From the IMG/VR virus record IMGVR_UViG_3300025030_000039, positions 60,878-124,877 of that record: a stretch of 64,000 nucleotides of DNA, one strand, 5' to 3'. Positions 1 to 64,000 of the stretch are shown one piece after another. Within the stretch, counting starts at the first letter, position 1. Every line of letters starts with the position of its first letter. The notes under the pieces were generated by a model. It saw only the letters and a program-made list of their open reading frames with translations, did no database searches and was not told where the DNA came from. This DNA is from a virus. The translations under genes were made by a program, and so were the position numbers.

Positions 1-269
1 TTATTATTCCATATTATTAATCCTTTTTCATTTCCATATTTATCTAAATAATATTGTTTAGATGAATAATATTTACACTTTAATTTATATTCTTTATATT
101 TTTTATTTCCTTCTATTTCACCGTATTTTAGTATATACTTTTCTAAACTTACTCCTCTAATAAATTTATGATATAATTTATATGCTTCTTCAATAGAAAA
201 TTTATTAATTAATTCATTCCATTTACTAGGATATGTTTTAACATCTATTCCTTTTAACATCTGCTCCAT
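1..269 (-). CDS. Hypothetical protein, partial. The ATG is at 267..269 and the ORF runs off the window start without a stop. It lies immediately downstream of the NrdJ split-intein N-fragment ORF and could be a free-standing endonuclease sitting between intein halves.
   Basis: Open minus-strand frame from the ATG at 267..269 to position 1 with no stop; translation begins MEQMLKGIDVKTYPSKWNELINKF. It is absent from the ORF track because it is unterminated. Confidence 0.3.
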   Translation of the reverse strand, partial: MEQMLKGIDVKTYPSKWNELINKFSIEEAYKLYHKFIRGVSLEKYILKYGEIEGNKKYKEYKLKCKYYSSKQYYLDKYGNEKGLIIWNN

Positions 270-305
270 TATTTAATTTTATTTTATATATTAATGGAGC
301 AACTG

Positions 306-2150
306 TTAATTTATTTTTTTAATTATTTTATCACCTACTTTTAATTCTTCAGCATTCTTCCAAATTGCTTCTTTATCATTAATTAAAACTAAAAATTTAT
401 GAACTTTACTTGTAAAAATATTGTAATCTTTATCTAATTTAAATCTATAACCCTCTGTTTTTCCATTCCAATATAATTTTGTTATTTTATTATAGTTTCC
501 ATTTATATCTAAAATATTAATAGGTTTAATTAAATCAAACCATATATTATTTTTAGTCTCAAGTTCTTTAATATTAACACCATTTATATTAAATATTTCT
601 TCTAATGAAATATCACCTATATCAGTTTTAATTATAGCATCTTTTTCTAAACATCCCGTGGGGGCGGCTGTTAGTAAACCTATATTTCTTCTTCCGTGTT
701 TAATTAACAGTTCACTTACTTCAGAATCTGCTTTAATTAATCTTTGAATAAATGAATTTCCAATTTCTTTATCTCCATCATATATTTTAAAAGATCCTCT
801 ATCTTTTGCTAATAAACATGATGATTTATAAACTTCAATTGCCATTATTTTATGAACTTCTTCAGAAAATTTTATAGCATCATCTGTAGCATAAGTTAAA
901 CCTAATGCAGCTAACATGTCTCCTTCAGCAGTAATACCGATTCCAACTCTTCTGCCTAATAAAGCTTTTTCTTTAATTTTTTTCCATAAATTTAACTCTA
1001 TTAATTTAACTTCATCAGATTCTTTATCATTATTAATTTTTTCTAATATTTTATCAATTTTTTCTATTTCTAAATCAATAATATCATCTGATATTTTTAC
1101 TGCATATTTTATATGTTCTTTAAATAACTCAAAATTAAATTTTGCTTCTTTTGTAAATGGATTATCTATATATGAATATAAATTTATAGCAAGTAACCGA
1201 CAGCTGTCATACTTACATAGGGCGATTTCCCCGCACGGATTTGTAGAAACAGATTTAAATCCAACATCTGCATAACAATCTGGCACTGATTCACGTATTA
1301 TAGTATCCCAAAATAATATTCCAGGTTCAGCTGATTTCCATGCGTTGTGAATAATTTTTTTCCATAATTTTTTAGCATCTATTTCTTTAACTATTTTTGC
1401 TTTTTCTTTTTGTACGTTTATGGGATATTGTTGAAAATATGATGTATTATTTAAAACTGCCGTCATAAATTCATCATCTAATTTAACTGATATATTAGCA
1501 CCAGTAACTTTACCTTCTGCTAATTTAGCATCAATAAATTCTTCTGTATCTGGATGTTTTATAGATATGCTAAGCATAAGGGCCCCCCTTCTGCCGTCTT
1601 GAGCTACTTCTCTAGTAGAATTAGAGTATCTTTCCATAAAAGGAACTATACCTGTAGATGTCAGTGCAGAATTTTTAACAGCAGATCCTTTTGGTCTAAT
1701 ATGACTTAAGTCGTGACCAACACCGCCTCTTCTTTTCATTAATTGTATTTGTTCTTGATCTATTTTTAAAATAGATCCATAAGAATCACCTTCATCACCA
1801 ATGACAAAACAATTAGATAATGAAACAATTTGTAAATTATTTCCAATACCCGACATAGGACCGCCTTGTGGAACAATATACTTAAAATCCTTAATTAATT
1901 CAAATATTTTATCTTCTGATATTGGATTAACATAATTATTTTCTATTCTTGAAATTTCACCTGCTAATCTGTGATGCATATCATCAGGTGTTTTTTCATA
2001 AAATTTTCCATCAGAATCTTTAATAGCATATTTATTTAAAAATACTTTTGCTATCATTTCATCTCCTTTAAAATATTTTAAAGATTCTTCTAAAGCTTCA
2101 TTATAAGTATACGTATTAATAACTTCTTTATTAATTTTAGTCATTTCCAT
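306..2150 (-). CDS. nrdJ: Class II (B12-dependent) ribonucleotide reductase NrdJ, N-terminal extein of about 499 aa fused to a 115 aa split-intein N-fragment. The C-terminal extein is not in this ORF.
   Basis: STNPCGEIAL matches the NPCGE active-site motif of class II RNRs. The ORF ends shortly after the conserved APTG motif, where a Cys-initiated intein-like sequence begins. Confidence 0.75.
   Translation of the reverse strand: MEMTKINKEVINTYTYNEALEESLKYFKGDEMIAKVFLNKYAIKDSDGKFYEKTPDDMHHRLAGEISRIENNYVNPISEDKIFELIKDFKYIVPQGGPMSGIGNNLQIVSLSNCFVIGDEGDSYGSILKIDQEQIQLMKRRGGVGHDLSHIRPKGSAVKNSALTSTGIVPFMERYSNSTREVAQDGRRGALMLSISIKHPDTEEFIDAKLAEGKVTGANISVKLDDEFMTAVLNNTSYFQQYPINVQKEKAKIVKEIDAKKLWKKIIHNAWKSAEPGILFWDTIIRESVPDCYADVGFKSVSTNPCGEIALCKYDSCRLLAINLYSYIDNPFTKEAKFNFELFKEHIKYAVKISDDIIDLEIEKIDKILEKINNDKESDEVKLIELNLWKKIKEKALLGRRVGIGITAEGDMLAALGLTYATDDAIKFSEEVHKIMAIEVYKSSCLLAKDRGSFKIYDGDKEIGNSFIQRLIKADSEVSELLIKHGRRNIGLLTAAPTGCLEKDAIIKTDIGDISLEEIFNINGVNIKELETKNNIWFDLIKPINILDINGNYNKITKLYWNGKTEGYRFKLDKDYNIFTSKVHKFLVLINDKEAIWKNAEELKVGDKIIKKIN
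309..653 (-). mobile_element. Split intein N-fragment (IntN), 115 aa, containing intein blocks A and B and followed by a stop codon.
   Basis: Starts CLEKDAII (block A, C-x-x-x-D-x-x-I) directly after extein TAAPTG. TSKVHKFLV resembles block B. The tail HKFLVLINDKEAIWKNAEEL resembles the Npu DnaE IntN tail HKFMTVDGQMLPIDEIFERELDL. Length and stop position are typical of naturally split inteins. Confidence 0.6.
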
Positions 2151-2164
2151 TATTATTTATTTTT

Positions 2165-4108
2165 TTATTTTTTATATTCAAATTTATAGTTACCTGTTCC
2201 AAAACACCTATAACAACCTCTATCATGCATTATATCTACCTCTGTTAAACTTGGATCTGCTCCTTCTTTAATTAATTTATCCTTCCTAAACTTAAACCTA
2301 TTCTCCCTTAAACCATCTACTACCCACCAATAATTCAAACCAGTATGCCCTATATATTTAAAACCTAATTTTATATATAAGTTATCTTGCTCATCAACCG
2401 TCCAATCACAATCGGCATAACTTATTATTCTATTCGGTATATACTCCTTTATAAAATGCTTAAATAAGCGACTAGCTCCACCAATAACTGAAGTATCTAA
2501 TTTATTAGCAAATCTAGTCAACTCATACTCTCCTTCTTTAGCTACTTGATTTAAATTTTTACGTAGTTTACCAAAGGTCATTAATGATACTAACTCATCA
2601 TTATAATATAAACCTAATTTAACAGCTGCATTAACATTACCTTGTAAATGGTTCCTATTTAAAAACTCTCTACTATCACTAGAGGACACCTTTTTAACTA
2701 TACACTTTCTAGCGTATATTTTATTATATGTTAAATTTAAAATTTGTTTTAGTCTCGATTTAACTATTTCTTGCTTATTTAACCAATCATCTTCCCATAT
2801 ATGTATGAGTTTAACTCCTTTTTCTTTAGCTAATGCTGTCTTATTTAAATGATAATCTTTAAGTTTATTGAATTCATTGTGCCAATAAACTCCATTATGT
2901 TCTATTCCAATCTTATTATTTGGTATATAAATATCTATCTCATTACCATTTAAAATAGTTCGATCTTTTTTAGTTTCTATATTTAAATCATTTATAAATA
3001 ATTTAATCTCTTCTTCATTTTTACTTTCAAAAGAATTTGTAGAATTTAAAGGATTACATATTGTACAAATATTAACATTATAATGATGTCTTTGATGTAA
3101 AAGATGTATATTTATATTTTTATAATCTTTGCATTCACTACAATAAAAATCCAATGTTCCATTTTCATATACCTGTTTAATATCTAAATTATTATATCGT
3201 TCTTTTATTTTATTTTTATGTTTTTCAAATATAATTTTTTTAAAATATATACTCTTAAAAATAATTTTGTTTTTGTATCGTTCTAAATTAGTATCCTTAA
3301 TTTTTTCTTGTATATCTTTACACTGTGCTACATTTTCAACTCCATAACGTTCTAAATTAGTATCCTTAATTTTTTCCTTAATATCTTCTCTTTGTAATGT
3401 ATTTTCAACTCTATAACGTTCTAAATTAGTATCCTTAATTTTTTCTTGTATATCTTTACACTGTGCTACATTTTCAACTCCATAACGTTCTAAATTAGTT
3501 TTTTTAATTTTTTCTTGTACATCTTTTCTTTGTATAGCATGCTCTACTCCATATAGTTCCAAATTATTTTTAATAATCTTATCTTTTATATCTTTATATT
3601 GTAAACTACATTCAACTCCATATTTTTTAAAATTAGTTTCTTTAATTTTTTCCTTAACATCTTTTGCTTGAAAACTATGCTCAACTCCATATCGTTTTAA
3701 AAATGTTTTTTTAATTTTTTCTTTTACAATATTACTTGATCCTGAATTTTCACATCCATATCTTTCTAAATTAGTTTTTTTAATTTTTTCTTGTACATCT
3801 TTTCTTTGTAAAACAGATGTAATTCCTTCATTTTTTAAAAGTCTTTCTTTAGTTTTTATATGTGCACATTTTAAACATGAATATTTATCTGTTAATTTAT
3901 TGGTCTGTGAAAAATATTTATTATATACAACTTTTTTTTCAATACCACAATAATCACATTTAACATTAATTTTAATACCACAGCCGGAATTTAAATTATT
4001 AATATCTAAAATTATTATTGATTTTATTTTAATATCTAAATATAAATTTTTATAAAATCTTATATTATTTGAAGTAATATTAATTTCAACATTTTTATCT
4101 AAAATCAT
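2165..4108 (-). CDS. Homing-endonuclease-like protein of 647 aa. It has an N-terminal Cys-rich zinc-finger-like region, an array of about six tandem 33 aa KIKxTNLERYGVEN repeats, a Vsr/DUF559-like PD-(D/E)xK nuclease-like domain, and a C-terminal domain of unknown function.
   Basis: CDYCG...CLKCAH Cys pairs; repeated EKIKKTNLERYGVE modules; IDIYIPNNKIGIEHNGVYWHNE...KLIHIWEDDW resembles Vsr/DUF559 endonuclease motifs. The ATG overlaps the stop of the upstream polB fragment as ATGA. Confidence 0.55.
   Translation of the reverse strand: MILDKNVEINITSNNIRFYKNLYLDIKIKSIIILDINNLNSGCGIKINVKCDYCGIEKKVVYNKYFSQTNKLTDKYSCLKCAHIKTKERLLKNEGITSVLQRKDVQEKIKKTNLERYGCENSGSSNIVKEKIKKTFLKRYGVEHSFQAKDVKEKIKETNFKKYGVECSLQYKDIKDKIIKNNLELYGVEHAIQRKDVQEKIKKTNLERYGVENVAQCKDIQEKIKDTNLERYRVENTLQREDIKEKIKDTNLERYGVENVAQCKDIQEKIKDTNLERYKNKIIFKSIYFKKIIFEKHKNKIKERYNNLDIKQVYENGTLDFYCSECKDYKNINIHLLHQRHHYNVNICTICNPLNSTNSFESKNEEEIKLFINDLNIETKKDRTILNGNEIDIYIPNNKIGIEHNGVYWHNEFNKLKDYHLNKTALAKEKGVKLIHIWEDDWLNKQEIVKSRLKQILNLTYNKIYARKCIVKKVSSSDSREFLNRNHLQGNVNAAVKLGLYYNDELVSLMTFGKLRKNLNQVAKEGEYELTRFANKLDTSVIGGASRLFKHFIKEYIPNRIISYADCDWTVDEQDNLYIKLGFKYIGHTGLNYWWVVDGLRENRFKFRKDKLIKEGADPSLTEVDIMHDRGCYRCFGTGNYKFEYKK
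3240..3830 (-). repeat. Tandem 99 nt coding repeats, about six copies, some nearly identical (for example 3296..3350 versus 3435..3500).
   Basis: Direct sequence repetition seen in the DNA, for example ttttttcttgtatatctttacactgtgctacattttcaactccataacgttctaaattagt twice. It encodes the 33 aa repeat array of the 647 aa protein. Confidence 0.7.
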
Positions 4109-5523
4109 GCACTTTTTCTTTTTTCTAATATATGTTTAATTTCATCTGCTTCCATTTCATATTTAAACATTTCTTTTTTATATTCTTTTCTTTGACTATA
4201 AAGTCTATTCAATATACCTTTTAATATTGAATCTTTTGTACTATATACACACCCATTAACTGCTACAATTCTATCATCTTGTTTATATTCATTTCTTACA
4301 TCAGGATCAACTTTCATTATAAATGAATCAGGAGATACATTCATCTGTCTCATAATCGAAGGATAAAGTGATGCAAAATCAAAGCAAGCTACTGCTTTAT
4401 GACGTCCTGTAATTGGTTTTTTAACATAAGCACCTTCATATTGTTCATCTTTATTTTCTTTTCTAATATTAAAATCTGAGGCTAATATTTTGTTATCTTT
4501 TAAAAATTCTCTTGCTAATAATGATTCAGTAATTGAAACTGGTGAATCAGCTTTATAAATACTAATTTTACATAGATTAGCTAATGTTAAAACTATTTCC
4601 ATTGTTTTAAGTTTTTCATGAATTAGCATTACTAATAATGTATCAACTGCAGTATAAAATACATATTTTTCAAAATCTTTTTCTAATAGATCTTTTAAAC
4701 TTCCATCGTAACTAATTTTCTTTAAACCTACTACTACCTCTGCTACCGTATTTAATTTAAAATTTTCTTTGACATCTACACTTCTATCCCATGCTTTATA
4801 AAGATCCATATAGTCCATTATTCCAACATGTAGTGGAATATCATTATTTTGATTATTTAATTTTCCGCTTGGTGATGCTATAGAAGGATCAATTCCTAAT
4901 CGACGAGCTCTATTTATAATATATTTCCAATCATAACCAATTACATTCCAACCACTCATCATTGGTATTTTTTTCTGTACTATTTCACTTAAAAAAGTAT
5001 ACAGCATGTCATATTCTGTATCAAACTTTTTATAAATAAAGGTAAATTTTTTACCAGTTTGTTCAAAGTATTTATCTATACTAGATTGAACATTAGCAAT
5101 ACTTTTTGCAGGCAAATTCAAATGTGAAAATACGATTACTTGATTTTTAGGAGTTGTAAAAGTAATTGTAGTAATTTTTTCTTTTGCAGAATCTGCTTCT
5201 GGAAATCCATCAACAATTTCAACTTCTATATCAATAAAATAAATATCTGGATAGTGTGTTCCAAAAATTTCATCTTGATCTTCTTTAGATAATCTTTCAA
5301 ATAATTCTGTTATTGAATGTTTATTTAAAAATTTTGAAGTATATTTTTTAACAGCACGTCCATCCCAATTTGTAAACTTCTTATCTTTTGATTTATCACT
5401 TTCACGACAAATCATCCAATTAGATATATTTTTTAATGGTATTGTTTTAAATGAAACTTTTCCTTCACTATTATAATAAGATATAATTAATGAATTACCT
5501 TCATTCTCAATGTCTAATAGCAT
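4105..5523 (-). CDS. Family B DNA polymerase, N-terminal fragment of 472 aa carrying the exonuclease region and polymerase motif A. It is truncated before motif B.
   Basis: FIDIEV contains the Exo I DxE motif. CFDFASLYPSIM is the motif A DxxSLYPS. KGILNRLYSQRKEYKKEM corresponds to the GILPxILExLLxARKxxKxEL linker that precedes motif B in pol delta-type enzymes. The ORF then stops; no KxxxNSxYG or YGDTDS motif follows. Confidence 0.8.
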   Translation of the reverse strand: MLLDIENEGNSLIISYYNSEGKVSFKTIPLKNISNWMICRESDKSKDKKFTNWDGRAVKKYTSKFLNKHSITELFERLSKEDQDEIFGTHYPDIYFIDIEVEIVDGFPEADSAKEKITTITFTTPKNQVIVFSHLNLPAKSIANVQSSIDKYFEQTGKKFTFIYKKFDTEYDMLYTFLSEIVQKKIPMMSGWNVIGYDWKYIINRARRLGIDPSIASPSGKLNNQNNDIPLHVGIMDYMDLYKAWDRSVDVKENFKLNTVAEVVVGLKKISYDGSLKDLLEKDFEKYVFYTAVDTLLVMLIHEKLKTMEIVLTLANLCKISIYKADSPVSITESLLAREFLKDNKILASDFNIRKENKDEQYEGAYVKKPITGRHKAVACFDFASLYPSIMRQMNVSPDSFIMKVDPDVRNEYKQDDRIVAVNGCVYSTKDSILKGILNRLYSQRKEYKKEMFKYEMEADEIKHILEKRKSA

Positions 5524-5542
5524 AAAATTTAAGATTTAAATA

Positions 5543-6106
5543 TTAATTACCAGTATGTCCGAATCCACCTTCTCCTCTTTGTGTTTTTTCTGTATAAAGT
5601 TCATTTTCAGGTACTTCGATTATGTCAGATAAATAAATAGGAATTTCTAAAAATTGAATTAATTTCATATTAGGAGTTAATGTAACTATATTTTCATTTG
5701 AAGTGTTATATACATTTAAATGAATTTCGCCCTGATAATCCTGATCAACTACACTTGCCAGGAAGGAAATGCCTAATTTAGAACCTACACCTGATTTAGT
5801 ATGAGCTATTAAAGCTCTATCTTTTCCCATTTTTACTTTTATTCCAGAAGGAATATTTATTCTTTCACCTGGACCTAATACTATACCTATTACTTTATCT
5901 AATTCATAGGTCATTGGCATGCTATTCATTATATCTTTATTTTTAGATACAATATCATCAATAAATTCTTGTGTAAATTCTGGAATAAAAAAATCAATAC
6001 CTGCTGATTCAGATGTTCCACGTGTTGGAAGTTTTACTTCTCTTGTTTTAGAAAAAAATATTTTATTTTCTTGCATATTAAGATTTTTTAGAGTTAGACT
6101 TTTCAT
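5543..6106 (-). CDS. dut: dUTPase-family trimeric pyrophosphatase (dUTPase or dCTPase). The true start may be the internal Met at 6076.
   Basis: SAGIDF (motif 1), TKSG (motif 2) and VVDQDYQGEI (motif 3, GxxDxDYRGE-like). Confidence 0.8.
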   Translation of the reverse strand: MKSLTLKNLNMQENKIFFSKTREVKLPTRGTSESAGIDFFIPEFTQEFIDDIVSKNKDIMNSMPMTYELDKVIGIVLGPGERINIPSGIKVKMGKDRALIAHTKSGVGSKLGISFLASVVDQDYQGEIHLNVYNTSNENIVTLTPNMKLIQFLEIPIYLSDIIEVPENELYTEKTQRGEGGFGHTGN

Positions 6107-6293
6107 TTTTCTTTTCAGCTTTTCTTTCAGCTATTTCATCAGCTCTTTTTTCAGCAGCTTGTTTAGAGATATCTCTAATTTTTAATTTCCATTCCTTTTT
6201 AGGAGTATAAAAATAACCATTAGTATTAACTAATTTTTCGGCTATTTCATTATTTACTCGTAAAATTTCATCATTCTTTTTTACTGTTTTCAT
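6078..6293 (-). CDS. Small Lys-rich basic protein of 71 aa.
   Basis: ORF with a highly basic C-terminus, KAEKKNEKSNSKKS. It overlaps the annotated dUTPase start by 29 nt, which argues for the internal dUTPase start. Confidence 0.35.
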   Translation of the reverse strand: MKTVKKNDEILRVNNEIAEKLVNTNGYFYTPKKEWKLKIRDISKQAAEKRADEIAERKAEKKNEKSNSKKS

Positions 6294-6354
6294 AATTATA
6301 ACATATTAAAATTTAAATTTATATGCATTATTATGCTTTTGTTTCACCTGAGAC

Positions 6355-6390
6355 AATTGTGGCTTCTAAAGTATATTAGAAGCCACAATT
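6355..6390. repeat. Perfect 14 bp inverted repeat aattgtggcttcta / tagaagccacaatt with an 8 nt loop, in the intergenic region between two minus-strand genes.
   Basis: Read directly from the sequence at 6355..6368 and 6377..6390. Confidence 0.7.
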
Positions 6391-6395
6391 TTAAA

Positions 6396-6860
6396 TTAAC
6401 CTTCAAGATTTTGTGAAGCATTAATATCTCCAATATAAGCTTCTACATCATCATCTGTCAATTCAGCTTGTTTACCGTTTTCTAATTGTACTAAATATTT
6501 TCCTGTATCTTCACTCCATGAAATAATATCGCCTACTAATCCATCAGCTTTACATTTAACTTTAGATCCAGGTATTAAATGACTTTCACCAACCAATTTT
6601 TGAGTTTTAGCTCCTAATCTATTATTATCATCATTAACTATAACTTCAATTTCAGTTTCATTAAATTGTTGTTGTCCACTATCATCTAAACTAACATTAT
6701 ATTTTTTAATATCTTCACTCCAAGAGTTTAAATATCCTAATTGACCACTAGCTTTTACTTTTATTCTAGTACCTGGTGTTATAACATCGGCTTCTTTAAC
6801 CAAATGCTGATTAGTTTTAACGTCGTTTACAAACTCTTCAAATAATTTTACGTATTCCAT
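6396..6860 (-). CDS. Hypothetical protein with a leader-like N-terminus (MEYVKLFEEFVND) and two tandem copies of a roughly 50 aa small beta-domain.
   Basis: Internal duplication TRIKVKASGQLGYLNSWSEDIKKYNV / SKVKCKADGLVGDIISWSEDTGKYLV. Confidence 0.45.
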   Translation of the reverse strand: MEYVKLFEEFVNDVKTNQHLVKEADVITPGTRIKVKASGQLGYLNSWSEDIKKYNVSLDDSGQQQFNETEIEVIVNDDNNRLGAKTQKLVGESHLIPGSKVKCKADGLVGDIISWSEDTGKYLVQLENGKQAELTDDDVEAYIGDINASQNLEG

Positions 6861-6880
6861 TGTATATTGTTTTTATTTAT

Positions 6881-7264
6881 TTATTTGTATTCTGTTTTAA
6901 ATTCATTAAACGTTTTAATGAATTTTAATTTCTTTTTTTTATTTAATAGTATATCACCTGATCCTAGTATTTGTTTTGAAAAATTAGTTGACAAATCAGG
7001 ATCACCAGGCAATTTAACTGAACCTATTCCATTAACATTAATTGGAGTACTTGCTACTGGGGCAGTGCTTGTAATAGAAGTATTTTCATTAGCTTTTTTC
7101 ATTTCTTCATCAGTAGTATGCGCATAATCTTTTATTTCTTTTATAGTCATTCCATTTGCAGCATCAATTACTTCTTTACTAACTTCTGATTCTTTCTTTT
7201 TACCTTCTTTATATGCTAAAACTATATTAAAAAAAGCTCTCTGTTTTACACTAGTTGATGGCAT
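6881..7264 (-). CDS. Hypothetical protein.
   Basis: ORF only; N-terminus MPSTSVKQRAFFNIVLAYKEGK. Confidence 0.4.
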   Translation of the reverse strand: MPSTSVKQRAFFNIVLAYKEGKKKESEVSKEVIDAANGMTIKEIKDYAHTTDEEMKKANENTSITSTAPVASTPINVNGIGSVKLPGDPDLSTNFSKQILGSGDILLNKKKKLKFIKTFNEFKTEYK

Positions 7265-7272
7265 AATATAAT

Positions 7273-7557
7273 TTATTTTGTCATATCTATTCCTAATAAA
7301 TCTTTAGCTAATTTTAATGCATCAGGTTCATCTACTATTCCACTCTTAACTAATTCAGAATAGTATTTAGGATTTTCTGTTAAATGATCGATTGCAACTT
7401 CTTTTGCTGTTGATTTATCACTAGAGTGTTCAGCTTCTACTGCAATTCCAACTTCTAATTCATTTTTATCGATAGTTGATTCATCAGTATCATCACCTTT
7501 ACCTCCAATTAAAACTTGTTCATTAATAAATTCTAAATAAGTTTTTACAAATTCCAT
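7273..7557 (-). CDS. Hypothetical small acidic protein with a leader-like N-terminus (MEFVKTYLEFINEQ).
   Basis: ORF; N-terminal similarity to the MKYILEYEEFLLE leader family. Confidence 0.4.
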   Translation of the reverse strand: MEFVKTYLEFINEQVLIGGKGDDTDESTIDKNELEVGIAVEAEHSSDKSTAKEVAIDHLTENPKYYSELVKSGIVDEPDALKLAKDLLGIDMTK

Positions 7558-7567
7558 ATTATTGTTT

Positions 7568-9529
7568 TTATTTATATATTTCTTTTTTTAATTCATCATA
7601 AAATGAATGTAATACTGTTGGAACCATAACTTTAAATACTTCATAATTATCATCTTTAATTGCAGTTCTAACAACCGATGCACTAATATCTTCATCTGCT
7701 CTTTTAATTTCAAATAACTCAAAATCATTTAGCATATTTAATTCATCTTTATATTTATCTATTTGTATTTTGAATGTTTTTAATCTATCTGTACCTACTC
7801 CCCATTTTAGAGGTTCATATTCAGGACGTAATGAATTAAATATTTTATCTACTGATGCTGAATCAATAATAAATACATTTTCTAGAAACTCATAATTTAA
7901 TTTTAGTGCATCAAACATTCTTAATTGTAATTCTTTATCGAAAGGATTTAAATCTTTATCTTGTGAAGTCTCTTTACCTTTAACTATAAAAATTATAACA
8001 GGGAGTTTATTTGTCATATGTAATTTATTTAAAACTTTTATATGACCTAATGTAAAAGGTTGAAATCTTCCTACAAATATATTTACTTGTTGTTTTCCAT
8101 GTTCTTTATCTTTAATATTTAATGCTTCGAATGTTGAATCTTCTAATTTTTCTATATTACTTTCTAATTTATTTAATTCTTTTTTTAAAAAATCAATAGT
8201 TGGAATATTTATAGGATTACTTTCTATTGTTATAGTTATACTATTTTCAGAAACGTCTTCCTCTTCTTCATATATATTATCATTCATTTCTTTCATAATA
8301 ATATAATCACCAAAAGTTTTAAATGAATCATCAGATTCAGCTTCTGTTGCATCTTTTATTTTTCCTATTATAATATTAATTTCTTTAATAATAGGTTCTG
8401 TTAATACATTGGTAGTCTTTTTTCTCTTTTTTCTTAATGATGATAAAAATATTTTAAATAAATCTTTTAATTTATCTGATGAATTTAAATATTCTTTTGT
8501 CTTTTGATTTTTAATTAATTCAATATTTAAATCAAATTCTTTCTTTTTTGCAAAACTTGGAGTTTCAAAATCTATATCTTTGTATTTATCTATATTTTTA
8601 TTAACATACTTATTAAATATATCACAAATAATTTCAATATATCTTTCATCAGGTTTAATAGATAAAATGCCAACAGATAAAACGGATTTATTTCTTTCTA
8701 TAAATTCAATTATATCTAATAATATTATTGAATAAATATCTTTAATAGTTCTAGTATCTTGTACTTTATTTTTCTCTTGTATATTTTTTATAATTGGATC
8801 TATTATTTTTCCAATATATGTTTTATCATTGTGCTCATCAAAAAATTTAAATACAATTGAATCTATAGGTTTAATTAAATCATTATTTAATGTAGTTTTT
8901 TTAAGAGATGGATTTAAAATACTTATAATATATTTAGTAAATGAATCTGTTCCAAATATATCACCTAAAGAATCTTTATCAGTTTTTATAAAATCTTTTA
9001 TTTGATTTTTTTGCTTATCATTTAATACACCTTCAAAAATAATAGGAGGACCTTGTACTTCTAGTTTATTAGCCCATTCATTTAAAATTTTAGAATTATC
9101 TATAACTTTAATTGTTTTATTTTGATTATTTTTTACCAATATATGTGTTAATACTAAATTATTAGTAGGTAAATTATCATAAACAATATTTACTGGACTT
9201 TTATTTACAAAATATTGAAAACTAAATCTCCAATTATCTGGTATTTCTTTTAAAACAGATTTATCAATTTTATTAACAAAATGATTTCTAACAGATTCAT
9301 AATATATCATTAATGTTCTATCTATAATACTTAATGGAATTCTATCATCCCTTTTAAATATATCTATTGGGTCATTAACGATATTTTTTCTATCAGCATC
9401 TATTTTTTGAACATATACTGTAGATCCATCTAAATTTTCACTTATAATCGTATATTTTTCGAGTAATTCTTCAATAAACTTATTACCCTGTTCTTTATAA
9501 ATATCTTTTATTTCTTGTATTCCTGCCAT
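7568..9529 (-). CDS. 653 aa protein. The C-terminal roughly 190 aa form an NMN/NaMN adenylyltransferase-like (HxGH cytidylyltransferase) domain. The N-terminal roughly 450 aa are unassigned.
   Basis: NIFVGRFQPFTLGHIKVL matches the GRFQPFHxGH signature of NadM/NMNAT-type adenylyltransferases. The N-terminal part contains ISENLDGSTVYVQK, weakly reminiscent of the KxDG nucleotidyltransferase motif but lacking the Lys. Confidence 0.55.
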   Translation of the reverse strand: MAGIQEIKDIYKEQGNKFIEELLEKYTIISENLDGSTVYVQKIDADRKNIVNDPIDIFKRDDRIPLSIIDRTLMIYYESVRNHFVNKIDKSVLKEIPDNWRFSFQYFVNKSPVNIVYDNLPTNNLVLTHILVKNNQNKTIKVIDNSKILNEWANKLEVQGPPIIFEGVLNDKQKNQIKDFIKTDKDSLGDIFGTDSFTKYIISILNPSLKKTTLNNDLIKPIDSIVFKFFDEHNDKTYIGKIIDPIIKNIQEKNKVQDTRTIKDIYSIILLDIIEFIERNKSVLSVGILSIKPDERYIEIICDIFNKYVNKNIDKYKDIDFETPSFAKKKEFDLNIELIKNQKTKEYLNSSDKLKDLFKIFLSSLRKKRKKTTNVLTEPIIKEINIIIGKIKDATEAESDDSFKTFGDYIIMKEMNDNIYEEEEDVSENSITITIESNPINIPTIDFLKKELNKLESNIEKLEDSTFEALNIKDKEHGKQQVNIFVGRFQPFTLGHIKVLNKLHMTNKLPVIIFIVKGKETSQDKDLNPFDKELQLRMFDALKLNYEFLENVFIIDSASVDKIFNSLRPEYEPLKWGVGTDRLKTFKIQIDKYKDELNMLNDFELFEIKRADEDISASVVRTAIKDDNYEVFKVMVPTVLHSFYDELKKEIYK

Positions 9530-9560
9530 CAGTATTAAAATTTAATGATTATATTATATA

Positions 9561-10826
9561 TCAAAAACGAAGCAAACCCATAATTTGGTTTACAGGAGAA
9601 AAGGATCCCGTTAATTTATATCTCTTTGAATTATAAACAAATACAATTCCTTCAGAAGGCATTATTGAATCAAATCCACCTAAAGCTTCTATTTTATTTA
9701 AGTTTAATTGTAATACATCTAATAATCCTTTTCCACCAGTATTTTCTATTTCTTTAATCTTTTTATCTAAATTATCTTTAATAACTTTCACTGTATCATT
9801 AGAATTAACGGATAAAAATCCACTTATATTTTTTAAAACAGTAACACCTAATTCTGTAAAAATACTCTCAAATTTATCTCTTATATTTTGTCTAATATTT
9901 TTAATTGAATCAGATTTTTCTAGCATTTTAATAAATCCTAAATTATTTAGTTCTAATTCTTTTATTGATATAATAGTTCCATTTTTAAAAGCTAAACGTT
10001 TAGCTGCTCGTTCAAACACATCTCCGTCAAAATCAGTTTCATGTTTAGCAATACTATTTAAAATAATTTTTTTCCAAAATTCTATATGCCATTCTTCTAA
10101 TGTAGAATTATCATTCATATCCATTGAATCTCTAATATCATCAATTTTTTTATGAAAATAATTTTGTTTAACAGAAAAATCGTTATGCTTAGAAATATTT
10201 AAATAATTTGGTTCATGAACTTTAAATATGCTATTAATACTTTTATTTACTAAATTTATTACATCAACAATATTTTTAGATATTTTATTATTTTCATCAA
10301 TTGGATTTCCATCAAAATCATAACTTATAAATCCATGCATAATTATTTTAGGTGAATCATATACAATAACATTTGGAGAACTTGGATATATTATTTCAAT
10401 ATTCATAAACTTTTTACCTGTTTCAAATTCAACATCTAATATTGATTGATCTATTTTAGAAAATATTTTATTTAATTCGGTTATAGCTAATGAAAATGCT
10501 TTAGATAATTCTCCTCTATTTTCAAATTTTTGTATTAATTGATCTACTGTTAAAGCATCTTTACCATAATTTTTTAAATGACCTTTATTTCTTGCTGTAA
10601 ATAATTGTCCATGTTTCCATGTTATTGATAAAGCATATCCATCCAATTTTTCAGATATTAATTCTTCTTTATCTAAATATCCTCCAAGTGCTCTATCAAC
10701 TATCGTTTTTAAATCTTTAAATGTTAAACTATAATCTTCAAAAGGATGATTTAAATGTCCGTAACTTCCACCTTCTAAAATTAAATTTTCATTTAAAAAT
10801 TCTTCATAAGATTTTAAAAATTTCAT
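9561..10826 (-). CDS. RNA ligase, Rnl1-like, 421 aa, with a leader-like N-terminus (MKFLKSYEEFLNENL).
   Basis: Motif I EKLDGYALSI (KxDG); FMNIEIIY resembles motif III; SEGIVFVYNSKRYKLTG resembles motif IV (EGxV) plus the motif V Lys. Confidence 0.6.
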   Translation of the reverse strand: MKFLKSYEEFLNENLILEGGSYGHLNHPFEDYSLTFKDLKTIVDRALGGYLDKEELISEKLDGYALSITWKHGQLFTARNKGHLKNYGKDALTVDQLIQKFENRGELSKAFSLAITELNKIFSKIDQSILDVEFETGKKFMNIEIIYPSSPNVIVYDSPKIIMHGFISYDFDGNPIDENNKISKNIVDVINLVNKSINSIFKVHEPNYLNISKHNDFSVKQNYFHKKIDDIRDSMDMNDNSTLEEWHIEFWKKIILNSIAKHETDFDGDVFERAAKRLAFKNGTIISIKELELNNLGFIKMLEKSDSIKNIRQNIRDKFESIFTELGVTVLKNISGFLSVNSNDTVKVIKDNLDKKIKEIENTGGKGLLDVLQLNLNKIEALGGFDSIMPSEGIVFVYNSKRYKLTGSFSPVNQIMGLLRF

Positions 10827-10834
10827 TTATAAGA

Positions 10835-11320
10835 TTATTTTATGCATTCAATTATTAAATCACATTTATGTGGTCTAATTTCTAAATTGTTTAAATATTC
10901 AATTTCACTTTTTCTATAATCAGTTTCAAATGCATTTTTAAAACCAATATCTTTAACAGTTCCTATTAAATGATCAGCATCCCAAATATATTGATGTCCC
11001 CATTTTTTCATTCCTTCATTCATTAAATCAGCAGCACAAGAAGGAGTCCATCCTACTTCACTCCAATATTCTAAATCATTTTCTAAATATTTTGTTGCTA
11101 ATGTTTTTAAATTTGGCATACTCATTCTCATTCTACACCCAGGTTTTAAAACTCTAAAACATTCATTTAAAAAAGTGATAGCAGTTTCTTTGGGTAAATG
11201 TTCCATGAAGTGTTCAGAAAAAATACAATCAACTGAACTATCCTTATATGGTAATTTAGGAGCAGTCCAGTTGATTATATTTTTTTTATTAGCTTTATCT
11301 AAATTATGCCATCCATTCAT
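10835..11320 (-). CDS. Class I SAM-dependent methyltransferase-like protein (Methyltransf_11-like C-terminal motifs). The N-terminal glycine-rich SAM loop was not seen, so it is possibly truncated.
   Basis: LPYKDSSVDCIFSEHFMEHL and FRVLKPGCRMRMS match the acidic/hydrophobic motif and the RVLKPGG motif of type 11 methyltransferases. The ORF is only 161 aa and lacks the GxGxG motif. Confidence 0.45.
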   Translation of the reverse strand: MNGWHNLDKANKKNIINWTAPKLPYKDSSVDCIFSEHFMEHLPKETAITFLNECFRVLKPGCRMRMSMPNLKTLATKYLENDLEYWSEVGWTPSCAADLMNEGMKKWGHQYIWDADHLIGTVKDIGFKNAFETDYRKSEIEYLNNLEIRPHKCDLIIECIK

Positions 11321-11385
11321 AGCGTTTGGACCTGCACCTATATTTAATCTAATAGCATCTGTAGGATCAATATCAACGACAGTAG

Positions 11386-12249
11386 TTACTTTTTTTTTGA
11401 ATATTCGTCGTTTAATTCTTCTAATCTATGTTGTTTATAAAAAGTTAAGGCATCTTTAGATTCCCAGTCAGGTAACATTGAATATGCTTTTTCATATATC
11501 ATATGAATATCAGATTCTGTATTTAATTTAGCAAATATTTTTTCATTAAGATGAGTATACTTTGTTAAAAATTTATCTACTTGATTACTATCAAATACTT
11601 TATCTTTTTTGCCTTTACATGCTTCTATAATTTTTGCATCAAAATCTTCTTTTACTTTGCTATCACCTTTCCATTCAGATTTAATTTCATCCCAGAATTT
11701 TTTCTTTTTTTCTGGATCTAATTGCATTGGAGAATTAACATTATATTTTTTTAATTTACTCTTAAAAAAATCTTTATATTCTTCTTCATTAATTACTGCT
11801 TCTTTTAATTGATCTTTTTCAATTGCATCAGGAACTTTTTGATCAGCTGCATTAGTTATTTTTTTATCAGCTTCAGTATTTACAACAACTGGATCAATTT
11901 TAATTTGATCAGTAGCAGTAGCTGGAGTTTCTTTTACAACATCAATTGGATCAGGAACTTTTTGATCAGCTGCATTAGTTATTTTTTTATCAGCTTCAGT
12001 ATTTACAACTTTAGGATCAATTTGGCCTTCAATTTTATTTGGAAGTTCAGCTTCTTTTTTCTTTGCAGTTAAACCTTTATGAATTTCATCATAAAATTTT
12101 TTTCTATCATCATCACTTAGATTACTTAAATCTTTAATTTGAAATGCTTTCATTACATCATTAAATATTCCTGCAATAGCATCAGCTTCAAGAATAGAAG
12201 TTTCTTTAAACTTATTATAAATGTCAGACATTTTACCGATTTTATTCAT
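11386..12249 (-). CDS. Hypothetical protein with an internal duplicated segment.
   Basis: ORF; the duplicated peptide VVNTEADKKITNAADQKVPD is encoded by a 60 nt direct repeat. Confidence 0.4.
   Translation of the reverse strand: MNKIGKMSDIYNKFKETSILEADAIAGIFNDVMKAFQIKDLSNLSDDDRKKFYDEIHKGLTAKKKEAELPNKIEGQIDPKVVNTEADKKITNAADQKVPDPIDVVKETPATATDQIKIDPVVVNTEADKKITNAADQKVPDAIEKDQLKEAVINEEEYKDFFKSKLKKYNVNSPMQLDPEKKKKFWDEIKSEWKGDSKVKEDFDAKIIEACKGKKDKVFDSNQVDKFLTKYTHLNEKIFAKLNTESDIHMIYEKAYSMLPDWESKDALTFYKQHRLEELNDEYSKKK
11829..12008 (-). repeat. 60 nt direct repeat in two copies at 11829..11888 and 11949..12008 (120 nt period) inside the coding sequence.
   Basis: tcaggaactttttgatcagctgcattagttatttttttatcagcttcagtatttacaaca occurs twice. 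Confidence 0.7.
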
Positions 12250-12270
12250 AATTTATATTTTTTTCTTTTT

Positions 12271-12870
12271 TTATATATCACCCGTTCGTATCAAATATTC
12301 CTTAATTATCTCTAATGTAGTTATTGATGGTCTCCAATATAATTTTATTTTACTTTCAATATTATCTAATAATGTATCATAATATTCATTTTTATTATGT
12401 ATTCTATTAGGAGCTGATGATATCCAATATTCTATATCATCAAAATTAAATGTTGATTGTGCACCATATAATATATGAAATTTATTTTCTAATTCTGTAT
12501 AAGCTTTATTAAATTTAATATCTTTTAATCTATTATTTAGTCTAATTAATTCGTCATATAATATTTCTAATGTTTTATCGACATCATGTTGTGTATTATT
12601 ATCTGCAATTGTGTGATACCTCAAAAAATTTCCTATTTTATCCCTATTTATATCAAATGGTATTTTCCAATCCGTATGAATATTAAATCCAATTTTTTTA
12701 CTTACTTCTTTGGGAGCATAATTTTGTTTTAAATCTATAGGAAACTTTCTTCCATTAACCAGCCATTTAAATGTTCCATCTTGTGATTTATTCACAATAT
12801 CTTTAACAAAAGATTCATCACTAATATTTGATTTATTTAAAAATTTTTCATATTCTAATATAAATTTCAT
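12271..12870 (-). CDS. Hypothetical protein with a leader N-terminus (MKFILEYEKFLNK).
   Basis: ORF; member of the conserved N-terminal leader family. Confidence 0.45.
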   Translation of the reverse strand: MKFILEYEKFLNKSNISDESFVKDIVNKSQDGTFKWLVNGRKFPIDLKQNYAPKEVSKKIGFNIHTDWKIPFDINRDKIGNFLRYHTIADNNTQHDVDKTLEILYDELIRLNNRLKDIKFNKAYTELENKFHILYGAQSTFNFDDIEYWISSAPNRIHNKNEYYDTLLDNIESKIKLYWRPSITTLEIIKEYLIRTGDI

Positions 12871-12895
12871 TATAAATACTTATTTGATTTATATA

Positions 12896-14410
12896 TTAAA
12901 ATTTTATATTTTGCATAGTGTATGAAAATTTTTGTTCTTTATAAATTTCTTTTCTAGCTTCAGCATGCTTAAACAAATAATTAACAAAAGTTTTGCCGTT
13001 TTCTAGTTTATATCGCATATCATCAACAAAATCAATTATAATTAATTTATCTTTTCTATTATGCAAACGTAATCCACGTCCGATACTTTGACGAATTATA
13101 ATTTCTGATTTAAAACTTTCTGTAAAAAATACATTATGTATATTAGTTATATTAATTCCGGTCGAAAAAGTTCCAAATGAAGCAACTAATAATCGTTTAT
13201 CCCCTACTTCCATTAATTTTTTATAATCTTCTCTTAAATCTTTATCTGTACCACCATCAACATAATATACATCTCCTTCATAAATATTTCTTAATAAATC
13301 ATAAAGTTTTTTACCATGTTCTATTCTATGAAATAATATTAAACTATTTTTAGTTGATTTTTTAATTACATTAGCAATAAATTTTAATCTCTTATTACTT
13401 TCTGCTACATAATCTTGTTCTAATTTAAAAACTTTTTTCCTTTCATCTTCATTAGATGATTTAGATAACCATAAAAATGCCTCTTTTTGTTCATCTGAAA
13501 CATAATCCATATAAATCATTTTTACTTCACATGGACTTATAAATCCTTTATTAATTAAATAATCTGCACTAATATTTGTAATTAATGGACCTGTATTAGA
13601 CATTAAATTATATCTATCTATTGTTTGTGGTTTAGGAATAGTTCCACTTACCCCGAAACGATAATCACAATGCCAACACCTATCTAGTATTTTACAGATT
13701 GACGAACTATTTGCTTTATGTGTTTCATCTATTATAACAATATTAAATTGTTTAAAATATTCTTCATCTTTTTTAACTAATGATTGATATGTTCCTATTA
13801 CGAGATTAGTATTTTCTTTTAATTTCATTCCAGAAAATATCTGTTGTATTTTAAGTGTTACTTTTTCATCAGTATTATAATCATTAAAATCTTCAGTTGC
13901 TTGTAATACTAAAGATACATTTGGAACTATTAATAATATTTTTTCAGCTACATCATATTCTAAAAGATATGCAATAACCATAAACACTATTAACGATTTA
14001 CCGGCACTAGTAGCTAATTCAGCTAAACATCTTCTATAACGTAATATTTTATATGCGGTATCAACTTGATAATCACGCGGCTTTTTTTCGTTACCTTCAA
14101 AAAATTTATCAACCCATTTATAAAATTCTTCTTTTTCAATATCTATATTGAATAATTTTATAGTATCAATTAATTTTAATGGTAAATTATGCTCTTTAAA
14201 AACTTCCATAACTTCCATCCATAAACCAGAAGGAAGTTTATTACCCTTAACAAAACAAACGTCCCCACTCCACACACCTCGCTTCACAAGTGGATGAAAT
14301 CTCCAATTATCTATACGTTTAGTAAAACTAAGCTTAAGTTGTTCATATTCATGTTCAGTTGCTTTAGTTATGTATAAATATCTTCTATCAGGACTTAATT
14401 GTAATTCCAT
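12896..14410 (-). CDS. SF2 DNA helicase (UvsW/DEAH-like).
   Basis: Walker A ATSAGKS, motif II IIDETH, motif III SGT and motif VI QSIGRGLR. Confidence 0.8.
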   Translation of the reverse strand: MELQLSPDRRYLYITKATEHEYEQLKLSFTKRIDNWRFHPLVKRGVWSGDVCFVKGNKLPSGLWMEVMEVFKEHNLPLKLIDTIKLFNIDIEKEEFYKWVDKFFEGNEKKPRDYQVDTAYKILRYRRCLAELATSAGKSLIVFMVIAYLLEYDVAEKILLIVPNVSLVLQATEDFNDYNTDEKVTLKIQQIFSGMKLKENTNLVIGTYQSLVKKDEEYFKQFNIVIIDETHKANSSSICKILDRCWHCDYRFGVSGTIPKPQTIDRYNLMSNTGPLITNISADYLINKGFISPCEVKMIYMDYVSDEQKEAFLWLSKSSNEDERKKVFKLEQDYVAESNKRLKFIANVIKKSTKNSLILFHRIEHGKKLYDLLRNIYEGDVYYVDGGTDKDLREDYKKLMEVGDKRLLVASFGTFSTGINITNIHNVFFTESFKSEIIIRQSIGRGLRLHNRKDKLIIIDFVDDMRYKLENGKTFVNYLFKHAEARKEIYKEQKFSYTMQNIKF

Positions 14411-14712
14411 TAAATTTTATTTTTACATTCTGTACATTCTATCTTTTTAATGCATTTTTTACAATCAAAATTGTCATCAAACACATCTATCCAATAATCT
14501 GCTTTAAAGGTAATAGAAATTTCTCCTTCTTTAAAATCAGTATCAACTTCACTTGCATATAATCCTTGAAATTCATAAGGTCCTATTTGAATAGGTTCTT
14601 TAGTTTTAAAAATACTTTCTTTATTATCAAAAATACTTTCTTTATTATCTTGCTTTTGAACTTCTATTATATTAACCCATTCTCTAAGAAAGTTATATAC
14701 TGTATTATCCAT
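14410..14712 (-). CDS. Hypothetical protein with a C-terminal zinc-ribbon-like Cys cluster.
   Basis: CKKCIKKIECTECKNKI at the C-terminus. Confidence 0.4.
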   Translation of the reverse strand: MDNTVYNFLREWVNIIEVQKQDNKESIFDNKESIFKTKEPIQIGPYEFQGLYASEVDTDFKEGEISITFKADYWIDVFDDNFDCKKCIKKIECTECKNKI

Positions 14713-15148
14713 GATGTTTAATATTTAATAAATATTTTCTGTTAGAAATAGATTTAGAAGTTCTTTTTAATATTAATGAGAGTTCTCGTGGATTTAAATT
14801 ACTATTTAAAATTTTTAAATCTTCTTTTAATGAAAATCTTTTAAATTTATTTTCGTTTATTTTTTTAATTAAATACTTTATTCTAGATTTTTTAGAATAT
14901 TCTTCTTTATGTATATCATAACTTCTTTTCTGTATAGCATGCCAAGTATCTTTATGTGTTTGTCTCCATTTATAATATATCTTATTAGATTGTTCTTTAT
15001 TATTATCTCTCCAATTTTTAAAATTATTATAAGGAAAATTTGGGTCTTCTAATTTCTTTTTTTCATAAGACTTTTTCGAATATATTCGTTGATATCCAGG
15101 ATGCTTTTTTCTCCATTCTCTTTGATATTCTGCACTAGTTTGTTTCAT
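14705..15148 (-). CDS. Hypothetical basic (Lys/Arg/Tyr-rich) protein.
   Basis: ORF; composition only. Confidence 0.4.
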   Translation of the reverse strand: MKQTSAEYQREWRKKHPGYQRIYSKKSYEKKKLEDPNFPYNNFKNWRDNNKEQSNKIYYKWRQTHKDTWHAIQKRSYDIHKEEYSKKSRIKYLIKKINENKFKRFSLKEDLKILNSNLNPRELSLILKRTSKSISNRKYLLNIKHHG

Positions 15149-15782
15149 TTTCTTTAAACTTTAATGTTAATAATTTATTATCTATTTCTTTTTGATTTTG
15201 TCTTATTTTATTTACAATAATTTTATCTTCTAATAATTTAATATCTCTATTTAATCCTAAGATAATTTTTATTTTTTTATTTATCAAATCTTCTGTATTA
15301 TTATTTATTATAATAGCATCATTTAATTGTTTTAACTCATCATTTCTTATATTAATAAATTGATTTAAATCACTGCTTAATTTTATATTGTTATTTATTA
15401 ATTCCATAACATAATTTTCACTAAATAATTTAAGTACTTCGGCTTCTACATCTATGCTAGAAAATAAATGTGTGAATGTTGGAAGATGATAACATAATTC
15501 ATTAATTCTTAATGTAATATCATTTACATTTACTAATAATATCAAATCTTCTTTATCTAACATATATCCAAATTCATTTCTGAATATAATGTCTAATATT
15601 CGTCTAATAACTGGAGGAGTTAATTGAAAAGCCTTATCATTTGTTATTAAACTAAAATCAATTTTATTTAAAAATTCTTTAGCTATAATTTTATTTTTAT
15701 CATTCAAACCATTTAATAAATCACTATCTTTCCAATTAGATAATTTTAAATATTTAATTGTTTCTTCATGCATGTGTTCCAT
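15135..15782 (-). CDS. Hypothetical protein.
   Basis: ORF in a tightly packed operon. Confidence 0.4.
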   Translation of the reverse strand: MEHMHEETIKYLKLSNWKDSDLLNGLNDKNKIIAKEFLNKIDFSLITNDKAFQLTPPVIRRILDIIFRNEFGYMLDKEDLILLVNVNDITLRINELCYHLPTFTHLFSSIDVEAEVLKLFSENYVMELINNNIKLSSDLNQFINIRNDELKQLNDAIIINNNTEDLINKKIKIILGLNRDIKLLEDKIIVNKIRQNQKEIDNKLLTLKFKENETN

Positions 15783-16206
15783 CTGTTGTGTTTTTAAGTG
15801 TATACTCAGGGTAAACTAGTTCTATATTAGGACATCCTTCTACAGGTACTAAATTTGGAACAGTAAATGTTTTAGCAATAATAGTTCCAAATCTAAAAGC
15901 AAATCCAAAAAATTCAACATCTTTACTTTCTTTTTCTAGCATTGATAAAATATTTTCCCAATCATTTGGATATTCAATCTTTAACCAATCTATAAAATTT
16001 TCTTTATATGATTTTTCAATTTTTTCAGGTTTATTATATCCATTCATTTCAAATAATTCATAACTTAATTCTTCAACTCTATTAGAATATGAATTTAAAT
16101 ATGAGCATTTAACTCCTTTATCGGTAAATTCTAAAGTTTTAACTTCTACTGGAGCTAAACTTCCTAAATCTAATGAATATTTTTTATTTAGTTTTATTTC
16201 TTTCAT
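15766..16206 (-). CDS. Hypothetical protein.
   Basis: ORF in a tightly packed operon. Confidence 0.4.
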   Translation of the reverse strand: MKEIKLNKKYSLDLGSLAPVEVKTLEFTDKGVKCSYLNSYSNRVEELSYELFEMNGYNKPEKIEKSYKENFIDWLKIEYPNDWENILSMLEKESKDVEFFGFAFRFGTIIAKTFTVPNLVPVEGCPNIELVYPEYTLKNTTDGTHA

Positions 16207-16436
16207 AATATTTTTTCTATTGTTATTCTGTATAAATTAGTTCCTATTTCTCGATCTACTCTATTTTTAGCTAAATTTACCGCAAACATTAAACTTTTTT
16301 TATCATTTTTAACTATTAATGGTCCGTAATTTCCAAAAGAATTTAATATTTCAACTGCTAAATCATAATGTTCATCTTCTATGTTGATGATTTCTTTTTC
16401 AAAAGTGTGTTCACTTATATATTCTATTTGTTTCAT
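16203..16436 (-). CDS. Hypothetical protein.
   Basis: ORF; starts 45 nt downstream of a TATAAATA motif. Confidence 0.4.
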   Translation of the reverse strand: MKQIEYISEHTFEKEIINIEDEHYDLAVEILNSFGNYGPLIVKNDKKSLMFAVNLAKNRVDREIGTNLYRITIEKIL

Positions 16437-16480
16437 TTTGTTTTATTTTAAGATTTATAAATAATTGAATTATAGTATAA

Positions 16481-16488
16481 TATTTATA
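16481..16488 (-). promoter_or_regulatory. T4-type late promoter-like TATAAATA element on the minus strand, upstream of the gene starting at 16436.
   Basis: Exact tatttata on the plus strand (TATAAATA on the minus strand) in an intergenic region. Confidence 0.35.
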
Positions 16489-16490
16489 AA

Positions 16491-16568
16491 TTATTTTTCT
16501 TTATACGGAAATGTATAGACATAAATAATCATACAAATTAAAATTAATACTATAATAATAGCTGTCAT
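16491..16568 (-). CDS. Putative 25 aa hydrophobic micropeptide, MTAIIIVLILICMIIYVYTFPYKEK. Its ATG overlaps the stop of the DHH gene as ATGA.
   Basis: ORF read from the sequence; the ATG at 16566..16568 overlaps the TGA at 16565..16567. Single predicted transmembrane helix. Confidence 0.25.
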   Translation of the reverse strand: MTAIIIVLILICMIIYVYTFPYKEK

Positions 16569-17440
16569 TCCATAAACTCAAAGGGTATTTTGTCGCTTAC
16601 AAATCCTGCTGCACCTTTATGACCTCCACCTCCATACTTTCCAGCAATGTTTGAACAGTCTATACCATCTTTATAACTATATATTGAGAAACCCCAATTT
16701 TTACTATCTGTTCTATAGAATGATATAAGTGCATCGTAGCCATCTTCAATATAATTAATTCCAAATACGCTAGGGTTATAATGTCTTTCGTTTATAACAC
16801 ATATTTTTAAGTCACCAATTTTTGTTTCTAATCTAGATTCATATTTTAATTTAGCATCAGTTTTTAGATAATTTAAAATAATTTTACCTTCAGCTATCCA
16901 ATTTGTTATTGTATATGGACCAAAATCTAAATATTCATCTTTAAAAGTATCTAATGAATTAATTTTTGATCTAGAAGCATATTGAAATGCTTCTATTTCT
17001 TCAACATTCTTTTCCTTTTTATGTCTAAATGAATCGTATTTACCTAAATAGGTTACTAATTTAGGATGAACTCCTCCAAAAAAATATTCCCAGGTTAATT
17101 CGCAAGCAGCAAAATTAGTACTTCGTATTCCATTTAGTTTATCATATGGATAAATATATTCTTTTGATTTCTTAATACTTGATAAATGATGATCTAACCA
17201 AATAATTTCTTTTCCTTTAATTTCATATTCTCTTAATTTATACATATCTTTTTCAGGAAAAGAAATATCACACATTATAATAGTATCATAATTATTAAAA
17301 TTTGGTACAGGTAAATTATAATCCCAACCTTCTAATATTATTTTAGTATTTTTAATAGTTTCATAAAATCTTCGAACTATAGCTCCACTACACCATCCAT
17401 CTAAATCACGATTATGATAATAACATATTACATTTTTCAT
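16565..17440 (-). CDS. DHH-DHHA1 family phosphoesterase, NrnA/nanoRNase-like and of that size.
   Basis: HNRDLDGWCSGA (motif I/II), IWLDHHLSSI (DHH motif) and KYGGGGHKGAAGF (DHHA1 GGGH motif). Confidence 0.8.
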   Translation of the reverse strand: MKNVICYYHNRDLDGWCSGAIVRRFYETIKNTKIILEGWDYNLPVPNFNNYDTIIMCDISFPEKDMYKLREYEIKGKEIIWLDHHLSSIKKSKEYIYPYDKLNGIRSTNFAACELTWEYFFGGVHPKLVTYLGKYDSFRHKKEKNVEEIEAFQYASRSKINSLDTFKDEYLDFGPYTITNWIAEGKIILNYLKTDAKLKYESRLETKIGDLKICVINERHYNPSVFGINYIEDGYDALISFYRTDSKNWGFSIYSYKDGIDCSNIAGKYGGGGHKGAAGFVSDKIPFEFME

Positions 17441-17442
17441 TT

Positions 17443-17910
17443 TTATCTATTTAATTCATCTGATAATTCCATTCTTCTTTTTATCGCAAATCCTAAATTA
17501 TCAAGAGTCTTAACAACTTCTTGATAATATTCAATATGTGATTCAATAATTTTTTGTTGTCTTCTTAATAAAGTTATATCGGCAGCAACAAATTTACTTG
17601 TTTCTCCGCCATTAAGTTTAAGATCATATTCACTATCTGATCTTCTATAATATCTATATTGTTGTTTAAAGTAAAAATCATATCTACTTTGGACTTTATA
17701 TAAACTTAATTTAAGTTCAGCCATTTTATCTGTTAATTGATGCCTATAAGATAACATAAAAATTTGAGCTTCTGCCACCTTATTGATATCTTTAATAGAT
17801 TCAATTAACGAAATAATTTTTTGATTCCAGCTTGCTCTACTTTTATTTACTCTATCTTCTAATTGAGTATTAGCATCTTCTAACTCAGTTTTATTAATTA
17901 TATTTGACAT
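17443..17910 (-). CDS. Hypothetical protein.
   Basis: ORF. Confidence 0.4.
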   Translation of the reverse strand: MSNIINKTELEDANTQLEDRVNKSRASWNQKIISLIESIKDINKVAEAQIFMLSYRHQLTDKMAELKLSLYKVQSRYDFYFKQQYRYYRRSDSEYDLKLNGGETSKFVAADITLLRRQQKIIESHIEYYQEVVKTLDNLGFAIKRRMELSDELNR

Positions 17911-18105
17911 TTAAAATAAACCTTTCTTATTATTTATTTTTTTATTTACTATTTTTAGTTTAATTTGTTTTCTTTTAACTGGTTCTCCTAAAAATATTTC
18001 TTTTGTATCATAATCTATATTAACATTTTCAAAATAATCTATAAATAATTTAAATCTTTTATCTCTTAAATCTTTTTCTTTAAAAAATTCTTCAATTTCA
18101 CTCAT
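17911..18105 (-). CDS. Hypothetical small protein.
   Basis: ORF. Confidence 0.3.
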   Translation of the reverse strand: MSEIEEFFKEKDLRDKRFKLFIDYFENVNIDYDTKEIFLGEPVKRKQIKLKIVNKKINNKKGLF

Positions 18106-18113
18106 ATTAATTT

Positions 18114-19832
18114 TTATTTATATTCGATATCATCAAATAAAATAGGTATACGTTTCTTGAATTCATCTAAAAGTGGACGCATTAATTCTCTCATTTGAGG
18201 ATGGGCTGCATTTGCAACTCTTAGTTTAAAAATATGTCTCCAATCTCTAATATTAGTTGACATATTTATTTCAGTCTTTAATGAATTTGGTAATACTGAT
18301 CTTGCTTGTTGTGGAGACCATTTGTAATCATTCATTAATTTATTATAATATTGTTCAGATTTTAACATTGATGTTAACCATTGTACATTTACCGAAGGAT
18401 AATCAAAATCTTTTGCTAAAGCATTAACATCAAATTCTGTATAAATATGTTCTTTAATATCTAACCATTCTGGTATAATAAAAGTAATATTATCATCTTT
18501 ACTATAATTACAATAACGGGTACTATTATGAACTATAAATCCATTAGCAATATAATTAGAATATGGTTCTTTCATTTCTATATCATAAGTATCTTCTACA
18601 CCAATATATGTAATACTTATAATTTCATCTATTATTCCTTTAACACCTATATGCCAACCGTGATGTAATAAATTATGACAACTACAGCATACTTTTGTAA
18701 GATTTATATCTTCATTATTGTTTAGATCTTTATCTTTATGATGAACTTCTAATTTAATATTACTTCCACATAATTCACATGAAAATATATTTTCTTTCTT
18801 AAATCTTGCTTCATCTCTACCTCTCAGTCCGCCACTCCAATTAGAATTATCTTCTCCAAATCCATTGTTATGATGGTTAAGCCTTAACGAATTTGCTTGC
18901 CTTTTAACTGATACATTATTATCCTCGGTTAATCCTTTATTCCAGACAACTCTCCCATCATTGTACTGTTTTTGTATTGTATTTTTAATTTTAATATATG
19001 AATCAGCAGTATGATTTTTATTGTACTTATCTTTATCTTTATCATTTTTTCGTTTAACAAAAATATTAAGTGTTTGAAGTTTAGTAAGAATTGTTCTATA
19101 TGGAATAGAAAATTCTTCACTAATTTCCGTAGGAGATAACCCAACTATATTATATAATCTAATTAATTCATTATCAGATAACGTGCATAAATTAGGTCTG
19201 CCATTAACTATAACCTTACTACCAATACTTAAATTTCGTAATTCTTCATATTTGTGAGTACTTGTCAAAAATCTATGAGTATTAGTACACTTTATTTTAT
19301 ACCCCAATTTAGTAACAACTTCAAATATTACATTATTACCCTTAAAGAATATAGCATTAAAATGATTAGATACTATTTCATTATTTTCATTTATACTTCG
19401 TAAAGTTAATGTCTTATTATGAGTTCTGTCATAATTTGTACCATGTTCTTGTCTTTCATATAATTCTTTGATAGTAATATTTTTATTAGAGGTTGACTTA
19501 ATAATAGTATCACCTGTTACACATTCTTGGGCAAAACTAGCTATTCTGTGTCTAACTAATTCATGACTAACTCCTCTATCACATGTAAATTTAACAGTAA
19601 TATTACCACCGAATTCTAACATTGCTTCGTGACCCATTTTAATAAGTTTAGCAATAAGTACTCTTGCTGATATAGCATCTAAATCATATAATTCACCATT
19701 AGGTGTTCTATGACCTATTTCTATTTTACCTTCGCTTTTATAACAAGTTCTAGCCGCTATTTCAATTTCTTTTAAAATACTTTCTCCATCAATAGGAGTT
19801 AATATTTCATATTTTGATTTGATTAAATTCAT
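18114..19832 (-). CDS. thyX: FAD-dependent thymidylate synthase ThyX, interrupted in-frame by a 333 aa intein that contains an HNH endonuclease motif.
   Basis: Joining the exteins gives RHRIASFAQE|STRY, the ThyX RHRxxSxxxxSxRY signature. The intein begins CVTGDTII and ends GFIVHN followed by Ser. Inside it are VHHKDKD...CCSCHNLLHH (HNH) and a helix-turn-helix-like segment. Confidence 0.85.
   Translation of the reverse strand: MNLIKSKYEILTPIDGESILKEIEIAARTCYKSEGKIEIGHRTPNGELYDLDAISARVLIAKLIKMGHEAMLEFGGNITVKFTCDRGVSHELVRHRIASFAQECVTGDTIIKSTSNKNITIKELYERQEHGTNYDRTHNKTLTLRSINENNEIVSNHFNAIFFKGNNVIFEVVTKLGYKIKCTNTHRFLTSTHKYEELRNLSIGSKVIVNGRPNLCTLSDNELIRLYNIVGLSPTEISEEFSIPYRTILTKLQTLNIFVKRKNDKDKDKYNKNHTADSYIKIKNTIQKQYNDGRVVWNKGLTEDNNVSVKRQANSLRLNHHNNGFGEDNSNWSGGLRGRDEARFKKENIFSCELCGSNIKLEVHHKDKDLNNNEDINLTKVCCSCHNLLHHGWHIGVKGIIDEIISITYIGVEDTYDIEMKEPYSNYIANGFIVHNSTRYCNYSKDDNITFIIPEWLDIKEHIYTEFDVNALAKDFDYPSVNVQWLTSMLKSEQYYNKLMNDYKWSPQQARSVLPNSLKTEINMSTNIRDWRHIFKLRVANAAHPQMRELMRPLLDEFKKRIPILFDDIEYK
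18525..19523 (-). mobile_element. Intein (Hint domain plus HNH homing endonuclease) inserted in thyX.
   Basis: The Cys codon at 19521..19523 starts the intein and the His-Asn codons at 18525..18530 end it, followed by the +1 Ser extein residue. Confidence 0.8.
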
Positions 19833-19847
19833 TTTAATTATTTTAAA

Positions 19848-20942
19848 TTACATAAAAACTATGTCTAAAGGATTATCACTAAAATAATCATTTAAATTTT
19901 TTAATATTGGTTTCTTTTCAAAATAAGCTATTTTTATAAGATCATTTAAATCTTTAATTTTCCTATTAATTAGAAAATTATCTCTTAAATACTTATCCCA
20001 TAAAAATACTCTTTTATTTTTTTTAATTTTTTGTATCATTTTTTCTTTGCCTGCTTTATCATTATCGAAAAAATATTTTACAGTAGGTAATTCATCAAAA
20101 TCAAAAGGTTCCTTTCCAACTCCTGTTAATGAAAGAGAATTTGAAAGGAACATTGAATCAATAGGTCCTTCAAACATAGTAAAATCTTTTGTTAAATCTA
20201 TGCTAAGTATACCGAATATTAAAGATAATTTATCTAATCTATCTCTATCTTTAGCGATTAATTCTAAGCCCATTAAATCTCTTAATTTAGATATATCATA
20301 ACTTAAATATTTACTTCTAGTCGTTTTAGTTGAATCTAAATTTCTTGTTTGAAACCCAAGTATTTTATTACCATTATGATTAAGATTAAATATTGCTAAT
20401 AATTTTTTAGTTGGATTATAAGCAAAATTATTTAATTTATGATGTAATAATCTACTTTTTAAATAAGGATAAGCTCTGTATGTTTTTTCATTAATAGGAT
20501 AGTAATCGAATTTTGTAAAAAAATCCTCTTTACTAATAGCCAAATCATTTATATTTTTAAACATTTCTATATCTAATGAATCAACTGCTGCTATTTCAGA
20601 TTGATTTTCTTTAATATATTTAAGTACAGTAAAATGATTACTATCTGTAAAGTATCTATTAAAATCTGATAAAAATTTAACTAAGCTTTTATGTTTATTA
20701 CAGTTATAACAATGAAAATATAATGTATCCCACCAAATATTGCCCCGTTTTTTTGTAGCATCTGCATACGAATCTCCGCAATACGGACATGCAAATTGTA
20801 GTCTATCCTCGTGTGTATTTATGTTTCTCTTTTCAGAAGAGCGATGCTCTGTATTGAGCACCGCTTGTACTTCTGATTCAATAAGAGTTTTGAGTTGAGG
20901 AGTTATGACTATTTTTTCCACTGACTCAAATAATGATGTCAT
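19848..20942 (-). CDS. DnaG-type DNA primase (T4 gp61-like) with a zinc ribbon and a TOPRIM domain.
   Basis: CPYCGDS...HCYNC zinc ribbon; TOPRIM motifs MFEGPIDSM (ExxD) and DNDKAGKE (DxDxxG). Confidence 0.8.
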   Translation of the reverse strand: MTSLFESVEKIVITPQLKTLIESEVQAVLNTEHRSSEKRNINTHEDRLQFACPYCGDSYADATKKRGNIWWDTLYFHCYNCNKHKSLVKFLSDFNRYFTDSNHFTVLKYIKENQSEIAAVDSLDIEMFKNINDLAISKEDFFTKFDYYPINEKTYRAYPYLKSRLLHHKLNNFAYNPTKKLLAIFNLNHNGNKILGFQTRNLDSTKTTRSKYLSYDISKLRDLMGLELIAKDRDRLDKLSLIFGILSIDLTKDFTMFEGPIDSMFLSNSLSLTGVGKEPFDFDELPTVKYFFDNDKAGKEKMIQKIKKNKRVFLWDKYLRDNFLINRKIKDLNDLIKIAYFEKKPILKNLNDYFSDNPLDIVFM

Positions 20943-20943
20943 C

Positions 20944-21852
20944 TTATAAATCTAAATCTGCTAAGAATTCATTCATATCATTTTTTTCGCTATCTTCACT
21001 ACCAGCATCTTCGTCATTATTAATTGACATATGAATATTATCTAATTCAGTATCAACATTAATGTCTTCTTTTTCTGTTTTAATAGTATTAATAGCTCTA
21101 CCTGGTGAACCGTAAGATGCTAATATATCTGCTACTTTTTTAGTAGTTGCATCATCCCATGGTTTAAAATCAAAATCTTCGATTTTAGGAGCATCTGCTA
21201 ATAAATCCATTATTAGTTTTCTACCACTTTCAGTATTTTCAACATTTTCTCCATTAATTTGTATTGGAGATTTTTTACCTTGAAATTTACAGGAATCATA
21301 ATTATTAAAACCAAAAGCTTTAGTAATTGTTAATTCAAAATTTTTACCTTCAAATAAATCAAATACTTGTGTAGGTTCTTCGAATTGAGGAGTTAATTCT
21401 TCATCAATTTTAAGTTTTAATTTTTGTCCGTATTTAAAAATTTTAACTTTTCCATCTAATTCAGGATTATGTGGGTCTTTAATTATCTGAACAAGAGAAT
21501 AATAAACTTCTCTTCTTTTTAAATCATCAGACATTTTTTTATCTACTGCAGAAGTACTATTTCTTAGTTTAAAGAATTTATCTTGAACTGGATCTTTATC
21601 ACCAATAGTATGAGGTGCATCATAAAGACCAAAGTTACCAGCAGAATCTTTTAACCAGTAAACAAATTTTCTAATAATAGATTTTCTTGGATTTCTAGGA
21701 TTAGGTAAGAATCTAATTAATGATCTATAAACTGAATCTTTACCTTCGTCAGCTGTAGGTTTGTACAGTACTGTTTCTTTTTTTCCTTCGTTGTAAGAAT
21801 CGATATCTTTAATGCCTAGATCAAAGATACTCATTGGATTGTCATTTGCCAT
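20944..21852 (-). CDS. gp32-like single-stranded DNA binding protein (tentative).
   Basis: 302 aa; IRFLP resembles the T4 gp32 VIRFLPSK segment; strongly acidic C-terminal tail DEDAGSEDSEKNDMNEFLADLDL; sits in a replication-gene neighbourhood. Confidence 0.5.
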   Translation of the reverse strand: MANDNPMSIFDLGIKDIDSYNEGKKETVLYKPTADEGKDSVYRSLIRFLPNPRNPRKSIIRKFVYWLKDSAGNFGLYDAPHTIGDKDPVQDKFFKLRNSTSAVDKKMSDDLKRREVYYSLVQIIKDPHNPELDGKVKIFKYGQKLKLKIDEELTPQFEEPTQVFDLFEGKNFELTITKAFGFNNYDSCKFQGKKSPIQINGENVENTESGRKLIMDLLADAPKIEDFDFKPWDDATTKKVADILASYGSPGRAINTIKTEKEDINVDTELDNIHMSINNDEDAGSEDSEKNDMNEFLADLDL

Positions 21853-22048
21853 TTGTTGCCTTTTTTATTTTTAATTGTTAAACACTTGACAAATCAAGAA
21901 AAATTTCGATGTTTCCAACAATTAAACCATTTAATGCCTCTAGAAAGCTGGTTAATTTTCCTTAATTTGCCTTTTTATTTTCGTTAAATATACATTAATA
22001 TACAAAAATTAACATATGTAATAGTATATTTATAAGATATCAATCATT

Positions 22049-22072
22049 AATGGTTATACTATTAACCATTAT
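22049..22072. repeat. Inverted repeat taatggtta / taaccatta with a 6 nt spacer in the 386 nt intergenic leader upstream of the gp32-like gene.
   Basis: Read from the sequence at 22049..22057 and 22064..22072. Confidence 0.4.
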
Positions 22073-22238
22073 CAACTATCTTTAAAGAATTGTTGACTAC
22101 TTTTCTTATTACTTTAATATAAAGTTAAGAATAATTTCTATATTAATCTTTGTATATTTTATATATTTAATTATATTTTAAATTATATACCAAACCATGT
22201 GGTTGTTACATAATTTTAAATTTATTTTTAAAATATTT

Positions 22239-22583
22239 TTAAACCTTTTCACTTACATTAATATCCATATCATTAGGTATAATTAACATAACATCTGAAG
22301 GTCTCATACTTATTAATTCTTGCTCACTAAATCCTTTTAAATGGACTTTTATTCCTGAAAAAGGTTGAAATAATATTCTATCTCCTATATTTAGATCAGG
22401 ATCTTCTTCTTTAGCTTTATTTCCAATATGAACTATTATACCAGTATGCTTAAGTTCATTTTGTAATAAAACAATTCCTGATGCTGTTTCCATTTCAGAT
22501 TCTTCTCTAATTACTAAAAGTCTTGATGAAATAGCTTTCACTCCTTTTAATAATTCCAATTTTTTATTCATTTTATTATCCAT
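22239..22583 (-). CDS. GroES-like co-chaperonin (T4 gp31-like).
   Basis: Mobile-loop-like ETASGIVL; GDRILFQPFSGIKVHLKG...LISMRPSDVMLII resembles GroES KVGDKVLFGKYAG..I....YLIMREDDILAVI. Size is 114 aa. Confidence 0.65.
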   Translation of the reverse strand: MDNKMNKKLELLKGVKAISSRLLVIREESEMETASGIVLLQNELKHTGIIVHIGNKAKEEDPDLNIGDRILFQPFSGIKVHLKGFSEQELISMRPSDVMLIIPNDMDINVSEKV

Positions 22584-22827
22584 ATGTAAAATTTTTAAAT
22601 TATATGCTACAAAAACAAATAGTTTTAATTTTTAAAATTTATTTTTATTTTTAATTTTTTATCTGAATCTCGAAACTTTATAGTAAAAACCCAATATAAA
22701 ATTTACAGTTAAAGGGCCGGTGAAATGTAATATTAAAAGGAGCTATTATAGTATTTAAACGGCCTCTGACGGTAATCCTAGATGCATTTATTTATTATTA
22801 ATATAGTATCTATAATTAAATAATACG

Positions 22828-23505
22828 CTATTTCCTAATATCATACAAATATTTACAAATGAAATATGCATCAACTAAGTCATCAATTGGTTTAACAATA
22901 TCCTTTTTAGCATTTACACATTTATTATCATTATTAGTTAGCCATTTCCAAAATAGAGATTGTCCTAATATTATATCTTTTAATACGTTTTTCTTAAAAT
23001 ATTCATACATCATTAATTTATTTGCATTACCCTTCCCAGCGTGCATTTTTATAGCAGAAGGACTAAATACACTAATATTATTCCCAAAATTATCATATAA
23101 CTTACTTCTTAAAAATGAGTTAAAAATAATTAAATCGATAAACGCATTTCCCTTCGATCCGTAGGAAAAACCCTCAATAGCAATATTTATATTTTTTGAA
23201 TTATTAACCTTTTTGGTTAGTATATTTATAATATCATTAGCTAGATTAGTCGCATCCTGTATTTTTTGAAATTGATCAATCGCATAATCATCATTTTTAC
23301 GTCTTCTATCATATAGATAAATATCAGCATATTTATTATCTAATAATTCTTTATGAATTTCTAGAGCCTTTGGTATTTTCTTTTTAATTAGTGAATCCTT
23401 TTCATAATTTGAAAAGGATATAAATTCATATTCAGTACTATTAAAAATACAAAGTGAAGGAGAGTTTAAAGAAAAATCTATTCCTACATAATAGGTAATA
23501 TCCAT
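22828..23505 (-). CDS. RuvC/RNase H-fold nuclease, Holliday junction resolvase-like.
   Basis: YYVGIDFSLNSP (N-terminal catalytic Asp motif), NIAIEGFSYGS (catalytic Glu) and IDDLVDAYFICKY (D..DA motif). Confidence 0.5.
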   Translation of the reverse strand: MDITYYVGIDFSLNSPSLCIFNSTEYEFISFSNYEKDSLIKKKIPKALEIHKELLDNKYADIYLYDRRRKNDDYAIDQFQKIQDATNLANDIINILTKKVNNSKNINIAIEGFSYGSKGNAFIDLIIFNSFLRSKLYDNFGNNISVFSPSAIKMHAGKGNANKLMMYEYFKKNVLKDIILGQSLFWKWLTNNDNKCVNAKKDIVKPIDDLVDAYFICKYLYDIRK

Positions 23506-23528
23506 TGTTAAATTGTTTAAGAAATAAA

Positions 23529-23555
23529 AGCCCTATTAATTTAGGGCTTTTATTT
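23529..23555 (-). terminator. Rho-independent terminator-like hairpin (aaagccct / agggcttt stem) flanked by T-runs on both strands.
   Basis: aaaagccctattaatttagggcttttatttt located between a gene end at 23578 and a gene start at 23505. Confidence 0.55.
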
Positions 23556-23577
23556 TATGATTTATAAATTTTAGTAA

Positions 23578-24429
23578 TTATTTTACTATATCAATAATTT
23601 GTTGAGCTTTAATTTCAATTGAAGCTTTAACTTCGGTTGGAAGTTTTGCCATAACATCTGCATCTATTTTAGATAAAGATTCAATTATAAATTGTTTATC
23701 TTTAATTTGTAAATGTTTAACATTATCAATATATTTTTTAATATCTTTTTGTTCTTCTACTGATTCTGTTATTGCTAAAGATTCTTTTGCTTCATTTGCT
23801 TTTTTCTTTTTTCTAGCTAATGCTGCTACACCTAAACCTGCACCTGCAACAACTCCTGTACCTATAGCAACTTTTTTGCCAACTGGAGTCATAGCAATCT
23901 TTCCTCCTTTTCTATAAGCAAAAAGTTTTTTACCACCTTTACCACCTATAGTTTTAGTTAAAACTTTTTTAGATCCATGAGCTACTTTTTTAGCAATTGT
24001 TCCAATTCCTTCTTCTAATTTATTTAATTCTTCTTCAGCTAATGGAGTAATTCCTTCTTCATCTGATAAATGATAATATTCAATATCTTCATTTTCTTCG
24101 ATTGCTTCTAATTCAGCTTTTTCTTCTTCAGTTAATGATTCAAATTCTTCATCAGTTAAACCAAAGTATACGTTTTCAGATGTAATATCATCTTGATTTT
24201 CATTTTCATTTTCATCTAATTGTTCTAATTCATTTAATTTAGATTCAAATAAATCTTGATCTAATATAAAATCTTCTTCGATTTTAGTATCATACCATTC
24301 ATTTAAAAAGCTTTGTGCATCTTCATCTGAATTTAACCATTCATATGCTAATAAAGAAGAAACTTCTTCTTGTGTAAATTCTCTATTTACAACGTTAAAA
24401 TAATCTGTAAAATTTAATACATTTTCCAT
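23578..24429 (-). CDS. Acidic protein with a C-terminal Gly/Ala-rich hydrophobic anchor followed by KKKK. Paralogous to 61819..62346.
   Basis: AIGTGVVAGAGLGVAALARKKKKANE compared with GVGAAVVGGTAAIAALAKKRKKEA in the other ORF. Confidence 0.4.
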   Translation of the reverse strand: MENVLNFTDYFNVVNREFTQEEVSSLLAYEWLNSDEDAQSFLNEWYDTKIEEDFILDQDLFESKLNELEQLDENENENQDDITSENVYFGLTDEEFESLTEEEKAELEAIEENEDIEYYHLSDEEGITPLAEEELNKLEEGIGTIAKKVAHGSKKVLTKTIGGKGGKKLFAYRKGGKIAMTPVGKKVAIGTGVVAGAGLGVAALARKKKKANEAKESLAITESVEEQKDIKKYIDNVKHLQIKDKQFIIESLSKIDADVMAKLPTEVKASIEIKAQQIIDIVK

Positions 24430-24469
24430 AATTTAATATTTTGTTTTAATTTATTTTATATATTTGGAA

Positions 24470-24847
24470 TTATTTGGCTTTTTTACTACTACCACTTCCT
24501 ATAGCAGCACCTATAGCTGTACCAACTAATCTGCTAGTTAAAAGGTCAAAAAATACTCCTTTTTCAATTCCTAATATTTTAGCAATTAGTTTTCCAACTG
24601 ATTTACCTAATGCAAATCCAACTAAACCCCCAAATATTGCTCCTAAAAATCCTTCATTAATTTCATCAAAATTAATTTCCTCTAATTTTTTTCCTTCAAA
24701 TTGTTTGACATACAAATTAATTGCTTCATCAATTTTATTTTCTAACTCTTCTGTTAGCACTATATCTTCATTAATATTTTCATTAACGAATGAATTAAAT
24801 GTTTTAAATTCATTATCATTATTTTTATATTCTATAAAAGTTTCCAT
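24470..24847 (-). CDS. Small glycine-zipper membrane protein.
   Basis: GFLGAIFGGLVGFALG...LVGTAIGAAIGSG. Confidence 0.4.
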   Translation of the reverse strand: METFIEYKNNDNEFKTFNSFVNENINEDIVLTEELENKIDEAINLYVKQFEGKKLEEINFDEINEGFLGAIFGGLVGFALGKSVGKLIAKILGIEKGVFFDLLTSRLVGTAIGAAIGSGSSKKAK

Positions 24848-24877
24848 TATTAAATTCTATTTATGTTATATATTTTT

Positions 24878-25432
24878 TTAATCTAATTCTACTTTAGTAA
24901 TTAATTCATCATATCCAAATGTACAATCAAATGTTGTAAAGTCTTGTGAGTTATTTGAAAAAGACATTTCTAAAGAACCTATTTCTTTAAATAACAGTTT
25001 TCTGAACTCTGAAGTAACAATAATATTACCTTCTGAATCTAATATTCTCAAACTTGTACCTTCAGGTATAAAAGGTTTAGGTTGTGGAAATTGATACCAA
25101 AAAGCTAAAGTATCCAATAATATCCAATAATTAATATTACCATCTAATAATTGTAATGTTATAGTAAGTTCTTTAGACATTAATTCTTGTTCTGGAACAG
25201 ATGCCCTATATTGACGGGTTCTTCCGTGCTTTCCAACTTGTGTTGCAGGATCATAAGAAACTGCGGGTAAATTTACTGACTGAACTGAATAATTTATAAA
25301 ATCAATCGGTCTAGTTATCATATTACCTGGAATTCTATTTAAATATTTACTATATCTATCCTTTATTTCATCAGGTATAAATGCTATAGGAAAGTTAAAT
25401 AAAAATAAATTATTTCTGCTATTTAATATCAT
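24878..25432 (-). CDS. Hypothetical protein, probably virion or structural.
   Basis: ORF within the late module. Confidence 0.35.
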   Translation of the reverse strand: MILNSRNNLFLFNFPIAFIPDEIKDRYSKYLNRIPGNMITRPIDFINYSVQSVNLPAVSYDPATQVGKHGRTRQYRASVPEQELMSKELTITLQLLDGNINYWILLDTLAFWYQFPQPKPFIPEGTSLRILDSEGNIIVTSEFRKLLFKEIGSLEMSFSNNSQDFTTFDCTFGYDELITKVELD

Positions 25433-25435
25433 ATT

Positions 25436-26314
25436 TTAAAAATTAGTTGTTTTAAATGATTTTGCTTGTGCTTCTAAATCTTTTATATTATTTCCTTCTG
25501 TTAAAGAATTATTAATATTCGTAGAATAATTTAAAGCTTCTCTATCTTTTTCAATCAATACTTGTTGATCCTTAGTTAATTTATCAGCATCTTTAGCTGA
25601 TAATTTAGGCTTAACACTATCTAATAATTGTTGTAAATTTTTATTTGATTCTGTTAAACTCTTTAAATATTTTTTAAGAGTAATTATTTCTTGATCTTTT
25701 TTAGATGATATAGTATTTTGTTCTACTACAGTTAAACTTAAATCATTAAGTATAGTTTCACTATTATTTTTTAAATTACTATAATCTCTTTTAAGGGTAT
25801 TAGTAGGTATTTCATTAAATGGAAAAAACTTACCTGTGTATAAAACAGACTCATCAGATTCTTCACCATTAGTTGTTAATTTAGATGATATGTAAAAATT
25901 ATTATCTTTAAAAGCTAATATTTTTTTAGATTGATCTTTATTAATCTTGAACAATACTTGTCCATGTTTAGGATCTATTCCATTACTTTCTTTAATATTC
26001 TGAATTTTAACTTCACTGTTATTACTTAAAAAGCTTAAATATAAATCGCCAGTGTTAGTTAAATCTATTGGAATATCTTCTCCATTTTTTTCTTGTACTA
26101 AATTGAATAAAAAATAATCATCAAATGGAGAAATTCCAATATAAGCTTCTCCTTGATAATAATAAGTTTCATTATCACTTAGATTAGCAACTTGTGCTAC
26201 ATTATAATTTAAAGGCTTTTCATTTAAATTAGATAAATTTAAATTACTGTCTTTAGCCATAGCTTGTATATTTGCTAAGGAATTATTTCTTTGTATTTTG
26301 TTTGACAAACTCAT
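25436..26314 (-). CDS. Hypothetical protein, probably structural.
   Basis: ORF within the late module. Confidence 0.35.
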   Translation of the reverse strand: MSLSNKIQRNNSLANIQAMAKDSNLNLSNLNEKPLNYNVAQVANLSDNETYYYQGEAYIGISPFDDYFLFNLVQEKNGEDIPIDLTNTGDLYLSFLSNNSEVKIQNIKESNGIDPKHGQVLFKINKDQSKKILAFKDNNFYISSKLTTNGEESDESVLYTGKFFPFNEIPTNTLKRDYSNLKNNSETILNDLSLTVVEQNTISSKKDQEIITLKKYLKSLTESNKNLQQLLDSVKPKLSAKDADKLTKDQQVLIEKDREALNYSTNINNSLTEGNNIKDLEAQAKSFKTTNF

Positions 26315-27722
26315 TTTTATTTTCCTTTTTAATTTTATCTAGTTTAACTTTTGAAAAACTTACTTTTATATTTACTCTATCTCTATAGACATTTACAAAT
26401 TCTGTTTTAATTTGAATTTTTGAATTATTAAGAGATGTTTCATTTTGGCTTAAAACTGAATTTTCAGAATTAATTTTTTCAATTTTATTATATATGTGTA
26501 CTATTTTAGGTGATACACCCATATTTAATTGTTGCATTTTAGGACCATATTTTTTAACATTAAATGATGTTAAAGTAGATGTTTTTATTATTTGAGTATT
26601 ATCTACTCTATTTATAATTCTTAATGCATAATTAATAGTATATGATACTGCAGAGGATGCATTCATTACAACAGGTCTATATATAACAGGCTTATCCCAA
26701 TATTCTGTTTGTATTAAAGTTTGACGAGTTGTTTCAACAAATTCTGTATCTATTTGTTCCTCTAAAAAAAATTCATGAAACACCATATAATTAGAATTTG
26801 GCTGATTATTTAATGTTGTAATAAAATCTTCAAATATAATACCGTTATATTCACCATATAATTCATAATAATCGCCTGATTCAGATTCTTTTATTTTTGC
26901 TACTAATTGTTCAAATTCATCTTTTTGATTAAATGATACAGAATTATTTTCTCTTACAGAAAAATATGTAAATCCATTTTCCTTTTTAGATTCAAATATT
27001 TCTAATAATTTAATATCTATCATTGTAGACTTTAATAAACCTACACCTAAATTTCTATTAGTTGGAGCTATATCAGTTTGAACGTTTTTAGATGTTAACC
27101 TTGAATTTAATGTATCACTACTAATAGGAGGATTTGCTGTATTAGGGCTTAATAAATAATTTACAGCTGGAATTTTAACCTCAATATATGAAGAATATTC
27201 TTTTTCACCAACTATAAATGGATTTGAATTAAATGTTTGATAACTATCAGTTTTTCTATATACTAACGACATCAAATTAATAACTGCTCCACCTCTTTGT
27301 GTAATAGTAATATTAAAGATATATCCATCTAAGTCACTAAATGTAAAACCTGTTTGTAAATGTATTTTAATTGTATCATACTTTATATTAGTTGTAGTAG
27401 GACTATCAAAATTTTGAACTAAATTTGTAGTCTTAGTTAAATTAGAATCATAATCTATATAATTTATAGGTAAATCCTTATTTAAATAAACATATTTTGA
27501 ATATTTATTATTTACAGGAATTGCACTTCTATCTCTTATATTACCCATGTCAATAGGTGCACTATCACTATTAAAATAATAGTTAGTGTTGGTATATCCA
27601 TTCGATAATATTTCAACTGGATGAGAATCTACTTCATATGATTCTGGGTTAAGAGTATCAGTATAAATATATTCTATTAATATTTGTTTATCTATTTGTA
27701 CATATTTTGAAGATCTAGCCAT
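26283..27722 (-). CDS. Hypothetical protein, probably structural.
   Basis: ORF within the late module. Confidence 0.35.
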   Translation of the reverse strand: MARSSKYVQIDKQILIEYIYTDTLNPESYEVDSHPVEILSNGYTNTNYYFNSDSAPIDMGNIRDRSAIPVNNKYSKYVYLNKDLPINYIDYDSNLTKTTNLVQNFDSPTTTNIKYDTIKIHLQTGFTFSDLDGYIFNITITQRGGAVINLMSLVYRKTDSYQTFNSNPFIVGEKEYSSYIEVKIPAVNYLLSPNTANPPISSDTLNSRLTSKNVQTDIAPTNRNLGVGLLKSTMIDIKLLEIFESKKENGFTYFSVRENNSVSFNQKDEFEQLVAKIKESESGDYYELYGEYNGIIFEDFITTLNNQPNSNYMVFHEFFLEEQIDTEFVETTRQTLIQTEYWDKPVIYRPVVMNASSAVSYTINYALRIINRVDNTQIIKTSTLTSFNVKKYGPKMQQLNMGVSPKIVHIYNKIEKINSENSVLSQNETSLNNSKIQIKTEFVNVYRDRVNIKVSFSKVKLDKIKKENKNEFVKQNTKK

Positions 27723-27735
27723 ATCATTTATTAAT

Positions 27736-28581
27736 TTAAAATTGTAAAAATTTTGGTGTATAACTTACACCTACTCCAACATATGGAGATAATTTTAAAG
27801 GATTATTAATACCTATTCCATATCCAACTTGAAATCCGATACCCCATGTTTTTCTTGTTTTCTTTAAAGCATCCATCGAAGCATTGTTATCAATAATATC
27901 TGCTCCAGCTATTTCTGTAAATTTAACTCCAGGATATTTAGTTTCTACCCATATAATAGGTTTTTTAGTTTTTTTATCATAAGATAAACCAGTAAGTAAA
28001 CTTATATTTTGTTTAATATCAAAAGTAGCTAATCCTGGATTAGGTTTAGAAAAATAATTTAGACTATCTAAACTTATTTCTGTAGAATCCTTTTTATTAT
28101 AATATTGTTGTTGAAAAGGAATTAAACCAACTAAAGATCTTGAATTACCATCACTAAAAAGTGTATCAGTTTTAAATGTAAATTTTCCACTTCCATCTTT
28201 ACTTAAATCAACTTTTATTGTTACATATTTAATAACCTCAGTAATTTCAGTTGTTGTTTTAATTATAGTTTTAGGTGGAGTTTTTTTCCATTCATCTAAA
28301 TCACCGAACAAATCTTTATAATCAGTAGCTAATTCATCAAGAGTTAATTGATATGCTTGAATTTCTCCATGCATTGCTCCATTAGTTTTAAGATATTGTT
28401 TTATTGTATCCTGAGATGCATCCCAATTATTTTGAATTCTTTTAGATTCTTGCTCAGCTCTTTTAGTTGCATTGCATTGTTGTAAATATAATAATGCAAA
28501 AACTATACCTATTATTAATAATAAGATACTTCTATTTTTAGGATCAAACATCCATTTAATTATATTTGTTACAAAATTCAT
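27736..28581 (-). CDS. Membrane-anchored protein with an N-terminal transmembrane or signal segment and a Gly/Tyr-rich beta-strand-like C-terminus ending in Phe.
   Basis: ILLLIIGIVFALLYL near the N-terminus; C-terminus WGIGFQVGYGIGINNPLKLSPYVGVGVSYTPKFLQF. Confidence 0.35.
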   Translation of the reverse strand: MNFVTNIIKWMFDPKNRSILLLIIGIVFALLYLQQCNATKRAEQESKRIQNNWDASQDTIKQYLKTNGAMHGEIQAYQLTLDELATDYKDLFGDLDEWKKTPPKTIIKTTTEITEVIKYVTIKVDLSKDGSGKFTFKTDTLFSDGNSRSLVGLIPFQQQYYNKKDSTEISLDSLNYFSKPNPGLATFDIKQNISLLTGLSYDKKTKKPIIWVETKYPGVKFTEIAGADIIDNNASMDALKKTRKTWGIGFQVGYGIGINNPLKLSPYVGVGVSYTPKFLQF

Positions 28582-28817
28582 AATAATATATCTTTTAAAA
28601 AGTTTGGTGTAATTATATTTCCATATTTTTCTATTAACTTATTAATTAAATAAGTTTCTTCTTCTTGTGTTTCCTTTATTTTAATTAACATCTTATCTTT
28701 TTTTGATTCGAGAATTTTCATTTGACTTTCTATCCATTCTATATCAATATTTATACCTCTATAAATAGAAATAATTTCTTTTAATTCTTCTTTTTCTTTT
28801 TCTGTTATAGTATTCAT
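28578..28817 (-). CDS. Small coiled-coil protein.
   Basis: ORF; 79 aa and predominantly charged and helical by composition. Confidence 0.3.
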   Translation of the reverse strand: MNTITEKEKEELKEIISIYRGINIDIEWIESQMKILESKKDKMLIKIKETQEEETYLINKLIEKYGNIITPNFLKDILL

Positions 28818-28829
28818 TTTTATAAAATA

Positions 28830-31800
28830 TTAAATTAAACCTAATTTTTCCTCTATTAATCTTAATCTTTTTTCTAAATCATTAATTTTAGTATCTTTTT
28901 CCTCAATTAATTTTTGTTGTTCTTGAATCGCAGGAATAGATAATAAAGCTAATTTTTTATAATCGATTGCTTTAATATTTTTATGTACTTCTCCATCAAT
29001 TGTTACTTCATCTAAAAATTCATTAATCATTTCAGGAAATAATTTTTCTAAATCCTGTGCTATTAATCCTAATTCTGAATCATCTAATTTATTAGTTTTC
29101 CATGCAAAATTAACTAACTGTAATTTATTAAATTTTTCTAATATTGATTCATTTTCTCTATAATTTCTAATATTAGTTTTTAATCTTTTATCTGATGGCG
29201 GAGTTGTATCAAAACTTACAATACTAGTTTCTTTTTTTCCATAATATACACAACCTCCAAGTGTTGCTCCATTATTATACCAAAATGATCCATTTGCGTC
29301 ATTGCCTGCAGTAGTACTTAAATGTCCTAAATAAACAGCACCTGTTCCTCCAACTGAAAATACATCAGTTGATCCATTTCTTAATTTTAAAATTTTTTCC
29401 GTTGATACTATTGAATCAATATCTATTAATAGTCCAGATCCTGTGGAATCATTTTGATATATTTTAACAGCATAATCTGCTTTATTTCCATAGAATAAAC
29501 TAGTAGTATCTCCCATTACCCTAAATACTTCACCATCATTATTTTCAGTATTTAATATAAAAGCTGATGCACTTGTATTATATATTTTAGAAGATAATCC
29601 AGATCCATCGACATTATCAAAATTATAAATTTGAGTTGTAAAATTTCCATTAATTGATGATGTAAATATAGATGATCCACTTCCATACACTCTAAATCTT
29701 ACATTTGAACCACTTTTCAGACTAATTAATTCTCCTGTTGATGAACTAGGAACTGTTATCTGTAATCCATCTCCATTAATATGTTCATTTTCAACTAATA
29801 GTGAAAATTTATTATTCATATCGGCAATAAAAGTACTTTCTCCTTCACCAGTTATCTTAAATATTTCGGAAATATTATTTCTACATGAAATAATATTTCT
29901 TGTAGCTAAAACATTTTCTATTTTAACATATAAACCATCTCCATTTGCATTATGATTTACTATTGCACAACTTGAATTATTTAATGCATTACTATCTATA
30001 GTAAAAAAATTAGTATATGTTCTTATATAATTAATTCTATTTGTAAAAGAACCAAATTCAACATCTCCACTTAATTTATTAATGTATAAAGTAGTAGGAG
30101 TATTTGAAGCACTTTTACACATTATTTGATTTTCATCAAATGCTATATGTTGTCCTGATGGATCTCCTATAATTAAATCTCCTGTAGGATCAGTAGCACT
30201 TAATGTTATAGGATTTAATGAATTAATTACTAAACCTGTAATATTAGTTGCTGCTTCAATTTTCATATTATATCTATCAAAAGCACTAACTGCATAATTA
30301 CCCATTGTAATAATACCTGTTTTATCTTTATAAGATTTAAATGTTAATTTAGTATCTATCACTGATCCGTCTCCTTGCTCAATAAATATAGCAGGATTAG
30401 TACTAGTCTCAGATGGAGATATAATAACATTTGATGAATCATTATCAGAATAAAATCTAACACTTTTATTTGAAGTAGATTGAATATTAAAGTTTGCTAT
30501 ATACGATCCTAATCCTGCACTACTATTTACCCAAACAGATGAAGTGCTAAATACTGCATCATTATAAAAATAAGAATTGTTATTAGCTATTAATAATGCA
30601 TTAAAAGTAGAATTATCATTAAATATAGTTAATCCATTAAAGGTAGAGTCATCATTAAATATAGTTAATCCATTAAATGTTGTAGTATTTGTAAAATCAT
30701 TTAATGCATTAAAAGTAGTATCATTTTCAAATACAGCTAATTCATTAAATGTTGATTCTCCATTAAAAATAATTTGATTTTCAAATGTAGCTATTCCATT
30801 TAATGTTATACTTGAATTAAATATTACAGCATCATTAAAATCAACTAATGCATTAAATATAACGTCACCGTCAAAATTAACTATTGCATAAATATTAATA
30901 TCATCATAAAAATTAACTGTTGCATTAAACGTAGTTATATTATTAAATTCATTTATATTATTAAATGTAGTTGTTCCATCAAATATCGATGCTGCTGTAA
31001 AAGAAGAACTTCCTAATACTGTTATTGTGTTAGAATTAGTAAATTCAATTAAAGGCTGGTTAAATTGATTATTAATAGATAATTTATGTGTAACTGAATT
31101 ATAATTAATAGCCATCCATCCTGTAGTAACATTACTATAATCTCTAAATCTTAAATGTGTTGCTACTGGAGAATCATAATATGTATTTAAAGTAGCTATC
31201 GTATTAACTGCATGTATATCAGTAGTAGGATTGCTTGTAAATAATCCTATTTTACCTCTTTCATTTGTTCCAGTATGACCTAAAATTACATTTCCATTTA
31301 ATGCAGTGCTTGATCCTAGTCCTCCATATAATTTAACATCACCACCAGATACTGTAACAAAACTTAAAAAATCTCCAACATTTCCACCACTTAAAATTAA
31401 ATCACCACCTTGTTCAGGAAATCCGCCGGAAAACGGTTCATCTTTTCCTTTTCCAGCAATTATAGAAAGATTAGGTTTGTTAGTATTAGTAGATTGACCA
31501 ACTGATATTATTTTAGCAGAAGGTAATAAAGCATTAGTAGAATTAGGAAGGAAAATATTTCCTAAATAATCAAGTTCAAATAATGATTGAGGCACAAATG
31601 TTGTATCACCAATTTTAATTTGAAATTTATTTTTTCTTCCACCATTATCTGTTGGTATAGCATTAAGTTCTACTCTATTTCTTTCATTTGTTACTGACCC
31701 AGATAATGTAGATAATTTTATACCTATGCCATTAGTTGTTGCTCCTGGATTATTATGTACAAATTTAATATATTGAGTTTGATTTAATTCTTCAGATATT

Positions 31801-34199
31801 GCTTCTATAAATTCACTTGGAGTAGATGTTCTAAATCCAAATAAACCTGTTTTAGTAATAGCAAATCTATCAATAGATTCAGTATTATCTTTTATTACAA
31901 ATCCAACATTGTTATTTAATATTCTATACTCGTGATCAGTGTTACCTAAAATTATTCCCACTATATTTGTATCACCTTGTTGTAAAGCCATATACATAGC
32001 AGATCCTATATTATAAGCATGAATATTATAAGTAGGAACATTAATTCCTATACCTAATTTTCCACCTCTATCTGTTCCATTATGACATAATATTACATCA
32101 TTTAAAGATATACCTGTAGTAGCACTATCACCGCCATAAATATAAACTTTACCACCTATAGGATTAGCATGTGTCCCTCCATAAATAGTTCCAGCATTAC
32201 CGCCCTGTAAATATAAATTAGCACCAGCACCAGGATCTACTTCAATTAATGATAATGATAGAAATCCATCTGATCCGGCTCCTGCTTTTATATAAAGATT
32301 TGTTCCATTTGTAGGAATAGATGTACTAGGTGTTCCTTTTTCAACATCTAATATTCTACTAATAGCATCATTAGTAAATCTAATATCACCATTAATATTT
32401 AATAATACATCAGTATTTAAAGTATTAATACCAATTTTGCCATTAAAATAATTATATGTATTTGAACCTGTTTGATATATACCATATTTTTTTGATATAA
32501 CATTTCCATCAATAGTATCTAAATATAATTGATAAACATTTGTAATATATCCACCTACTGCATTATCTTTAATTTTAATATAATGTCCGTAAGCATTAGA
32601 TATAAATTTTGTTGATGAATTTATAATTTTAATTTTTGTTCCATATGTATTTGTTATACTCCCACTTACTGCATAAATATCTTGATCAAATCCTATTATT
32701 TCAGTTACATTATTTGTTCCAATTTGTTTAATAAAAGAATATATAGTACTTATTGATGATGAAGATGCTATAGTACCTGTACCAGATTTATTAATATTAA
32801 ATATCATACCTGATCTCTTAGGATATTCTGAAGTAACAAATCCTAAATCATTATAATTTAATGTAGCATAATATGCAGCTGCTCCTGTATTTCCAGCAGT
32901 TGATGTTGTATTATTAACATGAATAAATTGAATATCATCATTAGAATTAAAAGATCCGAGAGGTGTATTAAATATACCTTGTCCTGTTATACTTGTTGTT
33001 TTAGAAACACAAATTCTTCCGTACTTATCAAAAATAATATATCTATTTTCTGAATCATATTGTATAAATTTAGTTTTTTCTTTAGTAAAAATAGATATAT
33101 CGTCATCAGAAGTATCATTTAATTTAATATAATTGTTAATACCAGTATTTAAACTATCAGTTACTAAATGTATATAACGTCTACCTAATTTACTATCAGC
33201 ACCTAACTTTATATAAGTATTTTGTTTTTTAGTTATTTCATTATATAAAGCGTTTTCTAATATAATACTATTTCCACCTGTATATGTATCACCAGAAGAA
33301 GTTCCACTATCATTAGTATAATCAAATGATTTAAAATTAATATTTCCAGTTGTATTCGATAATCCAGATGTGTAATTTGAAATAGGATTACCACTAACAA
33401 TAACATTAAAATCTCTTGATGAGAAAAATTCAATATCTGAATCAGTAGTAATAAATTTTATACCTGATAAAATAGAGGTATCAATTAATTCTCTTGAATT
33501 ATAAATATTTAATTCATCATATAATCCTGTTGAAATTGTAGGCATTTTATCAGTATCAACAGTATTAGTTGTGCTACCTCCTGATAATTTAATTTGAGGT
33601 ACAGATCCATTATAACTATGAATAAATAATACTCCACTTGATCCTGCTGATATATCATTTGCATATGAATTACTAATTGCATTTAGCCATGGACCTCCAA
33701 CACTTGGATCAGGAGCACCTTGTGGATATCCACCAATTAAAACTGATAATATATCAATAGGATTATTTAAATTTCTTAAATTTATAGAAGGTTGAATAAA
33801 TAAAAAATCTTCTCCATCATAAGGAGCACTTCCAGAAACTACATTAACTCCACCTCTTTTAAAATCACTTATTCCACTATCTCCAGTATCTCCTTTTAAA
33901 TTAATCGATGTTTCTAACCATACATTATTAGTATATGTCCAAACACTACCATTGCTTTGTAAATAATTATCATTATTAAATAATTCATCAGAAACAATTA
34001 CTGTATTTGGGTCAGATGATCCTCCAAACCATTTAGATCCTCTTCTTCCATTAGGTCCAATAGTACCAGGGCCTCCTTTATTACCTAAGAATCCTCTTGG
34101 TCCACCACCATGTAATAATACTTGGTCAAAATTATAATTTAGTTTGTTAACAAGATCTGAAACATTATCAGAAGCTAAAATTTCTTTAATTCTTATCAT
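28830..34199 (-). CDS. Tail fibre or tailspike protein of 1789 aa with a C-terminal intramolecular chaperone (Peptidase S74) autoproteolytic domain.
   Basis: C-terminal SDKRLKTNI...LGLIAQDLEKLFPEM matches the S74 chaperone domain. N-terminal collagen-like stretch of seven consecutive G-X-Y triplets. Mid-region of periodic xFNxLxxF beta-repeats. Confidence 0.85.
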   Translation of the reverse strand: MIRIKEILASDNVSDLVNKLNYNFDQVLLHGGGPRGFLGNKGGPGTIGPNGRRGSKWFGGSSDPNTVIVSDELFNNDNYLQSNGSVWTYTNNVWLETSINLKGDTGDSGISDFKRGGVNVVSGSAPYDGEDFLFIQPSINLRNLNNPIDILSVLIGGYPQGAPDPSVGGPWLNAISNSYANDISAGSSGVLFIHSYNGSVPQIKLSGGSTTNTVDTDKMPTISTGLYDELNIYNSRELIDTSILSGIKFITTDSDIEFFSSRDFNVIVSGNPISNYTSGLSNTTGNINFKSFDYTNDSGTSSGDTYTGGNSIILENALYNEITKKQNTYIKLGADSKLGRRYIHLVTDSLNTGINNYIKLNDTSDDDISIFTKEKTKFIQYDSENRYIIFDKYGRICVSKTTSITGQGIFNTPLGSFNSNDDIQFIHVNNTTSTAGNTGAAAYYATLNYNDLGFVTSEYPKRSGMIFNINKSGTGTIASSSSISTIYSFIKQIGTNNVTEIIGFDQDIYAVSGSITNTYGTKIKIINSSTKFISNAYGHYIKIKDNAVGGYITNVYQLYLDTIDGNVISKKYGIYQTGSNTYNYFNGKIGINTLNTDVLLNINGDIRFTNDAISRILDVEKGTPSTSIPTNGTNLYIKAGAGSDGFLSLSLIEVDPGAGANLYLQGGNAGTIYGGTHANPIGGKVYIYGGDSATTGISLNDVILCHNGTDRGGKLGIGINVPTYNIHAYNIGSAMYMALQQGDTNIVGIILGNTDHEYRILNNNVGFVIKDNTESIDRFAITKTGLFGFRTSTPSEFIEAISEELNQTQYIKFVHNNPGATTNGIGIKLSTLSGSVTNERNRVELNAIPTDNGGRKNKFQIKIGDTTFVPQSLFELDYLGNIFLPNSTNALLPSAKIISVGQSTNTNKPNLSIIAGKGKDEPFSGGFPEQGGDLILSGGNVGDFLSFVTVSGGDVKLYGGLGSSTALNGNVILGHTGTNERGKIGLFTSNPTTDIHAVNTIATLNTYYDSPVATHLRFRDYSNVTTGWMAINYNSVTHKLSINNQFNQPLIEFTNSNTITVLGSSSFTAASIFDGTTTFNNINEFNNITTFNATVNFYDDINIYAIVNFDGDVIFNALVDFNDAVIFNSSITLNGIATFENQIIFNGESTFNELAVFENDTTFNALNDFTNTTTFNGLTIFNDDSTFNGLTIFNDNSTFNALLIANNNSYFYNDAVFSTSSVWVNSSAGLGSYIANFNIQSTSNKSVRFYSDNDSSNVIISPSETSTNPAIFIEQGDGSVIDTKLTFKSYKDKTGIITMGNYAVSAFDRYNMKIEAATNITGLVINSLNPITLSATDPTGDLIIGDPSGQHIAFDENQIMCKSASNTPTTLYINKLSGDVEFGSFTNRINYIRTYTNFFTIDSNALNNSSCAIVNHNANGDGLYVKIENVLATRNIISCRNNISEIFKITGEGESTFIADMNNKFSLLVENEHINGDGLQITVPSSSTGELISLKSGSNVRFRVYGSGSSIFTSSINGNFTTQIYNFDNVDGSGLSSKIYNTSASAFILNTENNDGEVFRVMGDTTSLFYGNKADYAVKIYQNDSTGSGLLIDIDSIVSTEKILKLRNGSTDVFSVGGTGAVYLGHLSTTAGNDANGSFWYNNGATLGGCVYYGKKETSIVSFDTTPPSDKRLKTNIRNYRENESILEKFNKLQLVNFAWKTNKLDDSELGLIAQDLEKLFPEMINEFLDEVTIDGEVHKNIKAIDYKKLALLSIPAIQEQQKLIEEKDTKINDLEKRLRLIEEKLGLI
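30550..30980 (-). repeat. Tandem degenerate repeats of roughly 21 to 24 nt encoding the FN-x-L-x-x-F beta-repeat region of the tail fibre.
   Basis: Visible DNA periodicity, for example ttaatccattaaaggtagagtcatcattaaatatagttaatccattaaatgttg; this also produces the spurious plus-strand ORF 30577..30777. Confidence 0.6.
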
Positions 34200-34208
34200 T
34201 TTATATCT

Positions 34209-37200
34209 TTACTTTTTGTCAATTTTTATGGATAATCCTATGCTAGTTTTATATCCTAATATTTTATTATATATCAACGAGATATCAAAACTACTATTGT
34301 TTAAACCTTTAACTTGAAAGTTATTAAATATTTTCATTCCAGATCTTAGTTTATCTGAGTTATTAATAGTTAATGGCAAATAGTTTGTTGCTCCATCCAT
34401 TTTTTCTTGCTTAATATAAAGATCAATTCCACTTATTTTATATCTAGGCAAAATATTTTGGTTAATATATTCAGTAACATCGTCTTCAATTGATTCTTTT
34501 GAACCATATGAATATAATGGATTAATATATTTTACAAAAGTATTATATACTCCATCATGCAAATAGTTTCTTAATTTCTTTTCTATAAAAATATTTAAGG
34601 TAATTACAGAATTAATTTCAGAATAAAATATTTCTTCATTTAAATTATTTAAATCTATATTTATATCAAAAGTATTTAATGCATACGTAAATGTATCTAA
34701 TATAAATTGACTAGGTATAGTCATTACTTTAGATGCAAAAAAGGAAGGAATTTCCTTTTGAGATCTTGTACCTAATACTAATTCAGTTAATATTTTACTT
34801 TTTTGATATGTATAATAGCCTTGATCCCAATTTGAACTAAATAAATAAAAGTTCTTTTTATCAATTCCTATTTCATGTATTAAAGGATAAACGCTAGTAT
34901 TTGAATTATTTTTAGATAATTCTAATATACTATCAGGATTATCTACATTAACTTTATGATAAAACATATTATTAATTATTCCAAAATAAGAATTTAAATT
35001 GAATTGAGTATTAGTATGTCTTACTAAATCAAATACTTGTTTTTCATACCATGTTAAATCTTCGCTGTATGTTCCAACATAACCTTTTGTTATATAAGGA
35101 TCTTCATATTTAATTACATCTATAAATTTAGGTTCATAATATCCTTTTTGTCTATAATATGGTGTAAGTTTAATATTAGTATCCATAATTAATTTATAAC
35201 CAATGGTTGAGCTTAAGTTTAATGAAACTGGTTTATTATCATCTTCTACTCTAGTAATATATGTAGGTTTAATAACTTCATTAGGTGTTATTAATTCAAC
35301 TAGAAATTGATCATAATTAATTGTTCCATCTTCTTCAACAGATTCATATATAACTTCAGGATCACCCTGATTAACCATTTTTTGAATATTAGAAAAGGAT
35401 GCTTTCTTTAATCTATCTTTAAATACTTCATATCCACCGTCAATAACATAATAATTAACTTCTTTTAGTTTTTGTAACATTGGTAAGCTAGATGGAAATG
35501 ATACACTCGTACTTCCATTTCTAGATATTACTCCAGCTATTAAAGTATTATCATTTACTATTTTTACTATTTCATCTATTACATAAACTCCAGCTCCACC
35601 ACCACTATTAATAGTAAATGTAATTTTATTATATTTACCATTTGGGCCAACTTTAATATCATCTAAAAATTTAGTAGGAACGCCATCTTTATCAGTCATT
35701 CCCTTAATTGTAAATGGACCTGGAAATGTTCCTCTACTACTAATAAAATCTATCGCGCCTTGCATTTTAATATCTTCATAATTGTATGGTGATGGAAACG
35801 GTTGATCACCAGTAGAAGGTGCTATGTTATGTTTTAATGCATATAATAATGTTCTATCAATAAAATCTAAATTATTATCAAAATAAGGATAATCTATTGT
35901 TAAGAAAATCATCATAGTAATAGTTTTCCATTTTTTATTTTCAACTATTTTTATTTGAAATGTTGGATGTTTTGTTATAATTGGATTTTCGATTGTAGCT
36001 ATATTTTGATGCGGTATTAATACACATGAAAATTTATAGCCGTTAAATTTAGTATTTTTAACAAAATTTAATGACGACAAATTATAATTAATATTTATTT
36101 TATCATTAATAAAAGCATCACTTCTTTGTTTAACTAAAATTTTAATTCCTCTAAAAAAAGTTTCAGCAAATCTATTTGTATTTCCAAATTTAAAAGTATT
36201 ATATCTAAATTGTTTATCAATAGTAATATAATTAGTTCCATTATTTAATCTATCAACAACAAAATAATTTAAAAAATTATCCTTTGTAATATCTTGAAAA
36301 AATCCGTTTTGAAATTCTATAAAACCTTTTTGTTCAATATTATCGTATACTTTAGTATCAAAATAACTCCAAGATTTTTGTAAATCTGAATCTGTAAAAT
36401 AATTAGGATATTTAGATAATAAATACCACTCATGAGTAAATGAATCTGGATCTTGTCCATTAACTTCTGCTGATGGTGAAAAATTATATAATCCAAATGC
36501 ATCAGAAAAATTTAATCTATAATCATTATTTCTAACATCTTTTCCATCTTGATAAACCCATTTATTTACATAAGGAATTACTCTAGATATAGTTGATAGT
36601 TCTTTTAAATAATTTTCTTTTAATCTATCATATTCATTCGTTAATTCATCTCTTCCGTTTGCATCAGCATTATCTTTTTCTAATATACCTTCTAATCTAC
36701 CAAAACCAGTTGAATAAAAATCTAAAATATCAGGATTAGAAGATTTTTCAATAGGTTGTTCATATATAGAATCTACTTTATTATATTCATCCGCTTCTGC
36801 AAATAATTCTCCTTGTTCAAAATACTCTGTTGAATAAAAATCAGTATCAAAATCTTTTATAGGATACATACTAAAACGTCCAAATGTAGGTTCAAATAAT
36901 TCAAATAAAGATACTTGTTTTAATGAATCAACATAAGGTTGATTTCCATCTATTATTACAATTCTATAATCTTGATATAATGATATATTGTCATTATAAT
37001 ATACAATATCTTTTATTTTTCCATATCCAGTATCAGTTTTAACATACCTATTAATATTAAATCTAGATATATCTTCATATTTAATTTTTAATCTAGATTG
37101 ATTTTTATCTGTTCCACCAACAAAATTATTTTCTAACTCATTTGTATTTGGAAAATATGAAATATGATCTCCTAATGTTAATTCATTTAATACAAATCTT

Positions 37201-38792
37201 AATCTATTAAAATTACTTCCTGCAAATTTTGCTTGTATTATGATAGTATTTTTATTAACAATGGCTTCAAATAATCTTTTATTAGGATCTATATTATTAA
37301 TAGCATCTGTCATTGCTTCAGCTATTTCTTCTATTGTTCCGGCATTACTAAAATAATGATAATTAGATTGACCTGGAATAGTTAAAGTACTATCAGCGGA
37401 TACTTCACCAATATAACTTTCATCTCCAGTTAATTGTAATATATTATTTCCATCATAAAATTTAATAGTAAATCCATGTGGTAAAGTATCGTTAATAGTA
37501 AATATAGAATGTGATTTTCCTAATGATTCTAGAATTTCAACATTAGCATATGTTAAAGGATCAGATACACCTACAAAATTTCCAATATTTATTTTTGTTT
37601 CGGCTAATCTTAATTCATTATTCTTCCAAGTTGAACCATTTTTAATATTATAAAAAATATTATTTTTATCTTTAACATAAAAATAACTAGCTAAACTATT
37701 TAATATTGAAGATGATGGTAAATCTGTTATAGTATTAATATTTTTTAAATACAATAATATACCATTATCATTATTTAGAGTATAATTTAAATTATTTGTA
37801 TTAACAATAGTTTTAGTAGATGGAGGTTTAGGTAATTGAGATTTTTCTATATTCCATTTAGTATTAAATGCTTCCCCATCAATCACGAAGGATCCTTCTT
37901 CTATTTCATTAACATATAATCCAAAATATCTATGTAAATCATAATCATTAGCATTTTCATCTGAGAATAAAAATTCTAAATTAATTAAATTACTTGCTAT
38001 AATAGCATTTCGTTCAAACCCTTTTGTTATAAAGTATTCTGTCTCAATAATAGTCTTATCCTCAGTAATTAATTGTTGATATATCATTTCTCCTTTAGAA
38101 GCAAATCCTCCTTTATCATACGATATACCGTTCCAAGTTGTTAATCCGTATTTATCATTATCAAAGAATAAAGTTGATTGTGGATATAATGGATGATTAA
38201 TATGATTTCTTAAATATTTTCCAATATTACTATTTTCTTTTAAATTAAATGTTTTAATTAGTGTAGATTTCTTAATTATATTATCTACAAATTTAGTTTG
38301 ATCTAATATATCATTAATTTTACTTGTCTCAGAACTCTCATTTGCTGTATTAATTGTTACAGGACCATCAACTCTAAATATTATAAAATAGTTCGGTATG
38401 TTATTTTTATTTAACCATATAGGTGCAAACAATTTCATGTCTTCTGTATAGTTTTCAGATATATTTGCTCTTGTTCCATAATTATAAAACATTTCATATT
38501 GATCAGAATACTTATCTAATACTTTGGTAGTACTAGTAGACTCATATAATGCATATGCTAATTCTTTAGGAAATTTTCCTTTATCATAAAAATTAAAAAC
38601 ATCTTGACTATAATCTGATGCTGGATTAATTTTATATGCTTTAAATTTAGAACTTGACAATTCCTTATTACTATCAAATGATTCTAAATAAAGATTATCA
38701 AAAGAATCAACTAATAATTTAACATTTGACGTAATTTTTACATTAGTTCTTACTAATCCAAATGAAGTATCTAACAGAATTTGGTTGGCCAT
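34209..38792 (-). CDS. Large structural protein of 1527 aa, likely a tail fibre or baseplate component.
   Basis: Size and position between the late promoter-like element and the tail fibre gene, 9 nt upstream of it. Confidence 0.5.
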   Translation of the reverse strand: MANQILLDTSFGLVRTNVKITSNVKLLVDSFDNLYLESFDSNKELSSSKFKAYKINPASDYSQDVFNFYDKGKFPKELAYALYESTSTTKVLDKYSDQYEMFYNYGTRANISENYTEDMKLFAPIWLNKNNIPNYFIIFRVDGPVTINTANESSETSKINDILDQTKFVDNIIKKSTLIKTFNLKENSNIGKYLRNHINHPLYPQSTLFFDNDKYGLTTWNGISYDKGGFASKGEMIYQQLITEDKTIIETEYFITKGFERNAIIASNLINLEFLFSDENANDYDLHRYFGLYVNEIEEGSFVIDGEAFNTKWNIEKSQLPKPPSTKTIVNTNNLNYTLNNDNGILLYLKNINTITDLPSSSILNSLASYFYVKDKNNIFYNIKNGSTWKNNELRLAETKINIGNFVGVSDPLTYANVEILESLGKSHSIFTINDTLPHGFTIKFYDGNNILQLTGDESYIGEVSADSTLTIPGQSNYHYFSNAGTIEEIAEAMTDAINNIDPNKRLFEAIVNKNTIIIQAKFAGSNFNRLRFVLNELTLGDHISYFPNTNELENNFVGGTDKNQSRLKIKYEDISRFNINRYVKTDTGYGKIKDIVYYNDNISLYQDYRIVIIDGNQPYVDSLKQVSLFELFEPTFGRFSMYPIKDFDTDFYSTEYFEQGELFAEADEYNKVDSIYEQPIEKSSNPDILDFYSTGFGRLEGILEKDNADANGRDELTNEYDRLKENYLKELSTISRVIPYVNKWVYQDGKDVRNNDYRLNFSDAFGLYNFSPSAEVNGQDPDSFTHEWYLLSKYPNYFTDSDLQKSWSYFDTKVYDNIEQKGFIEFQNGFFQDITKDNFLNYFVVDRLNNGTNYITIDKQFRYNTFKFGNTNRFAETFFRGIKILVKQRSDAFINDKININYNLSSLNFVKNTKFNGYKFSCVLIPHQNIATIENPIITKHPTFQIKIVENKKWKTITMMIFLTIDYPYFDNNLDFIDRTLLYALKHNIAPSTGDQPFPSPYNYEDIKMQGAIDFISSRGTFPGPFTIKGMTDKDGVPTKFLDDIKVGPNGKYNKITFTINSGGGAGVYVIDEIVKIVNDNTLIAGVISRNGSTSVSFPSSLPMLQKLKEVNYYVIDGGYEVFKDRLKKASFSNIQKMVNQGDPEVIYESVEEDGTINYDQFLVELITPNEVIKPTYITRVEDDNKPVSLNLSSTIGYKLIMDTNIKLTPYYRQKGYYEPKFIDVIKYEDPYITKGYVGTYSEDLTWYEKQVFDLVRHTNTQFNLNSYFGIINNMFYHKVNVDNPDSILELSKNNSNTSVYPLIHEIGIDKKNFYLFSSNWDQGYYTYQKSKILTELVLGTRSQKEIPSFFASKVMTIPSQFILDTFTYALNTFDINIDLNNLNEEIFYSEINSVITLNIFIEKKLRNYLHDGVYNTFVKYINPLYSYGSKESIEDDVTEYINQNILPRYKISGIDLYIKQEKMDGATNYLPLTINNSDKLRSGMKIFNNFQVKGLNNSSFDISLIYNKILGYKTSIGLSIKIDKK

Positions 38793-38812
38793 ATTACAAT
38801 ATTACATAATTT

Positions 38813-38820
38813 ATTTATAT
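38813..38820 (-). promoter_or_regulatory. T4-type late promoter-like TATAAATA about 20 nt upstream of the 1527 aa structural gene.
   Basis: Exact tatttata on the plus strand in the 108 nt intergenic gap. Confidence 0.4.
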
Positions 38821-38842
38821 ATTAGAATTTTATAAAATTAAT

Positions 38843-38867
38843 AAAAAAGTCCCTATTACTAGAGACT
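38843..38867 (-). terminator. Hairpin with a G-U wobble followed by a U-run on the minus-strand transcript, downstream of the 1231 aa gene.
   Basis: The minus strand reads agtctctagtaatagggact followed by ttttttatt. Confidence 0.45.
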
Positions 38868-38900
38868 CTTTATTTATTTTATTTTTAAAAAATTAAATCG

Positions 38901-41900
38901 TTATTTACTTCCACTTCTATTAGAAGTACTAGATTCTGAACTTGTTTCAACTATACTTGGAGAAATAGATGATAATGTTTGTCTAACATCATCTAATGCA
39001 GCTTGTATATTTCTAGTTGGTATTTTATCTAGATTTAAATTATCTGATTTATATTTAGCAGAAATTTCTATATCAAATGAAAATATATTTTGATTATAAT
39101 CATATAAGTCAATACCCATTTTTTTAGCATAAATAATATTAGTAACAGTTGCATTTTTTTCGCCTGCAATATTTCCTAATCCTGTACTGCCTTGACCCCA
39201 ATAATCTGTCATTCTAAATTGGAATATAATTGGAATACGAATAGAATTAGTCGAACCAAATTTTAATTCTTTTATAGATATAGCACTTTTTCCATCAACT
39301 ATTAAATCATCATGTGTATTTGAAGCTAAAAATAAATAACAACCACAAGATCTTTTTCCTAATAAATATTGATCATTAGAATCAAAAGATGTTTTAATAG
39401 TTCTATTATATACTATATCAGATATTGTACCACCTGCATTTGTTATATCAATAGCATTTGTTACCGATGCATCATATAAATACAAATTTTGTTTTTTACC
39501 TAATTTAGATGATGCACTTAAAGGTGCAAATCTTGATTGTATAAATAATTGTTTTGCTAAAGTACTCCATGGATCAACAATAACATCAGGTAAAGTAGTT
39601 CCTGTAATAGTGTTATACATTGAAATAAAAGTAGTTTTATTTTTAATATATGGATGTTCTATATGAAGTTCAATAGTATCATCAATAGATGAATCAAAAT
39701 CATTAGCTCTATATGGATCACCAGATGGATTAAAATTAGCACCCCATATAAAATCAGTAGTTAAACTACTTGTACCTAATATAGTTCTTCCATAAGAATA
39801 TTCAGCGTCATTAACATTAGTAATTTTAGTACCTGTTTCAATACCATTCATATCAGGTTGATCATATGAATAAAATATTTCCTCTGATGCAACATCTTTA
39901 TATCTACAATAGATAAATTGTGATTTAACTTGTGATGATTGAAATGGATTTTTAACATTTATTTCTGAATCAACTGTTGTAGGATTAGCTAATACTATTG
40001 GAACTAAATCATATTTTAATTTAGTATTATAAGTATCATCTGTACTTGAATATGAAGGATTACCTTCTATTAAAATACTGTTATTATTATAATATGAATA
40101 AGAAGCTGGAATTATATTTGGAGAAGTTGATGGTTCTGATGCATTAACTTTTCTAGTGTAACTGCCTGGTATTCTAGATATTAATTCTAATGTAGTTGCT
40201 TCAGAATTTTCTAATGTAAGGAAGAATGTTTTGCTCACAATAACTCCTTTTTTAATATCTAAATCTTTAACAATATCAGAATAATATCCAGCAAAGAATT
40301 TATTTAATTGATTTTTCTTAATTAAAGTTTCATTTCCATTTTCATCAATCATTTTAATAACCAAATTACCTTTAGCTTTCTTAAGTATTTCTTCTAATTG
40401 AGCTAATCTTGTTTCATAAGATACTAATTTATCAAATAATGTAATAGGAGTTTGTTCTGGACTTAAAAATCCTGATGCGATTTTAGTTGAGTCATGCGCA
40501 AAATAATTCTCTTTAGCAGTAAATGAATCAGAAATATGTTGTAATACTCCTTTAGAAGATAAATCTTCTTGCATATTTACTTGTGCTAATTGAATAGTAT
40601 TATTTTCAACTATTTGAGATAAAGCATCTTCATTACCTAAATTATCTGGAAAATCTTTTCTTATTATAGTAGACCAATCAGATTTTGCAGGGTTGCTTGG
40701 CCAGCCCGCTTCACTTACTGTTCTAACTTTTATTTCAATTGATTCACCTTTGCTTATAGGAATATCAATTGTATTAATATTATTTTGATCTCCATCTTCT
40801 GGATTTTCTTCTTTCCAAATATATCTATTTAGTACTTCATCAAATATTCTTTCTCTAATTTTTCCTTCTACTTCAACCCATGGAGACCATGTACCTCTTT
40901 TTTCAACACCACCATCAGAAAAATTATATTGTTTAGTATTAGATAAATTGCCGTCTTTAGATAAATATCTATAAGCATATATAAATTGAATAATAGTTTG
41001 ATCTCCAGTTTCAATAGAGTATTTAGGTTTAGGCATTGGAAAATAACCTCTTAAATGGTATTTTCTTTTTACATCAGTTAAATTTTGATCTTTTACTTTA
41101 GCATCTACTTGTTTAATGAGTGAAGAAAATAATTGAGATTTTGAATTTCTTTCAGTTATTAATTTATTTTGTTCTGTTTTATCAGTTTCTTTTTGCGATG
41201 AATTACCTTTATAATTCTTTGTTGCTATAGTTTCTTTTTTATTAAAAATAGCTTTATCAATTTCTTTAATTTCATTTTCTAATGAAATCTTATCTTTATG
41301 TAAAGTTTCTAATTCTTTAATAGACTTATTAGCAGTAATATGATCATTAATTTGTACAACTTCAAAATTAGTATCTACTAAAATAGGTATATCAGGTGTA
41401 ATAGCTAATATAGATGGTGGTATATTATCTTTAGCCATTGATCTTAAAAATACACTAAAATCAGTTACCTCATTTTTATAATAAGTTTCTAATTTTTGAG
41501 TTTGACCATTAACATTTATTTGTAATTCATTTGTATAAAATGAAGAACCTAATGACCAATTTTTAGCAGGTATTTTAGAATCAGGATCAATTGGTTTTAA
41601 AAATACAACGCAATATTGATCATATCCTATTCCTATTTGAGCTTCAATTGTATCAGCTTTCTCATTAAAGAATATTAAAGTATTTGTACCTATTTGAATA
41701 CTTCTTTGACCTTCTAATAATTCCAGTACAATACTGTTTGTTGATGAATCTATAGAAGTAATTTTGTATTTAGTGTCCAATGGACTAGAATTTACTATAA
41801 GATGATCACCTACTCTTAAACTAACTGTATCGGAAAATTTAGAATCATTATCAGTATAAGTTAATTTATTTAATTTATAAAGTTTTCTTCTTTTAATTAT

Positions 41901-42596
41901 TGTTACACCATTAATAGTTTCTTCTACATTAGTATCATTAATTCTTAATACATTAAATGTTCCGGTATATCTAATTGTTCTTGGTGGAATATCCATTATT
42001 TCATCATCTGGTATATAAGATATTTTCATATCTATAATATCTTTTAAGAATGTTGAATATTGTATATCAGATTTATTTTTATAATTGTTATCATACCATG
42101 TTTTTTTAGTAAGTGTATCTAGATTCAAAATAAATTTTGATACCATTATTTTTTCAATATCATTAGAAACCTGTCCAGTGATATCAAAAGAAACATACAT
42201 AAATGGATTAATAAAATTTTCAAAGAAATAATTATTTTGTATATCGAAATTGGTTATAGTATTTAGTTCCTTTAAATCATTTGCTTCTCTTTTTATATCG
42301 GTAACAAATATCTTTCTGAATGTTCCATCTGGCATTCTTAAATTACTTTGACTAGTACTAATTCCTCCTAATGATTCAATATTATTATTTAATCTTTCAA
42401 TTTCGCCTTTAAGAAAACCAAAACTTGGAATAAATATTCTTTTAATATTATTATTACTATCAACAAGATCAAGAGCAACTGTTTCATTACTAGTAGTAAT
42501 TGCTTCAGTTACTTTGTCGAATGATTCCATAGAATTATTAAATTGCTTTAATAATTCAGGTAACATTGTAGATATACTATTTATGCTTTCTTTCAT
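38901..42596 (-). CDS. Large structural protein of 1231 aa (tail fibre or baseplate).
   Basis: Size and operon context. Confidence 0.5.
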   Translation of the reverse strand: MKESINSISTMLPELLKQFNNSMESFDKVTEAITTSNETVALDLVDSNNNIKRIFIPSFGFLKGEIERLNNNIESLGGISTSQSNLRMPDGTFRKIFVTDIKREANDLKELNTITNFDIQNNYFFENFINPFMYVSFDITGQVSNDIEKIMVSKFILNLDTLTKKTWYDNNYKNKSDIQYSTFLKDIIDMKISYIPDDEIMDIPPRTIRYTGTFNVLRINDTNVEETINGVTIIKRRKLYKLNKLTYTDNDSKFSDTVSLRVGDHLIVNSSPLDTKYKITSIDSSTNSIVLELLEGQRSIQIGTNTLIFFNEKADTIEAQIGIGYDQYCVVFLKPIDPDSKIPAKNWSLGSSFYTNELQINVNGQTQKLETYYKNEVTDFSVFLRSMAKDNIPPSILAITPDIPILVDTNFEVVQINDHITANKSIKELETLHKDKISLENEIKEIDKAIFNKKETIATKNYKGNSSQKETDKTEQNKLITERNSKSQLFSSLIKQVDAKVKDQNLTDVKRKYHLRGYFPMPKPKYSIETGDQTIIQFIYAYRYLSKDGNLSNTKQYNFSDGGVEKRGTWSPWVEVEGKIRERIFDEVLNRYIWKEENPEDGDQNNINTIDIPISKGESIEIKVRTVSEAGWPSNPAKSDWSTIIRKDFPDNLGNEDALSQIVENNTIQLAQVNMQEDLSSKGVLQHISDSFTAKENYFAHDSTKIASGFLSPEQTPITLFDKLVSYETRLAQLEEILKKAKGNLVIKMIDENGNETLIKKNQLNKFFAGYYSDIVKDLDIKKGVIVSKTFFLTLENSEATTLELISRIPGSYTRKVNASEPSTSPNIIPASYSYYNNNSILIEGNPSYSSTDDTYNTKLKYDLVPIVLANPTTVDSEINVKNPFQSSQVKSQFIYCRYKDVASEEIFYSYDQPDMNGIETGTKITNVNDAEYSYGRTILGTSSLTTDFIWGANFNPSGDPYRANDFDSSIDDTIELHIEHPYIKNKTTFISMYNTITGTTLPDVIVDPWSTLAKQLFIQSRFAPLSASSKLGKKQNLYLYDASVTNAIDITNAGGTISDIVYNRTIKTSFDSNDQYLLGKRSCGCYLFLASNTHDDLIVDGKSAISIKELKFGSTNSIRIPIIFQFRMTDYWGQGSTGLGNIAGEKNATVTNIIYAKKMGIDLYDYNQNIFSFDIEISAKYKSDNLNLDKIPTRNIQAALDDVRQTLSSISPSIVETSSESSTSNRSGSK

Positions 42597-42611
42597 TATT
42601 AATAAAATTAA

Positions 42612-43712
42612 TTATTTTGATTCTTCTTTCCATGCATCTATTGCAGCCTGCATTGTTTCATAATCTTCTTTATGTTCTTTATAAAATTTCTCGGCTTCAG
42701 CTGCATCATTTAAAGATAATTTATATGTTCTACTTATAATTAAATGATTAACGCATTTATTCAAAAATACTTTATAATTGTCACTTTCTCTTAATGCAAG
42801 TGCAGCATCACCTATTAAACTATTATATCTATCCCATACTTCTTTTACTTCTCTTTCTTTAATATTACTATCTAATAGTTTTAAATCATCTTCCATATCA
42901 ACAAAACTAAATGCTTCTATTGCAGTAAATCCATATTTTTGTTGTAGGTCAATCCATCGTTGACTATGTTTATAAGGATCTGAACCTATTTGAGATTTTC
43001 TTTCAGATGATCTTTCTCTATGTAATGAATTATAAACATTTTGTAAAACACTACTAACTTCGCCTGGTTTATCTTTCATTAATTCATCAAGTTTTAATAA
43101 TATAGGACTTATGTTTTTTTCATATCTATTATAATCTTCTGGATTACCTGAAGTTCTACCTCTTGTAGCATCATTAACATCCTTATAATCTTTTTTAATT
43201 TGTCCATCTGCCATTTTATCAAAATTTCCATATGCAAATTTTTCATCATCAGTTGCAGTATCGGTCTTTAATGCATTAGCATCTTTAATTCCTTTTAATT
43301 GTTCTCCCCTAAAAACTTTTCTTAAATATACATTAGTGCCTGCTATTTGCTGCGCATCCTTTTCCATTTCGTTTGCTGTATCTAAAATTGGATCATTTTT
43401 CTTTTTAATTATTTGATCTAATTTAGATATATCAAAATATTCATTAGCTAAAATCATTTCTCTAACTTTACGTCTAGCTGCATCAGTATTTTGAGCTGCT
43501 TCTAATCTTAGTGCATTTACTTTCTTCATTATTTTTCTAATCTTAGGAGCAGTAAACATCCAATTTCCTATTTTACTAAAAATACCTTCTTCAATTAATT
43601 CCATTAAAATTTCATAATCTTCAATAGATTCAATTAAATAATTTTCATTATTTTTAATTTCAATTTTTTTAGAAAAATTTTCATATTTATTAATATATTT
43701 CATTTCTTTCAT
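42612..43712 (-). CDS. Hypothetical protein, probably structural or assembly.
   Basis: ORF. Confidence 0.4.
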   Translation of the reverse strand: MKEMKYINKYENFSKKIEIKNNENYLIESIEDYEILMELIEEGIFSKIGNWMFTAPKIRKIMKKVNALRLEAAQNTDAARRKVREMILANEYFDISKLDQIIKKKNDPILDTANEMEKDAQQIAGTNVYLRKVFRGEQLKGIKDANALKTDTATDDEKFAYGNFDKMADGQIKKDYKDVNDATRGRTSGNPEDYNRYEKNISPILLKLDELMKDKPGEVSSVLQNVYNSLHRERSSERKSQIGSDPYKHSQRWIDLQQKYGFTAIEAFSFVDMEDDLKLLDSNIKEREVKEVWDRYNSLIGDAALALRESDNYKVFLNKCVNHLIISRTYKLSLNDAAEAEKFYKEHKEDYETMQAAIDAWKEESK

Positions 43713-43716
43713 TTTT

Positions 43717-45819
43717 TTATCTAATTATATCTACATCAAATGTATAGCTTTGACTATTTAAACAAATTAATTCAAATATAGGTCTTGCACTTAATAAATC
43801 TAAATATGATATAGTTGCTATTTTTAATCCATATTGTCCATTTCCAAATACATTTGCTTTATCTGTATATATTTCTATACTGTATTCTTGTAAAAGTAAT
43901 TCTGTAGGAAATACAAATTTAATAATTTGACCCTTTTCAAAACTTCTATTAGCATCATTTATATAAATTTTAAGAGTATTTAAAGCAGTATTAATTGTAT
44001 ATAATCTACACATATTAGTAAATTCCAATAACTCAAAATATACTCTAATATCAGATCTATTTAAATCTAACTCATGATTAAATTCAGCTGAAATTTCTTT
44101 ATCATTTATATCATACGGAATAACAATATTATATTCTTGATTTACGTTGTTTATAATAACTCTATTTGGAACACTTTTATCTAATCGTACTCCTTTTCCA
44201 CTTTGTAATACATTTGTATTATAAGTTAAATTAATTGAAAGATTTCCACTTATAATATTTTGTATCTCGTCAGAATTAGCAGCTATTAAATCTAATAATG
44301 TTGTACTACTAGCAAAAGCTAATTGAGCATTATTTAATTGTGTTTGTAAATCTTCAATTCTAGTTTCTAATGTTTGAATTGAATCTAATGCATAAGATGT
44401 ATTTTCTAAATCTGTAACTCTTATTTTTAAATCTCCTAATTCTAATATTCCATTTGTTAATATAACTGAAGCCTCCTGTAATTTAGCAGTAGCTTCAGAA
44501 AATAAACCCATTGAAAAATTATTATATTCATTTACTATTGTAAATACTCCACCTTGTTCAATAGAAACATCTTGTTTAGTATTAAGACTTAATCCATATG
44601 AATTTCCATTTAATTTAGTAATTTCATTCGGTTTATATTTTTTAAATCTTGGTATATAACCACCATCACTAGTAGATTTAACATTATCTAAAAATAATAT
44701 TCCATAAAGATTTGTAGCTCTATCTAATACTTGTGTTGCATCAAAAATATCATAATAAATAAGAACGGCATTAAATTCAAAATTTTTAGATTTTGCCATT
44801 GAATTATATTGTTGAATATTTTGAATATTAGAATCATTAATAATATCATAATAACTTTCAGGTTCAAAATCAACAGAAATTCCGTCTAATTTTGATCTTT
44901 TATATGCAACTCCACCACTTTGTCCAGCTACATAATCATCATAATATTTTTTAATATTAACATTAGTAGGATCTGTAAATGAATTTAGTTCTGTAAAATA
45001 ACTATTTACGTTACCGCCACTAATTGATTCATTATGCCAATTAGCATTAGGATCAGTATAGTCAACTGATGCATCATAATCATAAAAAGCATTAATGCTT
45101 AATCCATCAGGATGTATAGTACCTGAAGTTCTTCCTTGTAAATATTCTCCAGATCCTGTTATAATAAGATTAGGTTTATAATTAGTATCTGAAAGTGCAT
45201 CAAATAAAACCATTGGTGTATTACCAACTAATGTAGGTATTCTAATATAAACTTCCGTATACGTTTCTCCTGCAAGTTCTACACTATTCATTACATCTAA
45301 TTCACCTATATATGTTACAACTTTTTGGTATCTTGTTGTTCCTGTTAAATTTTCATCTTCTTCTACAAATCTAGGTGCTCCTATATTAGTATTTACTTCC
45401 GTAGAAGTAGCTTCTCTAAATCTTATTGCACCTATTTCTTTTAACCATTTAAAAAATATTCTTTCAGAAGTAGATTTCTTAGATGATGCATCATAATCAG
45501 TATCAGATAATACTAAAGCTTCCATATTTAAAACGTAATTTTGAAAACTTTGTATTAAATCAACATTTGGATCACCCGTTAATCCACCATTAAATAAAGT
45601 ACCATCAATAGTTTCTAATTGAACATAATTTTCATAATGTCCAAATGTAGCAAAATCTAATTTACTTATATTTGGAATATTCAAACATACAAATTTTGAA
45701 AATTCAAGTTTTAAATTTTCATTTGCTTTTATTTTTGTAAAATCTCGAGCAGCAGAAGAAAAAGCATAGAAAGTTCCGCCTTGTATATTTAAATTCTTAA
45801 TAAGTGGACCGGATGCCAT
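43717..45819 (-). CDS. Hypothetical structural protein of 700 aa.
   Basis: ORF in the late module. Confidence 0.4.
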   Translation of the reverse strand: MASGPLIKNLNIQGGTFYAFSSAARDFTKIKANENLKLEFSKFVCLNIPNISKLDFATFGHYENYVQLETIDGTLFNGGLTGDPNVDLIQSFQNYVLNMEALVLSDTDYDASSKKSTSERIFFKWLKEIGAIRFREATSTEVNTNIGAPRFVEEDENLTGTTRYQKVVTYIGELDVMNSVELAGETYTEVYIRIPTLVGNTPMVLFDALSDTNYKPNLIITGSGEYLQGRTSGTIHPDGLSINAFYDYDASVDYTDPNANWHNESISGGNVNSYFTELNSFTDPTNVNIKKYYDDYVAGQSGGVAYKRSKLDGISVDFEPESYYDIINDSNIQNIQQYNSMAKSKNFEFNAVLIYYDIFDATQVLDRATNLYGILFLDNVKSTSDGGYIPRFKKYKPNEITKLNGNSYGLSLNTKQDVSIEQGGVFTIVNEYNNFSMGLFSEATAKLQEASVILTNGILELGDLKIRVTDLENTSYALDSIQTLETRIEDLQTQLNNAQLAFASSTTLLDLIAANSDEIQNIISGNLSINLTYNTNVLQSGKGVRLDKSVPNRVIINNVNQEYNIVIPYDINDKEISAEFNHELDLNRSDIRVYFELLEFTNMCRLYTINTALNTLKIYINDANRSFEKGQIIKFVFPTELLLQEYSIEIYTDKANVFGNGQYGLKIATISYLDLLSARPIFELICLNSQSYTFDVDIIR

Positions 45820-47023
45820 AATTGTAATTTTTATTATTTATTATATATTCATTTTTATAAACCCAGAAGTACCCATTATATATACTTTTATCAGATATTG
45901 ATTTCCTAATTTTTATTAAATTATAATTAAGCTCTTTTATTTCTCCTATGTTATACCATTCTTTTACTATATTACTATTAATATCTAATTGTAAAATAGG
46001 TTTAGATGAATGGTTATTTTTTCCTTTTTTACCATACATTCCATTTTTACTACCCATTTTAGATTCGCTTAATTTTTTTCTATATTCTGTACTATTCATT
46101 GCATTTCTCCATGCTTCTGAATTCTTAATTGCCTCACTCATTTTTTTGCTATATTCTTTACTTTGCATAGCAATCTTGTGTGCCTCAGAATTTTTAATTA
46201 TTTCAGATCTTTTTGTTCTATATTCTTCACTTTGCATAACAATCTTATGTGCATTTGAATTTTTAAGTGCTTCACTTTGCTTTTTTCTATTAGCATCTAT
46301 ACTATAATATTTTTTTAAACTATTACTTACTTTTTTATTGCGCTCTTTACTTCGCATAGCGATCTTATGTGCCTCAGAATTTTTAATAATTTTACTCATT
46401 AATATACTTCTTTCTTCACTATGTATATAAGTTTGAAATTTTTCTGAGTTTTTTAATGATTCACTTATTTTTTTACCATGTTCTTCACTATGTATGCTAT
46501 TTTGAAATTTTTCAGAATTTTTTAATGATTCGCTTAATTTTTTTCTATATTCTGTACTTTTCATAAGAGTCTTATGAATTTCAGAATTTTTTAATCCATC
46601 TGAAAGCTTTTTTAAATATACTGGATCTAAATATAATTGTTTTCTTATTATTGAATTTTTTAATCCATCTGAAATTTTTTTTCTTATTTCTTCGCTCGGA
46701 TTTAATTTTATTAAACTTATTTTTTTCTTAGTTTCTTCACTATGCTTTAAGTTAGTCATAGGAGCTTCACCACCTAAAGAAATGTTATAACCTATACTTT
46801 TATTACTTGAATTATAATAAGATATCCAATATATTTCTCTATCATTTAAATACTCTCTTTTTTCACATTCCTCAAGTATTTCTTTCTTAAAGTTTTCTTT
46901 TCCATATTTATTTATTGCTTTTATAATAAGCAAACCTGATCCTAAATATTCAGGATCATTTTTGTATGATTGTCCAATATAAATTTTATTGTTAATCAAA
47001 TTTGTAGTTTTATAAATTATCAT
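45797..47023 (-). CDS. GIY-YIG homing endonuclease with an unusually long array of about 12 NUMOD3-like DNA-binding repeats.
   Basis: IYKTTN...KIYIGQS gives the GIY and YIG motifs; repeated SEExRKKISExLKNS modules. The ORF overlaps the start of the adjacent structural gene by 23 nt. Confidence 0.85.
   Translation of the reverse strand: MIIYKTTNLINNKIYIGQSYKNDPEYLGSGLLIIKAINKYGKENFKKEILEECEKREYLNDREIYWISYYNSSNKSIGYNISLGGEAPMTNLKHSEETKKKISLIKLNPSEEIRKKISDGLKNSIIRKQLYLDPVYLKKLSDGLKNSEIHKTLMKSTEYRKKLSESLKNSEKFQNSIHSEEHGKKISESLKNSEKFQTYIHSEERSILMSKIIKNSEAHKIAMRSKERNKKVSNSLKKYYSIDANRKKQSEALKNSNAHKIVMQSEEYRTKRSEIIKNSEAHKIAMQSKEYSKKMSEAIKNSEAWRNAMNSTEYRKKLSESKMGSKNGMYGKKGKNNHSSKPILQLDINSNIVKEWYNIGEIKELNYNLIKIRKSISDKSIYNGYFWVYKNEYIINNKNYNYGIRSTY
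46060..46740 (-). repeat. Tandem degenerate coding repeats of about 48 to 51 nt each (NUMOD3-like modules).
   Basis: Repetitive DNA; it produces the spurious plus-strand ORF 45948..46307 with a repeated peptide. Confidence 0.6.
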
Positions 47024-47098
47024 AATGACATATTTTATTATATATCATATAACCAACATGTAATTGTATAATTTATATATAAGTGCTATGTGACTTAT

Positions 47099-47716
47099 TT
47101 ATACTATTGAATATAAATGTCCTCCAAGTATATACCATTCTTTAGTTCCAACATCGTTTGTAATACACAATAATTTTACAGTCTGTCCAACAGTATTTAA
47201 ATCTATTTGACTTGTTCCCATAAAAGGAACACTACCTCCTGCTATAATTGATACTGTACCACTATTAGCTTTATCATATACAAAAGTAATTTCTTGTCCT
47301 ATTTCGCCTTCAAATAATTCAATTATTACAGGTTGTGTACCATTAGGATTTGTAACTCTATAAATACCATACTCTGGTACAGAGGTTCCGGAACCAATAC
47401 TTGTATCATCACTTATTGTATTTGAAAAAATATTATTTGATAATATTTTTCCTGTTAAATTTACATCTCCATTAATAGTTATATCAGTATTTAATGAAGA
47501 GTTTGATGCTGATATAGATAATAATGTTGTATTTAATCCAACTACAAGATTATCACTAGATATACTATTCATATTATCTAAGATTGCACTTGATGGATCA
47601 AAATATGTTTCAATTAAATTTATCTCATTTTTTAAAACAGTAAAATTTGTATTAATTACTGTTCTAGATCCAGATAATGAATCTGTACCTAAAATTTCCG
47701 TTACGGCTATACTCAT
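47099..47716 (-). CDS. Hypothetical Ser/Thr/Asn-rich structural protein.
   Basis: ORF. Confidence 0.4.
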   Translation of the reverse strand: MSIAVTEILGTDSLSGSRTVINTNFTVLKNEINLIETYFDPSSAILDNMNSISSDNLVVGLNTTLLSISASNSSLNTDITINGDVNLTGKILSNNIFSNTISDDTSIGSGTSVPEYGIYRVTNPNGTQPVIIELFEGEIGQEITFVYDKANSGTVSIIAGGSVPFMGTSQIDLNTVGQTVKLLCITNDVGTKEWYILGGHLYSIV

Positions 47717-47730
47717 AGTTTATATTTTAT

Positions 47731-50727
47731 TTATTCTATTATTATTAAATTTTTATCAATTTGTTTTCTATTTCCATTAGTATCTTCAATTGCTAAAGAA
47801 ATTGTATAATTTCCATTTTCAGTGAACATATAATTTAATTGCTTTTGGTTAAAATATATATTAGAAAAATTATCGTTAGTATTGTTTTTTATAGTCCAAA
47901 GTGGTTTAGTTTTTCCAGGAATTTTACATTTATCATAAGAAAAACTAATATATGTAAATGGTTTTAAAATTTTATATGTATCTAACAAATTTAAATTATC
48001 CCATGTTGGATTTGTAACTCGACTATTTTTCCATTTCTCAATAATTACTTTTCCTGGAGTACCAGATATTGAATTAATATCAGCTCCTTTTCCAGCAAAT
48101 TTAGCTACTGCTAAAATATATTTAACTTCATTATTTTCATCTAATACTGCATTATATACATATCTAGAAAATATAGTATCTTTACTATTATTCAATTCCG
48201 TTGCAGCATTAATTAAATCATAGCATTTAAAGGTATGTACGTGGGTATTAATACCGTCATCTAGGATTAAATCAGAACCATAGTATATATTGGTAATTTT
48301 AAAATACGTATTGCTATCACCGCTTACATCCGTTGAATCCCACCATAAATGTGTAGTGTCATTCCATAATCCATCAGTTAAATTATCCCAGAAATAAGGA
48401 CCTGGATAACTTATTTCATCATAAGCAGTAAATGTTTGTATATATGTTTTAGGATCAATATTATTAGGTAATGAATTTGCTCTATCTAAAACATCATACC
48501 AACTTAAATCACAATTATTCCATATTGTATCTTGAACTAATGGTAAATCCCAGTATGATCCATATTTATCCCAGGAAGTATTAGCATTTTTCCATTCATA
48601 TTTTTCATTTCTATATTTATAAAATCCTATAAAATCACTTTCTTTATCTTCAACAGTAATATGATTATATTTTATATCATAAGACATATGATTAAACGTA
48701 TCATATAATTTTAATTCTATTGTATATTCTCCTACATAAGGAAGATTTACTGGATATACTTCATAATCTGCAATTGCACCTCTTACATTATGATAAAATT
48801 CTGGAGTGGTATCAGCAGATTTGAAAACAGTCCATTCTATATCGTAAAAGCTACCTCTCAGAATACTATCCCAAGTATACATATTAGATAAAGAAATATT
48901 TTTTGTTTTAAAATCAGTATATATACTTCCTATATTATCAACACTTGTTACAAAGTTAAAATGTATTTGTTGTGATGCAACATTTATTCCTTTAACTCTA
49001 ACAGCATATCCTAAATCTGTTTCTACTACAGTAGGATAAAATCGTTCCCATGGAAGTCCATCACTAGTTATTTTTGTCCACCATAATACAACTAAATTTT
49101 CACTTATTTCTTTACTTGTATCTCCAGGTTGTGCTTGATATTCAATTTCTTGTCCAGAAATAGTTTCACTAATTTTAAATATTGTATATGACGTAACACT
49201 AATAGGTTCAAAATCATAAATATGATTTGCATCAGTATCTAAATTATTCCAAGTTAACATATAAGAATTATCCCAAGTTATATCAAAACTTGTATTTTCT
49301 AAAACTATTGGATATCCTACTGGTATGCCTTCTTTATCTGGAAATTGTTCTACTGTATTTAAATTTGGATAATAATTTTGAAAATATGCTAATAAAACAT
49401 TGGAGATATCTCCAAGTGTTATATCAGTAGCTTGAATTAATTCTCTAAAATCATGAGGAATATTCCATCCAGTATTTTCAGGCCATTGTAAATCTTCTAT
49501 ATTTCTCAAATCTATTACATAACCTGATGTTGAAGGGAGTACTTTAAATTTAGGATGTATACCAACATCAATATGTTGTCTTTCACTTATACATGGAAGA
49601 ACTATTTCTTTTATCTTTGTAAAATAATCGGCTTCTGCTGTAATGTCTAATATTCTAGCATTTAATGGTAAGAAATGATTTTTTAAAATCTTTTGCAAAC
49701 CCATAAACTTTATTAAAGCTTCTTCAATAGTATAATCGAAAGACTCTTCTGTTATTGGAATATCATATTCATCATAATATCCTTCTTTATGTCTATTTAT
49801 TCTAAATGATAAATTAAACATATTAGTTTTTCTATATGAATCACTTTTATCATTTATAATAGCGTCATTTAATTTAATAGAATTATCTTTTATACTAATA
49901 GATTTATTAGGAATATACTTACCATACTTAGAAGAATAAATATTTATATTTTTCCAATATTCTTTTATTACTAAATCATTATATCCAAAGTATTTAATAC
50001 TATTTATAAGTGCTTTATATGATCCAATATAAGGAACAATTTTATGGCCTTCTAATAATATTTCTTTTCTTTTTTCATTTAGAATAATATTATCTGATAG
50101 TTCTTCGTATATATCAGATTCTTTAAACATTGATAAATCATTTGCTATAAAATCATAACCCAAATTTTTAGTTAAGACTTTTAATCTTTCGTCTTCATCG
50201 ACAGTTTCACCATAAAACTTTATTTGTGCAAATATATTTCCAGTATTTAAATCTCTTAATAATAATACTCTTTCATAAATATCTTCTTCATCAGAATTAA
50301 TTGCTACATATAAAGATATAGGTTCATTATTAATAACATCAGTTATTTTTAATTCATCTATATTTAATGTTTCAGTTGGATCAAGATCCAATTCTATTTC
50401 TAAAGTATCTATATTTTCTATAGTAGGAGAAGTAGTACTTTGATTAAATTGAAATAAAAATATTTTTAATGTACTATCACTATACCACTCAGCTTGTATA
50501 TTTTTATTAGTAGCAGATGGATCACTAATATGAGGTTTACCGTATTTTATAACAGAATTAGTAGTGACAAATTTTTCAACTATAAATAGACTTTCTACCT
50601 CATATAAATTAGTAGAAACCTTAGGTAAAAATAAATTACCTATCCATTGATTACTTTCTGTATCAAATTCAAAATTGCAATTTTGACCCAGCTTATTAAA
50701 AAAAAATAAATTTTTATAATCAGTCAT
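47731..50727 (-). CDS. Large structural protein of 998 aa, possibly a baseplate wedge (gp7-like) by position.
   Basis: Size and position downstream of the gp25-like and 588 aa genes. Confidence 0.4.
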   Translation of the reverse strand: MTDYKNLFFFNKLGQNCNFEFDTESNQWIGNLFLPKVSTNLYEVESLFIVEKFVTTNSVIKYGKPHISDPSATNKNIQAEWYSDSTLKIFLFQFNQSTTSPTIENIDTLEIELDLDPTETLNIDELKITDVINNEPISLYVAINSDEEDIYERVLLLRDLNTGNIFAQIKFYGETVDEDERLKVLTKNLGYDFIANDLSMFKESDIYEELSDNIILNEKRKEILLEGHKIVPYIGSYKALINSIKYFGYNDLVIKEYWKNINIYSSKYGKYIPNKSISIKDNSIKLNDAIINDKSDSYRKTNMFNLSFRINRHKEGYYDEYDIPITEESFDYTIEEALIKFMGLQKILKNHFLPLNARILDITAEADYFTKIKEIVLPCISERQHIDVGIHPKFKVLPSTSGYVIDLRNIEDLQWPENTGWNIPHDFRELIQATDITLGDISNVLLAYFQNYYPNLNTVEQFPDKEGIPVGYPIVLENTSFDITWDNSYMLTWNNLDTDANHIYDFEPISVTSYTIFKISETISGQEIEYQAQPGDTSKEISENLVVLWWTKITSDGLPWERFYPTVVETDLGYAVRVKGINVASQQIHFNFVTSVDNIGSIYTDFKTKNISLSNMYTWDSILRGSFYDIEWTVFKSADTTPEFYHNVRGAIADYEVYPVNLPYVGEYTIELKLYDTFNHMSYDIKYNHITVEDKESDFIGFYKYRNEKYEWKNANTSWDKYGSYWDLPLVQDTIWNNCDLSWYDVLDRANSLPNNIDPKTYIQTFTAYDEISYPGPYFWDNLTDGLWNDTTHLWWDSTDVSGDSNTYFKITNIYYGSDLILDDGINTHVHTFKCYDLINAATELNNSKDTIFSRYVYNAVLDENNEVKYILAVAKFAGKGADINSISGTPGKVIIEKWKNSRVTNPTWDNLNLLDTYKILKPFTYISFSYDKCKIPGKTKPLWTIKNNTNDNFSNIYFNQKQLNYMFTENGNYTISLAIEDTNGNRKQIDKNLIIIE

Positions 50728-50969
50728 TAGTTAATCTTTTTATAGTTATATGGAACTGTGTAATTAAAAAATGTTCGTATATATTTAACATTTTCAATAT
50801 GATGAACCATTATATCATTAATATATTTTAGAAATCCATCCATATTAATATTTTTGAAAAGATAATTAGAACTAGTTTTTCTTATTAATACATCTTTATA
50901 ATCAAAGCCTAAATTTTTTAAACTTTCATTACGATAATATGTTAAATTATATAAACTTACTTTTGCCAT
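50727..50969 (-). CDS. Small hypothetical protein.
   Basis: ORF; start and stop overlap the neighbouring genes. Confidence 0.35.
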   Translation of the reverse strand: MAKVSLYNLTYYRNESLKNLGFDYKDVLIRKTSSNYLFKNINMDGFLKYINDIMVHHIENVKYIRTFFNYTVPYNYKKIN

Positions 50970-52735
50970 TATTTTAATTTCTTTCTATTATTTTCAGTTA
51001 TTCTATTATATAAATCGTATTTAACTTCACCTTTAAAAATAATATTTAAAGAAGATAGTTTAGTAGGTTCAGGATATATTTCATAAAATTTATTATTTCT
51101 ATCTCTCCATCCACCTCTTATAATTGGAACTTCTTTCTCTTTAATAACTATATCACCAAATTCATCTAATCCTAAATTTGGATTTTCATTTTGTTTAAGT
51201 GTTATTTTTTTATTTGTTAATAGTTTTTTTGTATTAGTTTTAGTATCATATCCTTCAACTGGAACATAATAATATCCTCTTATTAATGCTAATTCGTTTT
51301 CTTTAGAAACAAATGTAACATTTACAGAATCAATACCATCAATATTTTCTATTAAAGCTATTATATCAGATCTAGGTATTTTGTCTCTTCTTCTAACCGT
51401 TAAAAAATATTCACTTAATTTAGTTCTAATTTCAGATCTTAAATTACTTTCTGATTTATTTTCAAAATGAGTAATAATAATATTAATTGCATAATATTTA
51501 ATTATTGGATCAACTAATCTTAATTCTGAACTAATTAATTGTTGTTGACTTTCTTCGATTATATTGAATATATGTTCTTTTTCTAAAGGAGTTAATGTAA
51601 ATTCAGATTGATCTAAAGTAAAATAATCAACATCAGTTGTTACTTTTCTAGATATATCAGGTAATAAAAATAAATAAACAATATTATCATCATTTAAATA
51701 TTGATCATCAAATGTTGAATATGCATCAATAACAGAAAAGAAATTATATCTTCTTAAAAAATAAATATAATTATCAGGTCTTGCTAATACAAAAGATTTA
51801 CTAGCTTTAGGAGCTATCAATCTTGTAAAATCTAAAGGTTCAGAATCTGATCCAAATGAAGGTGGCATTAATATGCTTGTCATTAATACTTCATTTAAAT
51901 CTATTTCATTTCCATATTTATCAAATCCAGAATCTTCATATTTTAAAATTACTTCATTACTATTTCCAATATTTCCGCTTCTTCCATTTATCTTAATATA
52001 CTGTATTTCAATAATAGATCCTTCAGCTGGAATGGTTCCAAAATTTTCAGATCCAAAATATACGTCTAAACCTCCACTAATACCAGTTTTAACAATTACT
52101 CCTTCATCACCTCGCATCATATCATAAAGGCTTTCATATTTTTCCCATTTCTTTCCATTTATAAATACTTCGACTTGAAAATGATCTGTCATATCTTTAG
52201 TAGTTAAAGAATGACTTTCCATTGATCTTCCCTGTGATACAAATTGTTGTGATTCAATAGTTCCCTGATATATTTGAGCATGATGAAATGACGTATCTCC
52301 TTTTTCTAAAATAATATTATCCTTATCTAAAAATAAAAAATAAGGTAAATTATTAGTTAAACACATTATCTTTGTATACTTTGGAATTATTATATAATCA
52401 CCGACTATTTCTTTATCTATCCCGCTCTTTAATTTTAATGCAACCTTTCCAAATGCAGAAATACCTCTAGTAGGATTATGACCAGTTAATCGACTTAATC
52501 CATAAATAGATTCTCGATTTCTTGCAGTCATGAAATTTAATTCAGTTAATGCATTCTCAATATAATAAAATATTAATTCACTTATCTCAGATAATACATG
52601 AAGTATTTGAGAAAATGGACTAGCAGGTGTTAAAATATTTTTACTCTGTTCATATTTCTCAACTAAATATTTAAAAGCTTGTCCAAATATTTGAGCTGAT
52701 AATAAACGTTCCTTACTTAAAAATTTAAAATTCAT
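50969..52735 (-). CDS. Putative baseplate wedge protein (gp6/Baseplate_J-like by position).
   Basis: 588 aa ORF directly following a gp25-like gene, as in T4-type baseplate modules. No motif confirmation. Confidence 0.4.
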   Translation of the reverse strand: MNFKFLSKERLLSAQIFGQAFKYLVEKYEQSKNILTPASPFSQILHVLSEISELIFYYIENALTELNFMTARNRESIYGLSRLTGHNPTRGISAFGKVALKLKSGIDKEIVGDYIIIPKYTKIMCLTNNLPYFLFLDKDNIILEKGDTSFHHAQIYQGTIESQQFVSQGRSMESHSLTTKDMTDHFQVEVFINGKKWEKYESLYDMMRGDEGVIVKTGISGGLDVYFGSENFGTIPAEGSIIEIQYIKINGRSGNIGNSNEVILKYEDSGFDKYGNEIDLNEVLMTSILMPPSFGSDSEPLDFTRLIAPKASKSFVLARPDNYIYFLRRYNFFSVIDAYSTFDDQYLNDDNIVYLFLLPDISRKVTTDVDYFTLDQSEFTLTPLEKEHIFNIIEESQQQLISSELRLVDPIIKYYAINIIITHFENKSESNLRSEIRTKLSEYFLTVRRRDKIPRSDIIALIENIDGIDSVNVTFVSKENELALIRGYYYVPVEGYDTKTNTKKLLTNKKITLKQNENPNLGLDEFGDIVIKEKEVPIIRGGWRDRNNKFYEIYPEPTKLSSLNIIFKGEVKYDLYNRITENNRKKLK

Positions 52736-52800
52736 TCTATTGAATATATTATTTTATTATATATCCAAAACGAAAAAGTCTCTAAGAAATTATAAACTTT

Positions 52801-53160
52801 TTATAAAAGTATGCTTAAAGATTTTTTACCTTCAATTATAATATCAATTAAAGCAATATCTTTTTCAGTTCCTCTTAAAAAATAAGCTCTAACATCAACT
52901 GGATGAATTCTAGATAATGGACAATAGTTAATTATATTAGAAGATACTTTAGCAATTAATTCGTTTTCATTAACATTAAATGTAAATAATAATTCTTCTA
53001 AATTAACTCCCATCCCTGGAAATCCAATTACTTCTCTTCTTTTAGTAAATAAAATATTTTCTATTTGAATAATTAATAAAGAAACAGTATCAGATAATTC
53101 CATAATATCTGATTGATATTTAGGAGCAGTATCATCTCTTGTATAAAAATCTCTTGGCAT
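52801..53160 (-). CDS. gp25/GPW-like baseplate wedge protein.
   Basis: 119 aa; ENILFTKRREVIGFPGMGVNLEELLF resembles the T4 gp25 LLGIITTRKGSRPFDPEFGCDLSDQLFE region. Confidence 0.55.
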   Translation of the reverse strand: MPRDFYTRDDTAPKYQSDIMELSDTVSLLIIQIENILFTKRREVIGFPGMGVNLEELLFTFNVNENELIAKVSSNIINYCPLSRIHPVDVRAYFLRGTEKDIALIDIIIEGKKSLSILL

Positions 53161-53165
53161 ATCTT

Positions 53166-53552
53166 TTATTTATTTATTAGAATTTTAGAATAAAACAATT
53201 CAAATACTCCAGAAAATGCTACATATAAAATACCTAGTTCTAAAAATATATTTATTCCACATGATTCATAAAAAATTATTGCACAACATAAACATGTAAT
53301 CATTAAAGATTTTGCACAGTGCCAAGCATCTGTTACAGAAACTAAAAATGTCATTGATCCAAAAAATGCTGGACCTTTTTTTGGATCTTTATCTTTATAC
53401 TTATTTTTCCAACTAACTGCGGGATTAATCCATGATATTAATTTTTCATTTTTTATATCATTAAAAATAGATTTATAAAATCTAAATGAAAGCACGTCCA
53501 TTATAGCATTTAAAATTCCAGCAATTAAAATAAATATTAATGATACAATCAT
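53166..53552 (-). CDS. Small multi-pass membrane protein.
   Basis: Hydrophobic segments IVSLIFILIAGILNAIM and ITCLCCAIIFY. Confidence 0.4.
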   Translation of the reverse strand: MIVSLIFILIAGILNAIMDVLSFRFYKSIFNDIKNEKLISWINPAVSWKNKYKDKDPKKGPAFFGSMTFLVSVTDAWHCAKSLMITCLCCAIIFYESCGINIFLELGILYVAFSGVFELFYSKILINK

Positions 53553-53851
53553 TTTTTATTCATTTTATTTACAATAAATGCTACTAAAGTAATAATAGGT
53601 TTAACTATCCAAGCATATCCTATAAATACTAATGCTATAATAGATAATATTAATGCTCCTAAATTAAATATAGTTCCAACTATATTATCTATAGTTGTTC
53701 CTTCTGTTGTAAAATTTAATATAATTGATGTTATAATAACTAATGAAGCTCCAAACAATATTTGTGTAATAGTATTAAATAATAAACTCTGAAAAAACTT
53801 ACAAAATATATTTGTACATTTTTTCTCTTTAAATGATTTTAAAAAATTCAT
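53549..53851 (-). CDS. Small membrane protein with two to three transmembrane helices.
   Basis: Hydrophobic segments. Confidence 0.4.
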   Translation of the reverse strand: MNFLKSFKEKKCTNIFCKFFQSLLFNTITQILFGASLVIITSIILNFTTEGTTIDNIVGTIFNLGALILSIIALVFIGYAWIVKPIITLVAFIVNKMNKK

Positions 53852-54258
53852 ATATTTTTATTTTTTTCTATTTCTAAACTTACTAATTTTTTATACTCAT
53901 AATAATCTGAATTTTTAACTGTTTGAGTACAACATCTAAGACAATCTAAATCTAAATAATAAACTAATATCATAGGATTACTATTAGTTATACTTGGAAT
54001 TAATTGAAAGCATAAAGGATCTTTAATAGCATCTTTATTTTCATTAAAAGGATGATTATAATTTTTAAAAACTTTATTAAATATTTCAAGAGTATATATT
54101 TCATCAATAGTATTTGATGAAAATAATAATTCTATATCTTTACATATATTTGTACAACTATCATTAATATATCCAAAATTTTTAAAATAAGTATAAATTT
54201 TTTTAGATATAAATAAATCTGCGTATATTCTACTTCTAGTTTTTTCTTTGTAATTCAT
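53848..54258 (-). CDS. Hypothetical protein.
   Basis: ORF. Confidence 0.35.
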   Translation of the reverse strand: MNYKEKTRSRIYADLFISKKIYTYFKNFGYINDSCTNICKDIELLFSSNTIDEIYTLEIFNKVFKNYNHPFNENKDAIKDPLCFQLIPSITNSNPMILVYYLDLDCLRCCTQTVKNSDYYEYKKLVSLEIEKNKNI

Positions 54259-54259
54259 A

Positions 54260-54583
54260 TTAAATTTTTATAAAGTGATTATTGTATTTAGTTAATTCCG
54301 TTATATTTTTTTCTACCTTTCTACAAATTAATCCAAATTCTTCTAAGTCATTTTGATTAAGTTTAAAAAATTCTCCTTTAATTTGTTTATTTGAATAATT
54401 TCTTTTTAAATAAGCTTCAATTTTTGTAGCAAATTTTGTATTGTATTCTAATATTACTTTCCATTCTCCAGGATTACCGGTTGTCATTCCTTTAATTCTA
54501 TCTTCCATATTTTGACCAGTCCAACCTATTTTATATTGAACTTCTTCTCCTATTATATTTTCTATTAAATAAACTTTTTTCAT
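54260..54583 (-). CDS. Small GIY-YIG-superfamily (T5orf172/MUG113-like) domain protein.
   Basis: KKVYLIEN...YKIGWTGQNMEDRIKGMTTGNPGEWK...KGEFFKL matches the YKIGxT...R...GEWF pattern. Confidence 0.5.
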   Translation of the reverse strand: MKKVYLIENIIGEEVQYKIGWTGQNMEDRIKGMTTGNPGEWKVILEYNTKFATKIEAYLKRNYSNKQIKGEFFKLNQNDLEEFGLICRKVEKNITELTKYNNHFIKI

Positions 54584-54984
54584 CTACTAGGTATTGCTAA
54601 ATCTCCATAATATAAAACTTCTTTTTCATTTGGTATTTCTATAAATCCATTCTTTTTATAAAAATTAAATTGTTTCTTAGAATCTGCTCCATATCCACCA
54701 GGAGTAACATATATTGATTTTGGATCATATTTTTTTATTATTTCTTTTATAGCTATTTGTAAAATTTTAGATCCTACTCCTTTTCCTTTTCCTAATACAT
54801 CTGGAATATTTACTCTATTAATATACCATTCACAGTTATTAATATTTGAAATTTCACATACTCCTAAACTAAAATTTTCTTTATAATATACATTGACATA
54901 TTCCTTTGTTGAAACAATAGTTATATTGTTAGATTCACTTAATGTTTCGCTTTTAAATAATTTATATTCTTTTATGTATTTCAT
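54580..54984 (-). CDS. GNAT family N-acetyltransferase with a leader-like N-terminus (MKYIKEYKLFKSE).
   Basis: LGKGKGVGSKILQIAIKEI matches GNAT motif A (R/Q-x-x-G-x-G/A) and FYKKNGF matches motif B. Confidence 0.55.
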   Translation of the reverse strand: MKYIKEYKLFKSETLSESNNITIVSTKEYVNVYYKENFSLGVCEISNINNCEWYINRVNIPDVLGKGKGVGSKILQIAIKEIIKKYDPKSIYVTPGGYGADSKKQFNFYKKNGFIEIPNEKEVLYYGDLAIPSR

Positions 54985-55001
54985 TTTTCATGTTTTATTT
55001 T

Positions 55002-55532
55002 CTATAAAAATCCAAAATCATCAGCATTATACAAATGCTCGTATTTATTTTTTATTTTACTACTAACACTTAACTTTCTTATAAATTCATACTTTAAATA
55101 TAAATTGGGATCTTCACTCAACCAATTATCAACTATACTATCTATATCATTTCCAATTATATCTAATTGCTCTATCTTTAAAAATTCTTTTGGTAATTTT
55201 TTAAGATTATTATTATTTAAACTTAATATTCTTAATTTTTTTAACTGACTTATCTTTTTAGATATCAACGTTAATTTATTATTATTTAAATCTAATACGA
55301 CTAAATTTTTAAGTTTTAATATGTCATCAGGTACTGATGACAATTGATTATCAAATAAATAAAGTTGTATTAAATTTTTAAATTTATATACTCTATCTGG
55401 AATAGTTGTTATTTGATGTCCGTTTAAATATATTACATCATCATTTATATTTTTTTCAGCTATAATACTCATAGCTATATCAGGTCCTTTATTTTCTAAT
55501 AAAAATTCTTCATATTCTAAAATGTATTTCAT
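55002..55532 (-). CDS. Leucine-rich repeat (LRR) protein with the leader N-terminus MKYILEYEEFLLEN.
   Basis: Five or more LxxLxLxxNxL repeats: LIQLYLFDNQLSSVP, LKNLVVLDLNNNKLT and LKKLRILSLNNNNLKKLP. Confidence 0.7.
   Translation of the reverse strand: MKYILEYEEFLLENKGPDIAMSIIAEKNINDDVIYLNGHQITTIPDRVYKFKNLIQLYLFDNQLSSVPDDILKLKNLVVLDLNNNKLTLISKKISQLKKLRILSLNNNNLKKLPKEFLKIEQLDIIGNDIDSIVDNWLSEDPNLYLKYEFIRKLSVSSKIKNKYEHLYNADDFGFL
55494..55532 (-). repeat. Copy of the 39 to 41 nt leader-encoding DNA repeat, one mismatch relative to the other two copies.
   Basis: ttctaataaaaattcttcatattctaaaatgtatttcat. Confidence 0.7.
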
Positions 55533-56140
55533 TTTCCACGTCTTATATTAGTTAATATTCTCAAATCATTTGCACTATGTTGTGTATAATTTAAATTAAA
55601 TTTCTTAGAAAATATTTTAAAATCAAAAGGATCAGAATCTCCGCCACTATGAATTATTGTATACTTTAAAATTAATTCTGCCAAGTCTTTAGATGTACTA
55701 GCGTCAATTATTTTTCTTTCTAAATATAATCTTATTTGATTATCCATTAATACACTATCTAAAGCTACTAATAATTGTTGCCTACTTCTTTCAGGCCCTA
55801 TATCATCAAATCTTTGAAGCAATCTCATACTAGTTACTTTTTCTTTGAAAGGTCTTATTTGTTTTGTATAATATAACAAAGTAACTTCTAATTTATTTTC
55901 ATCTTTGTTTCCTTCTTTTTCTTTTGCTTTTCTTAAAACTTCATCAAATTCTTTTTGCGATGCAGTTCCTTTAACAGTATTAGGAGTTCTAAATGAGTTA
56001 CTTGATTTTGATTTATTTTTATCATTAGAAGTGTTTTTAAACTTATTCGCATATTCGGGTGGAATATAACGTCCACTATATCTTATTTTTTCATCATCTG
56101 CTTCTAATAAAAATTCTTCGTATTCTAAAATGTATTTCAT
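55529..56140 (-). CDS. Hypothetical protein with the leader MKYILEYEEFLLEA.
   Basis: ORF; leader family member. Confidence 0.45.
   Translation of the reverse strand: MKYILEYEEFLLEADDEKIRYSGRYIPPEYANKFKNTSNDKNKSKSSNSFRTPNTVKGTASQKEFDEVLRKAKEKEGNKDENKLEVTLLYYTKQIRPFKEKVTSMRLLQRFDDIGPERSRQQLLVALDSVLMDNQIRLYLERKIIDASTSKDLAELILKYTIIHSGGDSDPFDFKIFSKKFNLNYTQHSANDLRILTNIRRGK
56100..56140 (-). repeat. 41 nt leader-encoding DNA repeat, identical to the copy at 58273..58313.
   Basis: gcttctaataaaaattcttcgtattctaaaatgtatttcat. Confidence 0.8.
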
Positions 56141-56195
56141 ATGCTTACTCTATTTTAATTATATATTTTGAATATATAATTAAAAATAGAAGGTT

Positions 56196-57197
56196 ATGAA
56201 GTTTATATTAGAGTATGAAGAATTTTTGTTTGAGAATACTAGATATGTAGATGCTGAAAAAGACTTTTTAAAAACTAAAAGAATAGATAAAAAGACTTGG
56301 GATTATTTAATAACAAATATAAGTAATAAATATGTTTATTGGGCTGTAAGAGAGTATGTTTTAAATAAAGAAAATAATAGAATTGGTAATAAATTAGAAG
56401 ATTATGTTAATATATCACGAATGTATGATATCAAAGGAAATACATTTGCTAAAAATGAAAGAGATTTATATAATTTTTCAGATTTTAATAAAAATAACGA
56501 TTATACATTTAATAAAGTAAAAGATTTATATAATATTAATAACAGTTTAAAAATCAAACCAAAAGATATATTTAAAACTAGAACAGATTTAGTTGAAATA
56601 GGAAGTAATATTTTATATGAAGATAAAGAAGGTAATATTGTAGTTGAAGCATTAAATAGAGCTGCTGATTTATATTGGGGAAGTTGGTATAAAAAAAGAG
56701 AAGGTGCATTAGTTATAGATAACTGTATGACAAGTGAACCTTCATCTGATATAAAATATTTAAAAGATGTTCCAGAGGGTGGTAGACTTTATATTATATT
56801 ACCTAAAGAACCGATAATTATATTAAGAAGATTATTTATAATGGAATATGAAGATGCATGGGGATTCGTAGGTCATCAAGATTTTTCGATTGAAGAAACT
56901 AGTTATAAAAATATGTTAATTAAAAAATATCATGCTTTATATAAAGAATTAAATAAAAAATTAAATTATAAAAATGAAGAATTATATAATATAATTAAAA
57001 GACTTTTTGAGTTAGATAGTAAACATGTAATCTATGATTACATTTATAATGGTTATAATGAATTAGATATTAATATAGAATTTAATGAATTTATTAAACA
57101 ATTAAACAATAATTTTAATCATATACCATCATATATGTCAGAGTATTTTATAGAATTATATAATTATTATCATGGATTAACTAATAAAATAGTTTAA
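56196..57197 (+). CDS. Hypothetical protein with the leader MKFILEYEEFLFEN. It is the only plus-strand gene in the window.
   Basis: ORF; leader family member. Confidence 0.45.
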   Translation: MKFILEYEEFLFENTRYVDAEKDFLKTKRIDKKTWDYLITNISNKYVYWAVREYVLNKENNRIGNKLEDYVNISRMYDIKGNTFAKNERDLYNFSDFNKNNDYTFNKVKDLYNINNSLKIKPKDIFKTRTDLVEIGSNILYEDKEGNIVVEALNRAADLYWGSWYKKREGALVIDNCMTSEPSSDIKYLKDVPEGGRLYIILPKEPIIILRRLFIMEYEDAWGFVGHQDFSIEETSYKNMLIKKYHALYKELNKKLNYKNEELYNIIKRLFELDSKHVIYDYIYNGYNELDINIEFNEFIKQLNNNFNHIPSYMSEYFIELYNYYHGLTNKIV

Positions 57198-57296
57198 AAA
57201 TTAATTGAACATAAGTAATAAAAATAGAAAATGATATAAAAAAGTATTTACTTAAAGGTTATAATAAAATATATTTTAAATTATAACATTTAAAAA

Positions 57297-58313
57297 TTAT
57301 TTTCTTTGTTTGTATTTATTTTTTATATAATCATTAATATCTTCTTCACTCATACCTTTACGTCTTAAAATATTTTTCATAACATGTGTACGTTTTTCTT
57401 CTTTACTCATATTTTTTAAATTTACTGTTGGTGCTGGACCAGATTTAATTTGTTTATATTTAAATTTAATATAGTCGTTAATCTCTTCATCACTTGCGCC
57501 TTTACGTCTTAAATGAGTTTTAATAGTAGATATATTGAAATTTGATCTTTCTTCATCATTAAGAGATGAAGAAAGATTATTAAATTTACTCATAGTGTAT
57601 TCATTATATTTTTTAACGACTTCTTTAGCCATATTTAATGTCGGTTCATTAGCTAACCAAACATATAAATTATGTTTGGTTTTAGAAAATTCATGCTTAT
57701 CTATAACTTTAGAACTAAAATATTGTTCTACTTCTTTTAATGTTTTAGGATCTTTAGATAAAGAATATGAATCATAAAGCTTTAATATTTTAGTACATAT
57801 AATATTAAATTTAGGACTTAAATTAAAAAATACACGGCTTGGATATGCATTACCATTGTTTTGTTCTATTTCTCTGTATATAGTTTGGAGTGCAAGAAGT
57901 ACCGCTTCTTCTTGCGATAATCCATCATATTTAGGAGATGTATCTTTAAGTATATTACGTCTATCTATAAAATCGCTAGAAAGTTCATTTAGTATTTTTT
58001 CAGTTAATTCTTTAGTAGGGGCTTCATTTGTTTTTAAAGAATATAATGGTTTATTAGGCACTAAATCGCTATTTAAAAAATATTTAAATATTAAACGTAA
58101 TATTGCAGCATAATTTTTAATATTTTCTTTTTTAAGAAACTCTATAGGTTTAAACTCTTCGTTACTTAAATAAATTTTATTTGATTTTTTAAAAAGTTCA
58201 TATATTTTGGTTAAACTTTTGTATAAATCATTTATATTTTGTTGTTTATTTTTTTCTTTACGACCTGTATTAGCTTCTAATAAAAATTCTTCGTATTCTA
58301 AAATGTATTTCAT
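57297..58313 (-). CDS. Hypothetical protein with the leader MKYILEYEEFLLEAN. Its C-terminus contains two copies of a (E/D)EINDYIK(F/N)KYKQ motif.
   Basis: ORF; leader family member. Confidence 0.45.
   Translation of the reverse strand: MKYILEYEEFLLEANTGRKEKNKQQNINDLYKSLTKIYELFKKSNKIYLSNEEFKPIEFLKKENIKNYAAILRLIFKYFLNSDLVPNKPLYSLKTNEAPTKELTEKILNELSSDFIDRRNILKDTSPKYDGLSQEEAVLLALQTIYREIEQNNGNAYPSRVFFNLSPKFNIICTKILKLYDSYSLSKDPKTLKEVEQYFSSKVIDKHEFSKTKHNLYVWLANEPTLNMAKEVVKKYNEYTMSKFNNLSSSLNDEERSNFNISTIKTHLRRKGASDEEINDYIKFKYKQIKSGPAPTVNLKNMSKEEKRTHVMKNILRRKGMSEEDINDYIKNKYKQRK
58273..58313 (-). repeat. 41 nt leader-encoding DNA repeat, identical to the copy at 56100..56140.
   Basis: gcttctaataaaaattcttcgtattctaaaatgtatttcat. 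Confidence 0.8.
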
Positions 58314-58693
58314 TTATTTAATTCATTTAAGTTAAAGTATCTAAACCCTCTAAATCCTTTCATAGGAATTGGCTCTATTTCATTAAATTGTCCTGATCTT
58401 TCTATAAATTTACCACTCCAATTTTTTCCTGTAGTAGAACATGTAAAAGATTTTTCCTTTATTCCTGTTATTTTCATCCATCCCACAACATTACCATTAT
58501 AATTTAGGTAACATTTATTTCCTACTATATCTTTTTTAGGAAGAAATGGAACTTTAAAATTTAAATTATTAGATCCATTTTTAACAGAATCTAATTCTTT
58601 TCTATATTCATTCCAATCTATATTAGAAGGTATAGTTATTATTATATCACTCTTATCAGTAACAACTTCTTCATATTCTTTTATATACTTCAT
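58310..58693 (-). CDS. Hypothetical protein with the leader variant MKYIKEYEEV.
   Basis: ORF. Confidence 0.4.
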   Translation of the reverse strand: MKYIKEYEEVVTDKSDIIITIPSNIDWNEYRKELDSVKNGSNNLNFKVPFLPKKDIVGNKCYLNYNGNVVGWMKITGIKEKSFTCSTTGKNWSGKFIERSGQFNEIEPIPMKGFRGFRYFNLNELNK

Positions 58694-58707
58694 TACTTAA
58701 ATTATTT

Positions 58708-59340
58708 TTAGATAAATTTTATGTTTAAATATCTCAGTTCTGCTGCTTTAGCAAAATCTCTATCTGTTGATTTATCACCTATTATTCTTGAATTAGCTTT
58801 ATCTATTTTTCCATATTTTTCTATAGTTTTAGTAATAGCTCCTATATTAGGTTTTCTCATAGGATCGGTTCTTTTAGTTGTTATACTATAGAAATAATCT
58901 AATAATGGAATTCCTTTTGCTGCTAATGATTTTTTAATTTTATTCATTTTATATTTAAAATCATCTTCATTAACATATCCTGATTCAATTCCTCCCTGAT
59001 TAGTTACAATAATTATTTTATAATTTTTTTTAACCATTATTTTTAAATATGCAATACAATTACTTTTTAATATCCAATCATTTTTATCCTCTGAAAATGT
59101 TCCTCCTGATGCAGGTTCAATTAATGTATGATCTAAATCTACAAAAATATATTTATTACCAAAAATTTCAGTTCTTATATCATCTTTATTTTCAGTATCA
59201 TATGTTATTTCCTTTTGAATATCTAGAGTTTTTTCCTCTGCATCTTTCTTTATAATTTTTTTCTTTTTCTTTCTTCTAAAAAGTCTTTGAAAAAAATTAT
59301 CTTCATTCAAAAAATCATCATATGTTTGTATATATTTCAT
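58708..59340 (-). CDS. HAD-IIIA family phosphatase (HisB-N/GmhB/PNK-phosphatase-like) with the leader variant MKYIQTYDDFLNE.
   Basis: IFVDLDHTLI (DxDxT motif I), IIVTNQGGIESGY (motif II, IIIA-type) and RIIGDKSTD (motif IV). Confidence 0.65.
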   Translation of the reverse strand: MKYIQTYDDFLNEDNFFQRLFRRKKKKKIIKKDAEEKTLDIQKEITYDTENKDDIRTEIFGNKYIFVDLDHTLIEPASGGTFSEDKNDWILKSNCIAYLKIMVKKNYKIIIVTNQGGIESGYVNEDDFKYKMNKIKKSLAAKGIPLLDYFYSITTKRTDPMRKPNIGAITKTIEKYGKIDKANSRIIGDKSTDRDFAKAAELRYLNIKFI

Positions 59341-59351
59341 ATTTTTATAAT

Positions 59352-59675
59352 TTAAGTTAATCCACTATGAATTTTATCATATATAGGTTTTTGTAAAATT
59401 TTCCAATTAATATCTGGATTCTTTTCTTTGATTTTATTTAAAATTTTATCTATTCTTTTATTTAATTCATTAGAAGGTTCATCATTTTTCCAATAATCAT
59501 CATTTAAAGAAACATTATATATTTTATCTGCTTGCATTTCATCTTCTTTAGTAACTACTATATTTTCATAATCTGGTATTAACTCTTTAGCATATTTTAT
59601 AAATTTATCATTTTGTTCATTTAGTTCTTCGGAACTACATGCTATATACTCTTCATACTCTTTTATATACTTCAT
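59352..59675 (-). CDS. Hypothetical protein with the leader variant MKYIKEYEEYIA.
   Basis: ORF. Confidence 0.4.
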   Translation of the reverse strand: MKYIKEYEEYIACSSEELNEQNDKFIKYAKELIPDYENIVVTKEDEMQADKIYNVSLNDDYWKNDEPSNELNKRIDKILNKIKEKNPDINWKILQKPIYDKIHSGLT

Positions 59676-59678
59676 TAT

Positions 59679-60884
59679 CTATAATTTTATTATATCAAAT
59701 TCAAAATTCAATCCAGCATCTAAACAAGCTTTTCTTTTCAATTCATTAACTTCTTTATTCTTATTATACGTATATACACTCTTTACTTCAATTATCTTAT
59801 TCTCACTAACTATATAAATATCTGGATAATAACGATGCTCTTTACCATCAATTGTAATATATATTACTTTCCCTATATATCTTTCAATATCTTTATTCTC
59901 AATCATTATATCACTCTCATCATATCCCATCTCAAACAATTTATCCAATGCTTGTGGTTCATAGCCCTGCACTCTAGTTATTTTACCAGAAGGCAATTCG
60001 TAACCTTTAAATCTAAATGCATTCATCATTGCTCTTTCAAATATAACTAAATCTTTCATTTGATGATCTACTCCATATCTTTCAATTAATGTTTCTTTAA
60101 TTTTTTCACGAATAATTGATGATTTAAATATCTGATCTACACCATATCTTTCAATTAATGTATTTTTTATTTTTTCTTTTATTTCATCAATATTTAATTT
60201 TAATGAACAATCTACATTATATCTTTTCATTAGTGTTTCTTTTATTTTTTTAGTTATACCTTCCTTTTTATGTCCATAAATTTTATCTTTAGTTTCATTA
60301 CATTTATTTATAACTTCTTTTACTTTCCAATTATGATCAACTCCATGCTTTTCTAAATAATTTTTTTTATATACTTCTCTAACAGTATTTGATTCAAATG
60401 GAGTTTTAAAACCATATTTTTTAATATTTGTATTTTCAATTTTTTTTCGAAATTCAGGATGTTGAATTGGTGCCTCAACTCCATATTTTTCTAACATAGT
60501 TTTTTTATACTTTTTTGCCCTTTTAATATAATGATTAGGATCATTCTTTTTTGTATTAACTATCTCATTGTACATATTACTATTAATTTTACAAATTTTA
60601 CTACAATACTTTTGATATCCTAAAGCTCTTCCTTTAAATCCTAATTCATTTTCTTTACATATAGGACAAATTGAAATATTTTGTACTTTATTAATGTAAT
60701 TAAATAATTTTTGAGAAAATTTAAAATCTTTATCTTTAAAATACTTATTATGATATTCTAATATTATTTTGAACTCTTTATTAAGATTTATTTCAAACCA
60801 GCTTTCAGCAGTATTAGCAGCTTTAGTTGCTTTTGAATAATAATATGACATTTTTTCTTCATCTAAAATTATTATACTTTCCAT
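59679..60884 (-). CDS. Homing-endonuclease-like protein of 401 aa with a Cys cluster, about six KIKETLIERYGVD-type repeats and a C-terminal PD-(D/E)xK-like domain. Paralogous in architecture to 2165..4108.
   Basis: ICPICKEN...CSKICK; repeats TMLEKYGVEAP, NIKKYGFKTP, LIERYGVDQ and LIERYGVDH; C-terminus YYPDIYIVSENKIIEVKS. Confidence 0.55.
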   Translation of the reverse strand: MESIIILDEEKMSYYYSKATKAANTAESWFEINLNKEFKIILEYHNKYFKDKDFKFSQKLFNYINKVQNISICPICKENELGFKGRALGYQKYCSKICKINSNMYNEIVNTKKNDPNHYIKRAKKYKKTMLEKYGVEAPIQHPEFRKKIENTNIKKYGFKTPFESNTVREVYKKNYLEKHGVDHNWKVKEVINKCNETKDKIYGHKKEGITKKIKETLMKRYNVDCSLKLNIDEIKEKIKNTLIERYGVDQIFKSSIIREKIKETLIERYGVDHQMKDLVIFERAMMNAFRFKGYELPSGKITRVQGYEPQALDKLFEMGYDESDIMIENKDIERYIGKVIYITIDGKEHRYYPDIYIVSENKIIEVKSVYTYNKNKEVNELKRKACLDAGLNFEFDIIKL

Positions 60885-60979
60885 ATATTTATTAATTTAA
60901 ATATTTTTACTTGATTTATTTTCTAGAAAATAAATCCTATATCTAATTTTATATGATATTTTAATTAAAAGTTTAGAAA

Positions 60980-61011
60980 TAAAAAAGTCAATACTTTTAA
61001 AAATATTGACT
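60980..61011 (-). terminator. Rho-independent terminator-like hairpin (agtcaata / tattgact 8 bp stem, 10 nt loop) followed by a U-run on the minus-strand transcript.
   Basis: The plus strand reads aaaaaagtcaatacttttaaaaatattgact, downstream of the gene ending at 61053. Confidence 0.5.
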
Positions 61012-61052
61012 TAAATTATCTGTTTATATAAAATATTATAACATATTGATTA

Positions 61053-61811
61053 TTAACTCGCAAAAAACCAATCGGTTCCTTCTTCTGATTTTAGCTGTTC
61101 ACGTATGGATTCAATTTCTTCTTTACCTTCATCACGAATTAAATCATAATTTAAAGTTATAGATCCGGGTAATTCAAAATTGAACGTTCCTAGTACTCTT
61201 GATATTTGGACTTTGCATTGGGCTACTACATATCTGTAGAATATTTCATCACTGAAAAGGCTACAGTCATCTATGTATTGGTATATTCTTAGAACTACGT
61301 GTCTTTTAGGTTGATCACCCATAAATCTTAGATTATGAGTTAGTCTATTAAAATCATAGCTAATTTTATTTACTAGAATTCTTCTAGATAGATCATAAAA
61401 ACTTTCATTAACAACATAATACATTAAGCTTTCAGATTGAAGTCCAGGCTGATACATATTGCCATAAATAAATTTATCTAAAGAGAAATCTTTATCCATT
61501 GAATTCCATCCATTATTACCGAAATTTTCTTTTCCTAGTTCATATAATCCATGAACTGAAAAAATATTTTCTGGTAATTTTACGCTTCTTGTTTCTTTGT
61601 ATTCTGGTCTAGACCACATTTCATCAAGTATAACAAAATATTTTTCTTCAACGGCCGTTTCGTAATGCTTCCAAAACCACTGTTTAGCATATTTAATAAT
61701 ACGAGTTATTTCTTTTGTAGGTATATTAATAGGTAGTTGACAAGCAACTGTAAGTTCTTGTTTGACTTCTTTTATTAATAAATCTAGGCATTGTAATTGT
61801 TCATTAGCCAT
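61053..61811 (-). CDS. Hypothetical protein.
   Basis: ORF. Confidence 0.4.
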   Translation of the reverse strand: MANEQLQCLDLLIKEVKQELTVACQLPINIPTKEITRIIKYAKQWFWKHYETAVEEKYFVILDEMWSRPEYKETRSVKLPENIFSVHGLYELGKENFGNNGWNSMDKDFSLDKFIYGNMYQPGLQSESLMYYVVNESFYDLSRRILVNKISYDFNRLTHNLRFMGDQPKRHVVLRIYQYIDDCSLFSDEIFYRYVVAQCKVQISRVLGTFNFELPGSITLNYDLIRDEGKEEIESIREQLKSEEGTDWFFAS

Positions 61812-61818
61812 AATAAAA

Positions 61819-62346
61819 TTAATTTAATATATTGTATAAGTTTTTAATTTTTGTTATTAATTCATTATTTGATTCTTCTATTTTAAAATTTTCATTATAA
61901 TGAGTTAATAAATCATATTTAATATCAAAATCAAAAGATTCATCATAAGATGCTTCTTTTTTTCTTTTCTTGGCCAGAGCGGCTATAGCAGCAGTACCTC
62001 CAACAACAGCAGCTCCAACACCTAATTTTTTCTTTAAACTCCAAGGTCTTTTAATATTTTTACCACTTTGTTTAACTAAATTTTTAACTGCAGCTTTAGA
62101 TTTCATTTTTCTATATTGTGCATTAGTCATTTTTTTACCATCAACATTGATCAATTCTTTACTTTGTTTTTTAATTTTAGTATTATCAAATAAACCTTCT
62201 TCTATAGTAGCATCTAAAAGTTTTTCAAATTCTACTTTATCTTCTGATTCATTATAAATATTAAATAATGAGTTAACAAATAATTCTTCATCAACTATAA
62301 TAGAATCTATTTCATTATAGTCATTTAAATCTAATAAGTATTTCAT
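61819..62346 (-). CDS. Membrane-anchored protein with the leader variant MKYLLDLNDY and a Gly/Ala-rich hydrophobic segment followed by KKRKK.
   Basis: GVGAAVVGGTAAIAALAKKRKKEA; paralogous to 23578..24429. Confidence 0.4.
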   Translation of the reverse strand: MKYLLDLNDYNEIDSIIVDEELFVNSLFNIYNESEDKVEFEKLLDATIEEGLFDNTKIKKQSKELINVDGKKMTNAQYRKMKSKAAVKNLVKQSGKNIKRPWSLKKKLGVGAAVVGGTAAIAALAKKRKKEASYDESFDFDIKYDLLTHYNENFKIEESNNELITKIKNLYNILN

Positions 62347-62347
62347 A

Positions 62348-62653
62348 TTATTGTATCGTTTGTTTTATTTTATCTATTGTTTTTTGTCCATTAGCTTTTA
62401 TAAATTCTGCATTTTGTAATGCTTTTTCTTTTTCTTTTTGAGCTAATATATCAGCCTTTGCTTTAATTGCTAAAGCTTTTTCATTTCCTCTTTCTTTAGC
62501 TCTTGTTACTTTATCGTCTATAACTTGTTTAATTTTTTCGATATCTTGTTCATTTAGATTTTCTTCTTTAGAAAAAAATTCATCTATTTCCATATTTGAT
62601 GTAATAAATTTTTCGTATATTACATGTTGTTCATAAGTTAAAAGTATTTTCAT
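62348..62653 (-). CDS. Small coiled-coil protein.
   Basis: ORF; N-terminus MKILLTYEQHVIYEKF. Confidence 0.35.
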   Translation of the reverse strand: MKILLTYEQHVIYEKFITSNMEIDEFFSKEENLNEQDIEKIKQVIDDKVTRAKERGNEKALAIKAKADILAQKEKEKALQNAEFIKANGQKTIDKIKQTIQ

Positions 62654-62655
62654 AA

Positions 62656-63963
62656 TTATATTTTTTTAAATTCTATTACATCTGTTTCTGGTGATATTAT
62701 AGCAAAGTTTCCAACAAAACCTTCTCTAAATATACCACCTTTCATTTCACCATTAAAGGTTCCTTTTTTACCATATACATAAATATTATTAGCAGTACAG
62801 GTTTTTCCAAAATAACAATTATTAATTTTTGAATTTTTAATATCTGTTTCCATATAAAGTTTACAATCATCTAAAATTGAATTATCTACTTTGCAATGGA
62901 ATAATTCACAATTTGAAAGATTTCCTTCTATTGTACATTCAATTAAATCAACATTACTTATTTCGTGACAATTTGTTAAATTTGCATTTCTTATTTGTAT
63001 TTTTCCTTTATCAGAATCATAATTTATTTCACCTTGTTTTAATTGTGCTTCACATAATATTTTAAATATTCTATCTCTAACATTTAAGTAATAAAGATTT
63101 GTTATTTTTGGATCATCCTGCATATCACAATAGAATTTAATTTTAGGAAATTCTGTAAATAAACCGTTTAAATCTTTATATGCTCTAATTAATTTTAGAT
63201 GTTTGTTAAAAATCATTTTTAATTCTTCTTTATTATCAGCAGAATATTCTTTGTTATTAACAGATCTAAATAATGATATTAAAGATTCATCTACAACTTT
63301 AATAATATCATCATATTTTTCATGATAATTTTTACCTCCTAAATATCTAAATTCTAAATAGCCTTTAATTAACTTAGTGAAATTAACTCCATAGTATTTA
63401 GTATGAGGCATTATAAAATTTTTAGGAGATATATTGTTAAAATCATAATCAGATTCTAAGAAATATTTATTTTGAGGTATTATAAATTTTATAGACTTAG
63501 CATATACATTGCTTCTTCTTTTAGGAAATATTTCGTATACATATTCTTCATCAAATTCTAAAATGAATTTTAAAACATCCATATGAGATAGAAAACCTTC
63601 TCCATACTTTTTAGAATCGAAAGAAACATTGTAATGAATACCACATCTATTAGTTGTATTTGCATTATCTTTAATATAGTCAAACGCTTTTCCTAATATT
63701 AATTTAGCTTCTATATATTTCATTGGGCCTGTAATTAATTCTAGAGTTTTTTCACCTCCAGAATAGTCAGGTTCCATTTTAAATGTTTTATCGTCAGGTT
63801 TAAAATCACTATGAGCTTTATCAAAATATTGAATTTTTTTACCTAAAATTTTCTGTAAAGTTTTTCTAGTTTCTTCAACAGATTGTTTAGGTATAAATTC
63901 AATCTCCCATCCAACTTTAGCTGAATGTAAAATATCATGGCTTGTTAAATCATCTAATTTCAT
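62656..63963 (-). CDS. Glutamine-synthetase-like amidoligase (Amidoligase_2-like) N-terminal domain fused to a C-terminal Cys-rich repeat (beta-helix-like) region.
   Basis: VGWEIEFIP (GxExE), GGEKTLELITGP and TNRCGIHYNVSF (CGxHVHV-like) match the amidoligase_2 pattern; C-terminal NLTNCHEISNVDLIECTIEGNLSNCELFHCKVDNS repeats. Confidence 0.45.
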   Translation of the reverse strand: MKLDDLTSHDILHSAKVGWEIEFIPKQSVEETRKTLQKILGKKIQYFDKAHSDFKPDDKTFKMEPDYSGGEKTLELITGPMKYIEAKLILGKAFDYIKDNANTTNRCGIHYNVSFDSKKYGEGFLSHMDVLKFILEFDEEYVYEIFPKRRSNVYAKSIKFIIPQNKYFLESDYDFNNISPKNFIMPHTKYYGVNFTKLIKGYLEFRYLGGKNYHEKYDDIIKVVDESLISLFRSVNNKEYSADNKEELKMIFNKHLKLIRAYKDLNGLFTEFPKIKFYCDMQDDPKITNLYYLNVRDRIFKILCEAQLKQGEINYDSDKGKIQIRNANLTNCHEISNVDLIECTIEGNLSNCELFHCKVDNSILDDCKLYMETDIKNSKINNCYFGKTCTANNIYVYGKKGTFNGEMKGGIFREGFVGNFAIISPETDVIEFKKI

Positions 63964-64000
63964 ATTATAGATTATAATTTAAATATATATTAAAAGGTCA

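Follow-up and report, generated by a model that had tools for sequence, protein, structure and literature searches.

A mobile split-intein and Vsr-like endonuclease cassette probably fractures the class II ribonucleotide reductase gene of an uncultured phage

At one end of the DNA analyzed here, a gene (nrdJ) for a class II (adenosylcobalamin-dependent) ribonucleotide reductase (RNR) stops partway through the protein, inside an intein-like domain, and the question is whether it is a damaged gene or one part of a gene whose product is assembled from two polypeptides. The window (the whole stretch of 64,000 nt) corresponds to positions 258381..322380 of LR756500.1, an unannotated 462-kb record from an uncultured phage in which the flanking sequences are readable. 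On the minus strand, an ORF of 614 aa (306..2150) comprises the N-extein of nrdJ (499 aa; 654..2150) and a 115-aa N-terminal split-intein half, IntN, which starts at Cys500 (309..653) and is closed by a TAA codon read directly from the sequence (306..308). Plus-strand ORFs within positions 1..2150 (e.g. 916..1275) are antisense to this well-supported gene and were treated as chance ORFs.

The sequence-only reading had proposed that the reductase ORF proceeds to an APTG motif and then continues as a Cys-initiated Hint domain of 115 aa, and profile searches bore this out. N-extein residues 112–499 matched positions 1–390 of the 523 in Pfam Ribonuc_red_lgC (E = 9e-63), the match ending there, and Cys500, which immediately follows ...LLTAAPTG (the N-extein ends in ...RNIGLLTAAPTG), occupies the nucleophile position of the first intein residue. 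IntN, whose C-terminal end is ...ELKVGDKIIKKIN, matched positions 10–93 of 155 of Pfam Intein_splicing (E = 2.4e-5, under the gathering score). When the N-extein was compared with uninterrupted phage nrdJ genes (60–67% identity), every alignment ended at residue 499.

The remainder of the reductase was found beyond position 1 of the window. A minus-strand ORF at record positions 256359..257531 (L001 45760..46932), 850–2,022 nt from window position 1, encodes a 48-aa C-terminal intein half, IntC, followed by the 342-aa C-extein. The genome therefore does hold an IntC and C-extein ORF, the absence of which had been named in advance as grounds for abandoning the idea. As anticipated, the IntC ends in HN and is followed by Thr, the C-terminal region of the reductase and a Cys-rich tail, but its length is 48 rather than the expected 35–40 aa. 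The ORF adjoining IntN had been judged not to be an IntC, and rightly so: positions 269..<1 form the 5΄ part (first 89 codons; 1..269, minus strand) of a free-standing endonuclease gene of 376 aa, which extends a further 862 nt past window position 1 to record position 257519. The order on the minus strand is thus N-extein–IntN, endonuclease and IntC–C-extein, and the two precursors measure 614 aa (69.7 kDa) and 390 aa (44.4 kDa), respectively.

We compared the two exteins with reductase profiles, separately and after joining them in silico. The match to Ribonuc_red_lgC resumes from residue 49 of the IntC ORF at positions 391–523, exactly where that of the N half ends, and the PHROG 84 profile is similarly divided (202–666 and 667–974). 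On NCBIfam TIGR02504, the NrdJ equivalog model with a curated cut-off of 399.95 bits, the N-extein covers positions 3–459 of 606, the halves ending and restarting at 459; singly they score 371.6 and 127.5 bits, both under the cut-off, whereas the spliced 841-aa sequence reaches 521.5 bits (positions 3–604). Its alignment with Thermotoga maritima NrdJ (1xjk) runs unbroken over the junction. In all 77 related uninterrupted nrdJ genes (IMG/VR genes holding both parts), the codons corresponding to G499 and the C-extein Thr are adjacent (0-nt gap), and the break interrupts a conserved barrel motif, APTG(T/S). The thiyl-radical motif NPCGE (residues 304–308) is present in the N-extein, as is a C-terminal Cys cluster in the tail of the C-extein.

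The intein halves, which lie in separate ORFs and are broken between blocks B and F, together keep all splicing residues: Cys1, the block-B His, the block-F segment DIEVED, the terminal HN and Thr+1. Cys1, within block A (CLEKDAIIKTD), is invariant in an alignment of 22 family members. Block B (SKVH) corresponds to the TxxH motif, as shown by its alignment with TPSH in the Pho RadA intein; its His (H95) is nearly invariant across the IntN family alignment, and Ser takes the usual Thr position here and in the closest relatives, the other members having TxxH. Both a block-B Ser and a Thr +1 nucleophile are tolerated in known inteins. The IntC ORF begins with MQEIVNLENIQYELIEILEKTTDTDYTMDIEVEDTHYYILDNGIVSHN followed by TVSLMTQTTSGIEP..., and IntC, which contains DIEVED, ends in ...DIEVEDTHYYILDNGIVSHN before TVSL, giving the terminal His-Asn and a +1 Thr on the C-extein. 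It scored 26.5 bits on NCBIfam TIGR01443 (intein_Cterm; cut-off 15.6 bits), and its Intein_splicing score, like that of IntN, was under the gathering score. A fusion of IntN and IntC aligned over the break with the Pho RadA and CDC21 mini-inteins with no large gap (E = 6e-4), and these two, not DnaE, were the best matches among solved structures. IntC is strongly acidic (12 D/E versus 1 K/R) and the IntN tail is basic. A word-indexed protein search with IntN and a 10-aa flank gave no match; relatives were obtained by an exhaustive HMMER search with the 115-aa query, which yielded at least 150 at E ≤ 1e-3 and 31 at E ≤ 1e-10. Among the 150 retrieved, 124 end no more than 15 aa past IntN, most sit at the same RNR motif, and the family is, to judge from these ORFs, overwhelmingly split.

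The tail of IntN had been described as strikingly like that of Npu DnaE IntN, which overstates the resemblance. BLASTP with an Npu DnaE IntN sequence gave 29% identity over 45 aa, with the alignment ending at the block-B HKF, and we rejected a special kinship with Npu DnaE because this similarity is at the generic Hint-domain level. The cyanobacterial DnaE inteins (Npu, Ssp) share the canonical natural split between blocks B and F, Cys1, the terminal HN and an association of halves by charge complementarity. However, the charge polarity is opposite, IntC being the acidic half here, and the genes for the DnaE halves lie at distant loci, with no intervening endonuclease gene.

The endonuclease gene has two candidate start codons, the ATG at 269 (269..267) and that at 260 (260..258), and comparison with homologues suggests that the second may be the real one. 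Direct searches of PDB, Pfam and NCBIfam with the 376-aa sequence returned nothing meaningful; a profile of the family (64 homologues found) alone reached Escherichia coli Vsr (1odg, 1vsr and 1cw0; E = 2e-4) and I-Bth0305I (3r3p; E = 9e-3). H312 is invariant among 39 homologues, and D294 and E305 nearly so; the fourth catalytic position, the Asp in ...IRNRDKRR..., agrees with the consensus, and a YWH segment aligns with F67–H69 of Vsr. The AlphaFold2 model of a homologue with 50% identity (P0001; pLDDT 88.7) was matched by Foldseek to 1vsr and 1cw0 at a probability of 0.97, but with E = 0.2–0.3 and a target TM of 0.40. The N-terminal region (~260 aa) consists of repeated helical ...KYGExEG... 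units modelled with high confidence, and is presumably DNA-binding. Like I-Bth0305I (PMC3239194; PDB 3R3P), the protein is bipartite with a C-terminal nuclease carrying D294, E305 and H312, and it shares with Vsr-like (EDxHD) homing endonucleases a position between split-intein halves; two homologues (P0001 and P0006) are likewise lodged between two RNR half-genes at the same nrdJ site. It differs in its N-terminus, which has KYGExEG repeats where I-Bth0305I has two NUMOD-2/HTH motifs (PMC3239194), and it is recognized by no Pfam or NCBIfam model, the link to Vsr and 3R3P being at the profile level only. We regard the free-standing ORF as a predicted Vsr-like (EDxHD) homing endonuclease, with a modest match to Vsr. 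The sequence-only reading had placed a free-standing endonuclease between the halves of a fractured gene, and the ORF found there would belong to the family described in that setting (PMC2677866).

A predicted RNA hairpin (254..309, minus strand) covers the IntN stop codon and the endonuclease start region, with an MFE of –18.2 kcal/mol (z = –6.0) that was equalled by none of 200 shuffles. Its 3΄ arm spans both candidate ATGs and a GGAG, and its loop contains TATATAAAATAAAA (277..290, minus strand), which resembles the T4-type late promoter TATAAATA. There are 13 exact copies of TATATAAAATAAAA in the genome, compared with 1.2 expected from composition, and nine of these are located 2–10 nt upstream of an ORF start, mostly of homing endonuclease genes. 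Hairpins upstream of fracturing endonuclease genes, often with a TATAAATA late-promoter-like element, were reported by Dassa et al. (2009; PMC2677866), and equivalent hairpins with other stem sequences occur in L092 (z = –4.8) and L094 (z = –7.4), with one visible in L095. From these patterns we infer that TATATAAAATAAAA may function as a late promoter and that the hairpin may have a regulatory role. No clear Shine–Dalgarno sequence was found ahead of the IntC ORF, and its translation may therefore hinge on coupling to the endonuclease ORF. Scans for sigma-70 promoters and terminators were uninformative in DNA of 24% G+C (22 sites versus 18.9 expected), and a group I intron or other RNA element was rejected, as no Rfam match over 13 kb reached gathering thresholds.

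At least six other contigs, from phages or metagenomes, carry the same IntN/endonuclease/IntC cassette at this nrdJ site, and five of the related loci were located by means of a degenerate DNA pattern encoding ITKLYWNG. The three-ORF layout is repeated in L090/91, L092, L094, L095/96 and L097/98, with a TAA or TGA stop codon in the equivalent position, spacers of 43–73 nt after it, and identities of 52–55% for IntN, 37–50% for the endonuclease and 50–63% for IntC. The closest nrdJ relatives lack the cassette and divergent phages carry it, which is the pattern expected under homing. At the same insertion point (...AP(T/C)G|C ... SHN|T(I/V/T)S...), contiguous mini-intein alleles were found in P0085, P0134 and P0185; the intein is closely related (P0134 has DIEVEDDHYYILDNGIISHN before the +1 Thr, compared with DIEVEDTHYYILDNGIVSHN here), but each is a single polypeptide, blocks B and F not being separated by an endonuclease gene. 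By analogy with the gene-breaking model of Dassa et al., these look like the state before invasion by a free-standing endonuclease.

These results make it very probable that nrdJ is fractured by a mobile cassette of IntN, Vsr-like endonuclease and IntC inserted between Gly499 and Thr of a phage class II RNR. By its sequence, the gene is read as two polypeptides, and we infer that these would be joined by protein trans-splicing. IntN, with its basic tail, and the highly acidic IntC would assemble into one Hint domain performing class-1 protein trans-splicing, in which an N-S acyl shift at Cys1 would be followed by transfer to the Thr+1 hydroxyl, cyclization of the terminal Asn of IntC and an O-N shift, giving an 841-aa (94.9 kDa) NrdJ with the native ...APTG-TVSLM... 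junction. The endonuclease would be made separately, probably late, its start codon being occluded by the hairpin with the late-promoter-like loop motif; in co-infecting phages whose nrdJ lacks the cassette, it would cleave the gene close to the insertion site, and repair would copy the whole cassette into it.

We considered whether the halves might form a working reductase without splicing, with the intein halves serving only as a high-affinity dimerization module. There is a precedent in Aeh1 NrdA, a fragmented phage RNR documented to function with no protein splicing (PMC3045599); block B here has Ser in place of Thr, and fractures lacking inteins occur in the same genome (polB fragments 1 and 2, and NAD ligase). 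However, Cys1, the block-B His, the terminal HN and Thr/Ser+1 are kept here and in six related loci only ~50% identical, which would be unexpected were binding alone important, and without splicing ~160 residues of Hint domain would remain beside the active site, inside the APTG(T/S) barrel motif; we consider this arrangement improbable. The Aeh1 locus (nrdA/mobE) is otherwise similar, in that a free-standing homing endonuclease gene, mobE, interrupts the large-subunit gene of a phage RNR and is itself expressed under the control of a hairpin and a late-promoter element (PMC3045599); the Aeh1 NrdA fragments reassemble non-covalently with no intein, whereas complete intein halves flank the break here.

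It is still less probable that nrdJ is a decaying pseudogene, inactivated by invasion of the endonuclease gene and carrying the intein halves as relics. Homing endonuclease genes saturate this genome (at least nine DUF7487-type copies and several Vsr-like ones), and degenerating RNR genes have been reported from Campylobacter phages (PMC3653736). Against decay, neither extein ORF is disrupted along the combined 841 aa, the joined sequence reaches the NrdJ equivalog cut-off, both the radical motif and the C-terminal Cys cluster are retained, and the architecture is kept, with reading frames open throughout, in several divergent phages. Least credible of all is a split produced by an assembly or sequencing artefact, or by stop read-through, of a contiguous intein with an internal endonuclease domain. 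The endonuclease and IntN ORFs do share a frame (2150 – 269 = 1881 = 3 × 627), but four in-frame TAA codons (the stop at 306..308 and three further) lie between IntN and the ATG at 269, so that no single sequencing error could have separated the two ORFs. In addition, the IntC and endonuclease ORFs use different frames and overlap by 13 nt, the standard code suits the long ORFs genome-wide, and the three separate ORFs recur, with differing spacer lengths and stop codons, in independent assemblies of other samples. A sequencing error at 306..308, which the sequence-only reading had itself raised as an objection, was rejected on these grounds.

The fractured nrdJ proposed here resembles NrdJ-1 and NrdJ-2, fractured genes from the Global Ocean Sampling metagenome (Dassa et al. 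2009; PMC2677866), in its class II RNR host, same-strand three-part layout, phage origin, hairpin bearing a TATAAATA-like late-promoter element ahead of the endonuclease start, and full set of Hint splicing motifs in the two halves. It is not the same allele, since the insertion point is not shared: judged by the published insertion position, NrdJ-1/2 are interrupted one residue past the thiyl-radical site (NPC around Cys306 here), whereas the present intein follows Gly499, 193 residues further on. Other differences are the +1 Thr and the 115-aa IntN, just outside the range of 88–105 aa in Dassa et al. (PMC2677866). The insertion site is thus distinct from that of the published NrdJ-1/2, the type of arrangement having been described in 2009 (PMC2677866), and the finding leaves the current understanding of inteins unaltered. 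It does provide a complete, genome-anchored case of a class known at first mainly from short metagenomic fragments. For annotation, two 'partial RNR' ORFs and a 'hypothetical protein' would become one functional nrdJ and a selfish element, and the Cys1/Thr+1 pair (115 + 48 aa), with its ~50%-identical relatives, offers candidate new orthogonal split inteins for protein engineering.

About six further split-intein genes were observed in the same genome. We tentatively suggest, with rather less than even confidence, that about seven split inteins coexist here, in nrdJ, polB, two topoisomerase II subunits, a clamp loader, a PIN-PhoH protein and the terminase, that they would be mutually orthogonal if all are active, and that the nrdJ intein represents an undescribed, widespread APTG|T allelic family with a dedicated endonuclease lineage. 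If so, most of the replication and packaging machinery would need protein trans-splicing, and the inteins, if all active, would constitute naturally pre-validated orthogonal trans-splicing pairs in a single cytoplasm. Two of the approximately seven appear to be split atypically, with a short IntN.

Positions 1..6200 of the window matched the unannotated 462,018-bp phage genome assembly LR756500.1 at 100% identity (megablast), with window position 1 corresponding to record 258381; no literature mention of this accession was found. The G+C content of the window is ~24%, and the minus strand carries nearly all of its long ORFs. The DNA beyond window position 1 was read in a piece of this record (L001, record 210600..260580), and the analysis also covered the whole genome. 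The N half of nrdJ is a 614-aa ORF (window 306..2150, minus strand), in which Pfam Ribonuc_red_lgC matches residues 112–499 to profile positions 1–390 of 523 and stops there. Residue 500, immediately after ...RNIGLLTAAPTG, is a cysteine, and the last 115 aa resemble the N-terminal region of the Intein_splicing family in Pfam (E = 2.4e-5), at a score under the gathering threshold. The Pfam matches and ORF reading thus agree with the sequence-only reading, in which an N-extein ending in APTG runs into a Cys-initiated 115-aa part of a Hint domain (IntN). The stop codon (TAA, window 306..308, minus strand) is followed by three further in-frame TAA codons before the ATG at 269. The same reading overstated a 'striking' likeness of the IntN tail to Npu DnaE: BLASTP against the Npu IntN sequence gave 29% identity over 45 aa, ending at the HKF block-B motif.

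An IntC followed by the C-terminal region of the reductase, anticipated beyond position 1, was found as a 390-aa ORF (record 256359..257531, minus strand), which is in a different frame from the intervening endonuclease ORF and overlaps its end by 13 nt. This ORF starts with MQEIVNLENIQYELIEILEKTTDTDYTMDIEVEDTHYYILDNGIVSHN, continues with TVSLMTQTTSGIEPVF... and has a Cys-rich C-terminal tail. Its first 48 aa resemble the C-terminal part of Intein_splicing, and IntC passes NCBIfam TIGR01443 (intein_Cterm; 26.5 bits, cut-off 15.6). From residue 49 onward, Ribonuc_red_lgC positions 391–523 are matched, exactly resuming where the N half ended; the halves are also complementary on PHROG 84 (202–666 and 667–974) and meet at position 459 of TIGR02504. 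Spliced in silico, the 841-aa protein scored 521.5 bits on this NrdJ equivalog model (cut-off 399.95), compared with 371.6 and 127.5 bits for the single halves, both under the cut-off, and its alignment with Thermotoga maritima NrdJ (1xjk) crosses the junction unbroken (RRNIGLLTAAPTGTVSLMTQTTSGIEP versus RRNVALLTIAPTGSISNIADTSSGLEP). For the boundaries we compared 80 related nrdJ loci from IMG/VR, of which 77 hold both parts. N-extein residue 499 and the first C-extein residue lie on adjacent codons (gap 0 nt) in 77/77, and the intein itself is absent from all 80. The insertion is therefore precisely IntN, a spacer, the endonuclease gene and IntC between Gly499 and Thr.

The intein halves contain a full set of splicing residues, namely Cys1, block B SKVH (with Ser in the usual Thr position), block-F DIEVED, the terminal His-Asn and Thr+1. 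A fusion of IntN and IntC resembles the mini-inteins of Pho RadA and Pho CDC21 on both sides of the break (E = 6e-4 to 2e-3), so the break falls between blocks B and F, where endonucleases are usually inserted. IntC is strongly acidic (12 D/E versus 1 K/R, pI 4.05), and the IntN tail is rich in lysine. We searched 1.84 billion cluster representatives exhaustively with IntN using HMMER; among the best 150 hits (E ≤ 1e-3), 124 stop within 15 aa after the end of the IntN match, a pattern that truncation at contig ends would not give. Most of these relatives have the same reductase motif before the cysteine (...APTG/C, ...KPSG/C or ...MPSES/C; slash, junction). At this site a few relatives instead have a contiguous mini-intein, as in P0134 (...DIEVEDDHYYILDNGIISHN/TISL), and others carry a LAGLIDADG-like insert.

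The ORF starting at 269, judged in the sequence-only reading not to be an IntC, indeed proved to be a Vsr-like endonuclease gene of 376 aa, extending beyond window position 1 (record 257519..258649, minus strand). The protein was matched by no Pfam or NCBIfam model and by no PDB entry in a direct search. It has 64 homologues, and a profile of 39 homologues matched E. coli Vsr (1odg, 1vsr and 1cw0; E = 2e-4) and I-Bth0305I (3r3p; E = 9e-3); D294, E305 and H312 are invariant or nearly so in the alignment of these 39. Some distant homologues carry Pfam PF18741 or PF04480 and are named very-short-patch-repair endonucleases in their source records. In an AlphaFold2 model of P0001, a homologue from another contig (pLDDT 88.7), helical KYGExEG repeats occupy ~260 residues and precede an alpha/beta domain, which Foldseek matched to Vsr with a probability of 0.97 but a weak E of 0.2. 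By sequence, the 376-aa protein is a predicted member of the Vsr-like/EDxHD homing endonucleases, a family originally recognised in fractured genes (PMC2677866, PMC3239194). Comparison with homologues favours the second ATG (window 260) and suggests that this codon, rather than the ATG at 269, is the true start.

A degenerate DNA pattern for ITKLYWNG retrieved five IMG/VR contigs with the same cassette, and contig look-ups of two endonuclease homologues retrieved further metagenome contigs. In all of them residue 499 is the last of the N-extein, after which come IntN, a stop, a 43–73-nt spacer, the endonuclease, IntC and the C-extein, with identities to the window cassette of 52–55% (IntN), 37–50% (endonuclease) and 50–63% (IntC). 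Their exteins are 42–67% identical to the window NrdJ, and the closest extein relatives (67%) are without the cassette. This shared layout suggests that the cassette is a recurrent mobile unit tied to the residue-499 site of nrdJ. In two of the contigs, the N-extein is also broken by insertions of ~1.2–1.4 kb, which in L092 (3899..6787) lie near residues 300–322, not far from the radical site, and in L094 (7385..11488) near 190 and 306, so that nrdJ there is fractured at several points.

At window 254..309 (minus strand), a 56-nt RNA hairpin is predicted (–18.2 kcal/mol, z = –6.0), whose stem pairs the IntN-stop region with the endonuclease start region, including both candidate ATGs and GGAG, and whose loop contains TATATAAAATAAAA. 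This 14-mer has 13 copies in the genome versus 1.2 expected, and 9 of the 13 lie 2–10 nt before an ORF start, mostly of homing endonuclease ORFs. Contigs L092 (z = –4.8), L094 (z = –7.4) and L095 also have a hairpin ahead of the endonuclease start, differing in stem sequence; L090 and L093 deviate from this pattern. Upstream of fracturing endonucleases, Dassa et al. reported the same hairpin type, bearing a TATAAATA late-promoter element (PMC2677866). The IntC ORF has no evident Shine–Dalgarno sequence ahead of it, and its translation may therefore plausibly be coupled to that of the endonuclease ORF. At gathering thresholds, Rfam found no intron or other RNA family across 13 kb.

The three-ORF layout, the splicing motifs and the Vsr-like endonuclease in between support the earlier proposal of a fractured gene. 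From the observed structure and motif content of nrdJ, we infer that IntN and IntC very probably trans-splice to yield a 94.9-kDa NrdJ, and that the endonuclease, which would be expressed late, would drive homing of the whole cassette. Non-covalent assembly of the halves without splicing, as in Aeh1 NrdA (PMC3045599), appears unlikely, pseudogenisation of nrdJ is more doubtful still, and a split created by misassembly is hardly credible, because the splicing residues are conserved, the exteins are intact and independent assemblies contain the same three ORFs. The gene arrangement is the same as in the known fractured genes, which already include two NrdJ loci inserted beside the thiyl-radical site (PMC2677866), whereas here that site (NPCGE) lies at residues 304–308 and the intein follows residue 499, which indicates a separate allele family, outside NrdJ-1/2. 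IntN (115 aa) is also slightly longer than the 88–105 aa reported in that study. This nrdJ adds a new insertion site, with a dedicated endonuclease lineage, to an already known kind of fractured gene.

The fractured nrdJ is one among many such findings in this genome, in which polB, both topoisomerase II subunits, the clamp loader, PIN-PhoH and the terminase large subunit contain split inteins with intervening endonuclease genes (the clamp-loader ORF being unclassified). The T4-type gp43 family B DNA polymerase is encoded in three pieces, of which fragment 1 (window 4105..5523, minus strand, 472 aa) has no intein at its end and lies before a DUF7487/MTES_1575 endonuclease gene (window 2165..4108, minus strand). 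Fragment 2 with a Ser1 IntN (...YIDTD/SIQKEAK...), a second DUF7487 endonuclease gene and IntC (...ILVHN/S) with fragment 3 (L001 40814..41584, 39118..40821 and 38184..39125, minus strand) follow; fragment 2 is ~10 kb downstream of fragment 1, from which nrdJ and some eight further genes separate it. Joined, the three pieces give one continuous alignment with RB69 gp43 residues 112–835, and a comparable Ser1 split PolB intein has been described in jumbo phage MIJ3 (PMC6892783). ThyX (window 18114..19832, minus strand; Thy1 E = 3e-35) carries a contiguous intein (...FAQE/CVTGDT ... FIVHN/STRY; Intein_splicing 55.4 bits, above cut-off) with an internal HNH-type endonuclease region.

The topoisomerase II subunits (LR756500.1 163149..169558, L082 2549..8958, minus strand) form two sets: a GyrB-like ATPase with IntN (...GIFEGL/CLEENTF), an HNH-type endonuclease gene and IntC (...GIISHN/S) with Toprim; and a GyrA-like N part with IntN (...YHHGD/CGDYDT), a Vsr-like endonuclease gene and IntC (...IVVHN/S) with the remaining GyrA. 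The gp44-type clamp-loader ATPase (LR756500.1 208136..210881, minus strand) is split at ...VVILDE/CLQEDE, with IntN, the unclassified 443-aa ORF and IntC (...GICTHN/C) before the lid domain. In PIN-PhoH (LR756500.1 38866..42128, L085 28266..31528, minus strand), the split is apparently atypical: the N ORF ends ~26 aa past the cysteine of ...LTGKAG/CLYPDEKIKIY..., a Vsr-like endonuclease gene is next, and the downstream ORF has most of the Hint domain and then ...GISSHN/TGKT (Walker A), which would amount to a split intein with a short IntN and a long IntC. The terminase large subunit (LR756500.1 194236..197824, L082 33636..37224, minus strand) is split at ...ARQTGK/CFFHN; next come a paralogue of the nrdJ endonuclease and a 628-aa ORF that matches Terminase_6N only from residue 148, leaving room for a long IntC. 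Dassa et al. described a similarly unusual locus, 'Terminase', in which the C part has 122 residues. Sequence motifs suggest that a candidate NAD-dependent DNA ligase in two pieces (LR756500.1 356125..359237, minus strand) is broken by a DUF7487-like endonuclease gene, without recognisable intein halves. The genome has ~17 homing-endonuclease-like genes in total, with at least nine full-length DUF7487-type paralogues (those in the window include 2165..4108 and 59679..60884) and several Vsr-like and HNH genes, and many are preceded by TATATAAAATAAAA. These paralogues account for the 11 genome places matched by window 1..6200 in the megablast search.

Follow-up and report, generated by a model that had tools for sequence, protein, structure and literature searches.

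A family B DNA polymerase probably encoded in three genes of an uncultured 462 kb phage

Genes at the polymerase locus

The window, i.e. the whole analysed stretch of 64,000 nt, is contained in the 462 kb genome LR756500.1 of an uncultured phage, and the coordinates of all partner genes outside the window are counted on that record. The features of the locus are compiled in Table 1. The first-pass annotation had described a family B polymerase gene that is interrupted between motifs A and B, and our analysis confirmed this. In addition to the N-terminal domain and the 3'-5' exonuclease, the 472 aa ORF, named PolB-N, contains motif A of the palm and the first of the fingers helices, which includes R445 and K449; its C-terminal end is the finger tip. 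The exonuclease and palm motifs FIDIEVE, NVIGYD, YTAVD, and DFASLYPS can be read in the ORF, and the domains were recovered with the Pfam profiles DNA_pol_B_exo1 (E 1e-13) and DNA_pol_B (profile positions 16-154 of 453, E 7e-19). The tail carries GILNRLYSQRKEYKKEM, and the ORF stops 26 residues beyond it. DFASLYP is the sole motif A of the window, and a scan of all six frames of the window revealed neither motif B (K...NS.YG) nor motif C (.DTDS). PolB-N could be aligned with residues 112-503 of RB69 gp43, whereby R445 and K449 were matched to the R and K of the RB69 'QRKEHK' stretch; both are invariant among the homologues. An AF2 model of PolB-N (pLDDT 86, pTM 0.80) ends with a single long terminal helix formed by the last 39 residues (433-471), and its top fold matches were RB69 and T4 gp43, with TM-scores of 0.69 (query) and 0.38 (target).

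Table 1. Positions of the genes and features of the polymerase locus inside and outside of the window
Feature	Position	Strand	Description
Endonuclease-like gene, 5' part	1..269	(-)	376 aa in full; runs past window start
nrdJ-N	306..2150	(-)	Ribonucleotide reductase large subunit, N-terminal 5/6 + Int-N; Pfam
HEG647	2165..4108	(-)	Free-standing predicted homing-endonuclease gene, 647 aa; Pfam, PHROGs
ATGA overlap	4105..4108	(-)	PolB-N TGA / HEG647 ATG, four bases in common
PolB-N (gp43A-like subunit)	4105..5523	(-)	472 aa ORF; Pfam domains
nrdJ C-terminal partner	record 256359-257531		Int-C (…SHN/T), RNR profile positions 391-523, TSCPD domain
PolB-mid + Int-N	LR756500.1 251413-252183	(-)	256 aa; outside window
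Int-C + PolB-C	LR756500.1 248783-249724	(-)	313 aa; outside window

The lack of motifs B and C is what would be expected if PolB-N were a decayed pseudogene or a truncated duplicate and another polymerase replicated the genome. However, a full-length polB, which the first-pass annotation had connected with such a decayed copy, is not present in the 462 kb genome, and neither is a second polB. Because every polymerase piece is single-copy and a full-length polB is lacking there, PolB-N is apparently not a pseudogene copy. In addition, PolB-N shares 51-58% identity over its full length with hundreds of equally long homologues (the best 120 clusters all have 465-495 aa), the catalytic residues are invariant, the structural model is confident, and the genome contains intact C-terminal pieces that match PolB-N. 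A pseudogene is thus extremely improbable. Even less probability remains for an error of sequencing or assembly, or for a programmed frameshift, after which the gene would continue; the abrupt end of the ORF, and nothing else, speaks for it. The frames downstream encode an endonuclease instead of a polymerase, the identical product of 472 aa was predicted on 7 contigs that stem from several assemblies, relatives have the stop at the same position, and the polymerase continuation is located 10.3 kb away, with motifs B and C at 251.8-252.0 kb of the record.

The stop codon of PolB-N overlaps with the start codon of the following 647 aa ORF, HEG647, as had been noted before. The junction reads GTGC-ATGA-TTTT (sequence GTGCATGATTTTAG), and the four nucleotide overlap suggests that translation of the two genes may be coupled. 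The earlier description of the ORF as nuclease-like, with a repeat array and without polymerase motifs, also held. HEG647 consists of an N-terminal Cys-rich segment, DUF7487 repeats (three stretches in Pfam, E 4e-55), a putative nuclease core of the Vsr-like kind, and a C-terminal domain that shows weak Mom-like similarity. The similarity to the Vsr-like Pfam family REase_MTES_1575 is weak (E 1e-5, under the curated cutoff), and PHROGs assigned HEG647 to phrog_3339, 'homing endonuclease' (E 8e-134, profile positions 135-535 of 536). The annotated VSR endonucleases of the phages PTm1 and Aes123 can be aligned with HEG647 at the conserved motifs EID, IEhNG..WH, and hIWED. A comparison with PDB sequences, I-Bth0305I included, gave no match at E values up to 1. 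Including HEG647, the 462 kb genome harbors nine full-length paralogues of this type with 47-64% identity, most of which stand between unrelated genes. HEG647 therefore seems to be a selfish element and not a part of the polymerase.

The next gene downstream is nrdJ, as annotated before, and it ends with an intein N-fragment. The encoded nrdJ-N covers positions 1-390 of 523 of the Pfam profile Ribonuc_red_lgC and is followed by an Intein_splicing match, with the extein/intein boundary …APTG/CLEKDAIIKTD…. Between nrdJ-N and its C-terminal partner lies the 376 aa endonuclease-like ORF (record 257519-258649), which matches phrog_22677. With two split-intein halves that flank a free-standing Vsr-like endonuclease gene, nrdJ fits the definition of a fractured gene given by Dassa et al. 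2009 (PMC2677866). The 10.3 kb gap between the polymerase pieces contains about a dozen genes, of which nrdJ-N comes first. Two other gap proteins of 254 aa and 169 aa had no match in Pfam or PHROGs, and a PDB sequence search with a conserved 250 aa neighbour of PolB-C did not yield a useful match.

The partner genes and the split intein at motif C

The first-pass annotation had proposed that the missing half is encoded elsewhere, possibly on the minus strand past the start of the window. The next polymerase piece, PolB-mid, is indeed located there: it is encoded on the same strand as PolB-N and starts 10,301 nt downstream of the stop codon of that gene. A single ORF with motifs B and C had been expected. 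This was true for motif B (KLTLNSIYG) and for YIDTD, but the Ser of DTDS is encoded in a separate gene. PolB-mid contains the second fingers helix together with motif B and the part of motif C that ends with DTD, followed by an Int-N of 119 aa, the first residue of which is Ser. PolB-C starts with an Int-C of 43 aa (…ILVHN), followed by the Ser of DTDS, the KKKY motif (AKKKYM), and the thumb. The C-terminal half of the polymerase is thus cut a second time by a split intein at motif C, DTD/S, a fracture that the first-pass annotation had missed.

The Pfam profile Intein_splicing was matched at positions 22-87 in PolB-mid and 119-155 in PolB-C. The gene order at this second break is Int-N, the free-standing HEG567, a paralogue of HEG647, and Int-C, with 8 nt overlaps on either side of HEG567. 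A split intein, a free-standing endonuclease gene, and colinear exteins are therefore found together, and the C-terminal half of polB, like nrdJ, can be classified by sequence as a fractured gene. Family B polymerases are absent from the enzyme types in the original paper (PMC2677866).

The intein halves can be aligned with their counterparts in PTm1, Aes123, and MIJ3, split inteins that have the same insertion site. Common features are Ser1, Ser+1, the R/K-H motif, described as the 'NX' motif of such inteins (PMC10189870), the TxDHS block, and the ILVHN/S block. The intein thus appears to be a cysteine-less split intein of the Aes123 PolB1 type; trans-splicing has been demonstrated for the Aes123 PolB1 intein itself (PMC11923092). 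Its Int-N starts with SIQKEAK instead of the SV.G..I of PTm1, Aes123, and MIJ3, and block A is therefore divergent.

The spliced product of PolB-mid and PolB-C would have 407 aa and is colinear with the uninterrupted PolB-C subunits of relatives, which have 380-425 aa. Its predicted junction peptide is …GVYIDTDSCYLAFGE…, and the junction YIDTD/SCYL is identical in a continuous homologue. The spliced product aligns with residues 517-835 of RB69 gp43, and the three pieces together span RB69 gp43 without loss. We conclude, with a probability of about 0.85, that the sole family B replicative DNA polymerase of this phage is encoded in three genes. By analogy to homologues, PolB-mid and PolB-C would be joined by protein trans-splicing, and PolB-N would bind to the resulting subunit non-covalently across the split finger tip. 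Parallels to be expected for this binding are gp43A/gp43B of Aeromonas phage 44RR, the engineered split Pfu polymerase, and DNAP-N/C of PhiKZ.

A different outcome would be that all pieces are expressed but assembly is incomplete, with PolB-N acting as a lone exonuclease, or with an inactive intein and a non-covalent association of PolB-mid and PolB-C. The divergent block A of Int-N points in this direction, as does the poor splicing of certain natural split inteins in vitro (PMC11923092), and some relatives have lost the endonuclease and kept the split intein. However, none of the catalytic intein residues is missing: Ser1 and Ser+1 are there, and so are the R-H motif, the T..H block, and the terminal HN. 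As the second break separates DTD from S within motif C, the active site likely needs an intact backbone. Furthermore, homologous pieces are conserved by the hundreds: PolB-mid-plus-Int-N pieces are widespread (739 clusters with E <1e-10), and the best 120 of these clusters have lengths of 196-321 aa, 119 of them with both PF00136 and PF14890. Incomplete assembly is thus quite unlikely.

Origin and age of the finger-tip break

The first break is situated between the two fingers helices: PolB-N ends at about residue 503 of RB69 gp43, and PolB-mid begins at about residue 517. The search for flanking intein elements that had been recommended earlier was successful only for the break at motif C. 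A hidden intein at the finger tip was rejected, as Pfam did not detect an intein domain in PolB-N, the tail of which is a fingers helix, and as PolB-mid starts with finger-tip sequence and not with blocks F/G. Lacking an intein, the finger-tip break therefore does not make polB-N a fractured gene in the sense of Dassa et al. 2009. An Rfam scan of the 14.5 kb comprising PolB-N, the gap, and PolB-mid did not reveal an intron or any other RNA family, which ruled out a group I intron as in phage 25. Consensus scans found no terminator-like sites on the coding strand, and promoter-like sites were not above the number in shuffled sequence.

Related loci were collected with an alignment-based scan of IMG/VR, as a scan with the single PolB-N sequence yielded distant (25-31%) short contigs alone. 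In 27 of 28 related loci PolB-N stops at the same place, and only one relative (L108) has a fused polymerase. The approximate NJ tree has too low a resolution to tell whether this fused gene represents a re-fusion. In the related loci, the downstream polymerase half is 3.8 to more than 10 kb away from PolB-N. In each of the three relatives for which genes were called, all of them endonuclease-free, ribonucleotide reductase genes directly follow PolB-N, and such genes also lie between the polymerase halves in the one locus with the downstream half in view. Judged by this distribution, the finger-tip break is an ancient split, and a broken polB is the normal state in this group of giant phages.

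These comparisons also bear on the role of HEG647. The first-pass annotation had suggested that one large cassette of the endonuclease gene and the fractured nrdJ had entered an intact polB and thereby split the gene. The position of HEG647, the start codon of which overlaps with the PolB-N stop in ATGA, is in line with such an event, and endonuclease invasion of intein-less genes has been documented (PMC2677866). This explanation is nevertheless very unlikely, and it did not withstand the analysis of the relatives: the same stop is shared by nearly all of them, a HEG647 match is present at none of the 28 loci, ribonucleotide reductase genes directly follow PolB-N also without an endonuclease, and HEG647 is one of several paralogues that mostly have unrelated neighbours. 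Because the polymerase is split in 27 of 28 relatives and HEG647 matches occur in 0 of 28, because ribonucleotide reductase genes follow PolB-N in relatives, and because the halves are also non-adjacent in the phages PAU, MA9V-2, and PTm1, HEG647 seems to have been inserted later, into a gap between cistrons that was already old, and not to have caused the split. HEG647 at the PolB-N stop and HEG567 in the intein locus would then both be selfish homing elements that spread by cutting endonuclease-free alleles, and HEG647 would have arrived in a gap that was already present.

A more far-reaching view is that the fingertip split is an old and possibly clade-defining trait, shared by a very large number of jumbo and mega phages as one group, which has been kept because it is useful. 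We regard this as unlikely. The group may include PAU, PTm1, the Lak phages, the uncultured phages LR756501-4/LR745206 with genomes of 634-735 kb, and hundreds of uncultured relatives; LR756501-4/LR745206 are presumably the Mahaphage group (Al-Shayeb et al. 2020). If the view were true, a loosened finger tip could shift nucleotide selectivity and admit modified dNTPs, comparable to the engineered fingertip split of Pfu polymerase, and the intercistronic gap could be a conserved landing pad that allows co-expression of nucleotide-metabolism genes with the polymerase.

Comparison with known split polymerases

By its motifs, its break site, and its separate cistrons, the polymerase would belong to the fingertip-split gp43A/gp43B type. 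Bicistronic gp43A/gp43B genes occur in the T4-related phages 44RR, 25, 31, 65, and 133 (Petrov et al., as cited in PMC3061061 and PMC2677866). According to these accounts, the natural split is also in the finger-tip region, with a free-standing endonuclease gene between the cistrons in one case, but the cistrons are only 2 bp to 3 kb apart. Activity has been found for gp43 split at the finger tip and also for split Pfu (PMC3061061). In Sphingomonas phage PAU (gp105/gp110) and Chryseobacterium phage MA9V-2 (192/196), the polymerase is split at the finger tip as well, and the genes are 2.4-3.5 kb apart with dUTPase or other genes between the halves, but the C-terminal half is continuous and does not contain an intein.

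The first-pass annotation had considered the arrangement to be more extreme than known cases. This was not substantiated, as the three-piece layout is already annotated in the cultured phages Aes123 and PTm1, and N-terminal and middle-piece matches are about 222 kb apart in the Lak-A1 record. In Aes123 (JN377899) the order is gp43A, gp43B1, VSR endonuclease, and gp43B2, i.e. an N-terminal half up to the finger tip, a middle piece with an Int-N of about 120 aa, a Vsr-like gene, and an Int-C of about 40 aa with the thumb. The intein is likewise inserted at DTD/S, has Ser1 and Ser+1, and is alignable in sequence. Aes123 differs in being a T4-type phage and in having contiguous polymerase cistrons, with gp43A abutting gp43B1, whereas 10.3 kb and about a dozen genes intervene here. 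The endonuclease in its intein locus has another architecture and is weakly similar to HEG567 (E 5e-4), in the nuclease core only. The Tenacibaculum phage PTm1 has the same three pieces, gp236, gp239, and gp241, with gp240 as VSR endonuclease, and gp239 is annotated as 'intein-containing split DNA polymerase precursor'. PTm1 is similar also as a jumbo phage with a Bacteroidota host, and its pieces 1 and 2 are separated by two genes. Its middle piece shares 35% identity over extein and Int-N, and long stretches are identical toward the C-terminus of Int-N. In contrast, the gap in PTm1 is about 2 kb, it does not contain a ribonucleotide reductase gene, and no endonuclease gene abuts gp236.

Split polymerases of other types are more distant. 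DNAP-N (gp82) and DNAP-C (gp50) of PhiKZ form a stable 1:1 complex with motifs A and C on separate chains (PMC13648687), and the genes are distant from one another, as are those of PolB of Methanobacterium thermoautotrophicum (Mth; PMC13648687, PMC3061061). PolB of Nanoarchaeum equitans is encoded in two distant genes with a split intein (PMC3061061, PMC2677866). These three polymerases are split elsewhere, in a palm insertion or in the palm, and none of them pairs an intein-less split with a split-intein split.

The three-piece locus does not reveal a new mechanism. It implies that the pseudogene label is unwarranted for 'truncated' PolB proteins of about 470 aa in this unannotated genome and in the numerous uncultured relatives, and that their partners, which may also be fractured by inteins, should be sought at distances that range from kilobases to hundreds of kilobases. 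With respect to evolution, the intein locus provides a record of endonuclease turnover, and the position of ribonucleotide reductase genes between the halves of the polymerase exemplifies a conserved gene order. In addition, the locus extends the Aes123 PolB1 type of split inteins by one more natural member with Ser1 and Ser+1, which is thus independent of cysteine; this class is of practical interest in protein engineering.

Polymerase pieces inside and outside the window

The window corresponds to positions 258381-322380 of LR756500.1, with the strand unchanged. This record (462,018 bp, about 24% G+C) is unannotated and described as 'uncultured phage'. The N-terminal polymerase piece, PolB-N, contains Exo I-III-like motifs and DFASLYPS, and its DNA_pol_B match is confined to positions 16-154 of the 453 positions of the Pfam profile. 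Motifs B and C were absent from all frames of the whole 64 kb window. Thus, the first-pass annotation was correct in placing the end of the ORF between motifs A and B. Also as it had described, the TGA of PolB-N overlaps the ATG of a 647 aa ORF (HEG647) as ATGA, and a ribonucleotide reductase gene follows. HEG647 matched PHROG 3339, 'homing endonuclease', with an E value of 8e-134.

The whole LR756500.1 record was then scanned for polymerase motifs. Motif A, motif B (KLTLNSIYG), and an in-ORF motif C (YIDTDS) each occurred exactly once, the latter two at 251.8-252.0 kb on the minus strand. The missing half had been predicted to lie elsewhere, possibly beyond the window start; it was found there, divided into PolB-mid and PolB-C. 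Another DTDS match, at 406 kb, has stop codons on both sides. In Pfam searches, PolB-mid matched DNA_pol_B positions 138-241 and Intein_splicing, and PolB-C matched the intein C-terminal block. The start of PolB-mid is 10,301 nt from the stop of PolB-N, and about a dozen ORFs lie between them: HEG647, a fractured nrdJ, ATP-grasp-like, dUTPase-like, and Hc1-like genes, and several unknowns. A tblastn search of the genome found no second copy of any of the three pieces; because the partner pieces are present as well, the possibility that PolB-N is a pseudogene was rejected. Three single-copy cistrons jointly encode a complete PolB.

Features of the polymerase loci and of other genes discussed in the text (window positions unless marked LR, for LR756500.1, or otherwise)
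Feature	Coordinates	Strand	Description
PolB-N	4105-5523	-	472 aa; Pfam PolB exonuclease domain and DNA_pol_B
HEG647	2165-4108	-	647 aa; DUF7487 repeats, weak Vsr-like nuclease match (Pfam)
nrdJ N-part	306-2150	-	ribonucleotide reductase large subunit; C-terminal end is an intein N-fragment
nrdJ locus, remainder	1-269, continuing to LR 256359-258649	-	classic fractured gene
PolB-mid	LR 251413-252183	-	256 aa; finger tip, motif B, YIDTD, then 119 aa intein N-fragment beginning with Ser
HEG567	LR 249717-251420	-	567 aa; paralogue of HEG647, 60% identical
PolB-C	LR 248783-249724	-	313 aa; 43 aa intein C-fragment ending ILVHN, then SCYLAF…, KKKY motif, thumb
HEG567 junctions	LR ~251413-251425 and 249717-249729		11 nt repeat
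Endonuclease paralogues	LR 182153-188061, 191391-193238, 223125-224924, 231551-233164, 249717-251420, 406703-408139; window 2165-4108		DUF7487/Vsr-like
~250 aa gene	LR 252704-253468	-	conserved; just outside window
Endonuclease-like ORF	45797-47023	-	GIY-YIG type, repeated NUMOD-like units (by eye)
Endonuclease-like ORF	59679-60884	-	401 aa DUF7487-repeat protein; free-standing
572 aa ORF	18114-19832	-	ThyX-like ends
Shared-peptide ORFs	54580-59340 and 6396-12870; genome-wide in LR		MKYI(K/L)EYEEF(L/I) start
Shared-peptide examples	55002-55532, 55529-56140, 57297-58313, 58708-59340, 9561-10826	-
Shared-peptide example	56196-57197	+
Unsplit PolB	IMGVR_UViG_3300028887_000076 10001-12934		977 aa
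Two-ORF RNR	L013/L014 12529-16373		420 and 593 aa

Position of the two breaks

Break 1 separates PolB-N from PolB-mid. PolB-N aligned to residues 112-503 of RB69 gp43, and the 407 aa product of PolB-mid and PolB-C, spliced in silico, aligned to residues 517-835; therefore, the break lies in the loop that forms the tip of the fingers domain, and no catalytic element has been lost. The AF2 model of PolB-N is confident (pLDDT 86, pTM 0.80) and ends with 39 residues forming a single helix, and its best fold matches were RB69 and T4 gp43, with approximately the N-terminal half of the target covered. No intein element was found beside this break in the Pfam domains of PolB-N or in the PolB-mid alignment. 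An Rfam scan of the 14.5 kb holding PolB-N, the gap, and PolB-mid detected no family, introns included.

Break 2 lies inside motif C, between DTD and S, and contains a split intein. The spliced sequence is colinear with the uninterrupted PolB-C subunits of relatives, and the junction residues YIDTDSCYL are conserved. The intein aligned with those of phages PTm1, Aes123, and MIJ3, with which it shares the DTD|S site, Ser1 and Ser+1, an R/K-H motif of the kind described for Ser1 inteins (PMC10189870), a TxDHS block, and ILVHN|S. Its catalytic residues are intact, and the stop positions are conserved. By analogy with homologues, we propose that trans-splicing would join PolB-mid and PolB-C into a 407 aa subunit, which would associate with PolB-N across the finger tip through non-covalent contacts. 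HEG647, presumably translationally coupled through ATGA, and its paralogue HEG567 would be selfish homing elements.

An identical 11 nt sequence, AATGAATAATT, is present at both HEG567 junctions, i.e., between the intein N-fragment stop and the HEG567 start and between the HEG567 stop and the PolB-C start. At both, the upstream ORF ends with …NE* and the downstream ORF begins with MNN. The pair looks like a direct repeat on either side of an inserted ORF.

Age, spread, and precedents of the split

The best 120 clusters of PolB-N homologues (51-58% identity) all had lengths of 465-495 aa. Additionally, 28 related loci with 38-55% identity were compared, and in 27 of them the ORF ended at the same place. 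A continuous PolB-C was found 3.8-6.9 kb downstream in 12 of these 27 split loci, and in seven others it was absent from the next 10 kb. Where genes were called, ribonucleotide reductase genes directly follow PolB-N in relatives, and wherever PolB-C or PolB-mid was in view, it is preceded by an Hc1-like gene and by a gene for a conserved protein of about 250 aa. None of the 28 loci had a match to HEG647. From the retained stop, the absence of HEG647 matches at these loci, and the nine paralogues, we conclude that the split is of old date and HEG647 a later arrival. The earlier idea that the endonuclease and the fractured nrdJ form one cassette whose insertion broke the polymerase gene is thus not supported. 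For PolB-mid, 739 homologous clusters were found at E values below 1e-10; the best 120 all had 196-321 aa, and all but one contained PF00136 and an intein domain. Some lie on contigs whose lengths recur among those of the PolB-N homologues. In some relatives the endonuclease is missing between the intein halves, and in one a 391 aa ORF lies in this position.

The sole unsplit PolB among the 28 loci (38% identity) was located amid split forms in a rough NJ tree. It has either been re-fused or points to splits that arose independently. In the approximate tree, PAU, PTm1, MA9V-2, and the clade of PolB-N grouped as split forms.

The arrangement had also been regarded as more extreme than that of adjacent gene 43 halves, which does not hold. 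The halves are separated by four genes in Sphingomonas phage PAU (gp105/gp110) and by three in Chryseobacterium phage MA9V-2 (192/196). Tenacibaculum phage PTm1 encodes gp236, two further genes, gp239 ('intein-containing split DNA polymerase precursor'), gp240 ('VSR endonuclease'), and gp241, and Aeromonas phage Aes123 has the order gp43A, gp43B1 (N-intein), VSR endonuclease, gp43B2 (C-intein). Matches to PolB-N and PolB-mid are about 222 kb apart in the Lak-A1 record and about 281 kb apart in LR756504, a 636 kb uncultured phage. The 10.3 kb gap is typical of the uncultured clade, and the polymerase is of the already known three-piece gp43A/B1/B2 type. In T4-like phages with a natural fingertip split of gp43, the halves are separated by 2 bp to 3 kb, and Pfu with an engineered fingertip split is active (PMC3061061). 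Trans-splicing of the Aes123 PolB1 intein (PMC11923092), fractured genes with Vsr-like endonucleases (PMC2677866), and a stable PolB encoded by two genes in PhiKZ (PMC13648687) have been documented; Pseudomonas phage MIJ3 has the split intein only (PMC6892783).

Orthologues of the ~250 aa gene occur in L013 and L047-L059, and by sequence it is directly upstream of PolB-C or PolB-mid in 12 relatives. L126-L128 have a 249 aa ORF at the corresponding place, matched on position and length only; in LR756500.1 a 169 aa ORF intervenes before PolB-mid. Searches of Pfam, PHROG, and PDB sequences returned no match for the protein. A putative polymerase accessory subunit, e.g. a clamp, would suit its size and position.

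Putative mobile genes, further inteins, and a shared N-terminal peptide

The genome contains nine full-length DUF7487/Vsr-like paralogues including HEG647 (47-64% identity), all on one strand and most between unrelated genes. Four are found at 182-188 kb, three of them directly adjacent (184734-188061). A C-terminal domain of about 190 aa is common to all nine; its match to the Mom DNA-modification family is weak and below threshold (E 4e-4). Two further endonuclease-like ORFs are free-standing, and the one resembling the GIY-YIG type closely precedes a 700 aa ORF.

The nrdJ N-part ends with a Cys1 intein N-fragment and is followed by a 376 aa endonuclease-like ORF of a family (phrog_22677) differing from that of HEG647, and then by an intein C-fragment (…SHN|T), the C-part, and a TSCPD domain. 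A related phage contig of 259 kb (L013/L014) likewise has its class I RNR large subunit divided over two ORFs, with a DUF7487 ORF between them and no intein domain recorded, which may be an intein-less fracture. Judged by eye from its translation, the 572 aa ORF has ThyX-like ends and a putative contiguous intein in the middle (…QEC|VTGDT… to …VHN|ST) that includes HNH-like Cys/His motifs; if this reading is right, it would be a third intein-bearing nucleotide-metabolism gene of the stretch.

At least 19 otherwise unrelated ORFs of LR756500.1 start with the nearly identical peptide MKYI(K/L)EYEEF(L/I), which, searched with a loose pattern, never occurred inside any ORF. Such a common N-terminus could act as a signal for targeting, packaging, or regulation, or could reflect a 5' translation element that these ORFs share.

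What the first reader, a model, noticed from the sequence alone, without database searches (positions are those of the whole stretch)
7568..9529. 653 aa fusion protein with a C-terminal NMN adenylyltransferase-like domain next to the RNA ligase, a possible NAD+ reconstitution or anti-depletion function
The last roughly 190 aa carry the GRFQPFxLGH signature of NadM/NMNAT-type adenylyltransferases. The preceding roughly 450 aa are unassigned; they contain only a degenerate NLDGS nucleotidyltransferase-like motif.

NMNAT activities (NatV, NadM-Nudix) are known from other phages. They are used to rebuild NAD+ after host defence systems that deplete NAD+ (Thoeris, DSR, SIR2/SEFIR types) have fired.

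An NMNAT fused to a large unknown N-terminal domain is not an architecture I recognise. The N-terminal part could supply the missing partner activity, for example a Nampt-, Nudix- or ADPR-processing-like function.
Basis: partly seen in the sequence, partly recalled or inferred. Interest (0 to 1): 0.65.

Follow-up and report, generated by a model that had tools for sequence, protein, structure and literature searches.

The report
Dead RNA-ligase fused to NMNAT-like enzyme
This huge-phage gene encodes an RNA-ligase-shaped domain that has lost its catalytic residues, tethered to an apparently active NMNAT-like adenylyltransferase; the protein belongs to a widespread, uncharacterised phage family that is nearly always encoded next to an intact ligase-like partner, not next to NAD-salvage genes.

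Summary

The architecture is widespread: 374 representatives at 50% clustering. In the window and 4 of 5 other sampled lineages, a ~425-aa ligase-like partner with intact KxDG lies directly upstream, inside the gp32-UvsW-DNA-polymerase replication cluster.

The NAD+ reconstitution reading is not supported as the primary function:
- NMNAT family models are missed by a wide margin.
- A conserved NMNAT Arg is Gln here.
- The same genome has a separate NAD set elsewhere: a cluster ~220 kb away with PncB, a NadM-Nudix-type protein and ADP-ribosylglycohydrolase, plus NadE and an NAD-dependent LigA at other sites.

Best reading (confidence 0.35): an accessory adenylyltransferase of a phage ligase module. 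NMN/NaMN adenylyltransferase activity remains a live rival (0.27).

The parts
7568..9529 (-). Whole ORF, 653 aa, stop codon included: a two-module fusion protein.
   Evidence: ORF; more than 300 full-length homologues. AF2 model, pLDDT 86.8.
8795..9529 (-). Residues 1-245: RNA-ligase-type adenylyltransferase (covalent NTase) fold, catalytically degenerate.
9422..9439 (-). Residues 31-36, E-N-L-D-G-S: remnant of ligase motif I (family consensus E-K-[IL]-x-[GA]-S). The nucleophilic Lys is replaced by Asn32.
   Evidence: the column holds K 64, R 8, Q 6, N 5 of 83, and E31 is invariant. unbiased set: K 109, Q 12, D 9, N 8, M 2, R 1.
9215..9217 (-). Residue Gln105, in the motif III-like block F-S-F-Q-Y (family consensus F-G-F-[DE]-Y): the acidic residue is lost.
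   Evidence: the column holds D 36, E 34, Q 11, K 2. Loss here goes together with loss of the motif I Lys in the window's clade.
8252..8794 (-). Residues 246-426: all-helical domain following the ligase fold, arranged as in Trl1/Rnl1-type ligases.
   Evidence: secondary structure, pLDDT mostly above 85. Trl1 alignments span 205-226 residues.
8126..8251 (-). Residues 427-468: acidic, disordered, length-variable linker. It ends in the conserved [ILV]-x-E468-[AG]-L motif.
   Evidence: pLDDT below 50 for 427-444 and 455-468. E 74/83, A or G 73/83, L 74/83; the motif is present in 71 of 81 members against a 16% background.
7571..8125 (-). Residues 469-653: HIGH-superfamily alpha-phosphate nucleotidyltransferase, NMNAT-like, with its catalytic motifs intact.
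8042..8071 (-). Residues 487-496, G-R-F-Q-P-F-T-L-G-H: (T/H)xGH nucleotide-binding motif in the NadM/archaeal-NMNAT sequence context.
   Evidence: aligned with GRFQPFHxGH of 2qjo, 2qjt and 1f9a. T 80, H 3 at position 493; H496 in 82 of 83.
7667..7687 (-). Residues 615-621, I-S-A-S-V-V-R: the second (ISxTxxR-type) nucleotide-binding motif.
   Evidence: I 75, S 80, A 78, T/S 82, V 81, R 81 of 83; this stretch also gives the short Citrate_ly_lig hit (23.7 bits).
7925..7948 (-). Residues 528-535, N-P-F-D-K-E-L-Q: counterpart of the NMNAT motif N-P-[FW]-x-x-x-[EQ]-R, with Gln535 in place of the Arg.
   Evidence: alignments to 2qjo, 2qjt and 1f9a. Q in 79 of 83, P529 in 81 of 83.
9561..10826 (-). 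Conserved partner gene, 421 aa: ligase-like protein with intact E-K-L-D-G (K60), E144, E392-G393 and K404.
10773..10826 (-). Partner residues 1-18, MKFLKSYEEFLNENLILE: a leader resembling the T4 capsid-targeting sequence. It ends in L-I-L-E directly before the conserved GG.
   Evidence: leader family; the T4 CTS is MKTYQEFIAE (PMC8442874); h-x-E|GG is conserved at the end of variable extensions in partner homologues.

Best explanation
The protein is the accessory subunit of a conserved phage ligase module.

Shown:
- It has two modules joined by a roughly 40-residue disordered acidic linker.
- Module 1 (residues 1-426) has the fold of an ATP-dependent RNA ligase adenylyltransferase domain plus a helical domain. 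In this phage it lacks the lysine that forms the ligase-AMP intermediate (Asn32) and the motif III acidic residue (Gln105), so it cannot act as a conventional ligase.
- Module 2 (residues 469-653) is a HIGH-superfamily nucleotidyltransferase descended from the NadM/archaeal NMNAT lineage. Both of its nucleotide-binding motifs are intact, so it is probably catalytically active.
- The gene sits directly downstream of a ligase-like partner with all catalytic motifs intact. The pair is conserved inside the replication/recombination cluster of many T4-like and huge phages.

Inferred:
- Module 1 now serves as a binding module, either for a nucleic-acid end or nick, or for the partner, or for an adenylate. 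Its adenosine-pocket residue Glu31 is nearly invariant even though the Lys is not.
- Module 2 transfers AMP from ATP to a phosphate acceptor held nearby, producing a pyrophosphate-linked adenylate. Candidates are a 5'-adenylylated nucleic-acid end or a dinucleotide AMP donor, which the intact partner, or module 1 in lineages that keep the Lys, uses for end joining.
- The acceptor differs from that of canonical NMNATs, because the conserved acceptor/phosphate-site Arg is Gln throughout the family.
For: Fold:
- AF2 model with pLDDT 86.8.
- Homologue P0063 aligns end-to-end with Pfam RNA_ligase.

Degenerate ligase site:
- Motif I Lys is present in 64 of 83 close homologues and 109 of 141 unbiased representatives.
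- Motif III is acidic in 84 of 150 representatives.
- Both residues are intact in only 67 of 150. Glu31 is present in 139 of 141.
- A stand-alone copy in another huge phage has Asp at the Lys position.

Intact NTase motifs.

Family signature differs from NMNAT: NPFxxxxQ, with Gln535. The same signature is present in the stand-alone orthologues.

Conserved pairing:
- The partner is directly upstream in the window, L004, L022, L023 and L024, always between UvsW/gp32 and the DNA polymerase/RNR genes.
- 88 of the 150 best representatives of module 1 carry the NTase.
- Stand-alone orthologues of the NTase in cultured phages (Xanthomonas X1 at E 5e-26, Stenotrophomonas Bhz51 at 8e-19, cyanophage S-PRM1 at 4e-16) are each immediately preceded by a gene carrying KxDG...EG...K motifs. 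The X1-type family matches the partner profile at hhalign E 0.002.

A dedicated NAD pathway exists elsewhere in the genome, so NAD synthesis does not need this protein.
Against: - No biochemical data exist for any family member.
- The nearest solved folds are all NMN/NaMN adenylyltransferases, and the GRFQPF context is typical of NadM. The simplest chemical guess therefore remains NMN or NaMN as acceptor.
- This phage clearly invests in NAD+: PncB, NadE and an NAD-dependent LigA. PncB makes NaMN, which needs an adenylyltransferase.
- The ligase-like identity of the genes upstream of the stand-alone NTases rests on motifs read by eye and on weak profile scores (E 0.002, 0.11, 0.18, 0.77).
- Homology between module 1 and the partner is only suggestive (hhalign E 0.09).
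- HIGH-family adenylylation of a nucleic-acid 5'-phosphate has no precedent that I know of.
- In the P0063 lineage the partner is absent.
- In the window's clade module 1 has also lost its motif III acidic residue, so module 1 itself is unlikely to seal anything.
Confidence: 0.35

Rival explanations
1. The C-terminal domain is a genuine NMN or NaMN adenylyltransferase that supplies NAD+. It could complete the phage's PncB -> NaMN -> NaAD -> NadE route, or feed the phage's NAD-dependent DNA ligase or an anti-depletion response. The ligase-like module would merely localise or regulate it.
For: - The top structural neighbours are NMNAT, NadM, NadD and NadR, and the best PDB sequence hits are NMNATs.
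- The GRFQPF(T/H)xGH, NPF and ISxTxxR motifs are shared.
- The genome encodes PncB, NadE, ADP-ribosylglycohydrolase and an NAD-dependent LigA, so NAD+ matters to this phage.
- The target is the only ORF with a canonical G.F.P.[HT].GH motif.
- Phage NMNATs that restore NAD+ are established as NARP2 (bioRxiv 10.1101/2024.02.11.579819) and NARP3 (PMC13464706).
Against: - Scores of 14-25 bits against cutoffs of 127-449 bits for every NMNAT/NadM model.
- The Arg of NPFxxxER is Gln in 79 of 83 members.
- The genome has its own NadM-architecture protein (NMNAT-like + Nudix, Arg retained) two genes from PncB.
- The target lies about 220 kb from all NAD genes.
- The family's conserved neighbours are ligase-like and replication genes, with no NAD gene among the Pfam hits on record for the flanks of six sampled contigs.
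- In the published survey, phage NMNATs are NadM (+Nudix) or NadR (+kinase), and every NadM phage has NadV (PMC9503650).
Confidence: 0.27
2. The NTase activates a small non-nucleotide molecule rather than acting in NAD or ligation chemistry. The acceptor could be a carboxylate or a phosphate ester, as in citrate lyase ligase, TmcAL, PPAT or FMNAT. The product could be used, for example, for a nucleic-acid or protein modification made together with the neighbouring proteins.
For: - The generic PF01467 and TIGR00125 models are the main family models passed at their cutoffs; the only other is a short Citrate_ly_lig hit that passes its cutoff at 23.7 against 20.9 bits.
- TxGH, rather than HxGH, is the PPAT form of the motif (own knowledge).
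- Long forms carry further domains: a PD-(D/E)xK-like domain, a SAM-lyase-like domain and an unknown 500-aa domain.
Against: - These matches score lower than the NMNATs in both sequence and structure.
- The Citrate_ly_lig hit covers only 41 residues of the shared ISxTxxR region.
- No biosynthetic genes for a candidate small molecule are conserved next to the gene.
Confidence: 0.13
3. The module is a virion-packaged, injected protein set. The partner, and possibly the C-terminal NTase released by cleavage at the conserved h-x-E|[AG] site, would be processed by the prohead protease and delivered with the DNA to act in the first minutes of infection. The chemistry would be whatever the other explanations predict.
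For: - The partner starts with a leader matching the T4 capsid-targeting sequence core K-[ST]-Y-x-E-F-[LI]-x-E.
- 25 ORFs in the genome share the leader.
- Partner homologues in other phages have variable N-terminal extensions ending in [LIVF]-x-E immediately before the conserved GGAxGH.
- The target family has a conserved [ILV]-x-E-[AG]-L at the end of its disordered linker.
- The released fragment would be about 185 aa, similar to the stand-alone NTases of 162-166 aa.
Against: - The target itself lacks the leader.
- The protease-site consensus comes from my own knowledge of T4 gp21 and was not tested for this phage.
- The conserved motif may be structural.
- There is no virion proteome for any relative.
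- The gene lies among replication genes rather than head genes.
Confidence: 0.15
4. The whole protein is a decaying or non-enzymatic relic, for example a structural or chaperone role like the ligase-independent tail-fibre-attachment activity of T4 RnlA.
For: - Loss of ligase catalytic residues.
- T4 RnlA is annotated as 'RNA ligase and tail fiber protein attachment catalyst'.
Against: - The NTase motifs are almost invariant across 83 homologues at 35-46% identity.
- Full-length conservation in hundreds of phages argues for selection on an enzymatic C-terminal domain.
Confidence: 0.05

Closest known systems
Archaeal/NadM-type NMN adenylyltransferases (M. jannaschii MJ0541, PDB 1f9a; NadM-Nudix, PDB 2qjt and 2qjo; phage KVP40 Nmnat of NARP2)
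   Same: - The same GRFQPF-x-x-GH context, the NPF motif and the ISxTxxR motif.
- The expected chemistry is AMP transfer from ATP to a phosphate acceptor.
   Different: - 16-18% identity.
- Fails every curated NMNAT/NadM model by more than 100 bits.
- Gln replaces the conserved Arg of NPFxxxER.
- TxGH instead of HxGH.
- No Nudix domain. It is fused instead to a ligase fold.
- Not encoded beside Nampt/NadV, and the genome has a separate NadM-like protein.
ATP-dependent RNA ligases: T4 Rnl2, T. brucei REL1 and N. gruberi NgrRnl (Pfam PF09414), and fungal Trl1-LIG / T4 Rnl1
   Same: - The family consensus motif I, E-K-[IL]-x-[GA]-S-x-F, resembles Rnl2's E-K-I-H-G-T-N-F (own knowledge).
- A helical domain follows the NTase domain, as in Trl1 and Rnl1.
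   Different: - In this protein the nucleophilic Lys is Asn and the motif III Glu is Gln.
- Across the family these residues are dispensable.
- No Pfam hit for the window protein.
- It carries a second, unrelated nucleotidyltransferase at its C-terminus.
Phage NAD+ reconstitution pathways: NARP2 (Nampt + Nmnat) and NARP3 (PnuC + NadR)
   Same: A phage-encoded NMNAT-like domain, in a phage that clearly manipulates NAD+ metabolism.
   Different: - The defining partners (Nampt, or PnuC plus the NadR kinase domain) are neither fused nor adjacent.
- The genome's PncB, NadM-Nudix-like protein, NadE and ADP-ribosylglycohydrolase form a separate set that fits the salvage role better.
T4 tRNA-repair pair PseT (Pnkp) + RnlA
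   Same: - A phage end-healing and end-sealing logic.
- This genome has a Pnkp-like protein, a PNK3P phosphatase, a canonical Rnl2-type ligase and the ligase-like partner.
   Different: - No detectable sequence homology to RnlA or PseT for the target.
- The module sits in the replication cluster.
- It includes a HIGH-family NTase that the T4 system lacks.
'Cytitidyltransferase' / cytidyltransferase-like proteins of T4-like cyanophages and of Xanthomonas and Stenotrophomonas phages (PHROG 395 and 3041)
   Same: - Orthologous NTase domain (E 4e-16 to 5e-26 against the family profile), with the same NPFxxxxQ and GxDR signatures.
- Also preceded by a gene that looks ligase-like.
   Different: - There the NTase is stand-alone (162-166 aa) or has other flanking regions (373 aa and larger).
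- Here it is fused behind a degenerate ligase module.
- None of these proteins is characterised.

Membership tests
NMN adenylyltransferase (NadM / archaeal type) | HIGH-superfamily Rossmann fold, closest to solved NMNATs | tested here: met
   [not shown]
NMN adenylyltransferase (NadM / archaeal type) | (H/T)xGH and ISxTxxR nucleotide-binding motifs | tested here: met
   GRFQPFTLGH at 487-496 and ISASVVR at 615-621. Both are nearly invariant in 83 homologues.
NMN adenylyltransferase (NadM / archaeal type) | Score at or above the curated cutoff of an NMNAT family model (TIGR01527, NF002243, NF003791 and related models) | tested here: not met
   20.7 against 181.2 bits; 21 against 127; 25.1 against 409.
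NMN adenylyltransferase (NadM / archaeal type) | Conserved Arg of the N-P-[FW]-x-x-x-[EQ]-R motif | tested here: not met
   this motif aligns to N-P-F-D-K-E-L-Q. Gln535 in 79 of 83 members. The genome's own NadM-like protein keeps the Arg (NNPLEFATRK).
NMN adenylyltransferase (NadM / archaeal type) | Nudix fusion and/or a NadV/Nampt partner (PMC9503650: every NadM phage also has NadV) | tested here: not met
   The target has no Nudix domain. PncB and a NadM-Nudix-like protein exist, but about 220 kb away.
NMN adenylyltransferase (NadM / archaeal type) | Catalysis of NMN (or NaMN) + ATP -> NAD (or NaAD) + PPi | not testable with these tools
   Requires an enzyme assay.
ATP-dependent RNA ligase (Rnl2 / Trl1-like covalent nucleotidyltransferase) | Adenylyltransferase-domain fold | tested here: met
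   [not shown]
ATP-dependent RNA ligase (Rnl2 / Trl1-like covalent nucleotidyltransferase) | Motif I lysine nucleophile (KxDG) | tested here: not met
   Asn32 in the window protein. The Lys is absent in 19 of 83 close homologues and 32 of 141 unbiased representatives.
ATP-dependent RNA ligase (Rnl2 / Trl1-like covalent nucleotidyltransferase) | Motif III acidic residue | tested here: not met
   Gln105. The residue is non-acidic in 13 of 83 close homologues and in about 40% of unbiased representatives.
ATP-dependent RNA ligase (Rnl2 / Trl1-like covalent nucleotidyltransferase) | Pfam PF09414 at its gathering score | tested here: not met
   No hit for the window protein. Homologue P0063 scores 24.7 bits against a cutoff of 27.
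NARP2 (phage Nampt + Nmnat NAD+ reconstitution pathway) | Nampt and Nmnat functionally linked in one phage, usually as an operon | tested here: not met
   No Nampt was detected. The NAPRTase-family gene present is a PncB equivalog and lies next to a different NMNAT-like gene.
True cytidylyltransferases (GCT / CCT / ECT) | Closer to CTP-using enzymes than to adenylyltransferases | tested here: not met
   [not shown]

The most novel reading that the evidence does not exclude
The module is a 'split' ligase. The HIGH-family NTase directly adenylylates a nucleic-acid 5'-phosphate, which is chemically an NMN-like acceptor. Alternatively it NAD-caps a 5'-triphosphate RNA by transferring the RNA's terminal AMP onto NMN. 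A lysine-free ligase fold, or the partner, then completes joining. This would bypass the universal ligase-AMP intermediate, and the proteins may be delivered from the capsid with the DNA.
Probability: 0.1. Interest if true: 0.85.

Novelty: new variant of a known kind. Interest (0 to 1): 0.55.

Why it matters
Both folds are textbook enzymes, but this combination has not been described in anything I could search. It consists of a ligase fold that repeatedly loses its nucleophile, tied to an NMNAT-derived adenylyltransferase with an altered acceptor site, and paired with an intact ligase-like partner. It is conserved in hundreds of T4-like, cyanophage-like and huge phages, including cultured ones.

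If the NTase works on or for the ligase module, that would define a new accessory chemistry for nucleic-acid joining in abundant aquatic phages. It would also explain the long-unassigned cyanophage 'cytitidyltransferase' genes.

If instead the domain is a true NMNAT or NaMNAT, it would extend phage NAD+ pathways to a new architecture that current NadM/NadR-based surveys miss.

Either result is directly testable with two purified proteins and with cultured relatives.

Tried and rejected
- Direct BLASTP of the N-terminal 450 aa against the neighbour found only the motif I match (E 0.37).
- Family profile against partner profile by hhalign was colinear over motifs I-IIIa but weak (E 0.09), so paralogy is unproven.
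- PDB sequence searches with the partner profile and the X1-type profile gave only noise.
- Pfam and PHROG gave nothing useful for the partner, the third component or the X1/Bhz51 cassette genes.
- PADLOC gave nothing for any component.
- hhalign of the partner profile against single X1, Bhz51 and S-PRM1 upstream proteins was not significant (E 0.18, 0.77, 0.11). Only the profile-profile test reached E 0.002, and that over 42 columns.
- BLAST and jackhmmer did not link the X1 cassette's first two genes to the L025 flanking genes. My impression that these are Pol-beta-NTase-like and PD-(D/E)xK-like rests on motifs read by eye.
- My first regex screen for canonical ligases was too strict and returned nothing, missing even known ligase-like ORFs. 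I replaced it with homology searches using T4 gp30 and E. coli LigA.
- My first NTase regex misclassified architectures. I replaced it with a domain HMM.
- The first genome assembly had a 3-nt offset error, corrected.
- The C-terminal extensions of the long forms have no homologue in the window or genome.
- Literature searches for an RNA ligase + cytidylyltransferase fusion, for 'cytitidyltransferase', and for ligase pseudoenzymes in phages found nothing relevant.
- I rejected the idea that the partner is the phage's replicative DNA ligase, because the genome encodes its own NAD-dependent LigA.
Full report
**1. Observation**

The ORF is real: 7568..9529 on the minus strand, ATG start, 653 aa. 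It is tightly packed between co-directional genes, with gaps of 31 nt and 10 nt. GRFQPFTLGH lies at residues 487-496 and NLDGS at residues 32-36.

The window is identical to LR756500.1, a 462-kb 'uncultured phage' with about 24% G+C. Window position 1 corresponds to record position 258381.

**2. C-terminal module (residues 469-653)**

- Pfam assigns only the generic PF01467 (E 1.8e-7). PHROGs call it 'cytidyltransferase'.
- NMNAT/NadM models of NCBIfam are hit, but at 14-25 bits against cutoffs of 127-449 bits.
- By sequence, the nearest solved proteins are NMNATs: 2qjo, and with the family profile 1f9a at 7e-7.
- The AF2 model built on 83 homologues has pLDDT 86.8.

- Both nucleotide-binding motifs are nearly invariant in the family: (T/H)xGH has T 80 and H 3 of 83, and the second motif is ISA[TS]xVR. 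An active enzyme is therefore likely.
- The NMNAT motif N-P-[FW]-x-x-x-[EQ]-R aligns with N-P-F-D-K-E-L-Q. Gln535 replaces the Arg in 79 of 83 members.
- The family has its own strongly conserved block, R568-P-x-Y-E-P-x-L-W-G-x-G-x-D-R.

I conclude that the domain descends from the NadM/archaeal-NMNAT lineage and that its acceptor specificity is unresolved.

**3. N-terminal module (residues 1-426)**

- No sequence library assigns it.
- One homologue, P0063, aligns end-to-end with Pfam RNA_ligase just below the cutoff (24.7 against 27 bits).
- The family consensus for motif I is E-K-[IL]-x-[GA]-S-x-F. The window protein has Asn at the Lys position.

Among 83 close homologues the motif I column holds K 64, R 8, Q 6, N 5. 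In the window's clade this loss goes together with Glu/Asp to Gln at the motif III-like F-G-F-[DE]-Y block.

An exhaustive HMMER search with this module alone found 374 representatives at 50% clustering, 289 of them at E 1e-10 or better. Among the best 150:

- The Lys is missing in at least 32.
- The motif III residue is acidic in only 84.
- Both residues are intact in only 67.
- The preceding Glu31 is present in 139 of 141.

A 642-kb huge phage encodes the module alone (446 aa) with Asp at the Lys position.

This module is therefore a ligase fold in which the covalent-catalysis residues are not under consistent selection. In the window protein it cannot be a conventional ligase.

A disordered acidic linker (residues 427-468, pLDDT below 50) joins the two modules.

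**4. Architecture spread**

Of the best 150 representatives of the N-terminal module:

- 44 are N-module + NTase.
- 44 add a further C-terminal extension.
- 62 lack the NTase. Some of these may be fragments.

The extensions include:

- A PD-(D/E)xK-looking domain (G-x-G-x-G-E ... D ... E-V-K). In other phages it is encoded as the gene immediately downstream.
- A SAM-lyase-like domain, PF23780.
- An unassigned domain of about 500 aa.

BFVD contains the same full architecture (A0A6J5NWC5, E 2.5e-50) and the N-module alone.

**5. Context**

In the window and in 4 of 5 other sampled lineages, a protein of 420-430 aa is encoded immediately upstream (E 7e-76 pairwise; 1e-130 to 1e-167 against its profile). 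The surrounding gene order is conserved: gp32, UvsW-type helicase, partner, fusion gene, DUF3008, dUTPase or ThyA, DNA polymerase B, RNR.

- The partner's family keeps E59-K60-x-D62-G63, E144, E392-G393 and K404 invariant or nearly so.
- The partner is therefore the catalytically credible ligase of the pair.

Stand-alone orthologues of the NTase exist in cultured phages: Xanthomonas X1 (E 5e-26), Stenotrophomonas Bhz51 (8e-19) and cyanophage S-PRM1 gp067 (4e-16). Each is directly preceded by a gene carrying K-x-D-G ... E-G-[VF]-V ... K motifs. Statistical support for calling those genes relatives of the partner is weak: profile-profile E 0.002, and single sequences E 0.11-0.77. I treat this as a lead that agrees with the strong synteny evidence.

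**6.

I fetched and assembled the whole 462-kb genome.

A Nampt-like gene was not found.

A separate NAD/ADP-ribose gene set exists (all record coordinates):

| Record position | Protein | Evidence |
|---|---|---|
| 44896-46083 | PncB | TIGR01514, 419.9 bits against a 269.55 cutoff |
| 47604-48515 | 303-aa NMNAT-like + Nudix protein with NadM architecture; the NPxxxxxR Arg is kept | Nudix PF00293, 4.8e-10 |
| 43415-44215 | ADP-ribosylglycohydrolase | 8e-35 |
| 77854-78714 | NadE | PF02540, 6e-35 |
| 358389-359237 and 356125-357315 | NAD-dependent LigA, split into two ORFs | PF01653 4e-33; PF03120 1e-23 |

The genome also has:

- A canonical Rnl2-type RNA ligase (PF09414, 98.5 bits).
- A Pnkp-like protein.
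- No T4 gp30-type DNA ligase.

The published survey of viral NAD systems lists phage NMNATs only as NadM (+Nudix) or NadR (+kinase), and says every NadM phage also has NadV (PMC9503650). NARP2 and NARP3 are defined by Nampt+Nmnat and PnuC+NadR respectively.

The phage therefore does invest in NAD+, but the canonical pathway is complete without the target, and the target is not linked to it.

**7. Mechanism**

Shown: the two folds, the lost ligase residues, the intact NTase motifs, the altered NMNAT signature and the conserved pairing with an intact ligase-like partner in a replication cluster.

Inferred: the dead ligase fold acts as a binding module for a nucleic-acid end or nick, for the partner, or for an adenylate. 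The tethered NTase makes a pyrophosphate-linked adenylate that serves the joining reaction.

I give this 0.35. The main rival, a real NMN/NaMN adenylyltransferase feeding the phage's NAD+ economy, gets 0.27. It is favoured by the fold and by PncB needing an NaMN adenylyltransferase. It is disfavoured by the family's context, by the Gln535 substitution and by the presence of a dedicated NadM-like gene.

Lesser rivals are activation of a small molecule (0.13) and a non-enzymatic role (0.05). A packaging hypothesis (0.15) is orthogonal to the chemistry.

**8. Packaging lead**

Nine ORFs in the window and 25 in the genome begin with M-K-[YF]-I-x-x-Y-[ED]-[ED]-F-[LI]-x-E. They include the partner and a PNK3P phosphatase, but not the target.

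The T4 capsid-targeting sequence is MKTYQEFIAE (PMC8442874).

In partner homologues from other phages, the N-terminal extensions vary in length and sequence but end in [LIVF]-x-E directly before the conserved GGAxGH.

The target family has a conserved [ILV]-x-E-[AG]-L at the end of its linker.

Both patterns fit a T4-type prohead-protease site. That consensus comes from my own knowledge and was not tested here.

**9. Verdict**

- The domain call is right.
- The NAD+ reconstitution interpretation is only partly supported.
- The guess about the N-terminal function is wrong.

The protein is a new, uncharacterised variant built from two known enzyme folds. It is widespread and readily testable.

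Noticed in passing
window 6396-6860, 7273-7557, 9561-10826, 12271-12870, 55002-55532, 55529-56140, 56196-57197(+), 57297-58313, 58708-59340; genome-wide 25 ORFs of LR756500.1: A shared N-terminal leader, M-[KE]-[YF]-[ILV]-x-x-Y-[ED]-[ED]-F-[LI]-x-E, resembles the T4 capsid-targeting sequence MKTYQEFIAE. It sits on functionally unrelated proteins: the ligase-like partner, a PNK3P phosphatase, an LRR protein, DUF5661 and others. These may be proteins packaged in the head and injected.
   Followed up: partly
partner family: window 10773-10826, and homologues P0124, P0130, P0161, P0171, P0123, P0142, P0146, P0136: The N-terminal extensions are 12-90 aa long and unconserved, but nearly all end in [LIVF]-x-E immediately before the conserved GGAxGHxxHPF(D/E)D. 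This looks like a propeptide removed at a T4-type prohead-protease site.
   Followed up: partly
window 8120-8134 (residues 466-470 of the target): A conserved [ILV]-x-E-[AG]-L motif lies at the end of the otherwise variable, disordered linker. It is present in 71 of 81 family members against a 16% background. It may be a cleavage site that releases an NTase of about 185 aa, or it may be a structural cap.
   Followed up: partly
LR756500.1 record 41226-48515 (L013), 77854-78714 (L014): The NAD/ADP-ribose gene set includes a PIN protein, ADP-ribosylglycohydrolase, ClpP, PncB, a nucleoside-deoxyribosyltransferase-like protein, a metallophosphoesterase and a NadM-architecture NMNAT-like+Nudix protein. 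NadE is encoded about 30 kb away. Together this is a Preiss-Handler-type salvage route rather than the Nampt-based NARP2.
   Followed up: yes
LR756500.1 record 358389-359237 and 356125-357315 (L019): An NAD-dependent LigA-type DNA ligase is split into two ORFs, adenylation domain and OB/Zn domains, about 1 kb apart. The split may be caused by a mobile element, as for other genes of this phage. No T4 gp30-type ligase was found.
   Followed up: partly
LR756500.1 record 25610-26704 (L013) and 114322-115278 (L015); window 58708-59340: A canonical Rnl2-type RNA ligase (PF09414, 98.5 bits) has an HNH-like Cys/His N-terminus. There is also a Pnkp-like kinase-phosphatase and a second PNK3P phosphatase that carries the leader. 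A conventional RNA-repair set therefore exists apart from the module studied.
   Followed up: partly
window 2165-4108 and 59679-60884; window 4105-5523; L001 and L008: Replication and nucleotide-metabolism genes are heavily invaded. DNA polymerase B is truncated at 472 aa and followed by a 647-aa DUF7487 ORF with internal repeats (…NLERYGVE…KD[IV]QEKIK…), which has a paralogue at 59679-60884 (E 1e-22). The RNR large subunit and ThyX carry intein hits.
   Followed up: no
L004:11859-13010, L025:9825-10853; C-terminal extensions of P0036, P0017 and P0045: A third linked component has a PD-(D/E)xK-like signature (G-x-G-x-G-E … G-D-[LV] … [YMV]-E-V-K). It is either fused to the C-terminus of the family protein or encoded just downstream. 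No copy is detectable in LR756500.1.
   Followed up: partly
P0103 residues 675-766: One lineage fuses the family protein to an S-adenosylmethionine-lyase-like domain (PF23780, E 1.5e-11). That domain type is known from phage anti-restriction proteins (own knowledge).
   Followed up: no
L012:2128-5477 (Xanthomonas phage X1), L011:2408-5525 (Stenotrophomonas phage Bhz51), L028:1720-4966 (cyanophage S-PRM1): Cultured phages carry an operon downstream of the replicative helicase that ends with the stand-alone NTase. The NTase is preceded by a ligase-like gene and by one or two unassigned genes of about 300 aa. These phages would serve as experimental models for the module.
   Followed up: partly
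L010:5938-7278 (LR756502.1, 642-kb phage): A stand-alone 446-aa copy of the ligase-like + helical module has motif I E-D-V-Q-G-S (Lys replaced by Asp) and a Lys-rich tail. It lies next to a divergently transcribed gene with a Pol-beta-NTase-like G-S…D-x-D motif, read by eye.
   Followed up: no
window 9572-9593 (minus strand): A terminator-like hairpin with a T-run overlaps the last codons of the partner gene, and an A+T-rich TATATAAT stretch precedes the target's ATG. The two genes may therefore be partly uncoupled in transcription. The scan found 2 such sites against 0.7 expected, so this is weak.
   Followed up: no
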